Below, piece by piece: positions 1 through 64,000 of a stretch of 64,000 nucleotides of DNA. This DNA is from Gemmatimonadota bacterium (GTDB lineage Bacteria > Gemmatimonadota > Gemmatimonadetes > Gemmatimonadales > GWC2-71-9), in the NCBI GenBank assembly GCA_025357945.1, contig JANYLJ010000055.1, forward strand, positions 775 through 64,774. The letters are read 5' to 3'. Below the pieces are notes generated by a model. The model was not told the DNA's origin. It searched no databases and saw nothing but the letters and a program-made list of their open reading frames with translations. How positions within the stretch are numbered: the first letter of the stretch is position 1; every line of letters starts with the position of its first letter. The position numbers and the translations under genes were made by a program.

Positions 1-126
1 GCGCGCGGGCCGACCGGCACTTGTGCGATAGGCACAGGCGCGACTGATGCCGAGCACCCGACAGATCACGGCCATCTTCCGGCCGGTCATCGCGTGGACC
101 TGGTGTAGAAGCGCGGTCTTTTTTTT
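1..126 (-). CDS. IS3-family transposase OrfB, N-terminal fragment (reached by -1 frameshift; rest lies outside the window)
   Basis: The -1 frame after the A-run reads KTALLHQVHAMTGRKMAVICRVLGISRACAYRTSAGRPAR, the usual start of IS3 OrfB proteins. Confidence 0.65.
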
Positions 127-455
127 ACCTCGTCACGCGCCGCCTGCAGGATCTCGATCTCCATGACCTTCTTCCCGAGCGCCCGCTCCAGCTCGCGCAC
201 GCGCTGCTGCGCCGCCCGCAACTCGCTGGCGGGGACGACCTCCTCGTTCGCCGTGACCGCGGCGGTGCTTCCTTCGCTGCTCAGCCGCTGCCACTGCCGG
301 ACCAGTTGCGGGGCCACGGCCAGTTCCCGGGCCAGTTCCGCCACGGTGAGTTCCTGCCGGCCTAACCGAGCGACCTGTTCCTGCTTAAACTCCGGGGTGA
401 AGACCCGACGACCATCTGCCTTCCGCTGATGCGTTTCCATCCGACGGTCCTCCAT
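87..455 (-). CDS. IS3-family transposase OrfA (HTH DNA-binding part)
   Basis: 122 aa. It has the typical N-terminal HTH (FTPEFKQEQVARLGRQELTVAELARELAVAPQLVRQW), a leucine-zipper-like region and a C-terminal KKRP over the slippery run. Confidence 0.85.
   Translation of the reverse strand: MEDRRMETHQRKADGRRVFTPEFKQEQVARLGRQELTVAELARELAVAPQLVRQWQRLSSEGSTAAVTANEEVVPASELRAAQQRVRELERALGKKVMEIEILQAARDEVKKRPRFYTRSTR
119..126 (-). other. programmed -1 ribosomal frameshift site (A8 run)
   Basis: T8 on the plus strand equals A AAA AAA G in the OrfA frame. OrfB continues in the -1 frame. Confidence 0.6.
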
Positions 456-834
456 TGGGAAGTAAACCTACGCTTCCCAAAGTGCCTCGTCGAATTGGGG
501 TACAGAGCAGAACAGCCAGGACCACCCGGACAACGATACCCACCGACTATCAACCAACTATCAAATCGAACTGGGGTATCGTCAACACGAGGGTGCAGCA
601 GGACTTAGCCACGCGCCACGGGGGAAATCCCTGGCGGACAGACGCTGCTACTGGCACTATCGAGACGGGCTGTCGTCCGCTCCTTCCGGCAGGACCTGCG
701 GGAAAGTTTGGGCCGGAAGCGCAAGGAGCAGCGGTAGTTTTGCGGATGGCAAGAGATAGGAAAAGGCGTGAAACCGATCGAGCCTTCTCAGCATATTGCC
801 CGACGTAAACCAACCCTCCCATCGGAGCGTCACC

Positions 835-1046
835 ATGCACCACCCGTCCATCCAGGCGTTCGTCGCCGCCGTTGGCTTGCTTTCGTCCGCCACCCCGATG
901 CTGGGCCAAGCCGCACCCAACCGCGAGGCGAGGACGCGCTCAATAAGTTCGAAGCCAACTCGACCAAGGCAGACGTACCGAAGCACCTCACGGAGGGCTT
1001 CGCGTACGCGCGAATGAACGGCATCACGCCGCCGTGGAGCAAGTGA
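835..1046 (+). pseudogene. small secreted protein gene, apparently frameshifted
   Basis: ATG at 835 follows GGAG. The signal-peptide-like MHHPSIQAFVAAVGLLSSATPMLGQAAP has GC-rich third positions. Near 905-925 the coding signal moves to another frame (EDALNKFEANSTKADVPKHLTEGFAYARMNGITPPWSK, stop at 1046). Confidence 0.3.
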
Positions 1047-1049
1047 GCG

Positions 1050-2405
1050 CTACTCCGCCAGCATCTCGAAAAACCTCCCGAATACGTTGATCCCGTCCCA
1101 GAGTTGCTGCAGGTCGAGCCTTTCGTTCGGTGAATGCAACCCGTCGTCGGGCAGTCCGATGCCGGTCAGCAACACCGGCGCGCCGCCTCGCGCCAAGTCG
1201 GTCACGACCGGAATCGAGCCGCCGCCACGAATCGCCACCGTGGCCCGTCCAACGACCTCCTCGAACGCGCGATCCAGTGTCTTGAACGCCGCCTGGGTCA
1301 CGTTCACCTGGACCGGGTCGGCGCCATGGATGAAGCGCAGGTCCCAGTCGGCGTAGTCGGGGGCAACGCGCCCGCATGCGTCGCGCAGTTGTTCACGCGC
1401 AAATTCGTAGGAGAGCCCGGGGACCAGCCGCATCGAGATCTTGGCGGTGGCCACGGCGGGAATCACGGTCTTGGCCCCGTCACCGACGAAGCCGCCGCTA
1501 ATGCCGTGGATCTCGAACGTGGGCAGGGCCCAGGTGCGCTCGAACACCGAGTGATCCTCCAGGCCGGTCAGTGCCTTGCCGGTGACCTCATCGCGCAGGA
1601 ACTCTCTCGCGTCGAAGGGGAGCGAGTTCCAGCCATGCAATTCCGCCTTGGTCGGTGGATCGACCCGGGCATACAGATCGGGCATCGCGATCCGGCCGTC
1701 CCGCTGCTTCAAGTCCATCAGCATCCGGCAGAGCGTCTCGAGCGCGTTGGGCGCTACACCGCCGTACGTTCCGGAGTGCAGGTCGCGCTGCGCCGTACGT
1801 ACCTCGAGCTCCGCGTAACACATACCACGGAGAGCGGTGTAGACCGCCGGCCACCCCTTGGCGTAGTACGACATGTCGCACACGAGAATCGCGTCGGCAT
1901 GCGCCCGCTCCGGCTCGGCCTTCAGCAGTTCGGCGATGAAGTGTCCGCCACACTCCTCCTCGCCTTCGATGAGGAAGCGTACGTTGATCGGCGGCCTGCC
2001 ATGGCCATCGCGCGCTGCCTCATACGCCTTGAGGAGGCAATACACCTGCCCCTTGTCGTCCACCGCTCCGCGGGCGAACACGTGGCCGCTACGAATCGTG
2101 GGCTCGAACGGCGGCGAGACCCATTCATCGATCGGATCGGTCGGCTGGACATCGTAGTGCCCATAGATCAGCAGCGTCGGCGCGCCGGGCACCGCGGGAC
2201 TCTCGCCCCAGACGATCGGGTGGCCGTCACCTTCGAGGAGCGAAGCAGTGCAACCGAGAGCGCCAAGGTGGTCCGCCACCCACTGCGCGGCGCGCCGACA
2301 GTCGCTTGCGTGGGCCGGCAGGGTGCTGATGCTGGGGATGGCGAGGAACTCGTTGAGTTCGGCGAGCATGCGTGGCTGTTCGCGTTGGGTGAACTGGGGA
2401 TCCAT
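1050..2405 (-). CDS. M20-family metallopeptidase (dipeptidase / ArgE-DapE-CPG2 type)
   Basis: 451 aa with the motifs LLIYGHYDVQP, ARGAVDDKGQ and FLIEGEEECGG, which are typical of M20 peptidases. Confidence 0.85.
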   Translation of the reverse strand: MDPQFTQREQPRMLAELNEFLAIPSISTLPAHASDCRRAAQWVADHLGALGCTASLLEGDGHPIVWGESPAVPGAPTLLIYGHYDVQPTDPIDEWVSPPFEPTIRSGHVFARGAVDDKGQVYCLLKAYEAARDGHGRPPINVRFLIEGEEECGGHFIAELLKAEPERAHADAILVCDMSYYAKGWPAVYTALRGMCYAELEVRTAQRDLHSGTYGGVAPNALETLCRMLMDLKQRDGRIAMPDLYARVDPPTKAELHGWNSLPFDAREFLRDEVTGKALTGLEDHSVFERTWALPTFEIHGISGGFVGDGAKTVIPAVATAKISMRLVPGLSYEFAREQLRDACGRVAPDYADWDLRFIHGADPVQVNVTQAAFKTLDRAFEEVVGRATVAIRGGGSIPVVTDLARGGAPVLLTGIGLPDDGLHSPNERLDLQQLWDGINVFGRFFEMLAE

Positions 2406-2414
2406 TGATCGCTC

Positions 2415-3500
2415 CTAGTGTTCGGGGTGCAGTGCTGTTCGCATCCGGTCGAACGCCGCTGGCCCCTCGGCGTCCTGCACGAGCGCCTTCAGCTTGTGCA
2501 CCGCCAGCGACAAATCGCTGCCGCTGTTGCGATCCCACGCATCGAACAGGTCGAGGTTGGTGCGATAGAGCCGGACGCCAATCAACGCGGCGTTGTTGAT
2601 CGGCCGCACGGACGGTGTCCCGATGCTGTAGGTACGCAGCGCCGGCCCGAACCCGAGCACGAGGGTATCCCGGCTCCAGCGTGCCACGACCGACCGGCCG
2701 CTGTCGTTCGCAGCCGGTGACAGCTGCAGCGCATACAGCGAGTCGAGCTTGTTGAGCAGCACCCGGTAGTAGTCGGCGAGCACCTGCTCGTCGTGCCAGC
2801 GGCCGGCTGCGCGCTGTGCGGTCGCGGCATCGTGACGACTCTGGAAAAATTGTTCCGCCGAGCGATACGCGACCCACTGGGCAAAGCTCTCATTGAAGTC
2901 GGTGGCACCCTTGACCCACAGCGTATTGTGGGCGATCTCGTGAAACACCAACGCAGCGAGTTCGAGCGAGTCGGTGGTGAGCGCGGTGGAGAGCAGCGGA
3001 TCGTTGAACCAGCCGAGGGTCGAGAACGCGGCCGAGGGTCGCAGATTGACGTCGAGCCCGCGCGCGGCGTACTCCGCGGCCATCTGCCGCGCCTGCTCGA
3101 AGTTGAAGAACCCCTTGTACGGGACGCGACCGGCGACCGGATAGCGCCACGTGACCGGACAGATGCACGTCTTGGGCGATGCGGTGAGCACCAGCAGCAG
3201 CGTATCGCGACCGACATCGCTGTAGCTGGTGAACGTCTCGTTGGCGGCGAGCCCGAGCCGCTCGGCGTAGGCGCGCACATCGAGCACCAGTTTCGCCTGC
3301 GCCCGCAGGGCCGGTGTGGCCTTGGGGTCGCGCGCCAACCGGTTGATCGGCGTACGGTGGGTCAGGATGCGAGTCTCCTCGATCCCGGCGCGCGAGAGAT
3401 AGCGTACGTCGTCGGATGCCACGTACGCCGCGCCATAGCCGAGGAGCAGCGCCGCAGCGGCAATCAACAGGCCCATCTTGAGACGCCTTCTTCCGGGCAT
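2415..3500 (-). CDS. predicted aminopeptidase (COG4324-like, HExxH)
   Basis: HEIAHNTLWV zinc motif and an N-terminal membrane/signal segment MGLLIAAAALLLGYGAAYV. The start is taken at the internal Met (MPGRRRLK); the ORF is open to 3548. Confidence 0.6.
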   Translation of the reverse strand: MPGRRRLKMGLLIAAAALLLGYGAAYVASDDVRYLSRAGIEETRILTHRTPINRLARDPKATPALRAQAKLVLDVRAYAERLGLAANETFTSYSDVGRDTLLLVLTASPKTCICPVTWRYPVAGRVPYKGFFNFEQARQMAAEYAARGLDVNLRPSAAFSTLGWFNDPLLSTALTTDSLELAALVFHEIAHNTLWVKGATDFNESFAQWVAYRSAEQFFQSRHDAATAQRAAGRWHDEQVLADYYRVLLNKLDSLYALQLSPAANDSGRSVVARWSRDTLVLGFGPALRTYSIGTPSVRPINNAALIGVRLYRTNLDLFDAWDRNSGSDLSLAVHKLKALVQDAEGPAAFDRMRTALHPEH

Positions 3501-3552
3501 GATGTTCAGTGTGCGACCGGACCGGCCGCGAGTCGCCTCAGAGGGCAACGGA

Positions 3553-5247
3553 TCATCGCACCCGAACGACAGCCAGGTACGGCACGATCGCCTGGTTGAG
3601 TGCGCCGTTGGCGAGGGTGCCCGCCATCCGGATCGTCACGCCTGACGACCCGGCCGGCAACGGATAGCGCACGGTCCGTCCCGATCCGGCGCGCAACGTG
3701 CCGGGGTGCGAGTAGGCGCCGGTCGTGCTGTCCGGGGTGAGCGGGAACACTTTTGAGAACACGGTCGGAAAGTTTGCTGCAAAGGTGCCCCGGAAGTTCC
3801 AACTGCTGTAGCTGAGCAGGCCCGTTTGCGAAAAACCTGGCAGGTTGTCGGTCCAGTTGGTCAGCTGCCACTCGCCCACCAGGGTTGGGAAGTTCACGCC
3901 GGTCAATTGGGCGACGCGCGCCGCGCCGAGCACCGTGGACTGCTCCATGCCGCGGGTAAACTGGCTGCCGAGGGTGGCGTCCGCCGAAAAATGATCGGCG
4001 ATCCATCGGATGAACAGCCAGGCCGCGCCGCGCTCGGCAAGGGTGGCGTCACCCGCTTCCGGCGCGATCAGGTACTGCGCCTCGGGGTCGACGAGGTAAT
4101 CGTAGGCGTCGTTGATGTCGCCACTCATGAACTGGGAGAAGCAATCGCCGCCCGGTGCACTGGCACATTGCGCGGCCGGCACCGTCCGCCAACCCAGCTC
4201 CTCGGCGAAGTGGCTCAGACCCTCGTTCATCCAGGTGTCCTGGTCGCCACCGTTGCGGAGCAGCACGTGCTGGTTGAACGAAATCATGTGCTGCAACTCG
4301 TGAATCAGGGTCGGGCCCAACGCGGTAAGCGCAGAACTGCGCGACACCGCCTTGCAGGTCGCGGTCGCGACCGACGTGCTGAGCGTGAAGAACATTTCGC
4401 GGGCGTTGCTGCCACGCGCGAATGGCAGCAGGTCGTTTGCGAACGTATAGCCAATCACGCGGCCCTGGCTGCAATCGGAGGTCAGGTTGTTCACCGCCGG
4501 CGTCATCAGGATCGCGATGTGCTGGTCGTTGTTGATGTCCGACTCGCGCCCGAACGCGGTGGTGTCCGTCGCGTAGAGATAGTTGTCGAACAACTGGCCC
4601 AGCTGCTGAAAATCGGCGGCTGTGAACTGATCGGCGCCAGCGTTCTGCTGATCGTCGAGGTAGATGATCCCCGGGTTGCCGGCGTACTTCACCGTGGCGC
4701 CGACGCGGTTGAACGTGGCGCACTTGGTGGTGGCGCAGACATTGAACGAGTCGCGATCGCCGACAACCGGCGGGGCGGCCGGGGGCATGGCGACGGCGCC
4801 GAAGTTCCGTGCCGGACTTCTGGCGAGCTCCCGCTCCACCCGGCGGAGGTTTTGTTCGAAGGCGGCCGGCGTGAGCGGTGCCGCCAGCAATCGGACGACG
4901 GGAATGCCGAAGTCGAGACCGACCGCGCCGCTCGCCAGGGCGGTCGGGGCCTGCGACTGCAGGGCGTAAGGCGCCGAGCTGCCGTTGGTGCTCGAGACAC
5001 CGTAGCCCGAGTAGGCCACTACCACATACTCCTGCGCTGAGCTGCTGGCCGGCAGGGAGATGCAATTTGACTGTTGGAGCGGGTCGATCAGCCGGAATTC
5101 GCCCACGGCAAGGGCGACCGGGACGGTGTTGCTGGTGGTACAGCTGGTCAGGTCCGCCGGCCCGGTTGTGGTGGTGCCGGGATCGCCGCTGCAGGCCACC
5201 AGCGCCATGGCAGAAAGGCCCACGATCCGTCGCGGGAAATGACGCAT
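3553..5247 (-). CDS. secreted lipoprotein, putative zinc metalloprotease (HExxH)
   Basis: Lipobox LSAMALVACSG and the motif TLIHELQHMISFNQH. The family cannot be assigned without a search. Confidence 0.55.
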   Translation of the reverse strand: MRHFPRRIVGLSAMALVACSGDPGTTTTGPADLTSCTTSNTVPVALAVGEFRLIDPLQQSNCISLPASSSAQEYVVVAYSGYGVSSTNGSSAPYALQSQAPTALASGAVGLDFGIPVVRLLAAPLTPAAFEQNLRRVERELARSPARNFGAVAMPPAAPPVVGDRDSFNVCATTKCATFNRVGATVKYAGNPGIIYLDDQQNAGADQFTAADFQQLGQLFDNYLYATDTTAFGRESDINNDQHIAILMTPAVNNLTSDCSQGRVIGYTFANDLLPFARGSNAREMFFTLSTSVATATCKAVSRSSALTALGPTLIHELQHMISFNQHVLLRNGGDQDTWMNEGLSHFAEELGWRTVPAAQCASAPGGDCFSQFMSGDINDAYDYLVDPEAQYLIAPEAGDATLAERGAAWLFIRWIADHFSADATLGSQFTRGMEQSTVLGAARVAQLTGVNFPTLVGEWQLTNWTDNLPGFSQTGLLSYSSWNFRGTFAANFPTVFSKVFPLTPDSTTGAYSHPGTLRAGSGRTVRYPLPAGSSGVTIRMAGTLANGALNQAIVPYLAVVRVR

Positions 5248-5305
5248 GAATCCGGGCTCCGCTGAAGACTGAGAATCGCTCTAAGCGTAAGCGGGACAAC
5301 AACTT

Positions 5306-5334
5306 TTGACAATCGCCGGCAACTCCGATACGAT
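5306..5334 (+). promoter_or_regulatory. candidate sigma-70-type promoter of dnaE
   Basis: TTGACA (5306..5311), a 17-nt spacer, then TACGAT (5329..5334). The dnaE ATG at 5345 lies about 11 nt after the -10 element. Confidence 0.35.
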
Positions 5335-5344
5335 TCGCCGGACG

Positions 5345-8300
5345 ATGGCGTTTGTCCACCTCCACACCCACAGCGAGTTCTCCCTCCTCGACGGCGCCAA
5401 CCGGCTCCCCGAGCTGGTCAAGCACGTCAAGAGCCTGGGCATGGACTCGCTGGCGGTCACCGACCATGGCAACCTCTACGCGGCGTGGCACTTCTACGCC
5501 GAGGCCCGGGCGCAGGGGATCCGCCCCATCCTCGGCTTCGAGGCCTACCTGGCCTTCGGTCCCCGGACCGTTCAGGCCAAGCCGTCGTGGGCGCCCGCAA
5601 ACTACTCCCACCTGGTCCTCCTGGCCCAGAATCAGGCCGGGTACCGGAATCTGGTCCGGCTGAGCTCGATCGGCTTCGTCGAGGGGTTCTACCGGCGGCC
5701 GCGGATCGACCGCGAGGTGCTTGCGGCCCACAGCGAGGGGATCGTCTGTCTCGCCGCCTGTCTGTCGGGCGAGGTCGCCCTCTGGCTGCGCCAGGGGAAG
5801 TACGACCGGGCGCGTGAATCGGCCGCGTGGTTCGCCAAGACCTTTGGCAAGGAGCGCTTCTTCCTGGAGGTCCAGCAGCACGGCATCCCGGAGGAAACGA
5901 TCGTGACCCAGGGGATGTTTGAATTGGGAAAGGATCTCGGTCTGGGCGTGGTCGCCACCAACGACGCGCACTACCTTCGGCGCGAAGACGCCGACGCGCA
6001 CGACGTGCTGCTCGCCATCGGCACCGGCGCCGATCTTGACGACCCGAAGCGGTTCCGGTTCACCGGCAGCGAGTCCTACGTCAAGACCGAGCAGGAGATG
6101 CACCAGCTCTTCGGCGATCACCCGGAAACGCTGGAGCTGACCCAGACGATCGCGAACAGGTGCGAGTTCGACTTCGAGAAACGCTACTTCCTGCCGCAGT
6201 TTCCCCGGCCCGCAGAATACGCCAGCGACGAAGCGCTGTTGCGCGAGCTGTCGGAACGCGGTGCCGCCGAGCGTTACGGCGACCCGCTGCCGGCCGGGGT
6301 GCGGACGCGCCTCGAGTACGAGCTCTCGGTCATCAACCAGGCCGGGTACGGCGGCTATCTCCTGATCGTCGCCGACTTCATCCAGGCCGCGCGCGATCGC
6401 GGCATTCCGGTGGGACCGGGTCGCGGTTCGGCGGTCGGATCGCTGGTGGCGTATTCGCTCCGCATCACCGACGTCGATCCGCTCAAGTTCGACCTGCTCT
6501 TCGAGCGCTTCCTCAACCCGGAGCGCGTGGAGATGCCAGACATCGACATCGATTTCTGTTATGAGCGCCGGGGCGAGGTGATCGAGTACGTGCGGCAGCG
6601 CTACGGTCGCGACTCGGTCGGCCAGATCATCACGTTCGGGACGCTGAAGGCGCGCGCGGCAGTCAAGGATGTCGCCCGGGTGCTGAAGGTCCCGCCGGGC
6701 GAAGCCGACAAGTTGACCAAGATGATTCCGTCGACGCCAGGATTCGCATTGACGATTCCCGAAGCCTTGAAGAAGGTGGACGAACTGAAGGTTGCGGTGC
6801 GCGACAATGAGCTCTACGGTCGCGTCTTCCAATACGCGTCGCGCATCGAAGGGCTGTCGCGGCACGCCTCAGTGCATGCCGCCGGCATCGTGATCGCGCC
6901 GGGCCCGCTGTCCGAGTACGTCCCGGTGTGCACGGCTCCCGGCCGGGGCTCGGGGGCGACCGATCGCGAAGATTCGATCATCTGTCAGTACGACATGGGG
7001 TCGCTCGAGAAGGTCGGGATGCTCAAGATGGACTTCCTCGGCCTCAAGACGCTCACCGTCATTCACGACGCGGTGCAGATGATCGCCGTCCGCACCGGCC
7101 GGGCGCCCGACATGGCGGCGCTTACGCTCGACGACCCGCTGGTGTACGACCTGCTGCGCCGCGGCCGCACCGCCGGGATCTTCCAGTTTGAATCGGCACT
7201 GGCCACCGACACGCTCCGGAACATGAAGTGCGACCGCTTCGACGACCTCGTCGCCTCGAACGCGCTGCTCCGTCCCGGCCCGCTCGACACCGGGATGCAC
7301 CTGGTGTTCGTCAAACGCAAGCTGGGCCAGGAGGCGGTGACCTACCCGCATCCGTCGCTCAAGGACGTGCTCGAACCGACCTATGGCGTGATCACCTATC
7401 AGGAACAGGTGATGCGCATCGCCAACGTGATGGCAGGGTTCTCGCTGGCGGAAGCCGACGTCCTGCGCAAGGCGGTGGGCAAGAAGGACGCAGCGCTGAT
7501 CAAGAAGGAATTGAAGCGTTTCGTCGATCGCGGCGTGGCACTCGGCCATCCGGCGAAGTTGATGGGAGAATTGTCGGCGCAGCTCGAGACCTTCGGTCGC
7601 TACGGCTTCAACAAATCCCACGCGGTTGCGTACTCGGTGTTGGGATACCAGACCGCCTGGCTCAAGACGCACCATCCGGCCGAGTTCATGGCGGCGCTGC
7701 TGTCGAGCGAAATCGGATCGACGGACAAGGTGGTGCAGTACATCAACGAGGCACGGGAGCTCGGCATCACCGTGCTGCCACCGGACGTGGCGGAGTCGGG
7801 ATTCAAGTTCACCGTTGTTGGTGACAAGCGGATCCGGTTCGGGCTCGGCGCCGTGCGCAATGTCGGTGCCGGGGCGATCGAATCGATCATCACGGCGCGC
7901 GCGGCGGGACGCTTTCGTTCGCTGGAGGATTTCGTCAAGCGCATCGACCCGCGGCTGTGTAACAAGCGCGTGCTGGAATCGCTGATCGCCGCCGGCGCAT
8001 GCGACGCATTCGGGCACCGGGCGCAGCTCGTCGCCGCGCTCGACCAGGTGCTGGCGGAGTCGCAGCGGCTGCAGCAGGAAATCGCCGCGGGTCAGGTATC
8101 ACTCTTCGGCGAGGCTGTCGCGTCGGCACCGGCGGAGCAGCCACTGCCGGATGTGCCGCCGTGGACCGAGGCCGACCGGCTGGCCAGGGAAAAGGAGATC
8201 ATCGGCTTCTTCATCTCCGGCCATCCGCTCGAGCGGTATCGAGCCGTGGTCGAGCTGGTGGGCACCCGGACGACCGCCACGCTGGGTCAGTGGGACGAAC

Positions 8301-8818
8301 GTCCCGTGGCCATCGCGGCGGTCGTGACGGCATCCAAGCGACAGATCTCCAAGAAAACCGGCAAGGAATACGCCCGGATCACGATCGAGGACTTCCACGG
8401 CACGGCGGAAGCGATCGTCTTCCCGGAGGCGTGGGCAAAGCTGAATCAGGTGATCCGTGTGGACGCGGCGATGATGCTGACCGGCGGCTATTCACCCCGC
8501 GACCGGGGCGAGGAGCCGGCGCCATTCGTCATCGAGGCGGCGCGGGACCTGGCCGAGATGGAGGCGTCGGGCTCGCTCGGCGTGGCGATCCGCTGGGACG
8601 CGCCGTCGTCACCGCCCGCGGCAACGCTGCAGGCGGTAGCCCGGGTGTGCGAAGAACACCCCGGTCCGGCGCCGCTCTATATTGATTGGACCGACGGCAG
8701 CGGCGAGTCGGCCCGGCTGCGGTCGCGCCGGTTGCGCGTGGGGGCCGAGGCGGGCACGCTCCGCGCCTTGCGCGACCTGTTTGGCAGTGAGGCCGTTTCC
8801 CTGATCCGAGCGGAGTGA
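5345..8818 (+). CDS. dnaE: DNA polymerase III alpha subunit
   Basis: PHP domain start MAFVHLHTHSEFSLLDG and full-length colinearity with DnaE (about 1157 aa). The start is taken at the ATG at 5345 rather than the TTG at 5306. Confidence 0.95.
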   Translation: MAFVHLHTHSEFSLLDGANRLPELVKHVKSLGMDSLAVTDHGNLYAAWHFYAEARAQGIRPILGFEAYLAFGPRTVQAKPSWAPANYSHLVLLAQNQAGYRNLVRLSSIGFVEGFYRRPRIDREVLAAHSEGIVCLAACLSGEVALWLRQGKYDRARESAAWFAKTFGKERFFLEVQQHGIPEETIVTQGMFELGKDLGLGVVATNDAHYLRREDADAHDVLLAIGTGADLDDPKRFRFTGSESYVKTEQEMHQLFGDHPETLELTQTIANRCEFDFEKRYFLPQFPRPAEYASDEALLRELSERGAAERYGDPLPAGVRTRLEYELSVINQAGYGGYLLIVADFIQAARDRGIPVGPGRGSAVGSLVAYSLRITDVDPLKFDLLFERFLNPERVEMPDIDIDFCYERRGEVIEYVRQRYGRDSVGQIITFGTLKARAAVKDVARVLKVPPGEADKLTKMIPSTPGFALTIPEALKKVDELKVAVRDNELYGRVFQYASRIEGLSRHASVHAAGIVIAPGPLSEYVPVCTAPGRGSGATDREDSIICQYDMGSLEKVGMLKMDFLGLKTLTVIHDAVQMIAVRTGRAPDMAALTLDDPLVYDLLRRGRTAGIFQFESALATDTLRNMKCDRFDDLVASNALLRPGPLDTGMHLVFVKRKLGQEAVTYPHPSLKDVLEPTYGVITYQEQVMRIANVMAGFSLAEADVLRKAVGKKDAALIKKELKRFVDRGVALGHPAKLMGELSAQLETFGRYGFNKSHAVAYSVLGYQTAWLKTHHPAEFMAALLSSEIGSTDKVVQYINEARELGITVLPPDVAESGFKFTVVGDKRIRFGLGAVRNVGAGAIESIITARAAGRFRSLEDFVKRIDPRLCNKRVLESLIAAGACDAFGHRAQLVAALDQVLAESQRLQQEIAAGQVSLFGEAVASAPAEQPLPDVPPWTEADRLAREKEIIGFFISGHPLERYRAVVELVGTRTTATLGQWDERPVAIAAVVTASKRQISKKTGKEYARITIEDFHGTAEAIVFPEAWAKLNQVIRVDAAMMLTGGYSPRDRGEEPAPFVIEAARDLAEMEASGSLGVAIRWDAPSSPPAATLQAVARVCEEHPGPAPLYIDWTDGSGESARLRSRRLRVGAEAGTLRALRDLFGSEAVSLIRAE

Positions 8819-8824
8819 CGCTGC

Positions 8825-9787
8825 ATGGCCATCGCCTACGCGCTGGACTTCGAGAAGCCGCTCGCCGAGCTCGAACGCCAGGTGGACGAGCTGCGAAGAA
8901 TCAGCGACGAGCGCGGCATCGATGTCGCCGGCGAAGTGGGCACCCTGGAAGCGAAGATCGCGATGATGCGTGAGGAGATCTACCGCAACCTCACGCCGAT
9001 GCAGCGCGTCCAGGTGGCGCGCCACCCGCGGCGGCCGTACGCGCTGGACTACCTGTCGTCGATCTTCACCGATTTCATCGAGTTGCACGGCGACCGGCTC
9101 TACCGCGACGACCCGGCGATCGTCGGCGGCTGGGCTCGCCTCAATGGCCAATCGGTGATGGTCGTCGGGCACCAGAAGGGTCGTGACACCAAGGAGAACA
9201 TCAAGCGCAACTTCGGCATGCCGCATCCGGAAGGCTACCGCAAGGCGTTGCGCCTGATGCAGGCCGCCGCACGATTCCACGCGCCGATCATCACGTTGAT
9301 CGACACGCCGGGGGCGTATCCGGGTCTTGGCGCCGAGGAGCGCGGACAATCCGAGGCGCTGGCGCGCAACATCCTGGAGATGTCGGCGCTGCCGACCCCG
9401 ATCATCGCGGTCGTGATCGGCGAGGGCGGCTCGGGCGGGGCGCTCGCCCTCGGTGTGGCGGACCGGGTGCTGATGTTCGAGCACTCGGTGTATTCGGTGA
9501 TCTCGCCCGAGGGGTGTGCCACGATCCTCTGGAAGGATTCGACGCAGCGCGAGCGTGCGGCCGAGGCGCTCAAGCTCACGTCAGAGGATCTCACCCGGCT
9601 GGGACTCATCGACGAAGTCATCCCGGAGCCGGTGGGCGGGGCGCATTTCGACCCCGAGACGGCGGGTGAGTCGCTGCGCGCCGCGCTGATCAAGACGCTG
9701 AACGAGCTCAACAAGGTGCGCCCGGAAAAGCTGGTCAAGCGCCGCCACGACAAGTACGCGGCGATGGGAGCGTACGCGGACACATGA
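8825..9787 (+). CDS. accA: acetyl-CoA carboxylase carboxyltransferase alpha subunit
   Basis: 320 aa with the motifs RHPRRPYALDY, TLIDTPGAYPGLGAEERGQSEA and GEGGSGGALA. Confidence 0.92.
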   Translation: MAIAYALDFEKPLAELERQVDELRRISDERGIDVAGEVGTLEAKIAMMREEIYRNLTPMQRVQVARHPRRPYALDYLSSIFTDFIELHGDRLYRDDPAIVGGWARLNGQSVMVVGHQKGRDTKENIKRNFGMPHPEGYRKALRLMQAAARFHAPIITLIDTPGAYPGLGAEERGQSEALARNILEMSALPTPIIAVVIGEGGSGGALALGVADRVLMFEHSVYSVISPEGCATILWKDSTQRERAAEALKLTSEDLTRLGLIDEVIPEPVGGAHFDPETAGESLRAALIKTLNELNKVRPEKLVKRRHDKYAAMGAYADT

Positions 9788-10782
9788 TCATGCAGACCGT
9801 CGAAATCCGCTTCAAGGGCAACCGCCGCGGCTTCTTTGACTGGCCGGTGGCCACCGCACCGCTCCGGATGAACGAGACGGTGCTGGTGGAAGCCGAGCGC
9901 GGCCTCGACCTCGGCCGGGTGAACGCCGTGGGTGACGCCGCGCTGGCGAAGTGCGGTGGATGTACGAGCTGCGAAACATCGCCGGCGACCGGCGTCGAGG
10001 GCCGCGGGACCGCGGTACCTCTCGACTCGCCGCACGGCGGCTCGCTCGAGGTCACCGCCGCGTCGGACCGACCGAGCGCCGAAGGCGCGAGTGGCGACCC
10101 TGCCCGCCCCCAAGTCGTCCGCCGCGCCGGTCCCAGGGACATCGCGCAGCACGAAGAGCTGCGTCGCAATGAGGACGACGTGCGCCGCCAGATCGGCGAG
10201 CGGGTCACGCAGCACAAGCTCGGCATGCGCATCTCCGATACCGAGTGGCAGTGGGACAAGAACAGGTTGACCATCTATTTCACGGCGGAAGCACGGGTCG
10301 ACTTCCGCAACCTGGTGCGCGACCTGGCGACACAATTCCGCACCCGCATCGAACTTCGGCAGATCGGCGTGCGCGACGAAGCGGCGCGACTCGGCGGCGT
10401 GGGCCGGTGCGGCCGCGAGTTCTGCTGCAGCACGTGGCTCACGAATACCGGCCCGGTGAATCTCTCACTCGCCAAGGACCAGCACCTGTCGCTCAACCCG
10501 GCGCAGATCTCGGGCGGCTGCGGGCGGCTGCTCTGCTGCCTCAAGTACGAGCACGAGTTCTACCTGGCGTCGCGCAAGCGCTACCCCAAGGAAGGGAAAA
10601 CGGTGCAGACGTTGCGCGGTCCGGAAAAGGTCGTCGCGGTCGACATCTTCCGCGAGCGTGTGGCGCTGCGGAGCGAGGAGCACGGCAGCCGGATCCTCCC
10701 CGCGCTCGACCTGCGCGATGAAATGGAGCGCGCCGCCGCCGAGGCGCCCGCCGGGAATACGCCGGGAACGGCGCCCGCGTGA
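9784..10782 (+). CDS. PSP1 domain protein (YaaT/RicT-like)
   Basis: The C-terminal half KNRLTIYFTAEARVDFRNLVRDLATQFRTRIELRQIGVRDEA...CGRLLCCLKYE is typical of PSP1_C. ATGA overlap with accA. Confidence 0.8.
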   Translation: MIMQTVEIRFKGNRRGFFDWPVATAPLRMNETVLVEAERGLDLGRVNAVGDAALAKCGGCTSCETSPATGVEGRGTAVPLDSPHGGSLEVTAASDRPSAEGASGDPARPQVVRRAGPRDIAQHEELRRNEDDVRRQIGERVTQHKLGMRISDTEWQWDKNRLTIYFTAEARVDFRNLVRDLATQFRTRIELRQIGVRDEAARLGGVGRCGREFCCSTWLTNTGPVNLSLAKDQHLSLNPAQISGGCGRLLCCLKYEHEFYLASRKRYPKEGKTVQTLRGPEKVVAVDIFRERVALRSEEHGSRILPALDLRDEMERAAAEAPAGNTPGTAPA

Positions 10783-12290
10783 AGTCCTATTACCTGACAA
10801 CCGCTATCGACTACTCCAACGGCGACCCCCACCTGGGGCACGCACTGGAAAAGGTCGGCGCCGACGCGATCGCGCGATGGCACCGACTCCGTGGCGAGCC
10901 GGTCCACTTTGTCATGGGGATGGACGAGAACGCGCAGAAGGTGATCCTGGCGGCCGACGCGGCAGGGCGCCCGCCCGCCGCATGGCTCGACGCCATGAGC
11001 GAGCGGTTCGACTCGACCTGGAAACGCCTGGAATGTTCGCACGACGACTGGATGCGCACGACCGAGCCGCGGCATGCACGCGGCGTCAAGGCGCTGATCG
11101 AACAGATCCAGGCGCGCAACCCGGACGACCTGTTCGTCGGCGAGTACGAGGGTCGCTACTGCGTCGGTTGCGAGGAGTTCAAGTCAGAAAGTCAGATCGT
11201 CAACGGCCGATGTATTGAGCATCCATCACGCGAGCTCGTCCCGACAAAGGAGCGCAACACCTTCTTCCGACTGTCGCGCTGGCGCGATCCGGTGCTGGCC
11301 GCGATCCGGTCCGGTGCGTTCCGTGTGGAACCGGCGATTCGTCGCAACGAGATGTTGCGGGTGCTTGAGGACGGGCTGCAGGACATTTCGATTTCGCGTG
11401 GCCGGCTGGCGTGGGGCATTCCCTTCCCTGGCACGGCCGACGAGACGGTCTACGTCTGGTTCGACGCACTGATCAACTACTTGAGCGCCACCGGCTATCC
11501 CGATGCCGGCTACGAGAAGCTGTGGCCGGCCGATTTGCACGTGATCGGCAAGGGGATCACCCGGTTCCACTGCATCATCTGGCCCGCGATGTTGATGGCC
11601 GCAGGCGTGCCGCTGCCCGCGATGGTGTGGGCACACGGCTACGTCCAGTGGGGTGGCGCCAAGGTGAGCAAGTCCGAAGGCACGTCGGTGTCGCTCGACG
11701 AAGCGATCGAACGACACGGCCCCGACGCCCTGCGCTGGTTCCTGTTGCGCGAAGTCGGTTTCGAGAACGACGGCGACTTTTCGTTCGAGCGGTTCGATGC
11801 GCGCTACGAGGGCGATCTCGCCAACGGGCTCGGCAACCTGGCCGCACGGGTCACCGCGATGCTGGAGAAGTATCGCGGCGGAATCGTGCCAGTTGGTGCC
11901 CACGTGCCCGAGCCGCTCGACACTGCCGGCACCGAGTTGGCCGCCGAGTACGCCAGCGCGATGGCTGCGATCGACCTCAAGGGTGCCGCGGAAATCCTGT
12001 CGCGGCTGGTGAGCGAGGCGAACGGCTACATCGTGGCGAACGCCCCATGGACCCTCGCGAAAGCGGGCGATGACGCGCGGCTCGACGTTGTGCTGGCGTC
12101 GCTTGCCCGCTGCCTGCTCAGGCTCTCGGTGCTGGCCTCACCGTTCATGCCCGCGAAGGCGCAGGTGCTCTGGACCGCGCTCGGCCAGCCCGGGTCGCCG
12201 GAAAAGGAATGGCGACTCGCACTCCAGCCGGACCTTGCCGGTGCCCGAGTCGCCAAGCCGGATAACCTCTTTCCGAAACCTGCCGCCTAG
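10779..12290 (+). CDS. metG: methionyl-tRNA synthetase (short form, no C-terminal tRNA-binding domain)
   Basis: HLGH motif (GDPHLGHA), KMSKS-type motif (KVSKS) and a zinc-knuckle Cys pair. GTG start overlaps the PSP1 stop (GTGA). Confidence 0.9.
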   Translation: MKSYYLTTAIDYSNGDPHLGHALEKVGADAIARWHRLRGEPVHFVMGMDENAQKVILAADAAGRPPAAWLDAMSERFDSTWKRLECSHDDWMRTTEPRHARGVKALIEQIQARNPDDLFVGEYEGRYCVGCEEFKSESQIVNGRCIEHPSRELVPTKERNTFFRLSRWRDPVLAAIRSGAFRVEPAIRRNEMLRVLEDGLQDISISRGRLAWGIPFPGTADETVYVWFDALINYLSATGYPDAGYEKLWPADLHVIGKGITRFHCIIWPAMLMAAGVPLPAMVWAHGYVQWGGAKVSKSEGTSVSLDEAIERHGPDALRWFLLREVGFENDGDFSFERFDARYEGDLANGLGNLAARVTAMLEKYRGGIVPVGAHVPEPLDTAGTELAAEYASAMAAIDLKGAAEILSRLVSEANGYIVANAPWTLAKAGDDARLDVVLASLARCLLRLSVLASPFMPAKAQVLWTALGQPGSPEKEWRLALQPDLAGARVAKPDNLFPKPAA

Positions 12291-12856
12291 AACTTCACCG
12301 TCGGCGCGTTCGCGGCCTCGGCAGTCGTGAGGTCGAAGTACGGCCGCGGCGTACCGAGCTTGAACAGCTTCGCCGTGATCAGGGTCGGGAACTGGCGAAT
12401 CTTGGTATTGAACTCCTTCACTGCCCCGTTGTAATCCGTTCTCGCCACCGCGATCCGGTTCTCGGTGCCGGCCAGCTCGTCCTGCAGCGCCTTGAAGTTC
12501 GCGCTGCTCTTGAGGTCGGGATAGTTCTCCGCGATCGCTAACAGGCGACCCAGCGGTGCCGTCATCGCCGCATTCGCCTGTCCCATCGCGGCCACGTCGG
12601 TGCCGCCGGCTGCGCCGGCGAGCTTGGCGCGGGCGTTCGCGATCGAGATGAAGACGGTGTCTTCCTGCTTGGTCACTCCCTTCACGGTCGCGACCAGGTT
12701 GCCGATCAGGTCGGCGCGCCGCTGCAGCTGCACCTTGATCTGGCTCTGCGCCGTGTTGATCTGCTCGTCGAGCGTCTGCAGACGGTTGTAGCTGCAGCCG
12801 CTGGCCATGGTGGCGAGACCGAGCAGGAGCACGAACGAGAATCGGGAACGACGCAT
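12287..12856 (-). CDS. LemA family protein
   Basis: Lipoprotein/TM start MRRSRFSFVLLLGLATMASGCS followed by YNRLQTLDEQINTAQSQIKVQLQRRADLIGNLV, typical of LemA. The start ATG overlaps the upstream stop (ATGA). Confidence 0.85.
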   Translation of the reverse strand: MRRSRFSFVLLLGLATMASGCSYNRLQTLDEQINTAQSQIKVQLQRRADLIGNLVATVKGVTKQEDTVFISIANARAKLAGAAGGTDVAAMGQANAAMTAPLGRLLAIAENYPDLKSSANFKALQDELAGTENRIAVARTDYNGAVKEFNTKIRQFPTLITAKLFKLGTPRPYFDLTTAEAANAPTVKF

Positions 12857-13578
12857 CAGTGATCTCCAGCGTGAAAGGTGTCGATCAGCTCGACGGTCCG
12901 CTGCACGAGCTCGAGGTAACGAACAAAGGTGTCGGGTGGGCAGCTCCACTCCTGTTCACGGCGGTGGCCCGCAATCTCCACCGCGACGCTCACGTCGGCA
13001 CCGAGTGCCGTGCCGAGCACCGCGGCGGTCTCCTTCGGATCCTGGCCGGGCGCGCGGTGTGACAGGACCGCGAGGCAGCGCAGCAGCGCGAAGTAGGTGG
13101 CGATTGAGGCCAGTGCGAAGCCGCCCAGAATCATCCCCGATTCACCGAAACGCACGTAGGCCTGACGCAGCCGCACCAGCTTGCCGCGCAACTCCTTCTC
13201 GACCGCTTCGCGCAGGTCCGCGGGATCGACCACCATCCCCAGCACCGGATCGGCACCGCAGAGCATCCGGTGGGCGACCTGCATGTCGGTGATCTCGATC
13301 GGAAAGACGTCCGCCGAGCGCTGCCATTCATCGCGGCCCATGATCAGCGGCGGCGCGAATCCCTTGGTGTGCCATTCGGTGACCGCCGGCGTCAAGCGAC
13401 GCAACGCCGCAGGTGCGGTGTCGTCGACGAGCAGCAGCAGGTTGACATCCGAGCGCCCGGGAATCCAGTCACCGCGCGCCGCGGATCCGTAGAGGACGGC
13501 GCTCGCGTTGAGGCCTGAGAGTTCACCGAGGCTCTTCGCCAGCGTGTCGAGCGACTGATCCAGATGTCTTCGATCCAT
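12856..13578 (-). CDS. nucleotidyltransferase-domain protein (minimal NTase fold plus helical C-terminal domain)
   Basis: GSAARGDWIPGRSDVNLLLLVDD is the GS-x-x-RG...D-x-D NTase motif. ATGA overlaps occur on both sides. Confidence 0.7.
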   Translation of the reverse strand: MDRRHLDQSLDTLAKSLGELSGLNASAVLYGSAARGDWIPGRSDVNLLLLVDDTAPAALRRLTPAVTEWHTKGFAPPLIMGRDEWQRSADVFPIEITDMQVAHRMLCGADPVLGMVVDPADLREAVEKELRGKLVRLRQAYVRFGESGMILGGFALASIATYFALLRCLAVLSHRAPGQDPKETAAVLGTALGADVSVAVEIAGHRREQEWSCPPDTFVRYLELVQRTVELIDTFHAGDH

Positions 13579-14423
13579 CAGAAACTCCCCCCGGAGCCAC
13601 CACCACTGAAACCGCCACCGCCGCCGAAGCCCCCGAATCCACCGCCGCCCCCTCCGCCACCACCGAAGCCGCCACCGCCGCCAAAACTCCGGCCAATCAT
13701 ATAGGGCAGCAGCCAGCCCCCACCGATGCCGCCGCCGCCCCGCCCGCCGCGATTGCGCGCGATGATCGAGATGATCCAGATCATCGCGATGATCGCGTAC
13801 AGGATGAACCGGAACGTCGACCTGGTCGGCTGCGTCGCCGGACGTTGCGGCAGCTGCCGGCGAAGGAGGCTGCTGTCCTGAACGCCCAGATCGCGCGCGA
13901 TGATGTCGGCGGCCATGCTGGTGGCGAGGTCGAGCGCCGCACCGTACTGGCCTTGGCGCAGTGCCGGGGTCATGGCGTCACGGATCTCGCCGGTCTTGCT
14001 GTCGGTGAGGCTCCCTTCAAGGCCCTGGCCCACTTCGAACCGGATCTCGCCGCGATGGTCCGCCGTCCGCGGGACGAGCAGGATGACCAGACCGGCGTTG
14101 CGGCGCTTGTCGCCGATCTCCGCCTTGCCGCCCACCTGCCACGCCCGCCCGATTGCCAGCGCGACCTCGGAGGGCGCCCGCTCACCGATGGTTGGCAAGG
14201 TGACCACGGCGAGGTCGGCACCGGTCACGTCCTGCAAGTGCTTCAGGCGCGCTTCGAGCGACTCGCGCCGGCCGGCGTCGAGCAGGTGCGCCACGTCGGT
14301 GACGAACCCGGCCGGTTGGGCCGGGAAGAGCTTGGCAATCTCGCCCTGCTGCGCCGGGAGGGCCGTCGCGATTGCGAGTTGGAGCGCCAGCAGCGAGCCG
14401 ATACCTTTGTTCACGCTGACCAT
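13578..14423 (-). CDS. TPM-domain protein (YgcG-like) with Gly-rich C-terminal tail
   Basis: Signal peptide MVSVNKGIGSLLALQLAIATALPAQQ, the TPM-like segment FVTDVAHLLD...DLAVVTLPTIG, a TM segment and a poly-Gly tail. The start is at the internal ATG at 14423; the ORF is open to 14915. Confidence 0.8.
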   Translation of the reverse strand: MVSVNKGIGSLLALQLAIATALPAQQGEIAKLFPAQPAGFVTDVAHLLDAGRRESLEARLKHLQDVTGADLAVVTLPTIGERAPSEVALAIGRAWQVGGKAEIGDKRRNAGLVILLVPRTADHRGEIRFEVGQGLEGSLTDSKTGEIRDAMTPALRQGQYGAALDLATSMAADIIARDLGVQDSSLLRRQLPQRPATQPTRSTFRFILYAIIAMIWIISIIARNRGGRGGGGIGGGWLLPYMIGRSFGGGGGFGGGGGGGGGFGGFGGGGGFSGGGSGGSF

Positions 14424-14513
14424 TCGCTCCGTTGGCAGACTGGACCCGATGGTTCTGGCGTCGCGTTGACGCCACCGTTCCGGACCGCAACAAAGATACT
14501 CGCCGGAGGCCCC

Positions 14514-15185
14514 ATGAGTTTCGCAGCCAGCGTTTCGCACCTGAAACATCCAGCTTGCCGACACGCTTGGTGGGTCGCCTTCCTCGTGGCCTCGGCGGCG
14601 ACGCCGGCCGTGGCGCGGGCGCAAGGCACCCCGCAGACACTGGCCATGGAGGCGCGCACCAAGGGGTCGCCGACCGCGCCGGTCACGGTCTACGAAATGG
14701 CCGACTTCCAATGCTCGTTCTGCGGCAAGTTCGCCCGGGAAACGTTCGGAGCGATCGAGACGGAATACATCAAGACCGGCAAGGTGCGCTGGATCTTCAT
14801 CAACCTCCCGATTCCTTCGATCCATGCCAACGCTCAGGCCGCCGCCGAGTTCGGCGCGTGCGCGGCGCTCCAAGGAAAGTTCTGGCAAACCCATGATATG
14901 CTCTACGCGACGCAAGACCAGTGGGAGCAGCTCAAGAACCCGGCACCGTTCTTTCAGTCGAAGATGGCGTCACTCAGCCTGAAATCGGCGGAGCTGAACC
15001 GCTGCGTCCAGTCCGGCCGTGGCAGCGCGATTGTGAAGGATGATGTCGCCGGTGCGCAGCGGTCCGGTGCCCAGAGCACACCGTCGTTCTACATCGAAGG
15101 CGGGATGATGGCAGGCGCGCAACCGATACAGGTCTTCCGCTACGTGCTCGACTCGATGTACCAGGCCAAGACGAAGAGGCCGTGA
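14514..15185 (+). CDS. DsbA-family thiol:disulfide oxidoreductase
   Basis: Signal peptide followed by VTVYEMADFQCSFCGKF (CxxC) and a thioredoxin-fold C-terminal part. The start is at the ATG at 14514 inside the longer ORF. Confidence 0.8.
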   Translation: MSFAASVSHLKHPACRHAWWVAFLVASAATPAVARAQGTPQTLAMEARTKGSPTAPVTVYEMADFQCSFCGKFARETFGAIETEYIKTGKVRWIFINLPIPSIHANAQAAAEFGACAALQGKFWQTHDMLYATQDQWEQLKNPAPFFQSKMASLSLKSAELNRCVQSGRGSAIVKDDVAGAQRSGAQSTPSFYIEGGMMAGAQPIQVFRYVLDSMYQAKTKRP

Positions 15186-15189
15186 ACGG

Positions 15190-15918
15190 TCAGCCGCCAC
15201 CCATCGTCACGATTACGTCGTACCATGCGTGCGTCCACGCCGTGATCCCGAATCCGCGCACCACGTAGAGGGTGCTGAACACCAGCCCCGCCAGGAATCG
15301 GAACAGGAACGACGAGAGCTGCATCGGGTCGCCGTAGGCCCCGATGTAATGGAACGCCGAAAAAACCAGGGCGCTCGACAACACCGCGAACAGCCCGGCG
15401 CCCCGCGGCCCCCAGCCGAAAACCCGCTTCGCCAGCACGGACAACACGCCGACGAGAATCACGCGGAAGAGCAATTCCTCGTAAATCCCCGCACCAAGCG
15501 AGACCATCAGCTGGGTGGGCGTGCCGAGACGACTGGGCGTCGCGAGCAGGAAGACGTGCAGCACCGCCGCGGTGGCGTACCGCAACACGACGCCGATCGC
15601 GGCGGCCAGGACGACCGACTCCACGAGCATGAGCGGAAAGACGCGCCAGCGGAGCGGCCCAGGGTGTCGCCGCCAGTCGCGCACCACGAGCACCAGGCCG
15701 ACAAGGGTGAGCAGCACCTCGAACGCCACCACACCGTTGCGCCCGCCGAATTGGACGAAGAGCGACTTGAGGAGCACGTCGGCGCCGTTGCGGACGCCCG
15801 GCGCCGTGGCGCTCGACAGCAGCCAGGCCGACACTTCATAGGCGACCAGCAACGGCGCTGCGAACAGCACGGCGTAACGGGTGGAGCGGCTGTCGCAGTA
15901 GTACGGGCTCTTGACCAT
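15190..15918 (-). CDS. CPBP-family intramembrane glutamic endopeptidase (CAAX protease-like)
   Basis: Polytopic membrane protein with the EELLFR and FSAFH motifs. Confidence 0.8.
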   Translation of the reverse strand: MVKSPYYCDSRSTRYAVLFAAPLLVAYEVSAWLLSSATAPGVRNGADVLLKSLFVQFGGRNGVVAFEVLLTLVGLVLVVRDWRRHPGPLRWRVFPLMLVESVVLAAAIGVVLRYATAAVLHVFLLATPSRLGTPTQLMVSLGAGIYEELLFRVILVGVLSVLAKRVFGWGPRGAGLFAVLSSALVFSAFHYIGAYGDPMQLSSFLFRFLAGLVFSTLYVVRGFGITAWTHAWYDVIVTMGGG

Positions 15919-15947
15919 GCTGTAAGGTAGAGCCGTGGGCTGTCGGT

Positions 15948-16406
15948 TTACTCCACCTTGAGATGCCCCTTCATTCCCAGCGCAACGTGCGGATCACACT
16001 GGAAGTAGTACGTCCGCCCGGCTGGCAGGTTGACCGGCAGGTCGTACGTCTGCCCCGGCAGCTGCAGCATGTCGCTCGGCTCGGGCAGGTTCGTCGCGCC
16101 GACGTTGCTGTCCGGCAGGAAATGCACATTGTGCACGCCAACCCCCAGCGTGAACCGCAGAACGTCGCCCCGGTGCGCCTCGATCTCGGCCGGGACATAC
16201 CGGCTCCCCTGCTCATCCGCGATCATCTCGACCGTGATGATCTTGCCGGTTGGCGCCGGCGCGGCCGCGGTCGGAGCGCCTGCTGCGGGTGACTTGTCGG
16301 CAGTTGGTGTACCGGCGCCCTTGCCGCCGCATGCGGCGAACAAGGCAGTGGCTGGCAGCAAGATCCATGAAGGCGCGATGATGCGCAGGATGTCTGGTTT
16401 CCTCAA
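15948..16406 (-). CDS. cupredoxin (plastocyanin/pseudoazurin/amicyanin-like) lipoprotein, last gene of the nos operon
   Basis: Type-1 Cu ligand pattern HNVHF...C-D-P-H-V-A-L-G-M and lipobox LFAACGG. The proposed TTG start (16404..16406) overlaps the nosY TGA (16403..16405). The rest of the 561-aa ORF is an out-of-frame shadow of nosY/nosF. Confidence 0.7.
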   Translation of the reverse strand: MRKPDILRIIAPSWILLPATALFAACGGKGAGTPTADKSPAAGAPTAAAPAPTGKIITVEMIADEQGSRYVPAEIEAHRGDVLRFTLGVGVHNVHFLPDSNVGATNLPEPSDMLQLPGQTYDLPVNLPAGRTYYFQCDPHVALGMKGHLKVE

Positions 16407-17194
16407 AAGTCCTTCTTGTTGAACGTTTTCGCCGCAAAGCAGAGCGGCAGCGCCAGCCACAACGCCAGCGCGGTGATCAACGCGGCGTGACCCGCCGCGG
16501 TGCCCATGGTGTGCTGGACAACGGCACCAGTATACCCAAACAGTGCCGCGGCGTCGGTGCCGAGCAGTAGCAGCACTCGCGCAAGGTCGAGCGGATTGAG
16601 CGCCAGCGCCACGAGCAGCGGCACCTCGATCGCGCGCTCGCCGAACAGCAGCGCCAGCAACAGCACCACGCCGTCCCAGAGCACTGCGGCACCGAGCCAC
16701 AGGGCGAGGGCGATTCCGAGCGCACGCACGCGGTCGTCGACGCGGAGCGCGATCGCGAAGGCCAGCGCCGTGCCCACCAGCGTCAGGAGCGCGGTGACGC
16801 CGCCGAGCGCGAGCAGGCGCAGTCCCAGCGGTCCGATCAGGAGACCATGCCAGACGAAAGGTGCGAGCAGGCCGATCGTCAGCGCCGCCGCCAGCGGCAG
16901 GGCGGTGCCGAGGTAGAGCCCGGCGAACAGGTTGCCGCGGGTGACCGGCTGGGCGAGCAGCAGCTCGGTGACCTCGCGGGCATTGTGCACCTGCATCGTG
17001 CCGACGACGAGCGCCGCCAGCGGCGTGACAATCAGCGCGACGTCGAGCAGCGACACCAGCGTGGTGTCGCCGCCGCCGCCGAAACGGATCAGGAGGTCGC
17101 CCGCGAGCGCGAGTGCCGCGGCGAGGCCGATCAGCCATCGTCCGCGCACCGCCTCGCGGAGTGCCGGGCGGACAAGGCGCAGTGCCACGGTCAT
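16403..17194 (-). CDS. nosY: ABC-type permease NosY
   Basis: Six-TM permease directly following nosF with an ATGA overlap. Its position in the nos cluster supports the call. Confidence 0.75.
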   Translation of the reverse strand: MTVALRLVRPALREAVRGRWLIGLAAALALAGDLLIRFGGGGDTTLVSLLDVALIVTPLAALVVGTMQVHNAREVTELLLAQPVTRGNLFAGLYLGTALPLAAALTIGLLAPFVWHGLLIGPLGLRLLALGGVTALLTLVGTALAFAIALRVDDRVRALGIALALWLGAAVLWDGVVLLLALLFGERAIEVPLLVALALNPLDLARVLLLLGTDAAALFGYTGAVVQHTMGTAAGHAALITALALWLALPLCFAAKTFNKKDF

Positions 17195-17913
17195 GCGACC
17201 GCCAACAGTGCGCCACCGGCAAGCAGCTGCGCCACGGCGCGCTCGAGCGTCGGTTGACCGGTGTGCTTCTTGAGCTGTCCCACCGGACCATGCCACTTCG
17301 CCTCGCCATCGGCGAGGAAGACCACGTCGTCGGCGAGTTCCTCGAGTTCAGGCAGCACGTGCGAGGTGACCAGCACCGTGCACCCTCGGACCCGCTCGGT
17401 GAGCATCCGGTCCTTGAGGATCCGGCTCGCCAGCGGATCGAGGCCGGCGGTCGGCTCGTCGAGCAACAACGTGTTCGGTCGAAAGGCGAACGCCAGCACG
17501 GCGTTGATTTTCTGCCGAGTGCCGCCGCTGAGGGTGCCGAGCGACCGATCCAGGGCGTCGCCAAGGGCGAAGTCCTCGGCCAGGGAGAGGTCGGGTTCCA
17601 CCGTCGCGCCGCGCAGCGCCACCAGCGTCTCAAGCAGTTCGCGCCCGGTCAGGTGTGCCGGAAAGCGGGCGATCTGGGGCATGTAGCCGATCGCGGCGCG
17701 ATAGGCGGGAGCGGGACCGACGCGGTGCCCGTCGACGATGACCTCACCGGTATCGGGACGGGCGAGACCAAGCACCAGTTTGAGCAGCGTCGTCTTGCCC
17801 GCACCGTTGGGTCCCACCAGGCCGGTGATCCGACCGCGGCCAATGTGCAGATCGATCGCGCGCAGCACGCCGCGCTTCCCGAAGGACTTGCCGAGCGCCC
17901 GCGTGACGATCAT
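17191..17913 (-). CDS. nosF: ABC transporter ATP-binding protein NosF
   Basis: Walker A GPNGAGKTT, signature LSGGTRQK and Walker B LLLDEP. It overlaps nosD and nosY. Confidence 0.85.
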   Translation of the reverse strand: MIVTRALGKSFGKRGVLRAIDLHIGRGRITGLVGPNGAGKTTLLKLVLGLARPDTGEVIVDGHRVGPAPAYRAAIGYMPQIARFPAHLTGRELLETLVALRGATVEPDLSLAEDFALGDALDRSLGTLSGGTRQKINAVLAFAFRPNTLLLDEPTAGLDPLASRILKDRMLTERVRGCTVLVTSHVLPELEELADDVVFLADGEAKWHGPVGQLKKHTGQPTLERAVAQLLAGGALLAVA

Positions 17914-19133
17914 CGCGATCCCCGATCGGGCGCGCGCATCAAGGGGTGCGAATCGCTGACACCGGCCGGCGTCAGCACCGGCAGTGCGCGCTCCGCGGCA
18001 TCGAGCATCTTCACGAAAAGCGACCGTTGCAGCAGGAGCACCGGCTCGGCCCGCTCGACCAGCAGCGAAAAGAGCCGCACCGGGTGATAGGGCACGTCAC
18101 CGACGCCGTCGTGATCCAGGTCCCAACCGTGATACCCGTCCCACCAGTTGCCCGAGAACGTCGCGCTGGTCCCGTTGCCGTTGACCGCGACGTCGAACGA
18201 ATTGCGGCGGAACGTGTTGCCGGTGAACTGCGCGGACACCGTGCTGCCGAGCAGCCGCAACGCCCAGCCGTTGTCCTCGAACCGGTTACTCGTCACGAGG
18301 GCACGGTCGGCGCCATCGGCCAGCAGCCCGACGGTGTTGCCGCGGAACGTGTTCGCGAACAGGCGCGCGTCCTGGATCTCCTTGAGCAGGAGGCCGTACG
18401 CCGCCGCACCGCGGTTGGAAATGAAATTATTGCCGGTCATGTCGACCGCCCTGGTGTACATCACCGCCACGCCGCTGCCGTTGGCCCGGAACGTGTTACC
18501 GGTGTACGCCGACGAATCGGAGTACATGAAGTGCATGCCGTAGCGGACGTTGCCTTCGCTGACGTTGTCGCGGACGTCGGCGTGGCGGGTGAACTCGAGA
18601 TAGATCCCATCGCGATGGCCGCTGATCCGGTTGCCGCGGACGACAATGTTGCGGGAGGACCAGAGGTGGACACCGTTGCCGGTGGCGGCTTCGCGGCCTG
18701 GGCGACCAGCGATGACGTTGTCGGCCACCACGCAGTCCTCCGCTGCGGCGAGGTAGATCGCGAAGAACGTGGCGTCGAAGCGGTTGCCGACGATGTGGCA
18801 ATCCTTCGCATCGGCAACGCGAAGTGCCGCGCGATCCTCGGTGTATGCCGTGCCGGTGTTGGTGAACTCCAGCCCGCGCACCGTGACGTGGTCAGCATGC
18901 ACGATCAGCAGTGCGCGTCGCCCCTCGCCGTCGAGGATGGCGCCAGGTTGGCCCTGAAGCGTGAGCGGCCGGTCGACGGTCACGGTCGGTTCGCGATAGC
19001 GGCCGGCGCGCACCATGATGATCGCGCCCGGCGGCGCGGCGGTGACCGCGGCGCCGATCGAGGTGTACGGTCCGGTCGGCGACACGACGAGCGGCGGCCC
19101 CTGAAGGAGCAGGAGCAACATCATCGGGGGCAT
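17910..19133 (-). CDS. nosD: periplasmic parallel beta-helix protein NosD
   Basis: Repeated N-x-I/V-x-x-N beta-helix units (VADNVIAGRPG, VVRGNRISGHRDGIYL, TGNTFRANGSGVAVMY and others). The start is at MPPMMLLLLLQ (19133). Confidence 0.85.
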   Translation of the reverse strand: MPPMMLLLLLQGPPLVVSPTGPYTSIGAAVTAAPPGAIIMVRAGRYREPTVTVDRPLTLQGQPGAILDGEGRRALLIVHADHVTVRGLEFTNTGTAYTEDRAALRVADAKDCHIVGNRFDATFFAIYLAAAEDCVVADNVIAGRPGREAATGNGVHLWSSRNIVVRGNRISGHRDGIYLEFTRHADVRDNVSEGNVRYGMHFMYSDSSAYTGNTFRANGSGVAVMYTRAVDMTGNNFISNRGAAAYGLLLKEIQDARLFANTFRGNTVGLLADGADRALVTSNRFEDNGWALRLLGSTVSAQFTGNTFRRNSFDVAVNGNGTSATFSGNWWDGYHGWDLDHDGVGDVPYHPVRLFSLLVERAEPVLLLQRSLFVKMLDAAERALPVLTPAGVSDSHPLMRAPDRGSR

Positions 19134-19134
19134 A

Positions 19135-19770
19135 TCACGCCTTCGCGGCGGCGACCGCGCGAGGCATGGCATGCGTCGCGCGGACGGCACGGCGCCGCCG
19201 ATGGTTCGTGAGCAGTGCTCCCGTGGCGAGCAGAAACCCGGCGCCCAGGGCGATCGCACCCGTGCCTGGCAGCGATGTGGCGGTGAAGTTGAGTAGTTGC
19301 TTACTGCCGAGGAGCGGTGGTTCGTAGTTCATCCCCGGCACGACAATGATGGCATTCTCGGCATCGAGGTCATGGCCGTACTCATATTCCCAGCGGTGGA
19401 AGTCCCACAGGCCGATCCCGCCGATCAGGGCAAAACCCGCCAGCCACGCGACAACCGACCGGCGCGATCCGCGCCAGGCCGCGGCGATGCCGCCGACCAT
19501 CAACCCGACGACAATCCACGGCATCCAGCGCAACTCCGGGATCGCGTCGGGCAGAATCGGTTTCATGCCGATGTAATGGTTCAATCCGTTGATGCTCTGC
19601 AGGTCGTTGGGCTTGATCCCCACCACGGTGTTCACGTGGATCCGCAGCCCGAGGCCCTCCGGGTACTGCGGCGCAATCAGGCGCACCTCCCAGAGCGGCA
19701 GCAGCAGTGCCCCGCCAACCAGCAGCGATGCCGCCGCCATCAACACGCGCGCCCGGAGCGACATGGTCAC
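19135..19770 (-). CDS. integral membrane protein in the nosB position of clade II nos clusters
   Basis: 211 aa with about 4 TM segments. It lies immediately after nosZ (ATGA overlap) and before nosD. The assignment rests on position only. Confidence 0.5.
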   Translation of the reverse strand: MTMSLRARVLMAAASLLVGGALLLPLWEVRLIAPQYPEGLGLRIHVNTVVGIKPNDLQSINGLNHYIGMKPILPDAIPELRWMPWIVVGLMVGGIAAAWRGSRRSVVAWLAGFALIGGIGLWDFHRWEYEYGHDLDAENAIIVVPGMNYEPPLLGSKQLLNFTATSLPGTGAIALGAGFLLATGALLTNHRRRRAVRATHAMPRAVAAAKA

Positions 19771-21788
19771 CGCATTCCCGTCATCTGGTCATGCCTGGCG
19801 GGCACAACCAGGGCACCCTTGCGCGCTTCCTGCGTCTTGGCGCGCGCCGACATGTTGGCCTTGAGGGGCACGTTGGCACCGGCAGCACTGACCCGGATGT
19901 ACCCCTGCATCTCCTGGTGCAACGCGCTGCAGAAGTCGGTGCAGTAGAACGGGTAGACACCGGCAGCCTGCGGTACCCACTTGAGCGTGCGCGTTTCACC
20001 CGGCAGCAGGATCAGGTTCGCGGTATTCATGCCCAGCACCGCGAATCCGTGCACGATGTCCCAGTCCTGTTCGATGTTGGTGATATGGAAGTACACGGTG
20101 TCGCCCACCAGCACCCCTTCGAGGTTGTCCGGCGTGAAGTGACTGCGCATCGCGATCATCTTGATATGGACCGCCTTGCCCTTCCGCTCGATGCCGCCCT
20201 CGGCTTCCGACCGTGTGACGTACGGATTGCCGTTGTTCGCCAGCGTGAAGAACTTGACCTGCTTGTCCCGGATCATCGCCGCCGGCAGTGCTTGCGCGTA
20301 ATGCGGTTCACCGGTCGTGGGGAAGTCGAGCAGCAGCTTCATCTTGTCGCCGCTGATGTCGATGAGCTGCGCCGATTGCGCCAGCTCGGGCCCGGTCGGC
20401 AGGTAACGGTCCTTGGTGATCTTGTCCAACGCCAGGAGGTACTTGCCCCACGGCTGCTTCGAGTCGCCACCGGGGATCATCAGGTGGCCGATCGAGTAGT
20501 ACACCGGAATCCGGTCCACCACCTCCCAGGTGCCGAGCTTCCACTTCACCACTTCCGACGAAATGAACATCGACGTGTAGGCGTATCCCTTGCCGTCGAA
20601 CTCCGTGTGCAGGGGCCCAAGGCCCGGCTTCTGAACCTCACCCACCATCACGGCTTCGTACTTGAGAATTGGAATGCCCGAGAGCTCGCCGTCGAAGGCC
20701 TTGTCGGCGATCGCCTTCTGCAGCTTGGTGAAGGAGTGCACGGGAATCACGGTGGCGAGTTTGCCGCCGCCGACGATGTACTCACCCGTGGGATCCACAT
20801 CAACGCCATGCGGCGACTTGGGCGTCGGGATGAAGTACACCACACCCGGGCAGTTCGCCGGGTCGAGTATCAGGACGCTCGTCTTCCGCTCACTGGTCGC
20901 AATGCGCGTCCGCTCATCGGTAACATTGTGCAGGTACGCCGACGGCGTGGCCTTGGCCTTGCCGTCCTTGACACACTGCTCGGCGAGCTTCCAGTGCACC
21001 GCGGCGATGAAGTCCTTGTCGTTCTTTGACGCGTTCACCTCGAGCTTGGTGTACGCCTGCTCGGTGTCATAGCTGGTGAAGAAGAACCAGCCGTCGGACG
21101 GGCCCTTCCCGGCATGGCCGAGGTCGTAGTCGTATCCCGGCATCAGGATCTGGAAGGCAATGTCCATCTTGCCCGGCTGGTCGGCCCGGATGAAGGATAT
21201 GGTGCCCTTGAAGCGCGCCTTGAAGTCCTCGATTGGCGTGTCGGTGTTCGGGATCGGGACGGAGAAGCGGGTTGCCGACACGACATACTCCGAGTTGGGT
21301 GTCGTGAACGGCGAGGCATGACCGCCGGCGGAATTGGGGATCTGGATGATCTCGTCGGTCTCGAACCTCGTGAGGTCGATCCGGGCGATCCGGGGCGTGT
21401 TGTTGCCGTTGATGAAGAGCCAGCGTCCGTCGGGCACGCCATTGGTCTGCGACAGTTCCGTGTGATGCGTATCGTCCCATGGGATCTCACCGAACGTGGT
21501 CTGCAGCATCGCCCGGGTTTCCTGGGTGTAGCCGTAGCCGTTCTCGGGGAACTGGGAAAACACCGGAATGATCTTGAGCATGCGTCCGGACGGCAGGCCG
21601 TACACGGAGACGTTGCCGCTGTAGCCGCCCGACAGGAAGGCGTAGAACTCATCGTAGTGGCCGGGAGCAACGTACACCTTGCTCGCCGCGTCACCGCTGA
21701 CGAGTTGCTGGGGCGTCGACGTGCGGCACGCCGCTGCGAACGTGACCGCCAGGAGCGCTGCGATGAATCGGATGGTGCGATACGGCAT
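19767..21788 (-). CDS. nosZ: nitrous-oxide reductase NosZ, Sec-type (clade II-like)
   Basis: Beta-propeller body plus the C-terminal CuA motif CTDFCSALHQEM. The N-terminus MPYRTIRFIAALLAVTFAAAC has no twin-arginine motif. The start is at the ATG at 21788. Confidence 0.92.
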   Translation of the reverse strand: MPYRTIRFIAALLAVTFAAACRTSTPQQLVSGDAASKVYVAPGHYDEFYAFLSGGYSGNVSVYGLPSGRMLKIIPVFSQFPENGYGYTQETRAMLQTTFGEIPWDDTHHTELSQTNGVPDGRWLFINGNNTPRIARIDLTRFETDEIIQIPNSAGGHASPFTTPNSEYVVSATRFSVPIPNTDTPIEDFKARFKGTISFIRADQPGKMDIAFQILMPGYDYDLGHAGKGPSDGWFFFTSYDTEQAYTKLEVNASKNDKDFIAAVHWKLAEQCVKDGKAKATPSAYLHNVTDERTRIATSERKTSVLILDPANCPGVVYFIPTPKSPHGVDVDPTGEYIVGGGKLATVIPVHSFTKLQKAIADKAFDGELSGIPILKYEAVMVGEVQKPGLGPLHTEFDGKGYAYTSMFISSEVVKWKLGTWEVVDRIPVYYSIGHLMIPGGDSKQPWGKYLLALDKITKDRYLPTGPELAQSAQLIDISGDKMKLLLDFPTTGEPHYAQALPAAMIRDKQVKFFTLANNGNPYVTRSEAEGGIERKGKAVHIKMIAMRSHFTPDNLEGVLVGDTVYFHITNIEQDWDIVHGFAVLGMNTANLILLPGETRTLKWVPQAAGVYPFYCTDFCSALHQEMQGYIRVSAAGANVPLKANMSARAKTQEARKGALVVPARHDQMTGMR

Positions 21789-21914
21789 GCCTGCCTCGTG
21801 CGATTGGGCCCTCACGGGGCCAGTTGTGGCGCGGCAACCGGTTTCGCCGCGCACCGTGCCGCACCGCCATCGCGGGGGCACATCACCATTCTCGCTGGTG
21901 CCGCGGTCCGGCAC

Positions 21915-21930
21915 CGTGACGATTGTCACA
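21915..21930 (-). promoter_or_regulatory. candidate Crp/Fnr-family operator (TGTGAC-AATC-GTCACG) upstream of nosZ
   Basis: Perfect 6-4-6 inverted repeat with its centre about 134 nt upstream of the nosZ ATG. The same 16-mer (22-mer with flank) occurs at 40788..40809. Confidence 0.55.
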
Positions 21931-21995
21931 GGAGCTGGCGCCCCAGAGGCACGAGCGAAGATCACCGGCGCCGCATGAAGGCGGGTTGAACACCA

Positions 21996-22013
21996 GATGA
22001 AGCGTTCTTCATC
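21996..22013. terminator. 18-bp perfect palindrome GATGAAG-CGTT-CTTCATC (terminator or operator)
   Basis: It lies 17 nt after the stop of the 4-TM gene (22030) and upstream of the nosZ promoter region. There is no U-tract. Confidence 0.35.
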
Positions 22014-22029
22014 GTTGATCGAGCGCGGG

Positions 22030-22494
22030 TCAGCGCGCCGCGGGCCGGTCGGCCACCCGAAGTGGTCGTGTCGAGATCGTCAGGCGAGACGGCGCGACGG
22101 CAGCGTGATCGAGGGTGCGCCAGAGATTCCATGCCAGCGCGTACGCACCGGCGGCACTGAGCGTTCCACCGGCGCCGAGCAGCCAGGCAGCCACGGTCGC
22201 GGTGTGGAATCGGACGATGAACCCCCCGGCCAGCAAGGCGAGGCCGACGTTCGCGGCGACAAAGTGCCACGACGCGAGGCGCGGACTGTGCAGCGGCGTC
22301 GCCGTGAAGCGCGGCATCACGTGGTACGCCACACCGGCGATCATCATCACGACGAATCCCAGCAGCAGCATGTGCAGGTGCGCGGTGCGGTAGATCGTCC
22401 AGGCCGGGTGGACCGCCATCGCGACGCCGAGGGACACGCCGGCCGCGAGCCATGCGAGCGCAGCACGCAGGAAGCGCACGACGTAGCGCTCCAT
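22030..22494 (-). CDS. small 4-TM membrane protein, paralogue A (AHxH motif, haem-copper oxidase subunit I-like segment)
   Basis: 154 aa from MERYVV. TAHLHMLLLGFVVMMIAGVAYHVMPRF aligns with SAHTHLILVGAMLEAIVGTALWLFPRP of the ORF at 24199..24639. The start overlaps the cupin stop (TAATG). Confidence 0.65.
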   Translation of the reverse strand: MERYVVRFLRAALAWLAAGVSLGVAMAVHPAWTIYRTAHLHMLLLGFVVMMIAGVAYHVMPRFTATPLHSPRLASWHFVAANVGLALLAGGFIVRFHTATVAAWLLGAGGTLSAAGAYALAWNLWRTLDHAAVAPSRLTISTRPLRVADRPAAR

Positions 22495-22817
22495 TAGCAA
22501 TGCTCGCAGCAACTGGCGATGAGTTCGACCCGGAGCTCGAGACCGCGGTCCCCGGCGACGACGGAGTGCTCGACGTCGGGGTCGATCTGCACGACCGCGC
22601 CACGAGGGAGGACTCGCATCCCGTCTCCGGCGATCGCGATGTCACCGCTACCGGCCACCGCGGTGATCACGACCCGCGCCGGGTTGCGGTGCGGCGGCAG
22701 CCGTTGACCAGGCTCGAATCGGACCGTGAAATGGCGGCCATGCGCTCCGTGCTCAATCTCGGAAACAACTGGCCGGTGCGTGATCGGTAGCTCGGGGGGA
22801 GAAGATGGTGACGCCAT
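22494..22817 (-). CDS. cupin-domain protein with Cys-rich C-terminus (CCEHC)
   Basis: 107 aa from MASPSS. The cupin motifs are GQRLPPHRNPARVVITAVAGSG and PRGAVVQIDPDVEHSV. Confidence 0.65.
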   Translation of the reverse strand: MASPSSPPELPITHRPVVSEIEHGAHGRHFTVRFEPGQRLPPHRNPARVVITAVAGSGDIAIAGDGMRVLPRGAVVQIDPDVEHSVVAGDRGLELRVELIASCCEHC

Positions 22818-22870
22818 GGGCACTCCTCGAATCGGGTCACTGGATGATGCGGCCACGTATCGTCCCCTGC

Positions 22871-22886
22871 TGTGACGCTTGTCACG
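22871..22886 (+). promoter_or_regulatory. candidate Crp/Fnr-family operator (TGTGAC-GCTT-GTCACG) in the divergent cupin/crp promoter region
   Basis: The 6-mer arms are identical to the nosZ and NMO sites. It lies 54 nt from the cupin ATG and about 36 nt before the regulator ATG. Confidence 0.55.
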
Positions 22887-22914
22887 CCGGGCCCTTCGGG
22901 GGTTGATTGGCAGG

Positions 22915-23610
22915 ATGGGCGCCTTTACCGCAGTGCTCCGCGCCGTGCCGATCTTCGACGGGCTCGGCGACGCCGTGCTGGAGCGGCTCGCCGCCCGTTG
23001 CGTTCCGCGCGCCGTGGGAGAGGGATTCATGCTCTTCCGCGCTGGCGAACGGTGCGCCGGGCTGTACGTCGTGCTCGAAGGGCGCGTCCGGATCTACCGG
23101 ACGTCGCCGGATGGCCGGGAACAGACGATCGCCGTGGAAGGTCCCGGCCGGCCGGTGGCCGAGTTGCCACTCGTCGATGATGGTCCCTATCCAGCGAGCG
23201 CGGTCACCACGGTGCCAAGCCGGCTGATCTTTCTGCCGCGCGCGGAGTTCGAGCATGCGTTTCGCACCGATCCCGACGTGGCCGCGGCCGTCGTGCGGGC
23301 GCTCGGCGCGCGGTTGCGGCACATGGTGCAGCTGGTGGAGACACTCGCTTTCCGCGATGTCGCCGCGCGGCTCGCGATGCTGCTGGCCGACCACGCCGAG
23401 CGGCACGGCCGGGTGGGAGGCGACGGCGTCGTGCTGGATCTCGACCGCACGCAGGAGGAGTTGGCGGCCGAGATCGGTACGGCCCGGGAATCGGTGTCGC
23501 GGGCGCTAAAGCAGTTGAAGGCGCACGGCTTGATCAGGAAGCGAACCGGGATGCACTTGCTGCTGGCACCGGCGGAACAACTGCGCGCGTGGGCGCGCGG
23601 CGGTGGATGA
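22915..23610 (+). CDS. Crp/Fnr-family transcriptional regulator (no FNR-type Cys cluster)
   Basis: cNMP-binding-like N-terminal domain (VPIFDGLGDAVLERLA...LFRAGE) and a C-terminal HTH (ELAAEIGTARESVSRALKQL). The start is taken at the ATG at 22915; the ORF is open from the TTG at 22879. Confidence 0.85.
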   Translation: MGAFTAVLRAVPIFDGLGDAVLERLAARCVPRAVGEGFMLFRAGERCAGLYVVLEGRVRIYRTSPDGREQTIAVEGPGRPVAELPLVDDGPYPASAVTTVPSRLIFLPRAEFEHAFRTDPDVAAAVVRALGARLRHMVQLVETLAFRDVAARLAMLLADHAERHGRVGGDGVVLDLDRTQEELAAEIGTARESVSRALKQLKAHGLIRKRTGMHLLLAPAEQLRAWARGGG

Positions 23611-24197
23611 GACATGCGTCACGGCGCGTCGGGTCGCCGACCGGCGATGTTGGCCAAGTGACCACACCTGGCGATAGCGGCACGGACTCGCTGCCCGACT
23701 TCGATCCCGCAGTCCTCACCGACCTCGACGTGCGCGACGACTTGCGCTCAGGGCGCGAGCCGTTGGCGCGCATTCTTGCCGTAGCCGAGGCCCTCCCGGC
23801 GGCGGGCGTGTTGCACCTGCGCACACCGTTCCAGCCGGCGCCACTTTTCTACGTATTGTCGCAGCGGGGGTTCGCATACCACAGCGAGGCATTTGCCGCC
23901 GATGACTGGTCGTCGTGGTTCTGGCGCAGTGAGTCACCGCCGGCGCCGGCCCCGCCGGTGAGTGCGCTGGCGGCCGCGTTGGCGCCGGCGGGCGTGATCG
24001 ACCTGAGGCACTTGCCGCCGCCGGAACCGCTGGTGGCGATTCTGGCGCGGATCACCCGCGATGACGCGCCGTTCGAGGTGATGCTCCCGTTCGATCCACC
24101 GATCCTCGACGTGATGCTGGCGCAGCAGGGATGGCGGGTTGAGCGGATCGGCACGAGCGCTGACAGTGCGCGCCTGAGGATCGTGCGCGAGCAGTGA
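23607..24197 (+). CDS. protein with two tandem DUF2249-like domains
   Basis: LDVRDDLRSGREPLARILAVAEALPAAGVLHLRTPFQPAPLFYVL and IDLRHLPPPEPLVAILARITRDDAPFEVMLPFDPPIL match the pattern I recall for DUF2249. ATGA overlap with the regulator gene. Confidence 0.6.
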   Translation: MRHASRRVGSPTGDVGQVTTPGDSGTDSLPDFDPAVLTDLDVRDDLRSGREPLARILAVAEALPAAGVLHLRTPFQPAPLFYVLSQRGFAYHSEAFAADDWSSWFWRSESPPAPAPPVSALAAALAPAGVIDLRHLPPPEPLVAILARITRDDAPFEVMLPFDPPILDVMLAQQGWRVERIGTSADSARLRIVREQ

Positions 24198-24198
24198 C

Positions 24199-24639
24199 AT
24201 GCCCCCACTGAGTCGCCGCTTCCTCGCGACCGCCGCCGGCTGCCTCCTGGCCGGGATCGGCCTGGGCTTCGTGATGTTGCTGCAACGCGAGTTCGGTGGC
24301 CACGGGTCTGGCCCGCTCGTCGTATCCGCCCACACGCACCTGATCCTCGTGGGTGCCATGCTCGAGGCGATCGTCGGCACGGCACTCTGGCTCTTCCCGC
24401 GCCCGGTGCGCGGACAGTGGCAGGCACCGCCGTGGCTCGGTGAACTCGCATGGGCAACGCTCACGGTCGGCACCGTTATGCGCGCGATCGCTGAAATCCT
24501 GCACGGTTCGCACGACGGTGGTATCGTACGTATCGCGATCGCGGCCGGTGCTGGGTTGCAGGTTGTCGGCGTCGTCACAGCGGTGATCGTGCTGCAGCCG
24601 AGGGTGCGGGCGTCGGTGACGCGCCCGGGGCCTGCGTGA
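24199..24639 (+). CDS. small 4-TM membrane protein, paralogue B (AHxH motif)
   Basis: 146 aa, starting 1 nt after the DUF2249 stop. It is homologous along its length to 22030..22494. Confidence 0.65.
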   Translation: MPPLSRRFLATAAGCLLAGIGLGFVMLLQREFGGHGSGPLVVSAHTHLILVGAMLEAIVGTALWLFPRPVRGQWQAPPWLGELAWATLTVGTVMRAIAEILHGSHDGGIVRIAIAAGAGLQVVGVVTAVIVLQPRVRASVTRPGPA

Positions 24640-24735
24640 ACCGCATCGACGCGAGCATGTGAGGATCGAACAGGGATCGCGCCTCCTCCGATTCACACGT
24701 CGGTCCCGCCGCTCGGTCATACCCAAGGAGATCTC

Positions 24736-25740
24736 GTGTTTCGTCGAATTCCGCTGCTGCTACTGCTCGCGGCCTGCCAGACTCGATCGTCCGTTCCGAC
24801 GCAGTCACAGGCCATTCCACCGACGACGTCGCCGGCATCGATGTCTCATGGTGAGGCCAAGGTCGATAACCCCGCGGTGCCGCTGGGCCGCGCGGCCGAC
24901 GCCCCGCCGCGTAGCACGATACGGGCGCACCAGATCCGCTTGCGCTCGGTGCATGTCGCGCACCTCGTGGCGCCGGGCGTCGTGTTCGAGGCGTGGACGT
25001 TCGACAGCACCGTACCCGGACCCGTGGTGCGCGTCACGGTTGGCGACACGGTGCACTTCACGCTCATCAATGGCGCACCGATCCCGCACTCCATGGACTT
25101 CCATGCGGCCGAACTCGCGCCGAGTCGGGCCTATGTCAATGTCATGCCGAAGGATTCGATCCATTTCAGCTTCGTGGCGCGGGTGCCGGGGGTATTCATG
25201 TATCACTGCGGGACCGCACCAGCCGCATTGCACATTGCCAGTGGGATGTACGGCGCCCTGATCGTCGATCCGGTGATCCCGCGCCCGCCCGCCCGCGAGT
25301 TCGTGCTGGTGCAGAGCGAGTTCTACTTCGCGCCGACGCACGACTCTGCCGGGCCACGGTCGCTCGGCTGGCAGAAGATGCTCGACCTCGCGCCGGACTA
25401 CGTCGTCTTCAACGGCGTGTACGCCCAGTACGCCGCGCACCCGATACCGGTGGAACCTGGCGAGTTGATCCGGTTCTACGTGGTCGACGCCGGGCCGAAC
25501 CGCGTGTCCTCGTTCCATGTGGTCGGCGCGATCTTTCAGCGGGTGTTTGTCGACGGCAACGGACCGCCGCAACTTGGCGTGCAAACGGTCAGCGTGCCGG
25601 TGGGTGGCGGGATGATCTTCGAGACCCGGCTGGCCGAGCCGGGTCTCTACCCGTTCGTCTCGCATTCGTTCGCGGATGCGACCAAGGGAGCGGTGGGCGT
25701 GCTGCGCGCCGGAAATCCGGCGGGAAGCGCTAGCCATTGA
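24736..25740 (+). CDS. nirK: copper-containing nitrite reductase-like two-domain cupredoxin protein (NirK-like), lipoprotein
   Basis: HSMDFHAAE (T1 His, catalytic Asp, T2 His), MYHCGTAPAALHIASGMYG (T2 His-T1 Cys...His...Met) and a second-domain His in SSFHVVG. Lipobox LLLLAACQ. GTG start preceded by AAGGAG. Confidence 0.7.
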   Translation: MFRRIPLLLLLAACQTRSSVPTQSQAIPPTTSPASMSHGEAKVDNPAVPLGRAADAPPRSTIRAHQIRLRSVHVAHLVAPGVVFEAWTFDSTVPGPVVRVTVGDTVHFTLINGAPIPHSMDFHAAELAPSRAYVNVMPKDSIHFSFVARVPGVFMYHCGTAPAALHIASGMYGALIVDPVIPRPPAREFVLVQSEFYFAPTHDSAGPRSLGWQKMLDLAPDYVVFNGVYAQYAAHPIPVEPGELIRFYVVDAGPNRVSSFHVVGAIFQRVFVDGNGPPQLGVQTVSVPVGGGMIFETRLAEPGLYPFVSHSFADATKGAVGVLRAGNPAGSASH

Positions 25741-25825
25741 TCTGATGCGCTGACAACCGCGCGTGCGGCGTGCGATAGCGCCCCTGGCATCGGTTCGAGT
25801 GTCCTCTGAACCAATCCGCCGCGTC

Positions 25826-25855
25826 GCTGGCCCGGCCCTGTTTGGCCGGGCCAGC
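25826..25855. terminator. bidirectional stem-loop between convergent nirK-like and BON genes
   Basis: Perfect 12-bp stem GCTGGCCCGGCC / GGCCGGGCCAGC with the loop CTGTTT. Confidence 0.6.
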
Positions 25856-25871
25856 GGCGCGTTGCGGCGAT

Positions 25872-26531
25872 TCAGACGCGAACCGCGAGTTCGTCCTCGA
25901 CGGTCGCTACCCCGGGTGTGGCCCATGCAGCGCGTTCCGCGTCGGCGCGCTCGGTCCACGAACGCACGGTGCCGCGGAGCACCACGACGCCTCCCGGCTT
26001 CGACTCGACGTTGACACGTTCGGCGTCCACCGTGGCGCTACGCTTGAGCGCCCCGGTGATCTGCGCCTTGACCACCTCCGGCGCGACCGTCTGCTGCCGG
26101 ACCGCGATGCGGTTGTTGACGCCCTTCACGCCAGTGAGATAGCGAGCGGTGTTTTCCGCATCGGACCGCTGATACTGCCAGTCGACTTCGCCATGCAGGG
26201 TGACCCACCCGTCCTGCACCTTGCTCGTGATCTTGTCGTCGGGGAGGTCGATGTGCCACTTGAACGCTGAGACCAGGCTGTGGGCGATGTCGCCGTCGCT
26301 GCGAACTGAGGTGCTCGGTAGCTTGACCTTCAGTTCGTCGGCGACCGAATGGACGCCGCTCACTCGTTCGGCGATCCGGGCAGCCTCGAACCCCTGGACA
26401 TAGCTGCTCACCGGCCCGGTGAGCGTGATGACGCCGTCCTTGGCGGCCACGCCGATTTCGGCGTCGCGCGTCCGGGGTTGCCACTTGAGCTCCTCGATCA
26501 CGTCCTTCTGAAGCTGCATGTCCGTCTTCAT
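25872..26531 (-). CDS. BON-domain protein (three BON repeats, OsmY-like)
   Basis: Repeated D-x-x-L/I-x-x-x-V/I...V-x-V-x-V-x-x-G-x-V-x-L-x-G units (GVITLTGPV, GWVTLHGEV, GVVVLRGTV). Confidence 0.8.
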   Translation of the reverse strand: MKTDMQLQKDVIEELKWQPRTRDAEIGVAAKDGVITLTGPVSSYVQGFEAARIAERVSGVHSVADELKVKLPSTSVRSDGDIAHSLVSAFKWHIDLPDDKITSKVQDGWVTLHGEVDWQYQRSDAENTARYLTGVKGVNNRIAVRQQTVAPEVVKAQITGALKRSATVDAERVNVESKPGGVVVLRGTVRSWTERADAERAAWATPGVATVEDELAVRV

Positions 26532-26842
26532 GAGAATCTCCTGCAGCACGCTGCTGCGAATTGAGTCGCGCCACCCCTCCGGAGCGAGAGCCCGGGATGG
26601 CTGGCCTGAATATGCGAGTCGGTGTGGCGCGCGTCAGTCGGCGGAATGGTGTACCCGGTGTCAGGGGCCGCCGGACGCGGGCCTCCCGATCGGCTCGCCG
26701 CGTCGCGGACGTGGGTGTGCGGGGCGATACCGCCGACATCTCGTCCAGCATTCCCCCGACTGACGCGGCAGACCGCCCCCAGTAGACTGCCGTTGATCCT
26801 GACGCGGGATGTACGGCGATCACCACTGCGGAGGACAGGGCG

Positions 26843-27811
26843 ATGTTCGAACGGATCATGGTGCCGCTCAATGGGCTCGCATCAGCCGAGGCCGCTGTCG
26901 CGCCAGCTGCAACGATGGCACGTACGCATGGCGCCGAGTTGCACTTGGTGCTGGTCGACGGGCCTTCCCGCCTGGATCCGATGTCCGACGAGTTCTTGCG
27001 GATCGATTGCGAGGCATATCGCGACCAGCAGATGCAGCCAACTGCCGCCAACCTGCGCCGTGACCTCGGGATCGCGGTCACCACAGCGATGCTGACTGGG
27101 TCGGTGGTCGACGCGCTCGCGAATTACGCATCGTCGGTGCGCGCCGATCTGATTGTAATGGCAACCCACGGCCGCGTCGGGTGGCGGCGCGCGTGGGTGG
27201 GCAGCGTCGCCGACGAACTGATGCACGAGGTCACCGTCCCGCTGTTGCTGTTGCGCATCGGCAACGAAGGTGCGCCGGTCCCGGGGCCGTTCCGTCGGAT
27301 CCTGATTCCCCTCGACGGTTCCGCTGCGGCAGAGGGTGCCCTCGACGCGGCGCGCACCGTCGCCCGGTTGGGCCGGTCGACGCTGATCCTGGCGCACGTA
27401 GTGACACCGATCCCGGCGGCGGTCGAGATGTCAGCCACAGGCGGCACGATGTTGGTAGACGCTGAGGCCACCCAAAGGCTGGTGGCCGAGGCCCACCGGT
27501 ACCTCGACGGCCTCGCCGACTCGCTGCGGTCACGCGAGCCGATGCCGGTCGAGACACAGGTGGAACTGGCACCGGTCATCACGCCGGTGTCGCCGGTGGC
27601 GGGGACCATCGCCAGTCTTGCCCGCCATCTGCGTGCCGACCTGGTCGCGCTGACGACGCATGACCGTGGCGCGTCTCGCCTCTTCGTCGGCAGCGTGGCC
27701 GACAAGGTCCTGCACGACACCCATTGCGCACTGCTCATCTGCCACGGTCAGGCCGCACCCACCAGCCCGGTAGCGATGCAGGCGCGCCCGGCACAGACCG
27801 CACGTTGCTGA
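26843..27811 (+). CDS. universal stress protein, tandem Usp domains
   Basis: Two repeats: MFERIMVPLNG...DLIVMATHGRVG and RRILIPLDGS...DLVALTTHDRGA. Confidence 0.85.
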   Translation: MFERIMVPLNGLASAEAAVAPAATMARTHGAELHLVLVDGPSRLDPMSDEFLRIDCEAYRDQQMQPTAANLRRDLGIAVTTAMLTGSVVDALANYASSVRADLIVMATHGRVGWRRAWVGSVADELMHEVTVPLLLLRIGNEGAPVPGPFRRILIPLDGSAAAEGALDAARTVARLGRSTLILAHVVTPIPAAVEMSATGGTMLVDAEATQRLVAEAHRYLDGLADSLRSREPMPVETQVELAPVITPVSPVAGTIASLARHLRADLVALTTHDRGASRLFVGSVADKVLHDTHCALLICHGQAAPTSPVAMQARPAQTARC

Positions 27812-27824
27812 CCGGAGGGGATCA

Positions 27825-29627
27825 TCATCGTGTTGAGTAAATCGCAGCGACCGGCAGCACGAAGGAAAACGTGCTGCCTTGACCGACCTCGCTTGCGACC
27901 CAGATCCGGCCGTGATGTGCCTGGACAATCCCCTTGGCGATGGCGAGGCCCAGACCGGTGCCGCGGGCGACACCGGCACGGCTGACCTGCCAGAATCGAT
28001 CGAAGATGTGCGGCAGATGCTCCGACCCTATGCCGGTGCCGGTGTCCCGGACTGAAATGACAACGCCTTCGGCGTGCGGTGACGCGGTGATGGTCACGGC
28101 GCCACCGGCAGCCGTAAAGCGCAACGCATTACTGATCAGGTTGCCGAGGGCTTGCAGTACCCGGCCATGATCCGCCAACACTTCGGGAAGTTCACCGGCT
28201 ATTTCGACATTGAGTGACACCGCCGCTTCACGCGCGCGTGCGGCGAACGTTTCGATCGCTGCTGTCAGCATCGGCGCGACCCCGTGCGGCTCGAGATGTA
28301 TCGCCAGCCGGCCGGCGTCGATGCTTGCGGCGTCGAGCAGGTCCTGCATCAGCCGGTGCATCCAATTGGCCGATTCGAGAACGGTCGCGTAGAGCGCCCG
28401 TCGCTCGTCGGCGTCGGCCGGCGGATGCTCGAGGAGCGTGCGCGCGCACATCGTGATCGCGCTGGCCGGGGTGCGCAGGTCGTGCGACACAACGGCGAGG
28501 ACTTCGTCGCGTGCCGCTAGCGCACGCTGGGCGCTCCGGTAGAGGAGGGTATTGTCGATCGCGAGGGCGGCAGGTGCCGCGAGTGCGTGCGCCAGTGCCA
28601 GATCGGATTCCGAAAGGGTTGGGTCGTGTCTGCCGATCGTCAGCGCGCCGATCACCTGTTCGCGGACTGCCAGCGGGACACAGAGGCATGAGCCGACGCC
28701 GAGTTGTTCGAGGTCGTGCAGCTCGGCGGCGTCCACCGCACGGGCTTCGAGCCAGTCGATGGAAACCTGGCGGTGAAGGCGAGGTTGACCGGTGCGCAGT
28801 ACATCGATGGCCTCGGATGGCGAGTCCCAATCGATGCCTCGCGCCGCCATCGACTGCAGCGCGGTGTGACGGCGAAGGTCGGCATGGGAACTGACGACGC
28901 GGCGGAGAGTTCCCGACGCACCGTTACGGTTCTCGACAATGTCGAGAAGAGACCAGTCACCGATGGCGTTGACCGGGAGTTCCGCGACCAGTTCCAGCAT
29001 CGCCTCGTATTCGAGCGTGCCGGCGAGGCGTGCCCCGGCCACCGCCAAGGTGTGCTCGTGGTGCTCGAAGCGGCGCTGTTCGGTCACATCTCGCACCACC
29101 GCTGTCAACAGCGGGCCACCGGGCGTCGCCAGCCTGGAAATTGACGCGTCGGCGGAAAACTCGGTGCCGTCGCGCCGGCGACCCGACACCTCCCGGCGCT
29201 CTCCCATGCGGCGCGCAGCGTCGCCCGCCCCGGCAAAGTCAACGATATGCTGGCGATGAGCCACCACCCGGGGTGTCGGAATGAGAATGTCGAGGGACTT
29301 GCCGATGACTTCCGCCGCGGGGTAGCCGAACATCAGCTCAGCGGCGTAGTTGAAATGCACGATGGCGCCGGTTGCGTCGGCGCTGACGATGGCGTCGGCG
29401 GCGATCGCGAGGATGCCGGCAAAGCGGGCCTCAGACTCGCGCAGTTGCGCCTCAACGCGCACTCGCTTCGCGAGGTCACGCACCAACGCTCGTCGCATGA
29501 ACCAGAGAACGATGACGGCGAGCAGCAGAAGGGCGCCGATTGCCGCGGCAAGGGCGTCGAAGCTCGGCTGCTGCGCGAACGCCGGAGCCTGCCCGGCAGT
29601 GATCCCTCGGATGGTCCGGAACGGCAT
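27825..29627 (-). CDS. PAS-GAF sensor histidine kinase (HisKA type)
   Basis: TM segment, PAS (IVSADATGAIVHFNYAAELMFGY), GAF, the H-box VVSHDLRTPASAI and HATPase N/G boxes. The start is at MPFRTIRG (29627). Confidence 0.85.
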   Translation of the reverse strand: MPFRTIRGITAGQAPAFAQQPSFDALAAAIGALLLLAVIVLWFMRRALVRDLAKRVRVEAQLRESEARFAGILAIAADAIVSADATGAIVHFNYAAELMFGYPAAEVIGKSLDILIPTPRVVAHRQHIVDFAGAGDAARRMGERREVSGRRRDGTEFSADASISRLATPGGPLLTAVVRDVTEQRRFEHHEHTLAVAGARLAGTLEYEAMLELVAELPVNAIGDWSLLDIVENRNGASGTLRRVVSSHADLRRHTALQSMAARGIDWDSPSEAIDVLRTGQPRLHRQVSIDWLEARAVDAAELHDLEQLGVGSCLCVPLAVREQVIGALTIGRHDPTLSESDLALAHALAAPAALAIDNTLLYRSAQRALAARDEVLAVVSHDLRTPASAITMCARTLLEHPPADADERRALYATVLESANWMHRLMQDLLDAASIDAGRLAIHLEPHGVAPMLTAAIETFAARAREAAVSLNVEIAGELPEVLADHGRVLQALGNLISNALRFTAAGGAVTITASPHAEGVVISVRDTGTGIGSEHLPHIFDRFWQVSRAGVARGTGLGLAIAKGIVQAHHGRIWVASEVGQGSTFSFVLPVAAIYSTR

Positions 29628-29681
29628 GCAGATCTCAGGGTCGGGGGCACCAACGCCGGCACGCCGTACGCCGGGGCGACG

Positions 29682-29698
29682 GTCTGATGGTATCAGAC
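29682..29698. promoter_or_regulatory. 17-bp perfect palindrome GTCTGAT-GGT-ATCAGAC in a divergent kinase/kinase promoter region
   Basis: Seen directly in the sequence, between the starts at 29627 (minus strand) and 29835 (plus strand). Confidence 0.35.
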
Positions 29699-29834
29699 TT
29701 TCAGGCCGCCGTCCATGGTCCGCCGGCCAGCGAACATCGCCCCCGGCACGGCATGACCCCTGTCGGCGATTCCCCGACAAGGATGCCACCATCTTGCCGA
29801 CAGACAGTACCGGTGTCGCGGTCTAGCTTGACGC

Positions 29835-30851
29835 ATGTCTCAGACCGCAACCACCTTGGTACCGCGCCACTGGCGCGCCTGGCAGCACCCGCTGTTCTGG
29901 AAAATGCTGGGCGCCGACCTGTTGCTGATCGGCTTCACGGCGATTGCATTTCCCGCGCGGACCGGCGAACGGTTGGTCCTGATGATCGCGGCAATCGTTC
30001 TGGTCAGCCTGGTGCTAAACGTCGCGCTGACCCCGTCTGCACTGCGACCGTTGCACGTCGCACGAGGTACTGCCCAGCGCCTGGCAGCAGGGCTGGCCAA
30101 CGCCAGCCTGGAACGGCCCGTGGCCGCCGGCGCGGTTCAGCCGATCGATGACCTGCTGAACGACGTCGCGACACGGCTTGAAGCAGATCGCGCCCGCGCG
30201 CTCACGTTGATCCGGCGGAGTCTCCATGCGCACGAGGCGGAGCGGGAAGCCATCGCCAGGGAACTCCGGGATGCCGGTGCGCAGCAATTGGCGGCGCTCA
30301 CGTTGCAACTCACCGCCGCCGTCCAGGAGAACCAGGATCCGAAGGTCGCGCTGCCATTGGCCGCCGCCAAGGACCTGGCCGTACAGGCAGCGAATGAGAT
30401 TTCAGCCCTGGCCGAGCGGATCGCTCCCGGGTTGCGTGGCGAATTCGGTCTCGCAGCAGGGCTGGACGGGTTGCGGCGCCGCGTCACGCGCCACAGCGCG
30501 CTTGACTTCACGCTCGACGTCCGGGGCGCGCCTTTCCCGCTGCCGTTGCCGCTGACTCGGGCTCTCCTGCGGGTAGCCGAGGAGGCTGTCGAAAATGTCG
30601 AGTGTCACGCTGGCGCACGGTCCGTCACCGTCGACCTGTCGTTTACCCGCCCGATTGTTCGGCTCGAAATCTCGGATGACGCCAACGGTTTCGACCTGGC
30701 CGTTCTGGATCAAGCTCACGGCGGACTCGGCCTGTTCCGGGCCAGGGAGCTTCTCGCACATGAAGGCGGGAAGATGCAGATTGAGTCCGCGCCGGGGTGC
30801 GGGACGCGGGTGCTTGCGACGGTCGATGCGTCTCATGGAGCCACATCATGA
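29835..30851 (+). CDS. HisKA_3-type sensor kinase homologue with degenerate H-box (His replaced by Arg)
   Basis: Two TM segments. The dimerisation box reads EREAIARELRDAGAQQL where the family has ...ARELHD.... The N, D and G boxes are intact (EEAVENVECHAGA, DDANGF, GGLGL). Confidence 0.75.
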   Translation: MSQTATTLVPRHWRAWQHPLFWKMLGADLLLIGFTAIAFPARTGERLVLMIAAIVLVSLVLNVALTPSALRPLHVARGTAQRLAAGLANASLERPVAAGAVQPIDDLLNDVATRLEADRARALTLIRRSLHAHEAEREAIARELRDAGAQQLAALTLQLTAAVQENQDPKVALPLAAAKDLAVQAANEISALAERIAPGLRGEFGLAAGLDGLRRRVTRHSALDFTLDVRGAPFPLPLPLTRALLRVAEEAVENVECHAGARSVTVDLSFTRPIVRLEISDDANGFDLAVLDQAHGGLGLFRARELLAHEGGKMQIESAPGCGTRVLATVDASHGATS

Positions 30852-31510
30852 TCAATGACGTCATCAGCGTTGTTCTGGCTGACGATCACGCCGTGGTCCG
30901 GACGGGCCTGAAGGCGGTGCTCAGCACGGCCAAGGATATGCGCGTCATCGGCGAGGCGTCCAACGGCGCGGAGGCGATCGCGATGGTCAGGCGGCTCGAC
31001 CCCGACGTACTCGTCATGGACCTGTCGATGCCGCAAATGGACGGCGTGGAAGCGACCCGGCAGCTCGCCGCCGAATCCATCCGCACCCGGATCCTGATTC
31101 TTACCATGCATCCGCCGGACGAGGCACTGATCCCGCTCGTCGAGCTGGGGATCGCGGGCTTCCTGCAGAAGACCGCCGCGGACCGCGAACTCGTCGACGC
31201 GGTGCGCGCGGCGGCGTTCGGCGACACCTACCTCCAACCGGCGGCGGCGCGCGTGCTGGCCAACGGAATGCGCAAGCGCGCCGAACACGCCGATGAACGC
31301 TCGGGGTTCGATCGGCTGACGCCGCGGGAACGTGACGTGCTCCGGCTGATCGCGCAAGGATTTTCCGCGCCGGAGATTGGCACGCGGCTTACCATCAGCC
31401 CGAAGACGGTCGAGACGTACAAGCAACGGATTCACGAGAAGCTTGGTCTCACGCACCGGTCCGAATACGTCCAGTACGCCCTCAAGCTCGGCTTGCTGAC
31501 CCAGGACTAG
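30848..31510 (+). CDS. NarL/LuxR-family response regulator
   Basis: Receiver domain (VVLADDH...DVLVMDLSMPQMDG) plus a LuxR-type HTH (LTPRERDVLRLIAQGFSAPEIGTRLTISPKTVETYKQRI). ATGA overlap with the kinase gene. Confidence 0.9.
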   Translation: MINDVISVVLADDHAVVRTGLKAVLSTAKDMRVIGEASNGAEAIAMVRRLDPDVLVMDLSMPQMDGVEATRQLAAESIRTRILILTMHPPDEALIPLVELGIAGFLQKTAADRELVDAVRAAAFGDTYLQPAAARVLANGMRKRAEHADERSGFDRLTPRERDVLRLIAQGFSAPEIGTRLTISPKTVETYKQRIHEKLGLTHRSEYVQYALKLGLLTQD

Positions 31511-31710
31511 GCTGGCGGCGGGCTCGCGGTCGGCCAGTCCCCTGATCTCGCCGTGCTGTCGGGCAACGGCTGACAATCGCAGCGGGGAATGCCCGTCGCC
31601 GAAACCCGCAAATCCCCGACTGATCCAAGCCGGCCTCCCGGGTATTCTGTCTCCGGCGAATATGCCTGCTCGCGGATTCTGTGCTGGCGGGACAAGCGGA
31701 GGAGGTAGCG

Positions 31711-32373
31711 ATGATCGCACACCGGCGGCGGGCGGCAACCAGGCGGCGTGAGACGGACCGCCGTCTTCATGTGCCGGAGCCGCGAACAACCTCCTGGTGG
31801 GAATGGCGCATCTTCGGACCACAGATTCAGATGCCCGTCGCGCCCGATCTTCTGACCGAGCCGACTGAAGCTCCCGCGACGGAAACCTGGTTGCTCTCCC
31901 CGTGCTCCTCCGTCAGTGTCAGAGTCTGTCACGGGCAGGTGGAGATCAAGCGGCTAGAACGGATCGACCGGCGCGGCCTCGAGCTGTGGCGGGTTATCCA
32001 CCGCTACCGTTTTCCGCTCGATGCCGCGGCGGTCGCCACGGTGAGTGTGGACCTCGGCGCCTCGGTGCCCGACCTTGAAGGATCCGTCGACCTCGAGCGC
32101 TTCCTCAGTGTCATGCACGCTGCCGCGCCGTCGGTCGTGGTGAGATCGGTCAGGACTCAGCGATCCCCGTTTCGTCTCGATGGGTGCCGCGGCGAGCATG
32201 TCAAGTTGACCGTGGGCAGCGGCCAGCGGGAGACGGTTGCACTGGTGGGTCAGGACCCAGGGCCTGTCCATGCGGCACTGCAGCGCCTGGGGTTCTCGCG
32301 GTTCGCCAACATGAACTATCCCCGGGCCTTGAAGCTCATGCTTGGTGTGGCCGACCGGGCCGCCGCGTTGTAA
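31711..32373 (+). CDS. hypothetical protein (possibly CYTH-like; not established)
   Basis: ATG preceded by GGAGGAGG. It has an Arg-rich N-terminus and no motif I can assign with confidence. Confidence 0.45.
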   Translation: MIAHRRRAATRRRETDRRLHVPEPRTTSWWEWRIFGPQIQMPVAPDLLTEPTEAPATETWLLSPCSSVSVRVCHGQVEIKRLERIDRRGLELWRVIHRYRFPLDAAAVATVSVDLGASVPDLEGSVDLERFLSVMHAAAPSVVVRSVRTQRSPFRLDGCRGEHVKLTVGSGQRETVALVGQDPGPVHAALQRLGFSRFANMNYPRALKLMLGVADRAAAL

Positions 32374-32397
32374 TCGGCCCAGCACGGCGGCTGGCCC

Positions 32398-33678
32398 TCA
32401 GTTGGTCCAGGCCAACCACGCGGCGACCACCAGGGCGGCAGCGATCACGCCAAGGCCGATGGTGGTCCACCGCCGCAGTGCGCCAATCCCGAGGGACGCG
32501 GCGACGAGAAGCTTGAAGAGCGTACTCGCAAGCACACCGGCAGCGATGCCGTGTGCAGCCAGCGACGTGGCGTTCATCCCCAGGGCGACCTGATGCATCG
32601 AGATGGTGAGCGCATCGGCGTCTGCGATGCCGAGCAGCACGGCAGACCCGAGCAGGCCGGCTGATCCCCAGGTGGAGCGGACGTATTCGATTGCGATCAG
32701 CGCCACCTGAAAGACCAGCGCCATCTGTACCGCCGAACCAACGCGCAGGGGACTGCGCGCGTCGGGAGGGGCTCCTGCGGGCGGTGACGGCTGTCGCAGC
32801 GACACGACGATCATGGCGATGCCCGCGAGCACCGGCGGGAGCAGGTAGGGGAGCAGCGCGCGAGCCAGCGACGTGCTGAGGACGAGACTGAGCAGCAGCA
32901 CCCGGGCTGGAACGACAGAGCAGGCGGCCACGATGCCGAGGCCCAAGGCAGCGCCGTGTTCAGGTTCCGCACGGCTGCGCCGCGAAAACTGAACTGTCAC
33001 TGCGGTGGACGAGGCGATGCCGCCGAGCAGCCCCGTCAGGACGTAGCCGCGGGTGACGCCGACGGCGCGTTGGGCGAGGTATCCGGCAAAATTGAGACCC
33101 GACAGTAACACGACGATTCCCCAGAGCGCGCGCGGACGGAAGCCCCAGAGCGATTGGTAGGGGCCCGTCGGAAGCAGCGGCAGAATCACCAGCGCCAGAA
33201 CGAGGAATTGCAAAGTCGCGTGCATTTCGGTCTGGCCGATCCTGCGCACCAGCCAATGCAGCCGCTTCTTCTCGCCCAGGGCGAACACCACGACCGCGAT
33301 GCTGCCTGTGGCAAGCCCCAGGTGCCCGAGTCCCGCGAGCACGCCGAGTCCGAGAACGACGAGCGCGGCGCCTTCGGTGGTGCCATCGAGTGGCTGTTCG
33401 GGACGGCGCACCGCCATGACGTACGCAGCGATGATGAAGCAGGCGCCCCCGGCGAGCAGAACCGCGGCCGACAATCCTTCGTTCGCGGCGAGCAGCAAGC
33501 CGGCGGTGCCGCCGAGAAGGCCGAACATCAGGAAGGTGCGGAGTCCGGCGAAGCGCCGTTTCGGCCCGGAAGCCGGACCGGACCACTCGCGTTCCACGCC
33601 CGCCGCGAGACCGATGAGCGCGGCAATCGCCAATCGTTCCGCCATGATGGCTGGCGCGAGTTCAGTCGGGGAGATCAT
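32398..33678 (-). CDS. MgtC/SapB-family N-terminal domain fused to a DUF4010-like polytopic membrane protein
   Basis: AIAALIGLAAGVEREWSG...GLRTFLMFGLLGG followed by about 10 TM segments. Confidence 0.7.
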   Translation of the reverse strand: MISPTELAPAIMAERLAIAALIGLAAGVEREWSGPASGPKRRFAGLRTFLMFGLLGGTAGLLLAANEGLSAAVLLAGGACFIIAAYVMAVRRPEQPLDGTTEGAALVVLGLGVLAGLGHLGLATGSIAVVVFALGEKKRLHWLVRRIGQTEMHATLQFLVLALVILPLLPTGPYQSLWGFRPRALWGIVVLLSGLNFAGYLAQRAVGVTRGYVLTGLLGGIASSTAVTVQFSRRSRAEPEHGAALGLGIVAACSVVPARVLLLSLVLSTSLARALLPYLLPPVLAGIAMIVVSLRQPSPPAGAPPDARSPLRVGSAVQMALVFQVALIAIEYVRSTWGSAGLLGSAVLLGIADADALTISMHQVALGMNATSLAAHGIAAGVLASTLFKLLVAASLGIGALRRWTTIGLGVIAAALVVAAWLAWTN

Positions 33679-33931
33679 TCTCGGCCCGCGGGCAGACGTT
33701 CAGGAGATCACCACAGGGGATAATAGACGCGTTGGCAGGCGACGGAACCGCTGAGCGGGCGCGGAGCCGAGTGCAGCCGCGAGGAAGGATCCCCGGACGC
33801 TGCGTAGGAATTCCCCTGACTGTGCCGGGTTCGTCGGTTCGATACTCTCTCCTCAGTTGGTTGGGAAAATCCGCCGGGGCTCGCGGGTTGCGATTACTCC
33901 TCAGCCGCGATCCGCTGGCAGGAGCTGGTCC

Positions 33932-34024
33932 ATGATCGGGCGTGCCCTGGTTGTCTGGCTGCTGGTTCCGCTCGCGACGCTGATAGCTCCGGTGCTTGGA
34001 TTTCGCCCGGTGACGCGCCCGTGA
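33932..34024 (+). CDS. 30-aa hydrophobic upstream ORF coupled to the LOG-family gene
   Basis: AGGAG lies 7 nt before the ATG. The peptide is MIGRALVVWLLVPLATLIAPVLGFRPVTRP. Its TGA overlaps the GTG start of the next gene (GTGA). Confidence 0.35.
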   Translation: MIGRALVVWLLVPLATLIAPVLGFRPVTRP

Positions 34025-34809
34025 TCGCCCTCTCGCCGCCGCCGCAACAGTCCGCTTCCCTTCCGGCGGCCACGCAGAGCCCTGGACCTGCCGAACACGC
34101 GTTGCTCTCCGGTCCGCATTCGCGACTTCGTGAACTCTGGCTGCTGCTCGGCGCGGTCGGCGACTTCCTCCGCGGCTTTCGTGCGCTGCACTTCGTCGGA
34201 CCATGCGTGACGGTGTTCGGGTCCGCACGTTTTGGCCCGGAGCACCCGTACTATCAGCTCACGCGCACGGTGGGCCAGCGACTTAGCGCCATGGGATTCA
34301 CCGTGATGACGGGCGGCGGGCCGGGACTCATGGCGGCCGCCAATCGCGGTGCCAAGGACGCGCATGGCGCGTCGGTGGCCTGCAACATTCGCCTTCCGGT
34401 CGAACAGCAACCCAATCCGTATCTCGATCGATGGATCACCTGCGAGCATCTCTTCGTCCGCAAGGTGCTCCTGTTCAAGTATTCCTATGCGTTCGTCGCG
34501 ATGCCGGGCGGAATGGGGACAGTCGATGAGCTGTTCGAGGCCCTGACCCTGATCCAGACGCACAAGATCGCGCCGTTTCCGGTGGTGCTCATCGGCACAT
34601 CGTACTGGCAACCACTGCGCCGGTTTCTCAATGAGATGATCGCGGCCGGCGCCATCGAGGCGAATGACATGCGGCTCATGCTCATCACCGACGACCTGGA
34701 CGAGATGGCGCGCTATCTCGAGCACGCCGCAGTACAACGCTTCCGTCTGCGGGCGGGCGCCCGTCCGAAGGCGCGCCGCTGGCTCGGCGAAAGGCCGGTC
34801 ACCGCATAG
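34021..34809 (+). CDS. LOG-family (TIGR00730-type) Rossmann-fold nucleotide-binding protein
   Basis: Motifs VFGSARFG, GGGPGLMAAANRGA and PGGMGTVDELFEALTLIQT. Confidence 0.85.
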   Translation: MIALSPPPQQSASLPAATQSPGPAEHALLSGPHSRLRELWLLLGAVGDFLRGFRALHFVGPCVTVFGSARFGPEHPYYQLTRTVGQRLSAMGFTVMTGGGPGLMAAANRGAKDAHGASVACNIRLPVEQQPNPYLDRWITCEHLFVRKVLLFKYSYAFVAMPGGMGTVDELFEALTLIQTHKIAPFPVVLIGTSYWQPLRRFLNEMIAAGAIEANDMRLMLITDDLDEMARYLEHAAVQRFRLRAGARPKARRWLGERPVTA

Positions 34810-34898
34810 CGCCCGCCGGGCGGCGGACGCAGCGGCCGCCGCAGTGTGTCTTCGATCAGTATGGCAGCATCACGACGCAACGAGGAGGGAACGGTACC

Positions 34899-35666
34899 AT
34901 GGGACGATTGACGGGAAAGACAGCGCTCGTCACCGGCGGTGCGCTCGGCATCGGCCGGGCAGCCTGCCTCCGCCTGGCGCAGGAAGGTGCCCGCGTCGCG
35001 GTCACCGACCTTCACGACACGGAAGGGCACGCTGTGGTCGAGACGATCACCAAGGCCGGCGGCTCGGCCGGCTATTGGCACCTCGATGTCAGCCACGAGG
35101 CCGATGTGCGGGCCGTGTTCGAGGACGTGCTGCAGGCGTTCGGTCATCTCGACGTGTTGGTCAACAATGCCGGCATCACTGGCCCAAACAAGCCGACGCA
35201 CGAGGTGACCGAGGCCGAATGGGACCACCTCATGGCGGTAAATGTGAAGGGAGTGTTCTTCTGCACCAAGCATGCCTTGCCATACATGATGGCGGCTGGA
35301 CACGGCAGCATCATCAATCTCTCGTCCATCTACGGCCTGGTCGGCGCGCCGGACGTTCCGCCGTACCATGCCTCAAAGGGAGCCGTCCGGGAGATGAGCA
35401 AGACCGACGCGATGATCTATGCCAAGCAGGGCATCCGGGTCAACTCGGTTCATCCCGGCTTCATCTCGACGCCGATGGTCGAGAATTTCGCGAAGTCGCA
35501 GGGCGACGCCGCCAAGGTCCGCGCCGGACTCGACGCGCTGCACCCGCTGGGGCACATCGGCGAGGCCGACGACATCGCCTGGGGCATCGTCTATCTCGCG
35601 TCAGATGAATCGAAGTTCGTGACTGGCGCGGAGCTGGTGATCGATGGCGGCTACACGGCGCGGTGA
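34899..35666 (+). CDS. short-chain dehydrogenase/reductase (SDR)
   Basis: Motifs TGGALGIGRA, NNAG and the catalytic S...YHASK. GAGGAGGG precedes the ATG. Confidence 0.9.
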   Translation: MGRLTGKTALVTGGALGIGRAACLRLAQEGARVAVTDLHDTEGHAVVETITKAGGSAGYWHLDVSHEADVRAVFEDVLQAFGHLDVLVNNAGITGPNKPTHEVTEAEWDHLMAVNVKGVFFCTKHALPYMMAAGHGSIINLSSIYGLVGAPDVPPYHASKGAVREMSKTDAMIYAKQGIRVNSVHPGFISTPMVENFAKSQGDAAKVRAGLDALHPLGHIGEADDIAWGIVYLASDESKFVTGAELVIDGGYTAR

Positions 35667-35672
35667 CATGGC

Positions 35673-36845
35673 TCAAGGCGGGGAGATCCGATCCCAGGGT
35701 GAGCTGCCGCGGGCGCGGTCGTAGCCGATCTGCTCGAGGCGGATCATCCAATCCCTGTCGAACAGTGCGTTCGCGCCCGGGTCGTCGGCGAGGAACGGCG
35801 GGATAAACGTTACGTGAAGTTCCAGTCGCAGCCCGGGCACGTCGGAACTCACCGCACGGGCCAACTCGCCGAGCCGGTTCAGCAGTTGCGGCTGCTGTCC
35901 CGTAAAGAGCAGTGTCTCGGTGCGGGCGCCGATGGCCCCTCGACTGGCAGGATCGGTGACGATCGGCCGCGGTTCGGTCAGCAGGTTCATGATCACCCAG
36001 AGGCGCACGGTCACCGACGGCGTCCCGCCCGCGACGGCCATGGCCAGTCGTGCCGCCAGGCTGCGGTACTCGTCAAGACCGAGTACCGGCAGCAGATTGG
36101 AAATGACGCCACCGTCCGCATGCACATGTCCGTCGACGATGACGGGCGGGAACAGCGTGGGGACCGCGGTCGAGGCGAGCAAGAGCACGTGAAACCGTTC
36201 GGGCCCGCCATGGGCCAACTCGGTAGCGACATCCCAGCTTCTCGTGATGCCGAGGTCAAAATCCGTGCTGCCGATTGCGAGCTGCCGGTCCTCGTCGAAC
36301 AGCCGTCGCAACGCCGCGGCCATGTGCATATCGAACACCTGCGCAATGGTCTCGCGGTAGCGCCCGATCTTGAGCACACCGCCAGTGCGGCGCAACCAGA
36401 AGAACGGATCGACCGTCGGTGCGACGCGATTCGCGCCGCGGCGATACAGCGAGGAAAGCGTGTCGAGTGCGGCGGCGGTGCCGAGGAGCGCGAACGGCGC
36501 TTGCAGCGCTCCGGTGCTGATACCGGTGACCAGGTCGAAGCGTGGCATCGCTCCCGAAGGCCGCGAACGCCAGCCCCGGAGGAACCCGGCACCGTAGGCG
36601 CCATTCTGGCCGCCGCCCGAGAGCAGGAGGATATCGAGCTGATGGTCGCCCCGCGCAAGAATGCGACGGGCAAGGCGCGCCACGATGGTATCGACCGTGG
36701 CCCGCTCGACCGCGCGAATGGCCGGCGCTTCCGCCGCGATCGACGCCACCGTGGCAGGCGGATGATGGATCGCGGCGCACCCGGCTATCGTGGCGACCGT
36801 GCCAATGGAACCGACGATCGGATACCATCGTCGCCAGGCCATCAT
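35673..36845 (-). CDS. patatin-like phospholipase, lipoprotein
   Basis: Oxyanion motif LSGGGQNGAYGAG, nucleophile GISTGA and lipobox TIAGC. The start is at MMAWRRW (36845); the ORF is open to 36926. Confidence 0.8.
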   Translation of the reverse strand: MMAWRRWYPIVGSIGTVATIAGCAAIHHPPATVASIAAEAPAIRAVERATVDTIVARLARRILARGDHQLDILLLSGGGQNGAYGAGFLRGWRSRPSGAMPRFDLVTGISTGALQAPFALLGTAAALDTLSSLYRRGANRVAPTVDPFFWLRRTGGVLKIGRYRETIAQVFDMHMAAALRRLFDEDRQLAIGSTDFDLGITRSWDVATELAHGGPERFHVLLLASTAVPTLFPPVIVDGHVHADGGVISNLLPVLGLDEYRSLAARLAMAVAGGTPSVTVRLWVIMNLLTEPRPIVTDPASRGAIGARTETLLFTGQQPQLLNRLGELARAVSSDVPGLRLELHVTFIPPFLADDPGANALFDRDWMIRLEQIGYDRARGSSPWDRISPP

Positions 36846-37195
36846 GCTCGCCTGGCCCCAGCCACGGTGGCAGACGCGGGACCGGTCAGCGGGGGGGCCG
36901 ATGGAGCGGGCTACCGTATGGAGCATGGGTCAATGTAGCTGTCCGGCTGCGGCGCGTAGCGGTGATACGCCGAGGACCTTAACAGCTGCCTCATCATTTC
37001 TTCATCATTGTCCTGCTACTCTCCGACCACATCTCCGGAGTCCGGGTGCGAGGAGGCGTGAAGGCGACGCAGGACGTCGGGTTCCGGTTCTCGGCATCGT
37101 ACCAGAAGGAGACCGATGCGCGGATTTGTTGCTGGCGGCGAGGTGCGGGGCCCGTTCGCCACCACGTTGGCGAACGGGCGGCAACAGCATGGTTC

Positions 37196-38623
37196 GTGGC
37201 GCGATCGGCGGTCGCGGGGATGATCGCGCTCTGGTTGCTCGTCGCCACGGCGACCGGCGATACCGGCGGGATGCCCGCCGCCCTGCAGCATGCGCTGAAC
37301 GCGGCAGGCCATCCACGGATGCGCTGGGGCGACATCAGCGACGTCCGCAACCTGCTGTCGCGGAGTTATGTGATGCGGTCGTGGCGGCCGTTGTGGAGCA
37401 TGAATGGTCGCCTCACGCAGCCCGGGAGGCAGGTGCTCGCTGAACTCGACTCCGCCCGGGCCCGCGGGCTGGACCCGGCTGACTATGATGCGGCTGCTCT
37501 CGATGCCCGCGCCGACTCGCTGCCGGCGCTCGACGTCGCGGCGGCGGCGGAATTCGACGTGATGCTGTCGGCCGCCACCGCGCGTCACGCCCACGCCCTG
37601 AGCCGTGGCCGCGTTGACCCCCACCTGCTGCATCCCATGCTGGACGCTCCGACCGACAGCGTGGACGTTGCGGCCGTCCTCGACCAACTGACGCGAACCC
37701 AGCGACCGGACACCGTGTTCCGGAACCTCGAGCCGCGCCACGCCAGCTACCTGCGTCTGGTCGATCTGTTGGCGCAGTATCGGAGACTGGCGGGCCGAGG
37801 CGTCTCCCGGTCGGCGGACTCGGTCCCCGTGCGGATCCGGCAGATCGAACTCGCCCTGGAGCGCTGGCGATGGCTGCCGCACAGCGCCAGTGCCCCGTGG
37901 ATCGTCGTGAATGTGCCAGCGTTCCGGCTCTACGCCCTCGCCAGCGACCGGGAGGAGCCGGGCGACATGTTGCGCATGAACGTTGTTGCGGGTCAGGCGG
38001 CACAGCACCCGACTCCTCTCCTCGTGACCAGTATCGTGGCGGTCCAGTTCCACCCGCCGTGGATCGTGCCGCGGCCGATCGCGATCCGGGAAATCCGGCC
38101 GCTCGCGTTGCGCGACAGCGCGTTCCTCGGTCGTCAGCACTATGAGTTGCTGCACGGCGACACCGTCGTTGCCGCGACCCGCGCGAACGTGTTGCGGATC
38201 GGTGCGGTGATCGACGTGCGACAGGCACCCGGGCCGTGGAACGCCCTTGGTGACATCAAGTTTGTCACACCAAACGCCGCCGACGTGTATTTGCACGACA
38301 CGCCGACGCGGCAGGATTTCGTGCGCCCCGAGCGAGACCTCTCTCACGGCTGTATCCGCGTCGCGGAGCCGGTCCTGTTGGCCGAGTTCGTGCTGCAGGG
38401 CGAGCCGGAGTGGACGCGGGATCGAATCGACGACGCCCTGACCGACAGCACAACGCGGGTGGTGCCGTTGCGACGGCCAATCCCGGTGTTCGTGGTATAT
38501 CAAACGCTGGTTCCGCGTGAGTCCGGTGGCATCCTCGTCTACCCGGATGTCTATGGCTACGACAAGCGGCTCGAGGCGTTCCTGCGCGCCGGGTACGCTC
38601 ATCCAATGGCGCCGATTCCGTGA
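37196..38623 (+). CDS. L,D-transpeptidase (YkuD domain) with N-terminal peptidoglycan-binding-like region
   Basis: Catalytic motif HDTPTRQDFVRPERDLSHGCIRV. The probable GVG start at 37196 gives the signal peptide (V)ARSAVAGMIALWLLVATA. The ORF is open from 37046. Confidence 0.8.
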   Translation: MARSAVAGMIALWLLVATATGDTGGMPAALQHALNAAGHPRMRWGDISDVRNLLSRSYVMRSWRPLWSMNGRLTQPGRQVLAELDSARARGLDPADYDAAALDARADSLPALDVAAAAEFDVMLSAATARHAHALSRGRVDPHLLHPMLDAPTDSVDVAAVLDQLTRTQRPDTVFRNLEPRHASYLRLVDLLAQYRRLAGRGVSRSADSVPVRIRQIELALERWRWLPHSASAPWIVVNVPAFRLYALASDREEPGDMLRMNVVAGQAAQHPTPLLVTSIVAVQFHPPWIVPRPIAIREIRPLALRDSAFLGRQHYELLHGDTVVAATRANVLRIGAVIDVRQAPGPWNALGDIKFVTPNAADVYLHDTPTRQDFVRPERDLSHGCIRVAEPVLLAEFVLQGEPEWTRDRIDDALTDSTTRVVPLRRPIPVFVVYQTLVPRESGGILVYPDVYGYDKRLEAFLRAGYAHPMAPIP

Positions 38624-38645
38624 TCTCCATTTCTTCGAGGGCCAC

Positions 38646-38828
38646 ATGCCAACCCCACTGACCGAACGGCGGCTGAACCTGCTGGTCGTGGTACTCGGCA
38701 TCGGGGCGGCGTTCTTTCTGCTCGACCAGCGGGTGCCGGTCTGGTTGCGGATCCTGCCGTGGACGGTGGTGTTTGGTTACCCGCTCTGGCGGATGGTCCG
38801 GTCGCGGCGATCGGGACACGATGAATGA
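38646..38828 (+). CDS. 60-aa two-TM membrane protein
   Basis: MPTPLTERRLNLLVVVLGIGAAFFLLDQRVPVWLRILPWTVVFGYPLWRMV. Its stop overlaps the decarboxylase ATG (ATGA). Confidence 0.45.
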   Translation: MPTPLTERRLNLLVVVLGIGAAFFLLDQRVPVWLRILPWTVVFGYPLWRMVRSRRSGHDE

Positions 38829-40777
38829 CGGCAGCGACACCGGACGAGGCGCTCCGCGCCTGGTTCCTCGGACCCCGCGCTGAAAATGCGGAACTGTTCG
38901 AGCGGCTGATTCTCGAATCGCTGCGCGATCACATCTTCTGGCGAAGGAACCATCATCCGGAAGACGGGTTCACCATCCATGAGGCGGATCGTCGGCGGGC
39001 TGGCTACGACGACGCGATCGCCCGGTTGACCGAAGAGCTGCAGGGGCTCCTCGCGGCACTGAAGCGGGACGTCCCGTTTTTCAGCGGCCGGTATCAGGGC
39101 CACATGGTCGGTGAGCAGACCATCGCGGCCCAGATCGGGTACTTCGCCGCGATGCTCTACAACCCCAACAACGTGACGGAGGAAGTGTCGCCCGTCACGA
39201 CCCGCCTGGAACTCGAAGTGGCGACCCAGCTCGCGGCGATGATCGGCTACGCCCCGGAGCGCGCCTGGGGCCATCTCTGCTCCGGCGGGACCATCGCGAA
39301 TTTCGAGGCGCTCTGGATCGCGCGTGGCGTGCGATATCTCCCGGTGGCGCTCGCGCTCGCGGCGCGCGATCTCGGCGTGCCGCTCGCCGTCCGCTCGCTG
39401 GACGGTCGCCCGATCGACATCCGCTCGCAATCGCTCTGGGCGTTGCTAAATCTTGAACCGGATGCCACCCTCGATGCCTATCACCTGCTCCATGAGTCCG
39501 CGCCGGGCGGCGATGTGGTCGCCGCACTCGATGCGCACTCTCTCTCGACGATCGGGTATCAGGACTACACTCGTCGCCTTGTCGCCGCGTTCGGTGACCC
39601 GTTGCCCGCCGGCGTGGTGCTCGTGCCGGCGACGGCGCACTATTCGTGGGAGAAGATCGTCCGCGCGCTCGGGATCGGCGCGCAACGAATGATTACCGTA
39701 CCGGTGGACGGCTCGTGCCGGATCGACCCGGACGCGCTCTGGCAGGAGCTGACACGCTGCGCCACACAGCACACGCCGGTTCTGGCGGTGGTGAGCGTTT
39801 GCGGCACGACCGAGGAGGGCGCGATCGATCGCCTGGATCTCGTTGTTGCCGCGCGGGACCGAGCGGCCCGCGAACTGGGGCTCACATTTCACCTGCATTC
39901 GGACGCGTGCTACGGCGGCTACGCGGCCGCGGTCACGCGGGCGCCGGCCGGACGGCGCCTGAGCGCCGAGGAGATTCGCGGCGCGCATGGTTTCGACTGG
40001 CCTGCGCCGGAATGGGTGACGGCGATCGAGGCGCTTGCCCAGGCCGATTCGGTCACGATCGACCCGCACAAGCTCGGGTACGTCCCCTACCCCGCGGGTG
40101 CCCTGCTGATCCGCGACCGCCGCGCGCGGGCGCTGGTCTCACTTGATCCACCGTATCTGACGCCACCCGGTGCGGGCCCATCGCAGGATGAGCGCTTCAT
40201 CGGCCGATGGATTCTCGAAGGTTCGAAGCCCGGTGCGGCGGCGGCCTCGGTCTGGCTCACTCATCGGGTGATCCCGCTCGACGAACGCGGGTACGGCCAT
40301 ATCATCGCCCGCACCGTTCGCGGGGCGCATCGGTTTCATGCCGCGCTGGAAGGCAACGCACTCGCACCGTTCAGCGCGCTCCGTTTCCCCCGCCCGGACT
40401 TGAACATCGTCAACTGGATCGTGACGCACCCCTCGGTCACTGACCTCGATTCACTCAATGCGCTGAACGAAGGAATTTACGCGCGGCTCAGTCCCGCCGC
40501 GGACGATCCAGCGTATTTCATCACGCGCACGCGGATCCGCTCGCCGGCGTACGACGGTGCGGTGCTGCCGCTGCTCGCGAAACTGGGTGTCAACGAAGCG
40601 ATGTGGCGACGTGACGGACTGGTGGTGCTGCGCGCGGTAGTCATGGATCCATTCTTCGACGGCGGGCCCCGGATGCCCGATCACGTCGCGGGCTTGGTCA
40701 CGGCACTCCAGGCCGCCGCGACGGAAGCCCTTGCAACGGGATTGCAGCCGTCGCGCGCCACTACGAGGTTGGTGTGA
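38825..40777 (+). CDS. group II pyridoxal-phosphate-dependent decarboxylase (large, tyrosine-decarboxylase-like)
   Basis: PLP-lysine motif SVTIDPHKLGYVPYPAG. The N-terminal FLGPRAENAELFERL...WRRNHHPED resembles bacterial TyrDC-type enzymes. Confidence 0.8.
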   Translation: MTAATPDEALRAWFLGPRAENAELFERLILESLRDHIFWRRNHHPEDGFTIHEADRRRAGYDDAIARLTEELQGLLAALKRDVPFFSGRYQGHMVGEQTIAAQIGYFAAMLYNPNNVTEEVSPVTTRLELEVATQLAAMIGYAPERAWGHLCSGGTIANFEALWIARGVRYLPVALALAARDLGVPLAVRSLDGRPIDIRSQSLWALLNLEPDATLDAYHLLHESAPGGDVVAALDAHSLSTIGYQDYTRRLVAAFGDPLPAGVVLVPATAHYSWEKIVRALGIGAQRMITVPVDGSCRIDPDALWQELTRCATQHTPVLAVVSVCGTTEEGAIDRLDLVVAARDRAARELGLTFHLHSDACYGGYAAAVTRAPAGRRLSAEEIRGAHGFDWPAPEWVTAIEALAQADSVTIDPHKLGYVPYPAGALLIRDRRARALVSLDPPYLTPPGAGPSQDERFIGRWILEGSKPGAAAASVWLTHRVIPLDERGYGHIIARTVRGAHRFHAALEGNALAPFSALRFPRPDLNIVNWIVTHPSVTDLDSLNALNEGIYARLSPAADDPAYFITRTRIRSPAYDGAVLPLLAKLGVNEAMWRRDGLVVLRAVVMDPFFDGGPRMPDHVAGLVTALQAAATEALATGLQPSRATTRLV

Positions 40778-40787
40778 ACCGACGGCG

Positions 40788-40803
40788 TGTGACAATCGTC
40801 ACG
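40788..40803 (+). promoter_or_regulatory. candidate Crp/Fnr-family operator (TGTGAC-AATC-GTCACG) upstream of the NMO-like gene
   Basis: It sits in the 49-nt gap after the decarboxylase stop, with its centre about 31 nt before the ATG at 40827. The 22 nt at 40788..40809 are identical to 21930..21909 read on the minus strand. Confidence 0.55.
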
Positions 40804-40826
40804 GTGCCGCGGCGGCTGCCACCGCC

Positions 40827-42281
40827 ATGATGCGACGAACCTTGAAGGGGAGCGTCCCGATCGCAATCTCCACCGCTCCACTGCCGCTGATCGTCCAGGG
40901 CGGCATGGGTGTCGCCGTCTCCGACTGGCGCCTCGCCCGCGCCGTGTCGCGCCGGGGACAGCTGGGCGTCGTTTCGGGAACCGGTCTCGACACCGTGTTC
41001 GTACGGCGACTGCAGGACGGCGATCACGATGGTGCGCTTCGTCGCGCCATGGACGCATTCCCGATGCCGGGTGTCGCAGCGCGCGCAATCGCGCGATACT
41101 TCCGGCCACGCGGCCGGGCGAGCGACGAGCCGTACCAGCTGCTGCCGATGTACCGGCGAGCGGCGAGCAAGGAGCGCGAAGCGCTCACGATGCTCGCCGC
41201 GTTCTGCGAGGTGTATCTCGCCCGGGAGGGCCATCAAGGATCGGTCGGGATCAACCTGCTCACCAAGGTGCAGCGGCCGAATCTCGCAACCCTGTATGGC
41301 GCCATGCTCGCCGGCGTGGGCTACGTGCTGATGGGTGCCGGCATTCCGCGCGAGATCCCCGCGGTCCTCGATGCCCTGACGCATCACTGCACCGCATCGC
41401 TGCGACTGGACGCCGTGGGGCTCCCGCCGGGCGCGGCGCCCGAGATCACGCTCAACCCGGCCGATTACTGGCGCGATCCGCCGGCGCTCGAGCGGCCCAG
41501 GTTTCTCCCGATCGTCGCGAGCAACTCGCTGGCGGCGATGTTGGCGCACAAGCTGGGCGCGGGCGTCGACGGTTTCGTGATCGAGGGTCCGACGGCCGGC
41601 GGCCACAATGCGCCGCCCCGCGGTACCCCCCAGTTCAACACCCGCGGCGAACCCGTGTACGGATCGCGCGACGACGTCGATCTCGCCCGCATCCGCGAGC
41701 TCGGCCTGCCCTTCTGGCTGGCGGGCGGGATGGGGCATCCGGAGCAGCTGCGCCGCGCCCGGGCCGACGGCGCAGCAGGCATTCAGGTCGGGACGCTGTT
41801 CGCGTTCTGCGATGAATCCGGGGTGACGGCCGACCTCAAGCAGTCCGTCCTGGCCAGTGCAGCACGCGGCGCGGTAGACGTGATTACCGATCCACTGGCC
41901 TCACCAACGGGCTATCCGTTCAAGGTCGTCGACTGGAGCGGCGCCCCGGTAGCGCAGAAATCGCGTGAGCGCATCTGCGACATGGGCTACCTGCGCGTCG
42001 CGTACGTGCGGCCGGACGGCGGGATCGGCTATCGCTGCGCCGCGGAACCAGTGGACGCGTATGTGGCGAAAGGCGGCGACGTCAACGACACCGTGGGTCG
42101 CCGTTGCCTGTGTAACGCGTTGATGGCGAACGTCGGCCTGGCGCAGTTACGTGAGCATGGTCAACACGAACCGCCCCTGCTCACCAGCGGTGACGACCTC
42201 AGGACGATTGCCGATTTTCTGCATGGGCGCACCCACTACTCCGCCGATGATGTCATTGACTACCTCCTAGCCGAATCATGA
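40827..42281 (+). CDS. nitronate monooxygenase / 2-nitropropane dioxygenase-family FMN enzyme (long form)
   Basis: LIVQGGMGVAVS and GFVIEGPTAGGHNAP, followed by FWLAGGMG. The start is at the ATG at 40827 (MMRRTLKG). Confidence 0.75.
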   Translation: MMRRTLKGSVPIAISTAPLPLIVQGGMGVAVSDWRLARAVSRRGQLGVVSGTGLDTVFVRRLQDGDHDGALRRAMDAFPMPGVAARAIARYFRPRGRASDEPYQLLPMYRRAASKEREALTMLAAFCEVYLAREGHQGSVGINLLTKVQRPNLATLYGAMLAGVGYVLMGAGIPREIPAVLDALTHHCTASLRLDAVGLPPGAAPEITLNPADYWRDPPALERPRFLPIVASNSLAAMLAHKLGAGVDGFVIEGPTAGGHNAPPRGTPQFNTRGEPVYGSRDDVDLARIRELGLPFWLAGGMGHPEQLRRARADGAAGIQVGTLFAFCDESGVTADLKQSVLASAARGAVDVITDPLASPTGYPFKVVDWSGAPVAQKSRERICDMGYLRVAYVRPDGGIGYRCAAEPVDAYVAKGGDVNDTVGRRCLCNALMANVGLAQLREHGQHEPPLLTSGDDLRTIADFLHGRTHYSADDVIDYLLAES

Positions 42282-44116
42282 TCCGGCGCACCGCGCCCAC
42301 CACCATGCTGCTTCGCGTCGGCGCCGCCGCAGCGTTCCTCGCCGTCGGCGCCGCGGTACGATTTGGCGGGCACGACCCGGTTACGGCCGACGCGATCTGG
42401 CGGTGGGGACTGGGACTGCTCGGCGGGATCGTGGTGGTGCGCACGCTTATCAGCGTCGCCGCCGGACGCCTTGCCGCGGACGTCATCGCGTCCTTCGCGA
42501 TCATCGGCGCATTCGCGCTCGACCAATCGTTCGCGGGCCTCGTCATCGTCGTGATGCAGACGGGCGGCGAAGCACTGGAGCTCATCGCCGAAGGGCGTGC
42601 GTCACGTGCGCTACGCGACCTCGAAAAGGCAGCGCCGCGCTGGGCCCACCGGCTACATGACGACGCGGTGACGGACATCACGGTCGACACGATCATCGTC
42701 GGCGACATGCTGCTCGTCCGGCCGGGCGAGATGATCCCGTGCGACGCGACCGTGACCGCCGGGCAGTCACACGTCGACGCATCGACGCTGACCGGAGAAC
42801 CGGTCCCCGTCAGTACCCGACCCGGCGTGCGGCTCATGAGCGGAGCACTCAACCTCGAGGGTCCGCTGACGCTACGGGCAACGGCGCTGGCGGCGGAAAG
42901 TCAGTATCACCGGATCGTCGAGCTGGTCCGCAGTGCCCAGGCGAGCAAAGCGCCGCTCCAACGACTGGCCGATCGTTACGCGATCTGGTTCACGCCACTC
43001 ACCCTCGCCATTTGCGTCGGGACCTTCCTGGTGGCGCGGGATCCGGTGCGGGTCCTCGCCGTCCTGGTCGTGGCGACGCCGTGTCCACTCATTCTCGCCA
43101 CACCAATCGCGATCGTCGCCGGGATCAACCAGATGGCGAAACGTCATGTCGTGATCCGTCGCGGCAGCGCGCTCGAACAGATGGGACACGTCACCACCGT
43201 GGTATTCGACAAGACCGGCACGTTGACCCTCGGCCGGCCGCAGGTCGCGAAGGTCACGCCGGCAACGGGGCGGGATACCGCCGACGTCCTCCGCCTTGCC
43301 GCCGCGGTGGAGCAGGGTTCCGGGCACCTGCTCGCGCGCACCCTGGTCGAGGCGGCGGCGCGCGGCGGGCTGCCATCACCACCGGCGGAGGACGTCGTGG
43401 AAACGCCCGGCGCGGGCGTCACCGGTCGGGTGGAAGGGCGCACGGTTCGCGTCGGCGCACTCAGTTACATCACCGCAACGCAGCCGGCGTTGAGCGCGGA
43501 GTTCCTGAAGTTGTCCGGCGACAGCCTCGGGTTGCGCGCTTTTGTCGCGATCGACGGGCACGCCGCGGCTGTTGTCGACTACGCCGATCGTCCGCGCACC
43601 GGCATGTCGCGCTTTCTCGACCGCCTGCGCCACGCCGGCGTCCGGCGCATTCTGGTCGTGAGCGGGGACGCCCAGGCGAACGTCGATGCGATTGCCGACG
43701 CGATCGGCATCGACGAGGCCCACGGCGACCTGCTCCCGGAGGACAAGGTGGCGGTGATCGAGACGCTGATGCGAAACGGTGAACACGTGATCATGCTGGG
43801 CGACGGCACCAACGACGCGCCGGCGCTGAGCGCGGCAACGGTCGGCGTCGCGCTATCGGTGGGCGGCAGCGGTATCACCGCGGAGGCGGCGGACGCCGTC
43901 ATCCTCGGCGATGATCCGTCACGACTCGCGGATGCCATTGAAATCAGCCGGCGCACCATGCGTATCGCGCGGCAGAGCATCTGGGGCGGTCTGGTGCTCA
44001 GCGGCATCGCGATCGGGTTCGCCATGTTCGGGATGATCCCGCCGGCGGTTGGCGCGATCCTGCAGGAAACCATCGATGTCGCGGTGATCGTCAATGCGCT
44101 GCGGGCGGCGCGGTAG
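42278..44116 (+). CDS. heavy-metal P1B-type ATPase with a TPCP transmembrane motif, no N-terminal metal-binding domain
   Basis: Motifs DKTGTLT, GDGTNDAP and TGE (LTGEP), plus the TM motif VVATPCPLILATP (PCP instead of CPC). ATGA overlap with the NMO-like gene. Confidence 0.85.
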   Translation: MIRRTAPTTMLLRVGAAAAFLAVGAAVRFGGHDPVTADAIWRWGLGLLGGIVVVRTLISVAAGRLAADVIASFAIIGAFALDQSFAGLVIVVMQTGGEALELIAEGRASRALRDLEKAAPRWAHRLHDDAVTDITVDTIIVGDMLLVRPGEMIPCDATVTAGQSHVDASTLTGEPVPVSTRPGVRLMSGALNLEGPLTLRATALAAESQYHRIVELVRSAQASKAPLQRLADRYAIWFTPLTLAICVGTFLVARDPVRVLAVLVVATPCPLILATPIAIVAGINQMAKRHVVIRRGSALEQMGHVTTVVFDKTGTLTLGRPQVAKVTPATGRDTADVLRLAAAVEQGSGHLLARTLVEAAARGGLPSPPAEDVVETPGAGVTGRVEGRTVRVGALSYITATQPALSAEFLKLSGDSLGLRAFVAIDGHAAAVVDYADRPRTGMSRFLDRLRHAGVRRILVVSGDAQANVDAIADAIGIDEAHGDLLPEDKVAVIETLMRNGEHVIMLGDGTNDAPALSAATVGVALSVGGSGITAEAADAVILGDDPSRLADAIEISRRTMRIARQSIWGGLVLSGIAIGFAMFGMIPPAVGAILQETIDVAVIVNALRAAR

Positions 44117-44307
44117 GTCGCGCCAAGCCCTTGACGTCCCGACCCCGATCATGAAAATCAGATGAAGAGACCTTTATCCGACGGCAATTACCGCTTTGGA
44201 TTTGTATATGTACGGAGCGTAATATTGCGTAGTTCCGCGTCGGGCTCCCACCCCGCACGCTGTCATTGGATCGTCGTGCCAGACCTGACGAGAAGGGGGC
44301 ATCCAGT

Positions 44308-45903
44308 ATGTCGTGCGCGTCCCAATTACCAACCGAATCGCGAACCGAAGCCATCCCGCGCCGCCAACGGGTCGTCGCTGCCGCCGCGTTCGCGCTGCTG
44401 CTGGCCGCCTGCGGGACCAGCGAGATCATCTACCGCGACCGGCTACCGTTCAACGCAGCGCCCGATGCCGTGAGCGGATTGCTCGGCTACTATACGGTCA
44501 ACACCAAGCAGACGACCTGCGGCAACTGTCACGCCGGACATCAGGCGGACTGGTCGTCGACCAAGCACGCTGGCGCGTTCCAGACTCTCGCGGCCAGCGG
44601 ACACGCCACAGCGGCGTGCTACGCCTGCCATACGGTGAATGAGCGTGGCAACGGCCTGGCGGCGCCCGCGGGGTGGAACGCCAAGGCCGACTCGGCGTAC
44701 CAGGACGTCCAGTGCGAGAGCTGCCACGGGCCGGGCACCAAGCACGTTGCCCTCCCGGATACCCGCGCCAACTGGCCGCTGGCGCGCCTGACCCTCACCA
44801 ACGCCAGCAAGAGTTGCGCATCGTGCCACACCGGCACGCACACGCCGTTCGCCGAACAGTGGGCCGCCTCCGGTCACGCGCTGATCATCACCGATGCGGT
44901 CAACAACAGCAACGCGGCATGCAAGAACTGCCACGACGGCAAGACGGTGCTCAAGGCGTGGGGCGTCACCACCAACTATCAGGAACGCGACTCGACTGGC
45001 TTTTCGGCGACCACCTGCGCCGTCTGCCACAATCCGCATGGCTCCACCAACGACCACCAGCTCCGGTTCCCGATCAACACGCCGGATCCGGACCAGAACC
45101 TTTGCATGAAGTGCCACCTGCGCCGGGGTGAACCGGTGGCTGGCGGGTACGGGACCTCGCCCCACGCCCCGCAGGGCTTTGTCCTCCTCGGGATCGGCGG
45201 GTATCGCCCGGCCGGGGTGACCATCGACACCTTGATCACGCTGACTACGCACGCATCGCTCGCCAATCCGAAGCTCTGCGCCGGCTGCCACGTCCAGGCC
45301 TTCGACGTGACCGATCCCGCCACCGGCAGCTTCGTCTTCCACTCGACGGGCCACCTGTTCAAGGCGATCCCTTGCTTCGACGCCGCCGGCAAGCCGACGG
45401 CCGACACCACCTGTGCCTTCTCGCCGCCGGCCCGCAGCTTCAAGTCGTGCCTGGGTTCGGGGTGTCATGCGAACGAGGCGATCGCCGCGGGCCGCCTGGC
45501 CGGGATTCGGGCCGACCTGAAGACGCTGGCCGACCAGATCTGGATCGACCTGAATCGCAACGGGGTGATCGACGCCGCGCCGACAGACGCCGGCTACCTC
45601 GCGATCATCAAGCGCGACCGGCCGACCGAGTTGTCGACCAACACCGCGGTGACCCCAGCACTCGGCGCCAAGTTCAACGTCTTCACCTTTGGTGAGGGCC
45701 GTTACGCCAATGGCGACAAATCGCGCGGCGTGCACAACCCGTTCCTCGCCCGCGCGCTTCTGGCGGCGAACATCACCGAACTGCGCACCGTCTACGCCTT
45801 GCCTGCGCCGCCGGCCCAGGTCCAGGCAGCGGTCGACAAGGCGATCGGGGACGCCCAAGCGCGTCAGCCGAAGTTCATTCGCGCAGCAGCGACCGTGAAG
45901 TAG
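44308..45903 (+). CDS. multihaem c-type cytochrome lipoprotein (8 CxxCH + 1 CxxxxCH)
   Basis: CGNCH, CYACH, CESCH, CASCH, CKNCH, CAVCH, CMKCH, CAGCH and CLGSGCH. Lipobox LLLAACG. The start is the ATG at 44308, after AGAAGGGGG. Confidence 0.85.
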   Translation: MSCASQLPTESRTEAIPRRQRVVAAAAFALLLAACGTSEIIYRDRLPFNAAPDAVSGLLGYYTVNTKQTTCGNCHAGHQADWSSTKHAGAFQTLAASGHATAACYACHTVNERGNGLAAPAGWNAKADSAYQDVQCESCHGPGTKHVALPDTRANWPLARLTLTNASKSCASCHTGTHTPFAEQWAASGHALIITDAVNNSNAACKNCHDGKTVLKAWGVTTNYQERDSTGFSATTCAVCHNPHGSTNDHQLRFPINTPDPDQNLCMKCHLRRGEPVAGGYGTSPHAPQGFVLLGIGGYRPAGVTIDTLITLTTHASLANPKLCAGCHVQAFDVTDPATGSFVFHSTGHLFKAIPCFDAAGKPTADTTCAFSPPARSFKSCLGSGCHANEAIAAGRLAGIRADLKTLADQIWIDLNRNGVIDAAPTDAGYLAIIKRDRPTELSTNTAVTPALGAKFNVFTFGEGRYANGDKSRGVHNPFLARALLAANITELRTVYALPAPPAQVQAAVDKAIGDAQARQPKFIRAAATVK

Positions 45904-45913
45904 GTTCTCCAGG

Positions 45914-47923
45914 GTGACTGGCCCCCTGATCGCCCAGGTCGCTCAGCAACCCCCCGGTGCCACCAAGGCAACGGGGGATTCGCTGTTGCATGGGCTGGAT
46001 ACCCTCGCTGGCGCCGCAACGAGTCTTCGCGACACGCTATCCCAGGCGCCGCTGCCCCGCGGTGTTGCGACCTTCGTGCGCTTCCTGTTTCAGGTGCCAC
46101 AATGGCTACAGAAAGCGGGAGTGGTAGTCGCAGCGATCGTGGCGCTGGCCATCGTCATCACCCTCTGGCGCCGGCGGATCGCGCTGTGGACCTGGTTGCG
46201 GACACGCACCAATTACCTGAAGCTCGTCCTGGGGGGTGCCGCCGTGTTCGTCCTGGCGGTGGTCCTGTTCGGCGGGATGACGAGTTGGAACTACATGCAG
46301 CGCGACAACGGCTTCTGCACCGGCTGCCACATCATGGAACGGCCGTTCCAGCGGTTCAACGCCGGTGCCGGCAAGCATGAAGAGCTCAAGTGCCACGACT
46401 GCCACCAGCAGTCGATCTGGGCGAGCACGCGGCAGCTGGTGCTCTGGGTAGCCGACCGCCCGGAAAAGATCGGTGTGCATGCCCCGGTCCCGAACGGTCG
46501 CTGCGAATCGTGCCATCAACTCGCGGGCGGGCGCAAGCCGTGGCAGCACGCGCTCTTCCTTGCCGGCCACAAGCTGCACTTCGAATCGGACTCGACGCCG
46601 TTGCAGCACCTGTCGTGCGCCAAATGTCATGGTGCCGAGATCCACCGCTTCGTTCCCTCCGCGGGAGCGTGCCAGCAAAGCGGCTGCCATGAAAATCAGA
46701 AGGTCCGCCTTGTGGCGATGGCGAAGCTACCCGAAATCAAGTGCGTCACCTGCCACGCATTCACCGCCGATCTTCCGGCGCTGGCGAGCCGCGATTCCGC
46801 AGTGCGCGCGCTGGTCCCGTCTCAGCGCCAGTGCTTCAGTTGCCATGGTATGAAGGGCAAGCCATCCGGTTACATCGCCGAAAGGGACCCGCACAACGGA
46901 TCGTGCGGCTCCTGCCATGATGTGCACAAGGACTCGCTGCCCACCGACGCACGCGCACGATGCACGGCGTGTCACAAGAATCCTGCTCGCAGCGCGTTTC
47001 ACACCGGCGCCAACCACAAGCGCGTCCAGGCGCAGTGCCTGCTTTGTCACCAGCCGCACGCCTCGTCGGTCGATGCCTCCGATTGCGTCACGTGTCACAC
47101 GGCGGTGCAGAAGCGCGGACGGTTCCGTCCGCCGCTCCCGTTTGACACCAACGCGGTGCTCCGCCGCCGCATCGGCGGTGCCGCGACGCCATCACCGCTT
47201 CATCAGGAGGATGAGCCGGTGTCGGATCATCGCGGCAAGGGCGATGCGTTGCCGGAGGACCCGCCGCCACCGCGAACGCCTCCCGGTCCCGTTGCCAGCC
47301 TTCCCGCAGACTCCTTTCCCCACAGCCGTCACACGTCGCTTCCCTGCCTCACCTGTCATGCCGTGAACACGTCGCGGCGCTTGGTATTCGAGGCACCCCG
47401 CGGATGTGACCTCTGCCATCATCAGTCGTTGATTGCCGGCACCGTGAGTGCGGCCGACTGCACCCGGTGTCACGATGCTGCGAAGCTGGCGACACCTCGA
47501 CCGATGAAGGTGCAAGTGAGTCGGCCAAGAAACCGTCCACTCGCGCGGCCGATCGCGTTCCGTCACGACGTCCATCGAGCAACGTCATGCGGTACCTGCC
47601 ACCAGGCGCCGAACACCGCCCCACCTGACAGTGTGCGTACCTGTCAGGCGTGTCATGATCAGCACCACACGGCACAGCGGACCTGTCTGGCGTGCCACAG
47701 TCGAGCCGAGACGCCCGCGGCACATTCACGCGCGACCCACGTCGGTTGCGATGAGTGTCACACGCCGTCGCGGATCGCTGAGCTGACACCGAGCCGGACG
47801 TTCTGCATCACGTGCCACGCTGCGCAGCAGGCGCACCAGCCGGCGCGCGAGTGCACGACCTGTCATTTCCTCGCGACGCCGGAGCAATTCCGGCCTCGCC
47901 TGATCAAGGCTGGCACTGGATGA
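45914..47923 (+). CDS. membrane-anchored multihaem cytochrome, NapC/NirT/NrfH-like N-terminus plus long haem array (19 CxxCH + 1 CxxxxCH)
   Basis: LVLGGAAVFVLAVVLFGGMTSWNYMQRDNGFCTGCHIMERP is the NapC/NrfH-type anchor and first haem. Twenty haem motifs were counted. The true start is uncertain (see finding). Confidence 0.8.
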   Translation: MTGPLIAQVAQQPPGATKATGDSLLHGLDTLAGAATSLRDTLSQAPLPRGVATFVRFLFQVPQWLQKAGVVVAAIVALAIVITLWRRRIALWTWLRTRTNYLKLVLGGAAVFVLAVVLFGGMTSWNYMQRDNGFCTGCHIMERPFQRFNAGAGKHEELKCHDCHQQSIWASTRQLVLWVADRPEKIGVHAPVPNGRCESCHQLAGGRKPWQHALFLAGHKLHFESDSTPLQHLSCAKCHGAEIHRFVPSAGACQQSGCHENQKVRLVAMAKLPEIKCVTCHAFTADLPALASRDSAVRALVPSQRQCFSCHGMKGKPSGYIAERDPHNGSCGSCHDVHKDSLPTDARARCTACHKNPARSAFHTGANHKRVQAQCLLCHQPHASSVDASDCVTCHTAVQKRGRFRPPLPFDTNAVLRRRIGGAATPSPLHQEDEPVSDHRGKGDALPEDPPPPRTPPGPVASLPADSFPHSRHTSLPCLTCHAVNTSRRLVFEAPRGCDLCHHQSLIAGTVSAADCTRCHDAAKLATPRPMKVQVSRPRNRPLARPIAFRHDVHRATSCGTCHQAPNTAPPDSVRTCQACHDQHHTAQRTCLACHSRAETPAAHSRATHVGCDECHTPSRIAELTPSRTFCITCHAAQQAHQPARECTTCHFLATPEQFRPRLIKAGTG

Positions 47924-49416
47924 GGCGTACCGGGCGAGCCCTTCTGATCGCCGGCGCGGCGTCGCTGGCGGCCGTGCGAGTTCCGGCGCAGTCGTGGCGG
48001 CTGCGCGTCGACGCCGCGGCGCAGCGGGTCGAGTTTCGCGGCGTCACCGCCGACAGCGTCCGCGAAGCCGCCGTGCGCGTCGGCGCTTCTGGTGGATTGG
48101 AGAGCCCGGACGGGTTCGCTGTCGATTGCGTCGGCGACGGGTTCTGCCGGTTCTTTCGCCCAGGGGCGGTTCGTGCCGGCTTGCCAACCAGCGCCGGTGT
48201 GGACCTGACGCTCTGGGGACTCGGGCTACCAGGATTGAGCGTGCGGGTCAACGCGCGCGCCCTCACCGACCTGACCGGTGACCGGGTCTGGCCCGGGACG
48301 TCGCCGCCGCTCCGCCTCGTCGAAGGCTACGCGGAATACTTGCGCGACGGCCTGACGGTGCAGGCCGGCCGGATGATCGAGCGAGGGCGCTTGGCGAGCA
48401 CGGGAACCAGCGGACTCGACGGCGCACGTACGATGTGGCGGTCTGATCGTACCGGCATCGAAGTCGGTGGCTACGCCGGCTGGGGCATGGCGCGTGGCAC
48501 CATCCTGTCGGTCACCAGCCCAGCGGTCGATCCACTCGCCGACTATCAGCCTGCCACCCGCCAGATCGTCGTGGGTGCGCTCGCCGGCGCGCACTTGCGA
48601 GCGGTTGACGTGCAGGCCGAGTACCGGCGCGAGCTGGATCCGGTCACCGACTATATCGTCGCTGAGCGCGCCGCCGTGAGCGTACAGGCGACGCCTGAAC
48701 GGCGGGTCCGATTCGTGGCCGGCGCTGATTACGACCTCGCCCAGGGGGCGTGGGGCAGCGCCGAGGCATCGGCCAGCTACATCGGAGCGCATGTGTCGGG
48801 CAGCATCACCGCACGGCACTATCGCCCGTTCTTCGACCTGTGGACGGTGTGGGGCGTCTTCAGCCCGGTGCCGTTCAACGGAGTCGGCGGTTCGATCAGC
48901 GTGAATCCGACGGCGAAGCTGCAAGTCCGCTCGCGGGCGGAATGGTTCCGCTATGACGCGGCCGATGTCAGCACGCCCACCGTCATCCTGAAAGACCGGG
49001 GTTGGCGCTGGGCGCTGGAGGGTACGCTCTCGCCAGCGGAACGATGGACGCTGGAACTCGACACGCACGGCGAGCTGCTGCCCGGCGCCTCGTCGAGCGG
49101 CATTGATGGCCGGGTCACCTGGCGTCCGCAGCCGGCGCTCGACCTTTCGCTCAACGGCGGCAACCTCGCACGACCCTTGGAACTGCGCTTCCAGGATGCC
49201 GGTGTGACCTACGCTGGCGCCTCGGCCGCCTACCGTGTTGGCGAGCGGTGGCGACTCGACGTGGCGGTCGACCGATATTGGGAATCGCGGGACCGGCCGG
49301 ACGCGGCTGCGTTCGACTGGAACCAGTGGCGCCTGAGCGCGCGCGCGTCGCTCACCCTCCGCTCAGTGGCTGATCGCTGGCTCCCCCCGGCGCGGCCGCA
49401 GGTGCCGTCGCCGTGA
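47920..49416 (+). CDS. putative outer-membrane beta-barrel protein embedded in the cytochrome operon
   Basis: Signal peptide MRRTGRALLIAGAASLAAVRVPAQS followed by about 20 alternating-polarity strands rich in G/Y/R/D turns. ATGA overlap upstream and GTGA overlap downstream. Confidence 0.6.
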   Translation: MRRTGRALLIAGAASLAAVRVPAQSWRLRVDAAAQRVEFRGVTADSVREAAVRVGASGGLESPDGFAVDCVGDGFCRFFRPGAVRAGLPTSAGVDLTLWGLGLPGLSVRVNARALTDLTGDRVWPGTSPPLRLVEGYAEYLRDGLTVQAGRMIERGRLASTGTSGLDGARTMWRSDRTGIEVGGYAGWGMARGTILSVTSPAVDPLADYQPATRQIVVGALAGAHLRAVDVQAEYRRELDPVTDYIVAERAAVSVQATPERRVRFVAGADYDLAQGAWGSAEASASYIGAHVSGSITARHYRPFFDLWTVWGVFSPVPFNGVGGSISVNPTAKLQVRSRAEWFRYDAADVSTPTVILKDRGWRWALEGTLSPAERWTLELDTHGELLPGASSSGIDGRVTWRPQPALDLSLNGGNLARPLELRFQDAGVTYAGASAAYRVGERWRLDVAVDRYWESRDRPDAAAFDWNQWRLSARASLTLRSVADRWLPPARPQVPSP

Positions 49417-50873
49417 TCGCGTGGCGCGCCCGCGCGGTCCCGGTGCTCGCCGCGTCACTCCTTGTTGCAGCATGGGGGAGGTGGGCGCGCCAGCAGCCGG
49501 CACCGTTCCCGCACGCGGCTCACGCGAAGGTGTTCGTCAGCTGTACCACCTGCCACGCCGGTGTGGAACAGCCGGGCGCCGCGCTCTTTCCGTCTACTGC
49601 CGGGTGCACTTCGTGTCACGATGGCACAACGGCCAAACGGGTTACCTGGCAACCGCGCAACGGCCCGCGCATCTCGAACCTGCGGTTTGATCACACGCAT
49701 CACGCCGCCCGGCTGGCGCAACGCGGCGATTCCGGCACCTGTGCTGATTGTCACGCCGACCGCGGCGCCACCTGGATGCAGGTCCGCCCACCAGAGGCGC
49801 CGCAGTGCGTGACGTGCCATACCACCGGCCGCGGCAGGCACCTGACGCTGGCCGATACCGCCTGCGCGACCTGTCACCTGCCGCTGGCACGCGCGGTGAC
49901 GCTGCCCACCGCGCGGATCGCCAAGTTCCCCGCACCGCCAACCCACCAGGCGCCGGGATTCCTGGCGGCCGCAGGCCACGGCGCCCAGGCGCGACACACG
50001 ACCGGGGGCGCCCGCGTGGCACAGAGCTGCGCCACCTGCCACGCCCGGGAGTTCTGCGCCGCGTGCCACGTGGACGCCCCGGAGCTGACGGTGATTCAGG
50101 CGCTCGAACCCGACACCCGGTCGCTGGCATTGCGGCACGTGCTGAAGGCGCCGGCGACGCACACCGTGAAGGACTTCGAATCGCGACATGGTACCCTCGC
50201 CGGCCGCAACGGAGCGAGCTGCCGCAGTTGTCACACGCAGGAAAGCTGCCTCACCTGTCACCGGGTGGAGGCGCCAGCCGCGGTGCGAGCCCTCTATCAT
50301 GCCGGCCCGGGACGTGCCCCGGGTGGCCAGACTGCGCTCCGGAAACCTGCGAGTCATACCGCCGGTTGGAAGACGCAACATGGACCGGCTGCTGCGGCGG
50401 CGATGCGGACCTGCACGAGCTGCCATGCTCGCGTCGAATGCCTCATTTGTCACCAGCCTGATCCGGCGCGCCGCGGCAGCTATCACCCCGCCGCGTATCT
50501 CACCCGGCATCCTGCCGACGCGTACACTCGGTCGAGTTCGTGCACCGACTGCCACAATACGGGCGAATTCTGCCAGACCTGCCACAAGCAGGGCGGCCTC
50601 GCCGCTCGACGCACGCTGATTGGTGCGGCCGGGTATCACGATGGCAATCGGCAGTTCTTCCTCGGCCACGGGCAGGCGGCACGACAGGCGCTGGAAAGCT
50701 GCGTCTCATGTCACGTCGAGCGTGACTGTCTCACCTGTCATTCGGTGGTCAAAGGGCGTTCGTTCAACCCCCACGGTCCCGGGTTCGACCCGGAGCGGAT
50801 GCTGCGAAAGAACCCGCAGCTCTGCACCGCGTGCCACGGCACCGCGATTCCGCGGCGGCGCGCTGCGCCGTGA
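49413..50873 (+). CDS. secreted multihaem c-type cytochrome (16 CxxCH, several closely paired)
   Basis: Signal peptide MIAWRARAVPVLAASLLVAAWG. Sixteen CxxCH motifs include pairs such as CATCHAREFCAACH, CRSCHTQESCLTCH and CVSCHVERDCLTCH. Confidence 0.85.
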   Translation: MIAWRARAVPVLAASLLVAAWGRWARQQPAPFPHAAHAKVFVSCTTCHAGVEQPGAALFPSTAGCTSCHDGTTAKRVTWQPRNGPRISNLRFDHTHHAARLAQRGDSGTCADCHADRGATWMQVRPPEAPQCVTCHTTGRGRHLTLADTACATCHLPLARAVTLPTARIAKFPAPPTHQAPGFLAAAGHGAQARHTTGGARVAQSCATCHAREFCAACHVDAPELTVIQALEPDTRSLALRHVLKAPATHTVKDFESRHGTLAGRNGASCRSCHTQESCLTCHRVEAPAAVRALYHAGPGRAPGGQTALRKPASHTAGWKTQHGPAAAAAMRTCTSCHARVECLICHQPDPARRGSYHPAAYLTRHPADAYTRSSSCTDCHNTGEFCQTCHKQGGLAARRTLIGAAGYHDGNRQFFLGHGQAARQALESCVSCHVERDCLTCHSVVKGRSFNPHGPGFDPERMLRKNPQLCTACHGTAIPRRRAAP

Positions 50874-50886
50874 GCGAGCGCCAGCC

Positions 50887-51693
50887 TCAGGGAGCCGAAG
50901 CGGCGTCCCGGAACTTCTCCAGCATCGCGCGGTGCTGGGCGTATTCGGGCCGGTTCGTCCGGGCCATCTCCACGGCGAAGTTGGCACGGAACGCCTTGCT
51001 TGCTGCGCGCGCGCCCACCAAGTCGCCCTGCGCCTGCGCGACGCTGGCCCGGAGGTAGTAGCCGAAGAGATGGTCTGGTGACGCCGCCATGATCGTGTCG
51101 GCCAGTGCCTTGACCTCCGGATACTGCGCCGCGAACAGGTGCAGCCAACCCATATGAAACCGGGCGTCCGCGTCACGATCGGCCGCCAGCAGATTCTGGT
51201 ACGCGCCTGACGCCATCGGCCAGAAGCGCGTGACCATCGCGGTGTCGCCGCGCTCGGCCGCCGCCGTCACGCGGTCGACGAGCCGGCTGAACTGTTCCTT
51301 CGGTGTCATGTTCGAGATGTCCGGCGCGACCGTGCCACCGGCACCAGCGTTTCCGGCGTTCGCCATCGCCGGTGCGGTCACCTCCCCACGGCGGTTCGCC
51401 GAATAGACCACCGCGGTGATCGCAATGACCGCGAGCACACCGGCCACGATCCAGGGTACGCGTTGCCCCGACACTGACGTGATGCCGGTCGCGGCATGAC
51501 TCGCCGATGCCGAAGTGGATGTGGGCAACGTGCTCGACGCACCGCACTTGTGGCAGAACTTCGCGCCGGCGGAGAGCACCGCGCCGCAGGAGGCACAAGG
51601 ATGTTCGCCCAGCGGCGCACCGCACGTCGCGCAGAAATTGCCGTTCGCAGGCGCACCGCAGCGGGGACATGCCTTCGCGGAGTCGGTGGCCAC
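50887..51693 (-). CDS. double zinc-ribbon membrane protein with helical-repeat C-terminal domain
   Basis: CPRCGAPANGNFCATCGAPLGEHPCASCGAVLSAGAKFCHKCG, then one TM segment (VPWIVAGVLAVIAITAVVY), then a TPR-like helical region. Confidence 0.65.
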   Translation of the reverse strand: MATDSAKACPRCGAPANGNFCATCGAPLGEHPCASCGAVLSAGAKFCHKCGASSTLPTSTSASASHAATGITSVSGQRVPWIVAGVLAVIAITAVVYSANRRGEVTAPAMANAGNAGAGGTVAPDISNMTPKEQFSRLVDRVTAAAERGDTAMVTRFWPMASGAYQNLLAADRDADARFHMGWLHLFAAQYPEVKALADTIMAASPDHLFGYYLRASVAQAQGDLVGARAASKAFRANFAVEMARTNRPEYAQHRAMLEKFRDAASAP

Positions 51694-51700
51694 GCTCGCC

Positions 51701-52744
51701 TCAGGCCGTCACGATCAACGCGGTGACCATGCCGAACATCCCGGTCATGCTTTCGGCATGCTGGAGGATGTGGCAGTGGAACGCCCAGGTGCCGGGATTG
51801 TTGGCCTTGACCAGAACGTCCCAGCGCTCCCCAGGTGCGATGTTGAGCGTGTCGCACTGCCACGGCGCCGGCTGGTCCCAACCATCCTTGGCGATCACGG
51901 TCATGTGCATTCCGTGCAGGTGCATCGGGTGGATCATCATCCCCTCATTCATGAAACGGATCCGCACCGTCTGGCCAAGTTTCGCAACGAGCGGCTCGGT
52001 GGCCGGGAAGCTCTTGCCGTTCAAGGTATACCCGTGCACGCCGTCGTTGAGGATCATCAGCGCGTCCACATCGGCGCGATGCGCCGGGTTGGCAGCCTTC
52101 GGTTCCACGATGAACGCACCGAGGAGTCCCTTGCTGACCTGTTCGGCCGAGTTGTGATGGGAGTGGTACATGTGCGAGCCGGCGTTCGGGACCGTGAAGT
52201 GATACTCGAAGCTCTCGCCGGGCTTGACCGGCGGCTGGGTGATGAACGGCACGCCGTCCTGGTCGTTGGGTAACTCAAGTCCGTGAAAATGCACCGCGGT
52301 CGACTGGTTCATCCGGTTCGTCAGCCGCACCCGCACCCGGTCACCCTCCCGCACGCGGATCATCGGGCCAGGCACCATCCCGTTAAAGGCCATCGCATCC
52401 ACGTGCCTTCCGGGCTCCACCTCCCACTTGATCTCGTCCGCCGTAAGATCGAACACCTTGACACCGTTCTCCAGCCGCGGTGCGAGCAACGCGTTGCCCC
52501 GGCCGGCGGTCTTGGCCGGGAACGCCTTGATGCCCCGTTCGTGCATTGCGTCCATGGAATCGGCGCGCTGGCGCGGCGTCGGCTCGGGTGCCTTGACGCT
52601 CGCGGGTCCGGCGGCCGCAGCCACTGTCTTGTCGCACGATGCCAGCACCGTCGCCACAACCGGCAGCGACAGTGCCGCGGTAGTGCCCTGAAACAGAAAC
52701 GCGCGGCGGGAAGGCGATTCAACTACCGGAACACGGTCCGACAT
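51701..52744 (-). CDS. two-domain multicopper oxidase with Tat signal
   Basis: SRRAFLF twin-arginine motif and the four MCO copper motifs VHFHG, YHSHH, HPMHLHG and HCHILQHAESMTGM. At 347 aa it is too short for a three-domain laccase. Confidence 0.85.
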   Translation of the reverse strand: MSDRVPVVESPSRRAFLFQGTTAALSLPVVATVLASCDKTVAAAAGPASVKAPEPTPRQRADSMDAMHERGIKAFPAKTAGRGNALLAPRLENGVKVFDLTADEIKWEVEPGRHVDAMAFNGMVPGPMIRVREGDRVRVRLTNRMNQSTAVHFHGLELPNDQDGVPFITQPPVKPGESFEYHFTVPNAGSHMYHSHHNSAEQVSKGLLGAFIVEPKAANPAHRADVDALMILNDGVHGYTLNGKSFPATEPLVAKLGQTVRIRFMNEGMMIHPMHLHGMHMTVIAKDGWDQPAPWQCDTLNIAPGERWDVLVKANNPGTWAFHCHILQHAESMTGMFGMVTALIVTA

Positions 52745-52748
52745 GCAT

Positions 52749-52776
52749 CACTCCCGGGTAAAGGATCCCGGGAGTG
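52749..52776 (-). promoter_or_regulatory. 10-bp GC-rich hairpin whose 3' arm contains the multicopper oxidase Shine-Dalgarno sequence
   Basis: The mRNA reads CACUCCCGGG-AUCCUUUA-CCCGGGAGUG-AUGC-AUG. The GGGAG lies 6 nt from the start codon. Confidence 0.45.
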
Positions 52777-52832
52777 TACCCGCCGAACCGTGAAGAGTTG
52801 GTGAGGTGACGATGAAGGTTTGTTCAGGCGGG

Positions 52833-53516
52833 TCAGACCAGCGCCGGGTCACCGCCAAGCTGGTACCCCACGCCGCGGATGGTGTGGATCAGATCCATGT
52901 TCGCCGCGCGGCGCAGCTTGCGCCGCAGGTTCGCGACGTGCACGTCGACCACGTTCGTTTCCGGGTCGAACGACAGGTCCCACACCTTCTCCAGCAGTTC
53001 GGTGCGCCGGACCACTTCACCCCGGTGCAACAACAGGTGCTCCAGCAGCTGGAATTCCTTGGGCGTGAGGTCGAGCGCCTTGCCGGAGACCCGGGTCTTG
53101 TGCTTGAGGCGGTCGAGCTCGATCGGGCCGTGCGACAGCAGCTCGGTGCGCGCGGCACCACCGCGACGGACCAGCGCCCGCACCCGGGCCAGCAACTCGT
53201 CGAACTTGAACGGCTTGGCGAGATAGTCGTCCGCACCGGCGTTGAGCCCGCGCACCACATCTTCGGTGGCGTCACGAGCCGTCAGCATCAGGATTGGCGT
53301 CTGGCGGCCCTCGCGACGCAGCTCGGCGGCGATCTGCAGGCCGTTCTTCTTCGGCAGCATCAGGTCGAGCAGGATCACATCGTAATTATTGACGTGCGCC
53401 AGCATCGTCGCCTGCTCGCCGTCCGCCGCGTGATCCACGGCATATCCCTCCTCGCGCAGGCCCTGCGCGATGAAACCGGCGACCTTCCGGTCGTCCTCCA
53501 CGACGAGAATTCTCAT
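52833..53516 (-). CDS. OmpR-family response regulator
   Basis: Receiver domain (MRILVVEDD...ILLDLMLPKKNG) plus a winged-helix output domain (LTPKEFQLLEHLL...IHTIRGVGY). Confidence 0.9.
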   Translation of the reverse strand: MRILVVEDDRKVAGFIAQGLREEGYAVDHAADGEQATMLAHVNNYDVILLDLMLPKKNGLQIAAELRREGRQTPILMLTARDATEDVVRGLNAGADDYLAKPFKFDELLARVRALVRRGGAARTELLSHGPIELDRLKHKTRVSGKALDLTPKEFQLLEHLLLHRGEVVRRTELLEKVWDLSFDPETNVVDVHVANLRRKLRRAANMDLIHTIRGVGYQLGGDPALV

Positions 53517-53573
53517 GGCAACATGCTACGCTCGGGTACCATAACGCTCCATGAATCGAGCATTAAGAAGTCT

Positions 53574-54830
53574 TCATCCACCCGCATCCACGGGTAATTC
53601 GAGCAGGAACGTCGATCCGGTGCCGTCGGCGCGCTCGACCCGAAGGCTACCGCCGAGAACTTCGGCCAGCCGACGCGAAACCGGCAGCCCAAGACCAGTG
53701 CCCAGGCCGGAGTGGGGGTCAAACCGCTCGAACGGCTCGAAGATCCGCTCCACCAGGTCGGCCGGCACTCCCGGGCCGCGGTCGATCACCCGGAATTGCA
53801 CCCGTCGACCGGACAGCTCCACGTCGACGATGACCGGCACGGCAGGCACGCTGTGCCGCACCGCGTTGGAGAGCAGGTTGAGCAGGATCTGCTCGAGGTG
53901 CACCGGGTCGGTCCGAAGCACGACCGACGCGGCTTCGCCGCGATGCTCCAGCGTGATGTCCTTGGCGGCCGCCGCCGGGCTGACAGACGCGAAGGCTCGC
54001 TCGATTGAATGCAACACCTCAACCTCGCGAAACACCGGTCTCACCTTGCCCGCGTCCAGGCGCGTGAGGTCGAGGAAGTTGTTCAACAGCTCGATCGTAC
54101 GCTCGGCCGCTTCGTACACTTCGCGCGCCGCCTGTGGGACGGTGTCTTTCGGCTTGCCACGGACCAGCATCTCGGCCCAGCCATACACGCCGGTGAGCGC
54201 GTTGCGCAGCTCGTGATTCATCATCGCAAAGAACAGGTCGCGCTGGCGCTGCATCGACTGGACCTGCGCGACGAGCCGTTGGCTCTCCTCGTAGAGGCGC
54301 GCATTTTCCACCGCGACCGCGGCGTGCGCCGCAAGCAGAACCGCGATCTGCTCGTCCTCGACGCCGAATTCCGGCTGGCCCAGCTTGTCGGTGAGGTAGA
54401 GGTTGCCGAACACCCGGTCCCGAGAGACGATCGGCACGCCGAGGAACGACTGCATCGGTGGGTGGTTGGCGGGAAAGCCAGAGCGAAGCGGATGGCTGTT
54501 GATGTCGGCGGTACGAAGCGGCCGGGCGTCACGAATCAGCGCGCCGAGCAGCCCGTGGCCACGCGGCAACTCACCGATCCGCCGTCGCATGCCATCACTC
54601 ATCCCCGACGTCACAAACTCGACCAGCGATTCGCCGCGCTCATCCAACACGCCGAGTGCGGCGTACCGGGCACCCACCACTTCACGGGCCGAATCGACCA
54701 CCCGCTGCAGAACGGCGGCCAGGGAATGCTCGCCGGAGATCGCGATCGCCGCAGCGAGAACACGCTCGAATCGGTCGCGGACACGCGCGGCCTCGGTCGC
54801 GGCATCGTCGGGTGTGCGGGGCTCGTTCAT
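53574..54830 (-). CDS. cytoplasmic GAF-domain sensor histidine kinase
   Basis: GAF region (VVGARYAALGVLDERG...FLGVPI), the H-box MMNHELRNALTGV and an HATPase domain. No TM segment. The start is at MNEPRT (54830). Confidence 0.85.
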   Translation of the reverse strand: MNEPRTPDDAATEAARVRDRFERVLAAAIAISGEHSLAAVLQRVVDSAREVVGARYAALGVLDERGESLVEFVTSGMSDGMRRRIGELPRGHGLLGALIRDARPLRTADINSHPLRSGFPANHPPMQSFLGVPIVSRDRVFGNLYLTDKLGQPEFGVEDEQIAVLLAAHAAVAVENARLYEESQRLVAQVQSMQRQRDLFFAMMNHELRNALTGVYGWAEMLVRGKPKDTVPQAAREVYEAAERTIELLNNFLDLTRLDAGKVRPVFREVEVLHSIERAFASVSPAAAAKDITLEHRGEAASVVLRTDPVHLEQILLNLLSNAVRHSVPAVPVIVDVELSGRRVQFRVIDRGPGVPADLVERIFEPFERFDPHSGLGTGLGLPVSRRLAEVLGGSLRVERADGTGSTFLLELPVDAGG

Positions 54831-54886
54831 GGCATGAAAGGTAAGCCCGGGGCTGCGGTCATCCCGAGCGCCCTTACCTTTTCCCC

Positions 54887-56212
54887 ATGCCGCAGACCTC
54901 CCTCGCCTATCGCATCCTCGCGAACGTCGCCGTCCCAGCCGTCCCCATGTTGCTGCGCGACCAGGGTCAGCACGACGCCCATCGCGCCCGGCTCCGGGCA
55001 CCGGCGCTGCTGGAAGAGTGGGCACGAACGCACCGCGACCCGGCGCGGCGACTGGTCTGGTTCCACGCGCCGTCGGTGGGCGAAGGATTGCAGGCTCGCG
55101 CCGTGATGCGCGCGTTTCGCCTCGCACGGCCCGACGACCAAGTCATATACACCCATTACTCGCCGTCCGCCGGTGACTTTGCCGCCACGGTGGGGGCCGA
55201 CTGGAGCGGCTATCTCGGCTACGACCGCCGCCGCGACGTGGACCGCATGCTGGCCGCTGCGACGCCCGACCTGCTGGTGTTCACCAAGCTCGATCTCTGG
55301 CCCGAGCTCGCCGTACGCGCATCGGCACGCGGCACCCGGGTCGCAATGGTGGCGGCGACCGTGAGCGCCCGCAGCGGACGTTTGGGCTGGCCGGCGCGAC
55401 TGCTTGCGGCATCCGGGTATGCCGCGCTCGATCTTGCTGGCGCCATCTCCAACGAGGATGCCGAACGACTGGTGCGGCTTGGCTGCCACGCCGATCGCAT
55501 CGTGGTCACCGGCGACCCGCGCGTCGATTCCGCGCTCCAGGTGGTTGACGCCGAAGCGCCCACGTCACAATCGGGGATCGCTGGGCCGATCATGACTGAC
55601 ACGGGGAGATCCACGAATACGCTGGTGGCGGGCAGCACCTGGCCCGAAGACGAAACGGTGGTGCTCGGCGCGTTCGAGCTCGTTCGCGACCGGCACGCCG
55701 AAGCCCGCCTGATCATCGCGCCGCACGACCCGAGCAGCGGACACCTGCGGCGCGTGGCAGCCGTCGCCCAGGAGCTCGGCCTGCCAGAACCGGCGCGAAT
55801 CAGCCGGCTGAGTCCCGGCGATTCGCCAATGATCACGCTGGTGGATCGGGTCGGATTGCTGGCGCGACTGTACGGTCGTGGCGCGATGGCGTACGTCGGC
55901 GGTGGCTGGGGGAAGCACGGGATCCATTCCGTGCTCGAACCGGCGGCGTGGGCGTGCCCAGTGGTGATCGGACCCAATGACCGCGACAGCCGCGACGCGC
56001 GGCGGCTGGAGCAGGTTGGCGCCCTTCGACGATTGCACCAGCCGGCGACGGCGCGTGAGCTCGCGCAGATCTGGGGCGGCTGGCTCGACCGGCCCGAGGA
56101 CGCCACGCGTGCCGGCCAAGCAGCGCGCGCCGCGCTCGCGGCGGAGCGCGGCGCGGCGGAACGGAGTGCGGCGTTGCTGAGCTCGTCACTAAAGAGCTCG
56201 TCACTAAAGTGA
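54887..56212 (+). CDS. waaA: 3-deoxy-D-manno-octulosonic acid (Kdo) transferase
   Basis: WFHAPSVGEGLQARAV and the C-terminal glycosyltransferase half (AYVGGGW...GIHSVLEPAAWACPVVIGPN). The last 10 codons (SSSLKSSSLK) are encoded by a tandem 15-mer belonging to a repeat element. Confidence 0.8.
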   Translation: MPQTSLAYRILANVAVPAVPMLLRDQGQHDAHRARLRAPALLEEWARTHRDPARRLVWFHAPSVGEGLQARAVMRAFRLARPDDQVIYTHYSPSAGDFAATVGADWSGYLGYDRRRDVDRMLAAATPDLLVFTKLDLWPELAVRASARGTRVAMVAATVSARSGRLGWPARLLAASGYAALDLAGAISNEDAERLVRLGCHADRIVVTGDPRVDSALQVVDAEAPTSQSGIAGPIMTDTGRSTNTLVAGSTWPEDETVVLGAFELVRDRHAEARLIIAPHDPSSGHLRRVAAVAQELGLPEPARISRLSPGDSPMITLVDRVGLLARLYGRGAMAYVGGGWGKHGIHSVLEPAAWACPVVIGPNDRDSRDARRLEQVGALRRLHQPATARELAQIWGGWLDRPEDATRAGQAARAALAAERGAAERSAALLSSSLKSSSLK

Positions 56213-56385
56213 CGGCTCGGCTGATGTCGCTAAAGCGACGCCTGCTCCGAACGCAGGAGCGATCTTCAGGTACCGTTCAGCTCGTGGCGCACCGAAACTC
56301 CGCACTTATCGCCGGATCGTCGCCCCGAGCGGAGCGAGCGTCGCTTTAGCGACATCAGCCGAGCCGCGGCTTTAGCCGCGAGCTC
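56194..56385. mobile_element. MITE-like palindromic element with 47-nt terminal inverted repeats
   Basis: The left arm (56194..56240) and the reverse complement of the right arm (56339..56385) are identical except for a compensatory swap in a small hairpin stem (TCAC..GTGA versus CGGC..GCCG). The core is about 98 nt. Confidence 0.55.
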
Positions 56386-56393
56386 TCGTCAGC

Positions 56394-57026
56394 TCACAGC
56401 GCGAAACCCAAGCCCAGACTGAAGATGCTCGGATGGGCGCCATCGTTCGACGTGCGATCGTATGCCCCGCGGATCGAGAGACCGTTGAGCAGCGCCACGT
56501 CGATGCCGCCGCTGATCCCGAAGTGAACGTCGGACGTATTGAGGATGCTGGTCAGGCTCGAGTGCAGGTAGTCGATACGCGGCGCGATCCATGGCTTGAT
56601 GGCGAACGCCGGATTGGGGATCGTCGCCGCCAGCCCGATTGAGAGCGGCACGTGCGTGAACTGCACGTCGCCAACCGTCCAGCGCGACGCACCGGCCTGC
56701 ATCGTGATCCGGAACGGCACCAGCGGGCCGCCGAGCAGTCGCAGCGTGGCGGACGCACCAGGCGCCCACACGGGGTCGCCGGACTTGGGTGCATACCGCG
56801 AGATCGCAGCGGTGACACCAAAAAAGCCCAGCCCGACCGACGCGTGCGCACCGATCGCGTTGCCGCCACCGCCAAAGTACGCGTCGCTCGCAAACCCGAC
56901 TTCAGCGCCGATGCTGATCCCGGTCGGCGCGCCGTTATTGATGACGGGAAGGCCGAGGACCTGTGCGGCGGCAGGGGCCGTAGCGCAGGCGAGCATTCCC
57001 AGCGTGAGCAAAGCGCGACGGATCAT
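56394..57026 (-). CDS. small outer-membrane beta-barrel protein
   Basis: Signal peptide MIRRALLTLGMLACATAPAAAQ. It has alternating beta-strand patterns and a C-terminal FSLGLGFAL. Confidence 0.55.
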   Translation of the reverse strand: MIRRALLTLGMLACATAPAAAQVLGLPVINNGAPTGISIGAEVGFASDAYFGGGGNAIGAHASVGLGFFGVTAAISRYAPKSGDPVWAPGASATLRLLGGPLVPFRITMQAGASRWTVGDVQFTHVPLSIGLAATIPNPAFAIKPWIAPRIDYLHSSLTSILNTSDVHFGISGGIDVALLNGLSIRGAYDRTSNDGAHPSIFSLGLGFAL

Positions 57027-57073
57027 CGAGTTCTCCAATTGGTCAGTGGCGGGAGGAAGAGTATCCTCACGGC

Positions 57074-57336
57074 CTACTTCGCCGTACCCGGGTCCGCCTG
57101 GACGTGTTCGGCCAGGACGCGCACGCTGTTCTTGATGACCTGCAAGAAGCCGCCCCGGACCTGGAATTTACGGGTGACGCCGCCCGATTTGACTCGCAAC
57201 ATACCGGACCCGAGCACGGTCATCAGCGGCGCGTGGTTGGCGAGGATGCCGAGCTCGCCGTCGAACGCCGGCGCCACGACCGACTCGGCCTCGCCGTCGA
57301 ACACCGCCGACTCGGGGGAAATAACCGTGACACGCA

Positions 57337-57337
<1 letters not shown>
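57074..57337 (-). CDS. atpC: F1 ATP synthase epsilon subunit, short form (beta-sandwich domain only)
   Basis: 87 aa, MRVTVISPESAVFDGEAESVVAPAFDGELGILANHAPLMT. ATGA overlap with atpD. Confidence 0.85.
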
Positions 57338-59812
<2,475 letters not shown>

Positions 59813-59813
59813 G

Positions 59814-61391
<1,578 letters not shown>

Positions 61392-61434
61392 GGCGCTCAG
61401 TCGTGAAGGTCCGCAAGTCCGGTTCAGAAATAGT

Positions 61435-61452
61435 TTGTGAAAATAGTCACAA
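61435..61452. promoter_or_regulatory. 18-bp perfect palindrome TTGTGA-N6-TCACAA (CRP-consensus-like) upstream of atpA
   Basis: Its centre lies about 52 nt upstream of the atpA ATG, within a locally AT-rich stretch that carries a direct AAATAGT repeat. Confidence 0.45.
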
Positions 61453-61478
61453 GGGGTCGGTCCGATCAAGCGGGAAGC

Positions 61479-62243
61479 CTAGCGCCAGACCCCGTCGTTT
61501 GCGAGCATCCGCCCGATCCGCTCCGCATCCAGCGTCGCCACCTCGCGCGCCGAAACGCCAAAGGTGCGCCGGGCGGTTTGCTGCAGCAGCGAGACGGAGG
61601 AGAAGCCGAGGAGGCGGGCGGCGTCGGCCACCAGGTAGCCGGGGTTGCCGAGGAGTTGGGCGGCGGCAACGAGGCGCACAGTATCGATGGCGCGTTTGAG
61701 CGACGGGGCGCCGCCGGCCGCGAATCGCCGCGACAGTGTTTCGCGGCGCACGCGGAGCTGCTTGGCAATCGTCCCGGTGTCGAGTCGCGACGCGGCGTGG
61801 GCAATGATCAGCGACCATACCCGGTACTGCAGCTCATCGGTCAGGTCGAGCCGTTCGGCGAGCGGCAGCAGATCCGCCAGCCGGCGCGCGGTCAGGCCAT
61901 GCCGCGCGAGGATCCGCGGGAACAGTGGTTCATCCATTCCTTCGATGGCAACGGCGGCGATGCGTTCGCGATGCATCCGGCGCAACAGCTCGGCGTCGTC
62001 CGAGCGAACCGGCATGTAGAGCAGCAGCGGTATCACGGGAAAATCGCGGCGCAGGGCGTCGAGCACGGGACCGCGGGCGGCGTCCTGGCCAATGACGATC
62101 GCGTCGAAGCAGTGGTGATGCAGCAAGGTGGCGAGGTGGGACGGCGAACGGGCGGTGAACAGCGGCCACTCGCCGCGGGGAAGCGCACGGCGCAGTGCCA
62201 GGATCGCCGGGCGGCGTTCGAGGAGTGCCGCCACCGCGGCCAT
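61479..62243 (-). CDS. AraC-type HTH transcriptional regulator with N-terminal receiver-like domain
   Basis: The C-terminal half (IAKQLRVRRETLSRRF...AAQLLGNPGYLVADAARLLGFSSVSLLQQTARRTFG) looks like a double AraC HTH. The N-terminal part has a CheY-like alternation, but no clear phospho-Asp was identified. Confidence 0.6.
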   Translation of the reverse strand: MAAVAALLERRPAILALRRALPRGEWPLFTARSPSHLATLLHHHCFDAIVIGQDAARGPVLDALRRDFPVIPLLLYMPVRSDDAELLRRMHRERIAAVAIEGMDEPLFPRILARHGLTARRLADLLPLAERLDLTDELQYRVWSLIIAHAASRLDTGTIAKQLRVRRETLSRRFAAGGAPSLKRAIDTVRLVAAAQLLGNPGYLVADAARLLGFSSVSLLQQTARRTFGVSAREVATLDAERIGRMLANDGVWR

Positions 62244-62249
62244 CTCAGG

Positions 62250-62753
62250 TCACGTGGCGGCGGCGGCTGGCGGAATCGGCTCGGGACGCGGCCGAACCCT
62301 GCCCTGACCGACCGCAAGCAGCGTGCGGGCCATCTCGGCGCCGCGCCGGAGCACGCCGCGCGCATTGTCGTAACTCAACACCTCGAGGGCGCGCTCCAGC
62401 GGTTCCCAGCGCACGGCGGTGATCCCTTCGTCAACTTGCGGGGTGCACTCGCCGTCGGGTGACTCGAACAGGAAGAAATGGCAGAACTTGTGGATGTAGC
62501 GGCCACGGAAGCGGAAATGCCAGTCGATGATGCGAATCGGCCCCTGCACGGCGAGCTGCTCGAGCCCGGTCTCCTCGCGCGTCTCCCGAAATGCCGCGCC
62601 GACCGGCGACTCGCCGTCTTCAAGATGTCCCTTGGGAAAGCCCCAGTGCTGGTAGCTGTCCTTGATCAGCAGAAAACGCGGCGTGCCGTCGGGATCGCGT
62701 CGGAACACGATCCCGCCGGCGGAGACTTCGCGTTCGGCCATTTTCTTGACCAT
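62250..62753 (-). CDS. NUDIX hydrolase
   Basis: Nudix box GFPKGHLEDGESPVGAAFRETREETG. The start is at MVKKMAER (62753). Confidence 0.85.
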   Translation of the reverse strand: MVKKMAEREVSAGGIVFRRDPDGTPRFLLIKDSYQHWGFPKGHLEDGESPVGAAFRETREETGLEQLAVQGPIRIIDWHFRFRGRYIHKFCHFFLFESPDGECTPQVDEGITAVRWEPLERALEVLSYDNARGVLRRGAEMARTLLAVGQGRVRPRPEPIPPAAAAT

Positions 62754-62777
62754 ATGAGATGAATCTAAGGGAGGGGT

Positions 62778-62907
62778 GTCATCCTGAGCGGAGCGCCCAT
62801 AGGGCGCGCAGTCGACGGACCTCGGCTCCGAGCGCACGGACCATTCAAGTCGCTCCGAACCGAGGTCCTTCGACTTCGGTGGCTTCGCCACCTACGCCCA
62901 GGATGAC
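62778..62907. repeat. 130-bp multi-hairpin palindromic element with GTCATCCTGRGCG terminal inverted repeats
   Basis: GTCATCCTGAGCG (62778..62790) pairs with CGCCCAGGATGAC (62895..62907). Internal hairpins are GCGCCC-ATA-GGGCGC, GGACCTCGG...CCGAGGTCC and GGTGGC-TTC-GCCACC. Confidence 0.55.
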
Positions 62908-62912
62908 CGGGG

Positions 62913-63911
62913 CTACGCCGCGAAACTGGCGAGCGCCCGGCCGACCTCCCCTTCGCGGAGCCGCTTGAGGGCGCGGTCGCGGAGTTGGCGCACCCGCTCG
63001 CGGGTGACTCCCAGCAGCGACCCGATCTCTTCGAGCGTGTGCTCGCGCCCGCCGTCGAGACCGAAGTAGAGCGAGAGCACTTTGGCGTCGCGGGCGGGCA
63101 GCGCCCGCAGGGCGCGAGCGACCTCTTCGGCGCGGAAGTGCGCCATCACCTGCTCTTCGGCGTCGGCGGGATCTTCGGCAGTGAACCGGTCGATCAGGGT
63201 CCGGTCGCCGTCGAAATCGAGCGGTGCATCGAGGCGGACTTCGGCGGTATTGAGCGCACAGAGCGACTGCACCACGTCGAGGGCAAGCCCGGTCGACCGG
63301 GCGAGTTCCTCGGGCGTCGGGTCGCGGCGCAATTCCTGGCGCAACGCCTCGGCGGCGCGAATGATGCGAGAGAGATCCGCGGTGCGGTTGAGTGGCACCC
63401 GCACGATGCGTCCCTGGCGCGCGAGGGAGGCGAGGATCGACTGGCGGATCCACCAGACGGCGTACGAAATGAACTTGACACCCTGCTCGGGATCGAACTT
63501 CCGCGCCGCCGTCATCAGGCCGAGGTTTCCTTCGCCGATGAGGTCGGTGAGTGGCACGCCGCGATTCTGGTACTTCTTGGCGACCGAGATGACGAAGCGG
63601 AGGTTGCGCTTCACGAGCTCGCGCATGGCATCCTCGTCGCCGTTGCGGACCCGCTTGGCAACGGCGATTTCCTGAGGAACGGTGAGGAGCGGCGTGCGCG
63701 ACACCTCGAAGAGATACTGGTCGAGGATATCGCCGTCGGAGTCGTAGACGCCGAGGGCGCGCGACGATTCGAAGCGCCGGTTCTTGCGCGCCGGCGGCGC
63801 CTCTGCCGCGAGAATCTCGGCGAGCGAAAGATCGTCGGCGAGGACGCGCAACGTCACCGGTGCGATGGGCGTTGTCGGAAATTCAGATGGAGAAGCGGCG
63901 GAAGAGTTCAT
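62913..63911 (-). CDS. RpoD-family (sigma-70) RNA polymerase sigma factor
   Basis: Region 2 (LIGEGNLGLMTAARKFDPEQGVKFISYAVWWIRQ), region 3 and region 4 (TLEEIGSLLGVTRERVRQLRDRALKRL). The start is at MNSSAAS (63911). Confidence 0.85.
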   Translation of the reverse strand: MNSSAASPSEFPTTPIAPVTLRVLADDLSLAEILAAEAPPARKNRRFESSRALGVYDSDGDILDQYLFEVSRTPLLTVPQEIAVAKRVRNGDEDAMRELVKRNLRFVISVAKKYQNRGVPLTDLIGEGNLGLMTAARKFDPEQGVKFISYAVWWIRQSILASLARQGRIVRVPLNRTADLSRIIRAAEALRQELRRDPTPEELARSTGLALDVVQSLCALNTAEVRLDAPLDFDGDRTLIDRFTAEDPADAEEQVMAHFRAEEVARALRALPARDAKVLSLYFGLDGGREHTLEEIGSLLGVTRERVRQLRDRALKRLREGEVGRALASFAA

Positions 63912-64000
63912 CGACGCGTGACCTACCATATACGGGCGACGGAGATCGCGAAAGATGCCCGGATTTGCTTGACACATACTGGCGCGGCGGATAGGTTGAC

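Follow-up and report, generated by a model that had tools for sequence, protein, structure and literature searches.

Control of denitrification by Crp/Fnr-family transcription factors is well established, with FNR, DNR, NnrR, Nss and DnrT as described examples, and within the same family CRP and GlxR are known for their TGTGA-N6-TCACA operator and their use of Class II promoters. Gemmatimonadota carry clade II nosZ and count as important sinks of the greenhouse gas N2O in soils, and little is understood of how clade II nosZ is regulated. A literature search found nothing on regulators of nosZ or nirK in Gemmatimonadota, and the only regulators it linked to clade II nosZ were those of the Campylobacterota Nss type (PMC11539149). 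DNR, NnrR and Nss (Pseudomonas, rhizobia, Wolinella and Nitrosophilus) are Crp/Fnr regulators encoded next to nir/nos genes, the same role as that of the regulator described here, but they belong to other phyla and use FNR-type TTGA-N6-TCAA boxes. Desulfovibrio-type HcpR is a Crp/Fnr regulator of N-oxide metabolism with a CRP-like wTGTGAnnnnnnTCACAw box rather than an FNR-like one, which fits the rule that residues R180 and E181 of the recognition helix correlate with the G and A of TGTGA (PMC1274295); its targets are hcp and frdX, not nirK or nosZ, and it is reported to be heme-dependent in Porphyromonas (PMC12750200). In Thermus thermophilus, denitrification has a CRP-family master activator, DnrT, which switches on nar, nrc, its own operon and drpAB, of which DrpA and DrpB are DUF2249 proteins, and has been reported to be insensitive to O2 and nitrate (PMC6282519, PMC5748679). 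Here, we describe a locus in a 64,000-nucleotide stretch of a Gemmatimonadota contig (JANYLJ010000055.1; the window) at which a Crp/Fnr-family regulator probably activates nosZ, together with a copper nitrite reductase gene and a small number of further operons, within a single soil Gemmatimonadota lineage. A Crp-family Class II activator whose helix matches its box is a textbook mechanism, and for Gemmatimonadota it is undescribed. The locus links control of nosZ and nirK in Gemmatimonadota to the Thermus DnrT/DUF2249 system and offers a testable regulator-operator-promoter model, supplying a 16-bp site, predicted transcription starts, and co-regulated genes that include nirK, a DUF2249 gene, an NMO-family enzyme and a P1B ATPase.

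The original prediction had placed near nosZ a Crp/Fnr regulator with an R-E-S-V-S-R recognition helix, and both domain searches and helix alignment bear this out. The gene, the only one of its family in the window, encodes a cNMP-binding-type beta-barrel (PF00027, E 5.9e-22, residues 47-130 of the longer open reading frame) and a C-terminal Crp-type helix-turn-helix (PF13545, E 1.7e-15, plus PF00325). Its recognition helix, TARESVSRALK, places RESVSR against RETVGR of E. coli CRP, i.e., R180/E181/R185, and has Arg rather than the Val of FNR at position 180; the E. coli sequence used here aligned as expected for a CRP. By its sequence, the helix is of the type that reads TGTGA, and the pairing of an R-E...R helix with TGTGA rather than with an FNR box, as originally proposed, agrees with the published rule (PMC1274295) and with the type of box present in the window. 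We collected 120 orthologues at 70% identity or above, which carry generic names and, where named, all come from Gemmatimonadota; the helix GTARESVSRALK, the segment PVAELPL.D.GPYPASA, and the residues C29, C47, H114 and H136 are essentially invariant among them. C29 and C47 are the only conserved cysteines, and an FNR-type N-terminal Cys cluster for a [4Fe-4S] centre is absent. The phosphate-binding cassette of cNMP-responsive relatives has been replaced (GPYPASA, versus GPRTSSA in Mycobacterium tuberculosis CRP and GQERSAW in E. coli CRP), and, because the phosphate-binding Arg and Ser (CRP R82/S83) are missing, cAMP or other cyclic nucleotides are unlikely effectors. None of the NCBIfam equivalogs reached its cut-off, with PRK11753 at 67.6 versus 266 bits and the best, FtrB, at 94.7 versus 211.

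Among solved structures, the closest are M. tuberculosis CRP (Rv3676; E 4e-29, full-length) and 4byy (E 8e-24), which we take to be Corynebacterium glutamicum GlxR. Actinobacterial CRP/GlxR and E. coli CRP share the R-E-x-x-x-R helix with the window regulator; CRP differs in retaining R82/S83 and in governing a global carbon regulon, whereas the window regulator would serve a local denitrification regulon. DNR matches far less well (E 1e-15). In the plasmid database, the best matches are Thermus megaplasmid genes, and that of Thermus strain JL-18 lies after a GAF-domain gene, with narCGHJI in divergent orientation; with the GAF protein DnrS and narCGHJI as neighbours, and with ends matching the published dnrT primers, this Thermus gene is DnrT. 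T. thermophilus DnrT is 36% identical to the window regulator over its full length (E 2e-32) and shares with it the VEGPGR..AE....P.YPASA pattern, including the P-x-YPASA that replaces the cNMP phosphate-binding cassette. The resemblance extends to gene content, as a DUF2249 operon is controlled by the regulator in the DnrT system and a DUF2249 gene adjoins the regulator in the window, with a site in between. In other respects, the two systems diverge: a DnrS-like GAF partner is encoded beside DnrT and is absent beside the window regulator, the targets of DnrT are nar and nrc whereas those proposed for the window regulator are nirK and clade II nosZ, and the DnrT helix reads PEAVSR rather than RESVSR. 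Thermus promoters carry a TTGACC-NN-GGTCA-type element unlike the window sites, and a search of 18.6 kb around Thermus dnrT and nar gave no match to TGTGA-N6-TCACA with up to two mismatches. The PEAVSR helix and the lack of a CRP-type box in Thermus thus indicate a DNA specificity that differs from that of the window regulator, as the helix rule predicts.

The claim that a 22-nt string upstream of nosZ recurs verbatim, in the same orientation relative to its downstream genes, held in a search of the window and in shuffles. TGTGACAATCGTCACGGTGCCG occurs in exactly two copies (Table 1), each oriented toward its downstream genes, with no third match at up to three mismatches in the window and with zero matches both expected and found in 100 dinucleotide-preserving shuffles. 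Its core, TGTGAC AATC GTCACG, had been described as a perfect 6-4-6 inverted repeat; the CRP-type TGTGA-N6-TCACA geometry is present, but the last base breaks the symmetry. Local alignment of 70 nt on each side of the two copies did no better than shuffled sequence, so that the likeness between the two regions is confined to the 22 nt. A longer repeat or mobile element was rejected, as the likeness ends at 22 nt and a repeat search gave no further copies. Sequence conservation identifies the 16-bp palindrome TGTGAC-N4-GTCAC(G/A), not the 22-mer, as the functional unit: the GTGCCG extension is found at the nosZ flank of the window and contig L081 alone (GTGCCC in L097) and is not conserved at other sites, and the spacer AAYC is constrained at nosZ sites. 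Within the half-sites, of the form xGxGAC, a G and an A are invariant. Hence, the idea of a shared operator module drawn from the 22-mer survives as a shared site, supported by comparative data, with the 16-mer as its unit. The verbatim 22-nt identity is accounted for by a constrained 16-mer plus six extra bases, which most likely reflect a short copying event or luck, not a longer functional element; we estimate the chance origin of these six bases at about 1e-3, and the data favour neither copying nor chance.

A PWM built solely from sites of other genomes gave six matches of at least 15 bits in the window, versus 0.27 expected, all of them in the roughly 10% of the gene-called stretch that is intergenic or at gene boundaries. 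The concern that the motif might be no more frequent than CxxCH-coding and random matches allow is thereby answered within the window. CxxCH-coding false positives, considered separately, were rejected: near-matches at 10/12 lay inside multiheme cytochrome genes (L105), and none of them reached the PWM threshold. Site B is an exact TGTGAC-N4-GTCACG, and the first three bases of site C are the TGA stop codon of the regulator gene. A box search upheld the reported lack of an FNR box upstream of nosZ, as TTGAT-N4-ATCAA is found near neither nosZ nor the other targets, and single-mismatch matches occur in the window only at 14790 and 61300. The candidate at 29827-29842 has 14 nt in common with site C, and its best -10 (TACTGT) lies at offset 17, not 21.

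Table 1. Genes, sites and predicted promoter elements in the 64,000-nt window
Feature	Position	Strand	Remarks
nosF	17191-17913		After nosD; Pfam ABC_tran
nosD	17910-19259		After nosZ; Pfam NosD
nosZ	19767-21788	-	Clade II Sec-dependent nitrous-oxide reductase; Pfam nos_propeller; TIGR04246
Predicted nosZ -10, GAGAAT	21888-21893	-	21 nt after site A
22-mer, copy 1	21909-21930	-	
Site A	21915-21930	-	TGTGACAATCGTCACG, read toward nosZ; putative operator in 22-mer copy 1; 28.0 bits
Small membrane-protein gene	22030-22494/22512	-	Homology to heme-copper oxidase subunit I; ccoN/COX1 partial matches
Cupin gene	22494-22817	-	Pfam Cupin_2; transcribed toward nosZ
Predicted cupin/COX1-like operon -10, CATCAT	22844-22849	-	21 nt after site B
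Site B	22871-22886		TGTGACGCTTGTCACG; in 97-nt gap between divergent cupin and regulator genes; 23.2 bits
Conserved hexamer, TTGATT	22903-22908	+	16 nt after site B, 6 nt before regulator ATG
Crp/Fnr-family regulator gene	22915-23610	+	231 aa; PF00027 and PF13545
Site C	23608-23623	+	TGAGACATGCGTCACG; faces DUF2249-nirK; 26.4 bits
Predicted DUF2249 -10, GATGTT	23646-23651	+	22 nt after site C, 6 nt before GTG 23658
DUF2249 protein gene	23658-24197	+	PF10006; GTG start
COX1-like small membrane protein gene	24199-24639	+	Gene calls in L107
nirK-like copper nitrite reductase homologue	24736-25740	+	TIGR02376
Weaker candidate site	29827-29842	-	TGAGACATGCGTCAAG; 19.9 bits; between divergent PAS-GAF histidine kinase gene and HisKA_3 kinase/NarL-type regulator genes
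22-mer, copy 2	40788-40809	+	Between PLP-dependent decarboxylase gene and NMO-family gene
Putative NMO operator	40788-40803	+	In 22-mer copy 2, upstream of NMO-like gene; 28.0 bits
Predicted NMO -10, CATGAT	40826-40831	+	22 nt after NMO site
NMO-family flavoprotein gene	40827-42281	+	PF03060
P1B-type heavy-metal ATPase gene	42278-44116	+	E1-E2_ATPase, TIGR01525; TPC motif at residue 267
Weaker match	61436-61451		Perfect TGTGA-N6-TCACA between atpH and atpA

The nosZ gene is assigned by TIGR04246 (933.5 bits versus a cut-off of 625); the N-terminus of its product, MPYRTIRFIAALLAVTFAAAC, resembles a lipoprotein-type signal peptide, and its nearest relatives are Gemmatimonadaceae MAGs at 66-87% identity. 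The centre of site A, at 21922.5, lies 134.5 nt upstream of the nosZ ATG, so that the predicted distance of about 134 nt stands, but the ATG itself is at 21788, not 21789. The small membrane-protein gene between cupin and nosZ is, like the cupin gene, transcribed toward nosZ on the same strand. The nirK-like gene scores 175.6 bits against TIGR02376, below the cut-off of 296. Rfam searches were negative, both for 21600-23000 (E up to 1) and for the full window (gathering thresholds); tRNAs were not found, and terminator-like sites were lacking in 21700-23800. An RNA element was rejected, given the missing Rfam match and a nosZ leader fold no better than shuffles (z -0.91), as was a terminator hairpin, given the lack of any terminator-like site in that interval.

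To follow the sites beyond the window, we searched metagenome contigs for regulator orthologues, which gave five regulator loci, with further contigs supplied by protein clusters. The three-site cassette was recovered in about 13 Gemmatimonadota contigs, many of which are related MAGs, so that such counts are not independent events; in these, the 16-mers are kept at fixed positions around the regulator gene and conserved while the surrounding DNA is unalignable. Gene order was examined in 10 contigs: five in which nosZ or nirK adjoins the regulator, three with a partial cassette (L083, L084 and L086), and two that bear sites and no regulator gene (L001 and L035). The order reads nosZ <- [site A] <- (small membrane genes) <- cupin <- [site B] -> regulator -> [site C] -> DUF2249 -> nirK, and it is the same in the further contigs L097/L098 and L105, found through protein clusters. 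The site A 16-mer, or a variant with an AAYC spacer, lies upstream of nosZ in L001, L009, L012, L026, L027, L029, L035, L044, L081, L097 and L105; the site B position is kept in L027, L029, L044, L081, L082, L086, L097, L101 and L105, and site B is missing in L099; site C overlaps the stop codon in 12 other contigs. Reduced forms with site C and without nosZ nearby also occur, namely regulator-DUF2249-nirK (L099) and regulator-nirK-cupin (L101), and as the regulator-nirK pairing is kept where nosZ is missing, the conserved core linkage is that with nirK.

Conservation upstream of orthologous nosZ genes, which the original prediction had called for, is real but limited to the sub-lineage that uses the system. 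We scanned 80 related nosZ loci (961 kb) with a matrix built without these 80 loci, and strong sites were present in eight of them (L001, L009, L012, L026, L027, L029, L035 and L044), so that control of nosZ differs between close relatives. The regulator adjoins nosZ in three of the 80 loci (L027, L029 and L044), and each of them has sites A, B and C. L009, L012, L026 and L035 have sites and no regulator gene within 7 kb, and its presence in those genomes is therefore assumed; L001 is too short to tell. L009, L012 and L026 carry two back-to-back sites, facing an ApbC/oxidase-like/DUF1858-DUF2249x2 operon on one side and DUF59-nosZ on the other, with the DUF59 gene lying between the site and nosZ. 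Two sequence variants follow this division of targets, TGTGACAAYCGTCACG at nosZ sites and TGAGAC(A/T)T(C/G)CGTCAC(G/A) at DUF2249 operon sites.

The sites are also held in a fixed relation to the DNA downstream. A hexamer of the form xAxxxT starts 21 or 22 nt after the 16-mer at 41 of 41 gene-facing sites, compared to 1 of 24 sites facing away from genes and 5% of random positions; at the gene-facing sites there are none at offsets 14-20 and few at 23-29. The hexamer looks like a -10 element, which would centre the site at -41.5 or -42.5, and sites near -41.5 are typical of Class II activation as described for CRP and FNR. A promoter scan found no full sigma-70 -35/-10 promoter at the sites, as expected for activator-dependent promoters. 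The 21-22 bp between the site and the -10-like hexamer, together with the lack of an apparent -35, therefore point to Class II activation. For nosZ, we infer a transcription start near 21881 and a leader of about 93 nt; the starts predicted for the cupin and NMO operons are about 22837 and about 40838, and those of the putative leaderless DUF2249 and regulator transcripts fall on 23658 and 22915. At DUF2249, the start codon lies 6 nt past the predicted -10, implying a leaderless mRNA, and in L097 and L099 the called start codons follow the hexamer at the same 6 nt. Where site B faces the regulator, an arrangement of [TA]T[GC]ATT, 5-6 nt and ATG recurs in the window, L081, L082, L086, L097 and L101; TTGATT is likely the -10 of a leaderless regulator transcript, which would put site B at about -36.5 and suggests autoregulation, probably repression.

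Taken with the matching helix, these features make it likely that the 16-bp palindrome is the operator of the adjacent regulator, which would act as a Class II activator of the nosZ, cupin/COX1-like, DUF2249-nirK and NMO operons. The regulator dimer would bind with its R-E-x-x-x-R helices reading the GTGA half-sites and, once bound, would activate these four operons from about -41.5, while site B would act on the regulator's own side in autoregulation, probably as repression. Given the nirK and nosZ content and the kinship with DnrT, the system may respond to denitrifying or low-oxygen conditions, and the DUF2249 protein possibly relays the signal. The proposal that N2O reduction belongs to a small regulon has gained support from the sites at nosZ, the cupin/COX1-like operon, the regulator, DUF2249-nirK and, in some lineages, NMO.

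Three other readings have to be weighed against this one, two of which accept that the sites are real. The sites might be bound by another CRP-family protein encoded elsewhere, for example a global cAMP-CRP with the same helix, in which case the adjacent regulator would be a target and not the binder. The four site-bearing nosZ loci without an adjacent regulator would be explained in this way, and the perfect TGTGA-N6-TCACA between atpH and atpA, an unlikely denitrification target, hints at a second CRP-like factor. We nevertheless regard a distant binder as unlikely, because the sites bracket the regulator gene in contigs that carry it (L099 without site B), with one overlapping its stop codon, because the window holds no second Crp/Fnr gene, and because the linkage of regulator, nirK and site C persists without nosZ.

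Alternatively, the adjacent regulator might bind and mainly repress by occluding promoters, with release under denitrifying conditions. Thermus DnrT represses some operons (PMC5748679), and both the site at about -36.5 on the regulator's own side and the NMO site, 31.5-34.5 nt from the annotated ATG, would suit a repressor. Repression would have no need of such rigid phasing, however, and the fixed spacing of 21-22 nt to a -10-like hexamer without a -35 at all 41 gene-facing sites is the signature of Class II activation, which leaves repression as the main mode improbable. That the 22-mer is a chance repeat or a mobile, REP-like fragment without regulatory role is a reading to which we give very little credence: there are only two copies, and one sits in a stretch of about 90 nt missing from a close relative, but the shuffles gave no match, the likeness stops at 22 nt, and the core is kept at orthologous positions and in fixed promoter geometry in diverged genomes.

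Beyond activation by the adjacent regulator, we tentatively suggest a wider reading, which we hold with much less confidence, in which the regulator pairs with the DUF2249 protein in a conserved two-part switch, a homologue of Thermus DnrT/DrpAB. Nucleotide sensing would have been lost, control would lie in the abundance of the regulator and in the DUF2249 protein, and the pair might serve this soil Gemmatimonadota lineage as a master switch governing nirK and clade II nosZ. The regulator and DUF2249 genes are separated only by the operator that overlaps the stop codon. If this holds, nosZ in Gemmatimonadota would have its first defined regulator-operator pair.

The second copy of the 22-mer concerns a less stable part of the putative regulon. 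The NMO-P1B ATPase gene order, with multiheme cytochrome genes downstream of the ATPase gene in the window, also occurs in L105, whose regulator is 79% identical and which has a site at the same junction, TGTGACAACGGTCACG, with a different spacer and flank; the NMO site is likewise present in L103, from the same species. L097 (87% identical) has no NMO site, and its decarboxylase and NMO genes overlap; at this junction the window carries about 90 nt more than L097, and copy 2 lies inside them. The NMO gene stands in other contexts without a site in L104 and L106. The site is thus shared by the window, L103 and L105 but not by L097, which makes the NMO operon a variable regulon member. The predicted NMO -10 overlaps the annotated ATGs in the window (40827 and 40830), as it does the annotated ATG in L105, so that at this gene one of the two, the annotated start or the promoter model, must be in error. 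The true NMO start may be TTG 40842, with ATG 40827 or 40830 also possible; the N-terminus of the L104 protein, MSGSDPIPVST, aligns with the codon at 40842.

In the leader of nosZ, a GC hairpin (GGCCCCGTGAGGGCC) lies immediately 5' of the ribosome-binding site and recurs in three related loci (L001, L027, and L029), and is absent from nosZ loci that do not carry the operator, the predicted 16-bp site of the Crp/Fnr-family regulator. A second leader block, GTGCCCCCGCGATGGCGGTGCGGCACG, is kept in L081, L097, and L105. The fold of the entire leader was no better than that of shuffled sequences (z -0.91), and no match to the leader was found in Rfam.

An alternative type of nosZ locus was found in L026 (3068-6800) as well as in L009, L012, and L035, where a DUF59 (Fe-S assembly-type) gene precedes nosZ and the operon divergent from them codes for an ApbC/Mrp-like ATPase, a heme-copper-oxidase-like membrane protein of ~480 amino acids, and a protein combining DUF1858 with two DUF2249 domains, whose domain order is that of DrpB from the Thermus DnrT denitrification system.

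Features of the window and their positions
Feature	Window position	Setting
GC hairpin GGCCCCGTGAGGGCC and second leader block GTGCCCCCGCGATGGCGGTGCGGCACG	21807-21821 and 21855-21881	nosZ leader, minus strand
P1B-type heavy-metal ATPase	42278-44116	downstream of NMO gene
Perfect CRP consensus TGTGAAAATAGTCACA	61436-61451	between atpH and atpA, in AT-rich patch

The P1B-type ATPase has TPC, not CPC, at its transmembrane metal site (residue 267), and a search of Pfam found no N-terminal metal-binding domain. Downstream of its gene lie several genes for multiheme cytochromes, and the same order of NMO-family flavoprotein, ATPase, and multiheme cytochromes occurs in L105. Direct-repeat families at 44266-51000 (e.g., ...TGCGCCGCGTGCCACG and CTGCCTCACCTGTCA) were rejected as regulatory elements, being the CxxCH heme-binding motifs of the multiheme cytochrome genes; these repeats are the source of the near-matches (10/12) to the operator consensus.

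The atpH-atpA site, which precedes the ATG of atpA by 51.5 nt, scored 16 bits with the weight matrix trained on operator copies from other genomes. It could be a target of the regulator encoded at 22915-23610 or of a different CRP-like factor.

Genes for a histidine kinase of the HisKA_3 type and a response regulator of the NarL/LuxR type (29835-31510) adjoin the denitrification genes, with a PAS-GAF histidine kinase gene divergent from them; a weak operator-like site (29827-29842) contains the annotated ATG of the HisKA_3 kinase. Elsewhere, an intergenic 72-nt inverted repeat (56193-56386; arms 79% complementary, separated by 50 nt), which had no Rfam match, is composed of small hairpins with CTAAAG loops (gtcactaaagtgac, gtcgctaaagcgac, and gcggctttagccgc). 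Within 58805-58934, a 7-nt tandem repeat, CTCGTCT (58874-58929), lies opposite a purine-rich inverted partner, GAGAGAGGAGAGACG (58805-58838), with 91% complementarity over 32 nt.

Follow-up and report, generated by a model that had tools for sequence, protein, structure and literature searches.

Stand-alone "one-third" relatives of haem-copper oxidases and NnrS beside nosZ and nirK in Gemmatimonadota

Gene organisation between nosZ and nirK

The window analysed here, a stretch of 64,000 nucleotides from a Gemmatimonadota bacterium, contains two divergent gene sets situated between a nitrous oxide reductase gene and a NirK-like gene, each ending in a gene for a four-helix membrane protein, designated A on the minus strand and B on the plus strand. 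The features are listed below; HCOH stands for haem-copper oxidase (HCO) homology, and strand does not apply to the two boxes.

15948..19770, minus: rest of the nos cluster (ORFs; Pfam matches of the orthologues in locus L001: NosD, ABC_tran, Copper-bind)
about 15948-16390, minus: cupredoxin (ORF; Copper-bind in L001 orthologues)
16403-17296, minus: NosY (ORF)
17191-17913, minus: NosF (ORF; ABC_tran in L001 orthologues)
17910-19259, minus: NosD (ORF; Pfam NosD in L001 orthologues)
19135-19770, minus: NosB-like membrane protein (ORF)
19767..21791, minus: nitrous oxide reductase NosZ, clade II, Sec-dependent (TIGR04246, 933 bits; start MPYRTIRF)
21916..21929: second box, GTGACAATCGTCAC, about 130 bp upstream of the nosZ start codon
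22030..22494, minus: protein A, A-type single-unit HCOH protein (ORF, profile matches)
22494..22820, minus: small cytoplasmic cupin with a CC-x-x-C C-terminal tail (Pfam Cupin_2)
22872..22885: palindrome GTGACGCTTGTCAC in the crp / cupin-A divergent intergenic region (CRP-like TGTGA-N6-TCAC)
22879..23610, plus: Crp/Fnr-family regulator (cNMP_binding and HTH_Crp_2; probable start near 22915)
23589..24197, plus: double-DUF2249 protein (PF10006; start probably near 23658)
24199..24639, plus: protein B, B-type single-unit HCOH protein, 146 aa (ORF, profiles, clade)
24736..25740, plus: copper nitrite reductase NirK, Geobacillus/AniA type (TIGR02376; alignment to solved Cu-NiRs)

All ORFs were located in the order given by an earlier, sequence-only reading of this DNA, with the cupin and A on the minus strand and the Crp/Fnr regulator, the DUF2249 protein and B on the plus strand. 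The same reading had proposed two divergent, translationally coupled operons, and both junctions, as read from the sequence, bear this out: the stop and start codons of the cupin and A genes overlap by one base (TAATG), and the DUF2249 and B genes meet at TGAcATG. The ORF of A spans 22030-22512 on the minus strand (160 aa), and its real start is the ATG at 22494, which yields a protein of 154 aa.

The cupin scores 27.7 bits against Pfam Cupin_2 (cut-off 27.2). The PF10006 match of the DUF2249 protein (61.6 bits) falls in two stretches, and its orthologues in L001 and L084 consist of 180-182 aa, favouring the later start (~23658). The best NCBIfam match of the Crp/Fnr regulator, FtrB, lies under the cut-off; since no N-terminal Cys cluster was seen on reading its sequence, the regulator is not an Fnr-type Fe-S sensor. 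The NirK-like protein scores 175.6 bits against TIGR02376, under the model cut-off. Because it matches the solved Cu-NiR 3x1e with an E value of 5e-63 and its catalytic motifs (PHSMDFHA, MYHCGT, HIAxGM and SSFHVVG) are aligned, it is a genuine copper nitrite reductase. The nos clusters of the window and of L001 contain no NosR-, NosGH- or NosC-type domains and end with the cupredoxin, and no nor gene was detected among the approximately 40 larger ORFs scanned in the 64-kb window.

A and B as paralogues sharing a His pair

BLASTP aligns A with B (E 2e-6, 34% identity over 62 residues) in the same way as the alignments quoted in the sequence-only reading, which had called them paralogues, and both proteins match the same profiles. 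A search with A retrieved 851 homologues. An A-type clade (n=82 sequences) and a B-type clade (n=48) show 50-55% identity within and 26% between them, and A and B are anciently diverged paralogues from two old, separate subfamilies.

The AF2 model of A consists of four long helices (pLDDT 80.6), and this monomer model gave no significant fold match in a structure search. A contains an invariant H-x-H (H45/H47 in the numbering of the 160-aa ORF) at the start of TM2, and B exhibits a longer TM1-TM2 loop ahead of its H-x-H as well as a conserved R...E in TM3. The expectation that the His pair would be conserved among homologues was confirmed: H-x-H is invariant in a 20-sequence alignment covering both subfamilies and is present in 128 of 130 members from related loci and in nearly all of 149 cluster representatives inspected. 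The positions common to both types are limited to H-x-H, a few Gly and the I and P-R residues.

Homology to helices IX-XII of the oxidase catalytic subunit

The suggestion that the AH-x-H helix resembles helix X of haem-copper oxidases, together with the profile search proposed to check it, was substantiated. An A+B profile run against the PDB matched helices IX-XII of CcoN (9g6b_A, 8e-12; 3mk7_A, 7e-10), with the best stretch at CcoN residues 306-404 plus 420-463 and weaker matches to helices I-IV and VI-VII. Counted by hand in the alignment output, the H-x-H positions correspond to residues 345/347 of CcoN, known haem ligands, and the first His was also aligned with H60 of helix II; haem b of CcoN is held by H60 and H347. 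In the NCBIfam search, residues 37-96 of A were placed on positions 336-396 of the ccoN profile. The likeness to helix X reflects real homology that extends beyond the motif. Against Pfam COX1, A (32.1 bits) and B (24.8 bits) both remain under the gathering score of 34.8, and pipelines that call proteins of this type "cbb3-type cytochrome c oxidase subunit I" over-annotate them.

The A/B profile retrieved 2,689 cluster representatives at E<=1e-3, in which the unit occurs singly (~150 aa), doubled (~290 aa) or tripled (400-680 aa). In some relatives it is fused to DUF1858/ScdA_N domains; in one of these, two DUF1858 domains accompany a single unit. The alignment of triple fusions shows no variation at any of the six His. 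The 44 best PDB matches of an AF2 model of a triple fusion (pLDDT 89, pTM 0.89) were all oxidase/NOR catalytic subunits (CcoN: TM 0.80, probability 1.0), and the natural triple fusion is therefore predicted to adopt the 12-helix oxidase/NOR fold.

Neither A nor B matched NnrS (PF05940) at E<0.1 in the Pfam search; several close relatives (P0160, P0161, P0196 and P0243) pass the Pfam NnrS cut-off, and the cluster of P0196 is named NnrS. The proteins had initially been left without a characterised family, and they can now be placed: judged by sequence, A and B are members of the single-unit HCOH family, which is related to NnrS. DUF2871 (PF11070) was rejected as an assignment, as A scores 16.8 bits, under the gathering score of 27.4, and B gives no match.

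Such one-third units raise the idea of a split minimal NO reductase, in which A and B, perhaps together with the cupin, would build a haem/non-haem-metal centre reducing NO. A homotrimer would offer six His, equal to the oxidase/NOR set, and B-type proteins carry the conserved Glu and Arg in TM3; furthermore, the scanned ORFs of the window include no nor gene, and NorBC is reported from only 9% of Gemmatimonadota genomes compared with 23% for NosZ (PMC9426454). However, nothing in A and B corresponds to the CuB/FeB-binding His pair of helix VII, and in Thermus the module is accompanied by a complete cNor. The nearest studied relative, NnrS, has an auxiliary part only in NO resistance (PMC3345576), and the nor-gene scan covers the 64-kb window, so that a nor gene elsewhere in the genome is possible. 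We consider this split reductase very unlikely, and we think equally little of the chances that A, B and the cupin are a living "unfused" oxidase/NOR catalytic subunit, itself reducing or scavenging NO. If that were true, the three proteins would close the gap between NirK and NosZ in many Gemmatimonadota without NorBC.

Conserved neighbourhoods in Gemmatimonadota and Thermus

The survey comprised 80 loci, including 52 Gemmatimonadota species loci with adequate flanks. A nosZ or NirK-like gene lies within 5 kb in 43 of these 52, and a second HCOH gene occurs in 33; the remaining nine are orphans with no denitrification genes nearby. A and B are adjacent in 40 loci, and in 37 of these tandem pairs 0-15 nt separate the two genes. 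This tight 1:1 coupling misfits a simple A2B or AB2 trimer, which counts against the role proposed below. The usual layout is crp-DUF2249 / cupin-A-B-nosZ, and the mirror layout is limited to the window and one close relative, L084; the closest genome relative, whose A is 86% identical, has no B. The notion of a mirror-image module with one copy per reductase thus does not hold, and the order in the window is a lineage-specific rearrangement of the usual layout. Among the neighbours of nosZ and nirK in Gemmatimonadota, the HCOH pair plus the cupin is the most constant. A(-B) is situated directly upstream of nosZ in 27/80 loci, and at some of the loci with HCOH genes immediately upstream of nosZ the examined flanks contain no nirK (e.g. 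L085). Such a position is as compatible with a role specific to the N2O reductase as with one concerning NO.

The link with denitrification extends beyond the window not only in Gemmatimonadota. In Thermus, a conserved operon of ScdA_N, cupin and A-type HCOH genes adjoins NsrR and norCBH/nirS, and the operon also occurs in other Deinococcota, e.g. Trueperaceae. The Thermus HCOH gene is an overlooked fourth gene after nsrRST; nsrT has been treated as the last gene of the cluster, and the membrane protein is not mentioned (PMC5748679). The neighbouring gene, annotated only as "nitrite reductase", is named nirS in the Thermus literature (PMC5748679). At two Deinococcota-type loci, L089 and L090, the cupin-HCOH genes lie among housekeeping genes with no denitrification genes nearby. 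These two loci and the nine Gemmatimonadota orphans count against a denitrification-linked role.

Partner proteins, regulator box and the readings they bear on

The CCEHC tail noted earlier is present in the window cupin, but its His is not conserved: the conserved C-terminal motif is CC-x-x-C, found in 25 sequences that derive mostly from nosZ-linked loci. Cupins of other loci and of Thermus carry an alternative, NsrT-like tail (...TPRPG).

These data bear on the view that A and B form an electron-entry module, in which a haem-carrying A/B oligomer would receive electrons from quinol or, through the Cys-tailed cupin, from a donor in the cytoplasm, and pass them to periplasmic NosZ/NirK, directly or via the cupredoxin, substituting for NosR or NosGH. 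The CCxxC tail occurring mainly in nosZ-linked loci speaks for it, as do the frequent position directly upstream of nosZ, the nos clusters (window and L001) that lack NosR-, NosGH- and NosC-type domains and end with a cupredoxin, and a haem position predicted to be near the periplasmic face. On the other hand, cupin-HCOH genes occur without a periplasmic copper reductase in Thermus (NirS/cNor) and at L089/L090, nine of the 52 Gemmatimonadota loci have no denitrification genes nearby, and the closest relative does without B. In addition, the box and promoter region of nosZ are distinct from those of cupin-A, and haems all at one membrane depth would be unable to move electrons across the membrane. 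We therefore regard electron entry as unlikely.

A GTGAC-N4-GTCAC box lies ahead of cupin-A and another ahead of nosZ. The crp/cupin-A box is found at the same relative position in approximately 30 related loci, and the box between the HCOH genes and nosZ is kept in approximately 20. The pattern has 69 sites in 1.08 Mb, compared with ~2.5 expected from base composition (own estimate), and a third box, also perfect, lies in front of an operon with a heavy-metal P-type ATPase among its genes. The Crp/Fnr regulator adjoins the module in 27/80 loci, and in approximately 20 loci regulator, DUF2249 and module are all neighbours.

This arrangement, with boxes common to its members, is what a membrane sensor would predict, whose A/B haem would detect NO or O2; the cupin, the DUF2249 protein or both would relay the signal to the Crp/Fnr regulator, and the regulator would then activate nosZ and the module. 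A resemblance to AraC-type ligand-binding domains is seen in the cupin, and the Thermus DUF2249 protein DrpA modulates the denitrification regulators DnrS/DnrT (PMC6282519). Nevertheless, NsrS and NsrT left the DNA binding of NsrR unaltered in Thermus (PMC5748679), and many loci have the module without an adjacent regulator; a sensor is quite improbable in our estimation.

The third box also touches on copper handling, whereby the His pair and the Cys-rich cupin tail would move or buffer copper for the maturation of NosZ and NirK; both flanking reductases are copper enzymes, and NnrS has been reported with copper as well as haem (PMC3345576). We give this proposal hardly any credence, as H-x-H aligns to haem ligands and not to CuB ligands, and the CCxxC tail is missing from half of the cupins. 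Moreover, the Thermus module adjoins nirS and the nor operon, and NirS and nor enzymes are not known as copper enzymes.

Proposed role in NO handling

Of the three roles originally considered for A and B (sensor, electron entry and NO handling), the genomic context favours NO handling. In our assessment, with a probability of roughly 55%, A and B are NnrS-like accessory proteins of denitrification that oligomerise, bind haem and handle NO. By analogy with CcoN, A alone or A with B would oligomerise, presumably into a trimer, for which the modelled fold of the triple fusions and the tight coupling of the A and B genes give indirect support. A haem b could be held between subunits, with one protomer contributing its first His and the adjoining one its second, as by H60 and H347. 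The positive-inside rule and the analogy with oxidase topology would place this haem near the periplasmic face. The complex would dock to the cytoplasmic cupin and act like NnrS, not as a terminal oxidase. It may respond to NO and, as an accessory, handle or sense NO or nitrosative damage during the activity of NirK and NosZ.

In soils, clade II NosZ is commonly carried by Gemmatimonadota, and little is known about the proteins that assist their N2O reductase. The Thermus homologue is encoded in a genetically tractable host directly behind three genes for which deletion and expression work already exists, so that the role of the one-third oxidases is directly testable. If a haem-binding trimer does form, it would show how fusion of a 4-helix unit gave rise to the oxidase fold with its 12 helices.

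Comparison with known systems

With the catalytic subunits CcoN, NorB and COX1 (PF00115), A and B share homology to helices IX-XII and an H-x-H on the two helix X haem ligands. In contrast to these, they amount to one third of the protein, with four helices instead of twelve core helices, and carry the helix X-type His pair only, not the six metal-ligand His (II, VI, VII x2, X x2); they are devoid of the CuB/FeB ligands of helices VI and VII and of the partner subunits CcoO/P and NorC.

The unit is homologous to each third of NnrS, whose cut-off is passed by relatives with values of 1e-23 to 1e-30 in the A/B profile search. The membrane protein NnrS contains haem and copper, is a core member of the NsrR, NnrR, DNR and NorR NO regulons and contributes to NO resistance in an auxiliary capacity (PMC3345576, PMC1274295). 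The genes described here adjoin known or putative NO-type regulators (NsrR in Thermus, Crp/Fnr in the window), much as nnrS is under NnrR, DNR, NsrR and NorR. NnrS is a single 12-helix chain, whereas A and B are separate 4-helix chains that each keep the full H-x-H, which in the NnrS-type relatives inspected is retained by the first unit only.

The closest parallel in gene order is nsrR-nsrS-nsrT of Thermus thermophilus, where the stop codon of the cupin gene nsrT overlaps the start of the A-type HCOH gene, as for cupin and A in the window. The HCOH proteins are homologous by hhalign (probability 98%, 39% identity), and an NO-type regulator and nor/nir genes adjoin the module. Thermus has ScdA_N (NsrS) and an Rrf2 regulator in place of the DUF2249 and Crp/Fnr proteins of the window, and the window cupin, of the CCxxC-tail type, shows no significant BLASTP similarity to NsrT. 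The NsrT-like C-terminus (...TPRP) does recur in many Gemmatimonadaceae cupins.

A and B are well-placed members of an already described kind, the stand-alone "one-third" relatives of oxidases and NnrS. Single-evolutionary-unit HCOH proteins were reportedly described computationally by Pei, Li, Kinch & Grishin (2014, Protein Sci 23:1220), who are said to have found independent genes of ~150 aa with four TM helices, a conserved His pair and the best similarity to helices IX-XII of HCO/NOR subunit I, located in neighbourhoods with DUF2249 and denitrification/NO genes, and to have predicted homo- or hetero-oligomers (trimers) rebuilding the 12-helix fold. That work is cited in PMC11218638, and the literature searched yielded no biochemical study or cofactor evidence for any single-unit HCOH protein. 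A and B agree with the description in being independent genes with their own starts and stops (154 and 146 aa), in their strongest similarity to helices 9-12 of the HCO/NOR catalytic subunits and in their conserved His at haem-ligand positions (H345/H347 of CcoN), and they show nothing that contradicts membership. To this knowledge the present analysis adds the split into A and B types, their tight gene pairing in Gemmatimonadota, a conserved co-translated cupin, the Thermus gene after nsrT and a Crp-type box that the module has in common with nosZ.

Gene organization of the locus

The sequence-only reading had proposed a mirror-image module between nosZ and nirK, and exactly the genes that it listed are present in the region, whose nearest relatives are Gemmatimonadales MAGs.

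Genes of the locus and its flanks (window positions)
Left flank: Sec-type clade II NosZ (TIGR04246, 933 bits), then genes for NosB-like, NosD, NosF, NosY and cupredoxin proteins
22030–22494, minus strand: protein A, 4-TM, downstream of the cupin gene
22494–22820, minus strand: cupin of 108 aa, ending in CCEHC (Cupin_2, 27.7 bits)
22879–23610, plus strand: Crp/Fnr regulator
23589–24197, plus strand: two-stretch DUF2249 protein
24199–24639, plus strand: protein B, 4-TM
Right flank: NirK-like gene (TIGR02376 score under the cut-off)

As read from the sequence, the cupin stop overlaps the start of A (TAATG), and one base separates the DUF2249 stop from the start of B. The paralogy claimed for A and B was borne out, the two proteins aligning as had been quoted (E 2e-6, 34% identity over 62 residues). 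Since the product of the NirK-like gene matches solved Geobacillus/AniA-type Cu-nitrite reductases (E 5e-63) and its copper-ligand motifs align with theirs, this gene is a genuine nirK. PDB sequence searches returned nothing with the DUF2249 protein as query, and with the cupin as query only uncharacterised cupins.

Within the nos cluster (13845–19770), domains of the NosR, NosGH and NosC types were not seen; the cluster ends with a cupredoxin, an Rce1-like membrane protease and a DsbA/thioredoxin-like protein, in the same order as in the related locus L001. The block 3' of nirK (25872–31510), which is missing from the relatives L001 and L084, encodes a triple-BON protein, a tandem universal stress protein, a PAS-GAF histidine kinase, a HisKA_3 kinase and a LuxR-type response regulator, and has the appearance of a unit for hypoxia or redox stress. 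A multicopper oxidase gene at 51701–52744 was considered as another nirK and rejected, its two-domain product being of the CopA/CueO type; it adjoins a CopR/CusR-type response regulator gene, and the two (51701–53516) probably constitute a copper-resistance unit.

A and B are homologous to haem-copper oxidases

Both proteins score just under the Pfam COX1 threshold of 34.8 bits (A, 32.1; B, 24.8), and positions 336–396 of the NCBIfam ccoN profile align with residues 37–96 of A. A profile of 20 sequences from the clades represented by A and B (A-type and B-type) matched CcoN, the catalytic subunit of cbb3 oxidase, in the PDB at 8e-12 and 7e-10, its best stretch covering positions 306–404 and 420–463, i.e., helices IX–XII. 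The invariant H-x-H falls on H345 and H347 of CcoN (counted along the printed alignment), which in the cbb3 structure coordinate haem b3 and haem b. The profile also matches helices I–IV more weakly, the first His of the motif then falling on H60, the other haem b ligand. Given these profile matches and the coincidence of H-x-H with haem-ligand positions, the resemblance to oxidase helix X, noted in the sequence-only reading, reflects true homology.

An exhaustive HMM search at E<=1e-3 retrieved 2,689 cluster representatives, comprising single units of ~150 aa, double units of ~290 aa and triple units of 400–680 aa. The H-x-H motif is almost universal in single units, and all six His (6/6) are invariant in one triple-unit group. 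A Foldseek search of the PDB with the AF2 model of A alone returned only generic four-helix bundles, none under E 0.6; likeness to a 12-helix chain is not expected from a single unit. The informative model was instead that of a triple-fusion relative (pLDDT 89, pTM 0.89), whose best 44 PDB matches are all catalytic subunits of oxidases or NO reductases (CcoN, TM 0.80). Other close relatives pass the Pfam NnrS threshold, one cluster carrying the NCBI name NnrS, and DUF1858/ScdA_N domains lie at both ends of many relatives, one of which is a single unit with two DUF1858 domains.

A and B are very likely (probability about 0.9) members of the haem-copper-oxidase homology (HCOH) family. Since thousands of conserved family members have the same length, truncated cbb3 pseudogenes were rejected as their identity; the name that annotation pipelines give to such short proteins, "cbb3-type cytochrome c oxidase subunit I", overstates what they are. 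A computational study by Pei, Li, Kinch and Grishin (2014) reportedly described proteins with a single "evolutionary unit" of HCO homology, and NnrS is said there to be a three-unit member. A passage of PMC11218638 quotes this reference and a link between DUF2249 and HCO.

A-type and B-type genes form one module

Related loci were gathered with A-type sequences only. The 80 species-representative loci contain two clean clades, A-type (n=82) and B-type (n=48), with 50–55% identity inside either clade vs 26% between them. A B-type gene directly follows A in 40 loci, with a gap of 0–15 nt in 37 of them, the usual layout being crp <- DUF2249 <- / -> cupin -> A -> B -> nosZ. The mirror layout of the window, with B behind DUF2249 and ahead of nirK, otherwise occurs only in the close relative L084, and the closest genome relative has the layout of the window but lacks B. 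Among the 52 loci with 3 kb or more on each side, nosZ or a NirK-like gene lies within 5 kb in 43, so the association with denitrification genes extends beyond this locus; a second HCOH gene is found in 33/52, and nine are orphans amid housekeeping genes. Together, these observations indicate that A and B belong to one module, as partners or as alternatives, and the earlier proposal of one copy per reductase does not hold. The tight linkage to nosZ and the absence of NosR/NosGH favour an electron-entry module for NosZ or NirK, a role that the presence of the module without such reductases weakens and that we consider unlikely.

In 22 of the 40 A-B tandem pairs (22 loci within L006–L065), the two genes share a frame, with no more than the stop codon of A and 0–48 nt between them (e.g., 233–955 and 956–1387 of the related locus L006), against an expectation of one third (binomial p = 0.004, relatedness not corrected for). 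Natural two-unit fusions of ~290 aa also exist (P0146, P0153), and an A-B fusion through stop-codon readthrough is conceivable. In B-type proteins (window 24199–24639 and 47 others), TM3 carries a conserved Arg and a conserved Glu spaced four residues apart, and TM4 a conserved Gln. None of these is present in A-type proteins, where His64, His83, N88 and a WRT motif are conserved instead.

A palindromic box common to the module and nosZ

Two palindromes of the form GTGAC-N4-GTCAC flank the cupin-A pair:

22872–22885: perfect palindrome GTGACGCTTGTCAC, crp/cupin intergenic region
21916–21929: second palindrome GTGACAATCGTCAC, ~130 bp 5' of the nosZ start

GTGA[CT]-N4-[AG]TCAC occurs at 69 sites in 1.08 Mb of fetched loci vs ~2.5 expected by our own calculation from base composition, nearly all at these two relative positions. 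The half-sites are closer to the CRP consensus TGTGA-N6-TCACA than to the FNR box; a classical FNR-type box (TTG-N8-CAA) was rejected, having 10 matches vs 6.4 expected and none in the intergenic region. This concentration before cupin-A and nosZ points to a single regulon for cupin-A(-B) and nosZ, with the neighbouring Crp/Fnr protein as its presumed regulator. For the co-transcribed DUF2249 protein, Thermus offers a precedent: there the DUF2249 protein DrpA modulates the regulators DnrS/DnrT (PMC6282519). A role of A and B as a sensor feeding the Crp/Fnr regulator appears improbable.

A third perfect GTGACAATCGTCAC box (40789–40802) sits where an NMO-like gene (nitronate monooxygenase family) starts; a heavy-metal P-type ATPase gene (42278–44116) comes after this gene. 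In L084, a matching box (14475–14488) precedes the NMO orthologue by 41 bp. Based on these boxes, the NMO-like/P-type ATPase operon may belong to the regulon of nosZ and cupin-A. Directly after the ATPase gene, positions 44266–45903 encode a 545-aa multihaem c-type cytochrome (c554, c7, paired-CXXCH motifs).

The cupin-HCOH operon extends to Deinococcota

Of the sequences fetched (83 loci and the window), 47 have a cupin gene ahead of A. The tail is CC-x-x-C-COOH in 25 of them, mainly in nosZ-linked loci, and the other 22 lack CC-x-x-C, most ending in ...TPRPG. A tblastn search of 72,556 plasmids with A found Thermus alone:

8899–9276 of the fetched locus L087 (NC_017273.1 258278–258655): A-type HCOH gene of Thermus thermophilus SG0.5JP17-16, overlapping the nsrT stop

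Its product, a 125-aa "hypothetical protein", clearly belongs to the A-type (hhalign probability 98%, 39% identity, HAH motif). Preceding it are genes for an Rrf2 regulator, a DUF542 (ScdA_N) protein and the cupin whose stop it overlaps, with norCBH and nirS opposite; the three upstream genes are the published nsrR-nsrS-nsrT. Since NsrT is named as the last gene of the cluster (PMC5748679), the membrane protein gene is an overlooked, unrecognised fourth gene. It is followed by a gene for a YwiC-like membrane protein. Compared by BLASTP, the window cupin and Thermus NsrT show no significant similarity (E 1.8); we link the two by position, domain family and the tails resembling NsrT in other Gemmatimonadaceae cupins, NsrT itself ending in ...TPRP as in the second tail type. 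The ScdA_N -> cupin -> HCOH operon was found again in other Deinococcota, alongside Crp, DUF2249, Rrf2 and YwiC genes in a Trueperaceae locus and amid housekeeping genes in two further loci.

Proposed function and comparison with known systems

The 2014 proposal of Pei et al. reportedly covered the family, its relation to oxidase helices IX–XII and NnrS, and the denitrification context, and the identity of A and B will not surprise a specialist. New here are the A-type/B-type gene pair, the cupin-HCOH operon conserved from Gemmatimonadota to Thermus, the overlooked gene after nsrT and the box common to the module and nosZ. No experimental study of any single-unit HCOH member was found in the literature searched, and the locus offers a clean, testable way into the family beside an environmentally important enzyme.

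The mechanism that we propose starts from what we count as established: the homology, the His pair at ligand positions, the oxidase-fold fusions, the denitrification/NO context, the cupin co-translation and the box with nosZ. A and B probably form a haem-binding oligomer, in which A by itself would suffice in Thermus and in the B-less relative, and A would likely associate with B where their genes are coupled. At each interface, one chain could contribute its first His and the neighbouring chain its second, as H60 and H347 do for haem b in CcoN. The haem would lie near the periplasmic face, as judged from the positive-inside rule and oxidase topology, with the cupin docking from the cytoplasmic side.

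A split NO reductase would fit the lack of a nor gene among the ~40 larger window ORFs scanned and the reported presence of NorBC in 9% of Gemmatimonadota genomes vs 23% for NosZ (PMC9426454), and is considered very unlikely, as is copper handling. For the proposed haem-binding oligomer, a role specifically in NO handling is a tentative assignment, which would resemble that of NnrS, a haem- and copper-containing membrane protein that is at the core of NO-responsive regulons and adds to NO resistance (PMC3345576, PMC1274295).

Follow-up and report, generated by a model that had tools for sequence, protein, structure and literature searches.

A CRP-type box shared by nosZ and an NMO-like/P1B ATPase gene pair predicts a common regulon in a Gemmatimonadota bacterium

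We report that an exact 22-nt sequence found upstream of the N2O reductase gene nosZ recurs in the short gap in front of an NMO-like flavoenzyme gene and its partner, a P1B-type ATPase gene, in a 64-kb stretch of DNA from an uncultured Gemmatimonadota bacterium (hereafter, the window). The core of this sequence is a CRP-type palindrome, and we consider it fairly likely that the 22-mer is bound by the product of the CRP-family regulator gene at 22915-23610, or by a close paralogue of it, and that the NMO-like and ATPase genes share this regulator with nosZ. This reading draws on the sites themselves and their statistics, on their conservation among relatives, on a constant distance between box and -10-like hexamer, and on a CRP-type recognition helix in the regulator.

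Results

An exact 22-mer with a CRP-type core precedes both nosZ and the NMO-like gene

The 22-mer TGTGACAATCGTCACGGTGCCG occurs in two exact copies in the 64-kb window, at 40788-40809 on the plus strand and at 21909-21930 on the minus strand. The first copy lies within the 49-nt gap between the stop codon of a PLP-decarboxylase gene (TGA, 40775-40777) and the annotated ATG of the NMO-like gene at 40827. The second (21909..21930, minus strand; box centre 21922.5) lies 134.5 nt upstream of the ATG of nosZ at 21788. This gene (19767..21788, minus strand) encodes a Sec-dependent clade II N2O reductase, scoring 933.5 bits with TIGR04246 against a cut-off of 625; its score with the Tat-type model, 358.8, falls below the cut-off of that model. 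The first-pass annotation of this DNA had reported the exact 22-mer in both places, with a box centre about 31 nt before the NMO-like ATG, and both statements were borne out: the box is centred on 40795.5, 31.5 nt 5' of the annotated ATG. The pair is the sole perfect repeat of at least 18 nt between distant places of the window, and no third copy was found in the window at up to 3 mismatches (0 expected from 100 shuffles).

The first 16 nt of the 22-mer form a CRP-type box, TGTGACAATCGTCACG (40788-40803, plus strand), with the core palindrome TGTGAC-N4-GTCACG, in which GTGAC-N4-GTCAC is two-fold symmetric. The last 6 nt, GTGCCG on the plus strand, form a conserved 3' extension that would lie at about -33 to -27 of the predicted promoter described below. 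A symmetric dimer site fails to account for this 6-nt identity beyond the palindrome.

Further boxes are enriched in the window and lie mostly in 5' regions

Scanning the window for TGTGA-N6-TCACA with at most 1 mismatch gave 5 matches against 1.23 expected, a number that none of 100 shuffles reached. Four of the five sit in 5' regions of genes; the fifth, at 47747-47762, corresponds to a C-D-E-C-H haem motif and is a coding artefact. At up to 2 mismatches, many weak matches appear in multihaem cytochrome genes because CxxCH codons (TGY-N6-TGY-CAY) mimic the half-site, and at 3 mismatches the relaxed scan was at chance level, with 24 matches found and 24.8 expected.

Besides the two 22-mer copies, three boxes are relevant here. 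The box TGTGACGCTTGTCACG (22871-22886) separates the regulator gene from a divergently oriented cupin/COX1-like operon (22817..22030, minus strand), with the hexamer CATCAT at class II spacing on its cupin side. The box TGAGACATGCGTCACG (23608-23623, plus strand) overlaps the stop codon of the regulator gene and would drive a unit comprising a DUF2249 gene, a small membrane protein and a Cu-nitrite-reductase-like oxidase. A perfect box, TGTGACTATTTTCACA (61436-61451, minus strand), lies 52.5 nt upstream of the atpA ATG; no -10 was found at class II spacing from this box, which overlaps an AT-rich, -10-like stretch.

A CRP-like regulator is encoded next to nosZ

A gene for a Crp/Fnr-family regulator of 231 aa (22915-23610, plus strand; Pfam cNMP_binding and HTH_Crp_2) lies 1 kb from nosZ and has boxes on both sides (22871-22886 and 23608-23623). 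The closest solved relative of its product is M. tuberculosis CRP (E=4e-29), which binds TGTGA-N6-TCACA-type sites. The recognition helix of the regulator, RESVSR, aligns to RETVNK of M. tuberculosis CRP (TARESVSRAL vs ASRETVNKAL), and in CRP a recognition helix of the form R-E-x-x-x-R/K reads GTGA half-sites. The FNR-type N-terminal Cys cluster is absent from the regulator protein. Furthermore, the Arg of the CRP phosphate-binding cassette is replaced by Tyr (GPYPASA vs GPRTSSA in M. tuberculosis CRP), so the ligand is probably not cAMP; as judged from this substitution, the regulator has probably lost cAMP binding, and the signal that it conveys would be of another nature. We presume, from its recognition helix and from the flanking boxes, that the 22915-23610 protein is the binder of the box; the box might instead be bound by another Crp/Fnr paralogue encoded at some other place in the genome.

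Homologues of both the NMO-like protein and the regulator were overwhelmingly from Gemmatimonadota metagenome-assembled genomes, here given L numbers. The closest non-identical relative, L106, has an NMO-like protein 85% identical and a regulator 87% identical to those of the window, and in L001 both identities are 79%. The NMO-like proteins of L101/L102, L083 and L105 are 82-83%, 81% and 75% identical, respectively, and no regulator was recovered with them; these loci, like L001 and L106, are on syntenic contigs. Three other loci (L107, L108, L109) have the regulator with different neighbours. A metagenome scan with the NMO-like protein yielded one further close relative only, L083.

The boxes stand at a class II activator distance from -10-like hexamers

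We tested promoter geometry by asking for a hexamer whose second base is A and whose sixth is T, 29.5 or 30.5 nt past the box centre. Such a hexamer is present at 18 of 19 boxes in 7 related genomes (window included), compared to 6% of random positions, the 19 boxes amounting to only four independent promoters, as the genomes are homologous. At the NMO-like gene of the window the hexamer is CATGAT (40826-40831, plus strand), 30.5 nt downstream of the box centre, and at nosZ it is GAGAAT (21888-21893, minus strand), 29.5 nt from the box centre. Across genomes, the nosZ promoter has GAGAAT (window and L106) or GAAAAT (L001) at the same offset; the NMO-like promoter has CATGAT (window), CAGAAT (L001) or TGcGATATT (L102), again at the same offset; the cupin promoter has CATCAT, CACTAT or GATCAT; and the DUF2249 promoter has GATGTT, GAAGTT, AACATT and others. 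These -10-like hexamers are weak, with 3-4 of 6 consensus matches, and neither a terminator nor a full sigma-70 consensus was found in 40500-41000. The box-to-hexamer spacing places the box at about -41.5 to -42.5, which is the position of a class II activator. In five genomes (L106-L109 and the window) DUF2249 begins with a GTG or ATG that falls exactly 6 nt past the hexamer and thus at the predicted transcription start, so the mRNA would be leaderless; this constitutes an independent check of the promoter model. For the window, the model predicts transcription starts at about 21881 for nosZ and at 23658 for DUF2249.

From its geometry, the NMO-like site is therefore probably that of a class II activator and not a repressor operator. 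It appears rather unlikely that the same box acts as a repressor operator or roadblock, blocking read-through or an overlapping promoter and leaving the NMO-like and ATPase genes inverse to or independent of nosZ. Such a role would be in keeping with a box centre only 31.5 nt (window) or 34.5 nt (L001) before the annotated ATG, with the lack of a terminator between the decarboxylase and NMO-like genes, and with L106, in which the decarboxylase stop and the NMO-like start overlap as ATGA, which shows that co-transcription and translational coupling are possible for this pair. The Crp/Fnr family also often represses at promoter-overlapping sites, and the atpA box lacks class II geometry and overlaps an AT-rich -10-like stretch. 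Against a repressor stand the NMO box-to-hexamer distance, which equals that at nosZ, cupin and DUF2249, and the comparison of the window with L001, in which the spacing to the annotated ATG shifts by 3 nt and that to the hexamer is constant; moreover, the N-termini of homologues suggest that the annotated ATG is not the start. Of the placements that the first-pass annotation had offered, the very short leader agrees with the class II spacing and with a start at TTG 40842, and the repressor-like operator does not, the geometry being of the activator type.

The NMO-like gene probably starts at a TTG on a nearly leaderless transcript

The start codons annotated for the NMO-like gene, ATGATG, overlap the hexamer CATGAT (40826-40831). 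Given a predicted transcript start near 40837-40840, these codons would be unusable, and the first start codon to follow in frame is TTG 40842, from which the gene (Pfam NMO, plus strand) would extend over 40842..42281. When the N-termini are aligned, the homologues in L083 and L102 have their start ATG exactly at TTG 40842 of the window. Both of these ATG codons are preceded, at 5-7 nt, by an AT-rich -10 (TATTAA in L083, TATTAT in L102), an arrangement that points to a leaderless mRNA, and more distant Gemmatimonadota have CATATA-N6-ATG at the NMO-like gene. On the basis of these alignments we infer that the annotated start codon is probably wrong and that translation probably begins at TTG 40842 of an mRNA with almost no leader. 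A leader as short as the 2-5 nt of the predicted transcript is unusual, and L001 has no clean start codon at the place equivalent to TTG 40842.

The P1B-type ATPase gene, P1B-5-like (42278..44116, plus strand), begins within the NMO-like stop as ATGA (42278-42281), confirming the overlap on which a translational coupling of the two genes had been proposed; the same overlap is present in L001 and L101. The cytochrome genes 3' of the ATPase gene have their own sigma-70-like promoter (TTGACG-16-GAAAAT, 44131-44158), so the predicted unit consists of the NMO-like gene and the ATPase gene.

The NMO-like site is conserved in one relative and labile in the clade

Of the close relatives, only L001 has, like the window, an intact box in front of the NMO-like gene; in L001 it reads TGTGACAACGGTCACG and overlaps the decarboxylase stop codon. 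In L101/L102 it is half-decayed (TGCGGCGATCGTCACGGTGCCGCG), and no box was found before the NMO-like gene in L083, L105 and L106. The upstream half-site of L102 is decayed and its -10 is improved to the extended form TGcGATATT, and L083, without the box, has TATTAA as its -10, which is what would be expected of an activator-dependent promoter turning constitutive. Since the box is missing in L106, L083 and L105, the internal promoter must be dispensable there, with upstream read-through sufficing; compared across these loci, the predicted internal promoter appears evolutionarily labile. L102 has GGTGCCGCG in common with the NMO site of the window, and this site therefore seems to have been inherited within the clade and not copied recently from the nosZ site.

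The other boxes are more widely kept. The nosZ box is present in 3 of 4 loci (window, L001 and L106; missing in L109), in L001 at the identical 134.5-nt distance from the ATG and in L106 with 21 of 22 nt identical and TGTGACAATCGTCACGGTGCC conserved. The cupin and DUF2249 boxes are kept in all 7 genomes examined, the window, L001 and L106-L109 among them, and the DUF2249 box thus in all six relatives. With regard to the 3' extension, GGTGCC recurs after the nosZ box of L106 and after the NMO sites of L102 and L083. An inverted repeat after the nosZ box, GGTGCCG-N5-CGGCACC, was considered as a second operator and rejected, as it is not kept in L106. The proposal in the first-pass annotation that a regulator site is common to nosZ and the NMO-like gene thus gains support from several sides: the palindrome is of the CRP type, a Crp/Fnr gene with boxes of its own lies 1 kb from nosZ, both sites are conserved in L001, and their spacing to the hexamer is equal.

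We judge it decidedly doubtful that the NMO-like site is a relic, that is, a promoter module once copied or inherited and now inactive in the window, whose identity with the nosZ copy reflects history. Loss or decay of the box in L083, L101/L102, L105 and L106 does indicate weak selection across the clade, and other Gemmatimonadota have a different upstream element at the NMO-like gene. Against this, the window and L001, at 79% protein identity, both keep the box with at most 1 mismatch and the hexamer at the same offset in intergenic DNA that is otherwise unalignable, and a neutral 16-mer would not survive the divergence between them.

That the 22-mer is a dispersed repeat, a possibility raised in the original annotation, or an element acting at the RNA level (REP/MITE-like, a decarboxylase terminator hairpin or a 5'-UTR structure) is hardly credible: the palindrome can form a 6-bp hairpin, extendable by CGGC/GCCG pairing, but the nosZ copy does not form this longer hairpin, the folding energy is ordinary (z = -0.44), there is no T-run or terminator and no Rfam family match in the whole window, and the only two copies in 64 kb have unrelated flanks, which do not align on either side, with no longer repeat family in the window.

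The NMO-ATPase pair is confined to one small clade

No P-type ATPase was found beside the NMO-like gene (within 4 kb, E<1e-10) in any of 80 GTDB reference loci, and neighbour-gene clustering revealed no partner gene of the NMO-like gene conserved across phyla. A general NMO-ATPase operon was rejected on these two grounds. The pair is instead confined to one small clade made up of the window, L001, L083, L101/L102 and L106. TGTGA-N6-TCACA with up to 2 mismatches lies upstream of the NMO-like gene in only 15 of 82 loci across phyla, and these matches, L001 aside, are either weak or a different, Acidobacteriaceae-specific sequence; in other Gemmatimonadota the upstream element at this gene is a different one. 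The question of whether NMO-ATPase pairs carry the same site across genomes thus has a divided answer: the window and L001 do, L101/L102 carry it half-decayed, L083, L105 and L106 do not, and the pairing itself occurs in 0 of 80 references.

In L001, L106 and L109 the NMO-like gene lies downstream of the regulator gene. In L002 and L103 it adjoins genes for a GAF histidine kinase, an OmpR-type regulator and a Cu-oxidase, and comparison with L103 suggests that the NMO-like gene is at its ancestral position, between an Rce1-like gene and the Cu-oxidase gene; in the window the gene is apparently surrounded by an inserted nos/hypoxia island. This recurrent linkage of the NMO-like gene to the island or to its Cu-oxidase/two-component module speaks for the predicted regulon.

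The paired genes encode an NMO-like protein with a predicted FabX-like fold and a P1B-5-like ATPase

The NMO-like protein (484 aa from the annotated ATG) matches Pfam NMO (PF03060) with 59.3 bits against a cut-off of 28, and this match is partial, covering residues 238-344. The family is very conserved, with 57-85% identity across several phyla, and has four invariant Cys in its C-terminal part (C384, C404, C427 and C429). The protein scores 46.7 bits with the FabK equivalog model, for which the cut-off is 453, and NMO and FabK sequences in the PDB match it only at E ~1e-6. An AlphaFold model (pLDDT 81, pTM 0.87) has the H. pylori FabX and FabK enzymes as its nearest folds in Foldseek, at 14-19% identity. 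The best structural match is FabX (E=1.8e-12, TM 0.52/0.68, identity 17%). The name 'nitronate monooxygenase' is unjustified for the window protein. FabX is reported to hold a metal or Fe-S centre, and by analogy the four invariant Cys could hold such a centre in the window protein.

The ATPase (612 aa) scores 512.6 bits with TIGR01525 against a cut-off of 346, which identifies it as a P1B heavy-metal ATPase, and it has the motifs TPCP, FDKTGT and GDGTNDAP, the PCP region being VVATPCPLILATP. We take the PCP signature to mark subgroup P1B-5. Pfam detected only E1-E2_ATPase and Hydrolase in the protein, with no hemerythrin-like or other extra domain.

Discussion

We propose that a dimer of the regulator binds TGTGAC-N4-GTCACG, ~41-42 bp upstream of the transcription start, and recruits RNA polymerase to the weak hexamer CATGAT, so that the short stretch following the PLP-decarboxylase gene would hold an internal promoter. 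The transcript would begin at about 40837-40840, the NMO-like protein would most likely be translated from TTG 40842 on a nearly leaderless mRNA, and the P1B-5-like ATPase would be co-translated via the ATGA overlap. As the same protein-DNA arrangement is predicted at the NMO-like, nosZ, cupin/COX1-like and DUF2249/Cu-oxidase units, these would respond in common to the signal of the regulator.

A wider proposal, which we put forward as unlikely in its entirety, is that the nosZ island is run by a non-cAMP CRP-like regulator through mostly leaderless class II promoters and that the FabX-like enzyme and the P1B-5 pump were recruited as accessories of N-oxide respiration. If this were true, the accessory roles might lie in Fe or Ni handling or in the repair of NO-damaged metal centres, and the repeated linkage of the NMO-like gene with nirK-like oxidases, nosZ and regulators would reflect a real, undescribed enzymatic step. 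The idea of a nitrosative-stress or metal-supply branch of denitrification control is speculation.

Abundant in soil, Gemmatimonadota carry clade II nosZ, the principal biological sink for N2O, and in the literature that we searched nothing was found on nosZ regulation in this phylum. The outcome of the present analysis is a defined box, a candidate regulator and a promoter model that predicts when Gemmatimonadota would express N2O reductase. In addition, it singles out two candidate accessory genes, one for an FMN/Cys-rich enzyme and one for a pump of the P1B-5 class, whose substrates are poorly known.

The two gene products resemble known proteins in part. Like H. pylori FabX, an FMN enzyme, the NMO-like protein has the NMO/FabK fold; it differs in being about 110 residues longer and in having no fatty-acid-synthesis gene context. 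The P1B-5 ATPase Nia of S. meliloti, and many but not all P1B-5 members, have a C-terminal hemerythrin-like domain. The window ATPase is like Nia in being a P1B ATPase with the PCP transmembrane signature and without the classical N-terminal metal-binding domain, and unlike Nia in that a hemerythrin-like domain was not detected. PCP is listed among the P1B transmembrane signatures (PMC4932525), and the same source presents Nia (SMa1163) as the only characterised P1B-5 ATPase, with Ni2+ and Fe2+ proposed for it (PMC4932525).

A link between an NMO-family gene and denitrification has a precedent in N. gonorrhoeae npd (NGO1024), a 2-nitropropane-dioxygenase-like gene that is anaerobically induced together with the nitrite reductase gene aniA (PMC3032703). 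Both npd and the window gene belong to the NMO family, have no known physiological substrate and are tied to a denitrification enzyme, AniA in the case of npd. The two differ in protein subfamily, the window protein being about 480 aa long with four invariant Cys; the regulator listed for npd is MtrR, and the npd link is based on expression, whereas the window link comes from sequence alone.

In its promoter architecture the predicted system is closest to the class II CRP-dependent promoters. Such promoters are served by E. coli CRP, by the M. tuberculosis CRP Rv3676 and by Corynebacterium GlxR. Shared features are the 16-bp symmetric TGTGA-N6-TCACA site, a regulator with cNMP-binding and HTH domains and an R-E-x-V-x-R/K helix, and a site ~41.5 bp upstream of the inferred start that overlaps the -35 region and is followed by only a weak -10. 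In contrast to these systems, the window regulator lacks the cassette Arg, its predicted targets are denitrification or hypoxia genes, several of the transcripts appear leaderless, and the host is an uncultured Gemmatimonadota bacterium.

With respect to its predicted targets, the system falls in with the Crp/Fnr activators that have palindromic sites upstream of nos genes, namely FixK2 of B. diazoefficiens, NNR, DNR and NnrR. For clade II nosZ, the Nss proteins of Wolinella (NssA-C) are Crp/Fnr-type regulators. As with FNR, FixK, DNR and NssR, the gene for a presumed activator lies within or close to the denitrification cluster, palindromic sites lie at nosZ and at accessory genes, and a clade II nosZ is among the targets. 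Crp/Fnr-type control of a clade II nosZ, with a TTGA-N6-TCAA consensus, has also been proposed in Nitrosophilus labii (PMC11539149), and the earlier statement that no such co-regulation had been described was too strong, given this case and that of npd with aniA (PMC3032703). The FNR, FixK, DNR and NssR regulators recognise TTGA-N6-TCAA (PMC11539149), whereas the window box is of the CRP-type GTGA/TCAC form; the window regulator lacks an FNR-type Cys cluster, and neither an NMO-like enzyme nor a P1B-5-like pump, both part of its predicted regulon, is reported for theirs. The mechanism predicted here, a Crp/Fnr class II promoter, is a textbook one, and the link to the NMO-like and ATPase genes appears specific to this lineage. 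Points of difference from the known systems are the CRP-type box and helix, the probable loss of cAMP binding, the predicted leaderless architecture, the phylum and the P1B-5-like pump. A predicted regulon that unites the NMO-like and ATPase genes with N2O reductase is a regulon of a familiar kind and not a new kind of system.

A second upstream element

Several genes share a second upstream element, TTCAC-N6-CTTCAT(GCGG), with a -10-like hexamer 11 nt downstream of it. It lies on the minus strand of the window at 21971-21990 and at about 52820-52850 and, among the loci compared from other genomes, in L002 (13444), in L109 (8658 on the minus strand, and about 13360), and 5' of the NMO-like gene in L085, L087-L091 and L103/L104. 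In the window, L001 and L109 the element lies 5' of nosZ, and in the window, L002 and L109 it lies 5' of the Cu-oxidase gene. In many other Gemmatimonadota it stands upstream of the NMO-like gene, where the sequence reads …TTCACGATCGCTTCATGCGG…CCATATA-N6-ATG. The copy near nosZ has a palindrome close by, ATGAAGAACGCTTCAT (about 22000-22015). The element resembles the PhoB/OmpR-type box in having a similar 11-bp direct-repeat layout, and genes encoding a GAF kinase and an OmpR-type regulator (52833-55127) adjoin genes that bear it.

The NMO-like family and its surroundings

Members of the NMO-like family share 57-85% identity across Gemmatimonadota, Acidobacteriota, Chloroflexota, Deinococcota and Planctomycetota, and no neighbouring gene is conserved with them across these phyla. 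Four cysteines of the family, C384, C404, C427 and C429 (residues 384-429; window gene 40827-42281), are invariant, and the fold closest to the predicted structure is that of H. pylori FabX. A metal or Fe-S centre may be present in the protein besides FMN.

In L103, a locus from another genome, an Rce1-like gene and a Cu-oxidase gene directly flank the NMO-like gene (9845-11400), whereas in the window about 35 kb separates these two neighbours (15918-51700). Between them lie the nos cluster and the regulator gene, together with stress and two-component genes, those for the decarboxylase and the ATPase, and those for the multihaem cytochromes. Comparison of the two gene orders suggests that an island was inserted around an ancestral NMO-like locus. 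The AT-rich 150-nt gap 3' of the ATPase gene contains a sigma-70-like promoter, TTGACG-16-GAAAAT (44131-44158, plus strand), which probably makes the multihaem cytochrome cluster a transcription unit of its own.

Two small membrane protein genes, one after the cupin gene (22030-22512, minus strand) and one after DUF2249 (24199-24639, plus strand), encode products that resemble part of subunit I of haem-copper oxidase, with weak matches to COX1. Each lies within a predicted box-controlled unit, and both are kept in relatives.

CRP-type boxes and the regulator

Multihaem cytochrome genes (44266-50873 in the window; 13500-20000 in L001) yielded many spurious CRP-box matches, because the codons of the CxxCH haem motif (TGY-N6-TGY-CAY) produce them; one example, at 47747-47762, codes for C-D-E-C-H. 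These codons must be masked in any genome-wide scan for the box.

A perfect box, TGTGACTATTTTCACA, lies on the minus strand at 61436-61451, 52.5 nt upstream of atpA; this gene belongs to an atpA-G-D cluster that is split and has an AraC-like gene in front of it. No -10 is present at class II spacing downstream of this box, and its own AT-rich centre is -10-like, so that the regulator might repress the ATP synthase unit. Two repeats were also seen: about eight tandem units of the heptamer CTCGTCT at the ATP synthase gamma/beta gene junction (58874-58929), and a 72-nt inverted repeat (56193-56264 and 56315-56386; 79% complementary, arms 50 nt apart) in the interval that separates the Kdo-transferase gene from the next minus-strand gene.

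In the regulator itself (gene 22915-23610), the phosphate-binding cassette reads GPYPASA (residues ~88-95), as opposed to GPRTSSA in M. tuberculosis CRP. It lacks the Arg clamp on the cyclic phosphate, a loss that points to some ligand other than cAMP.
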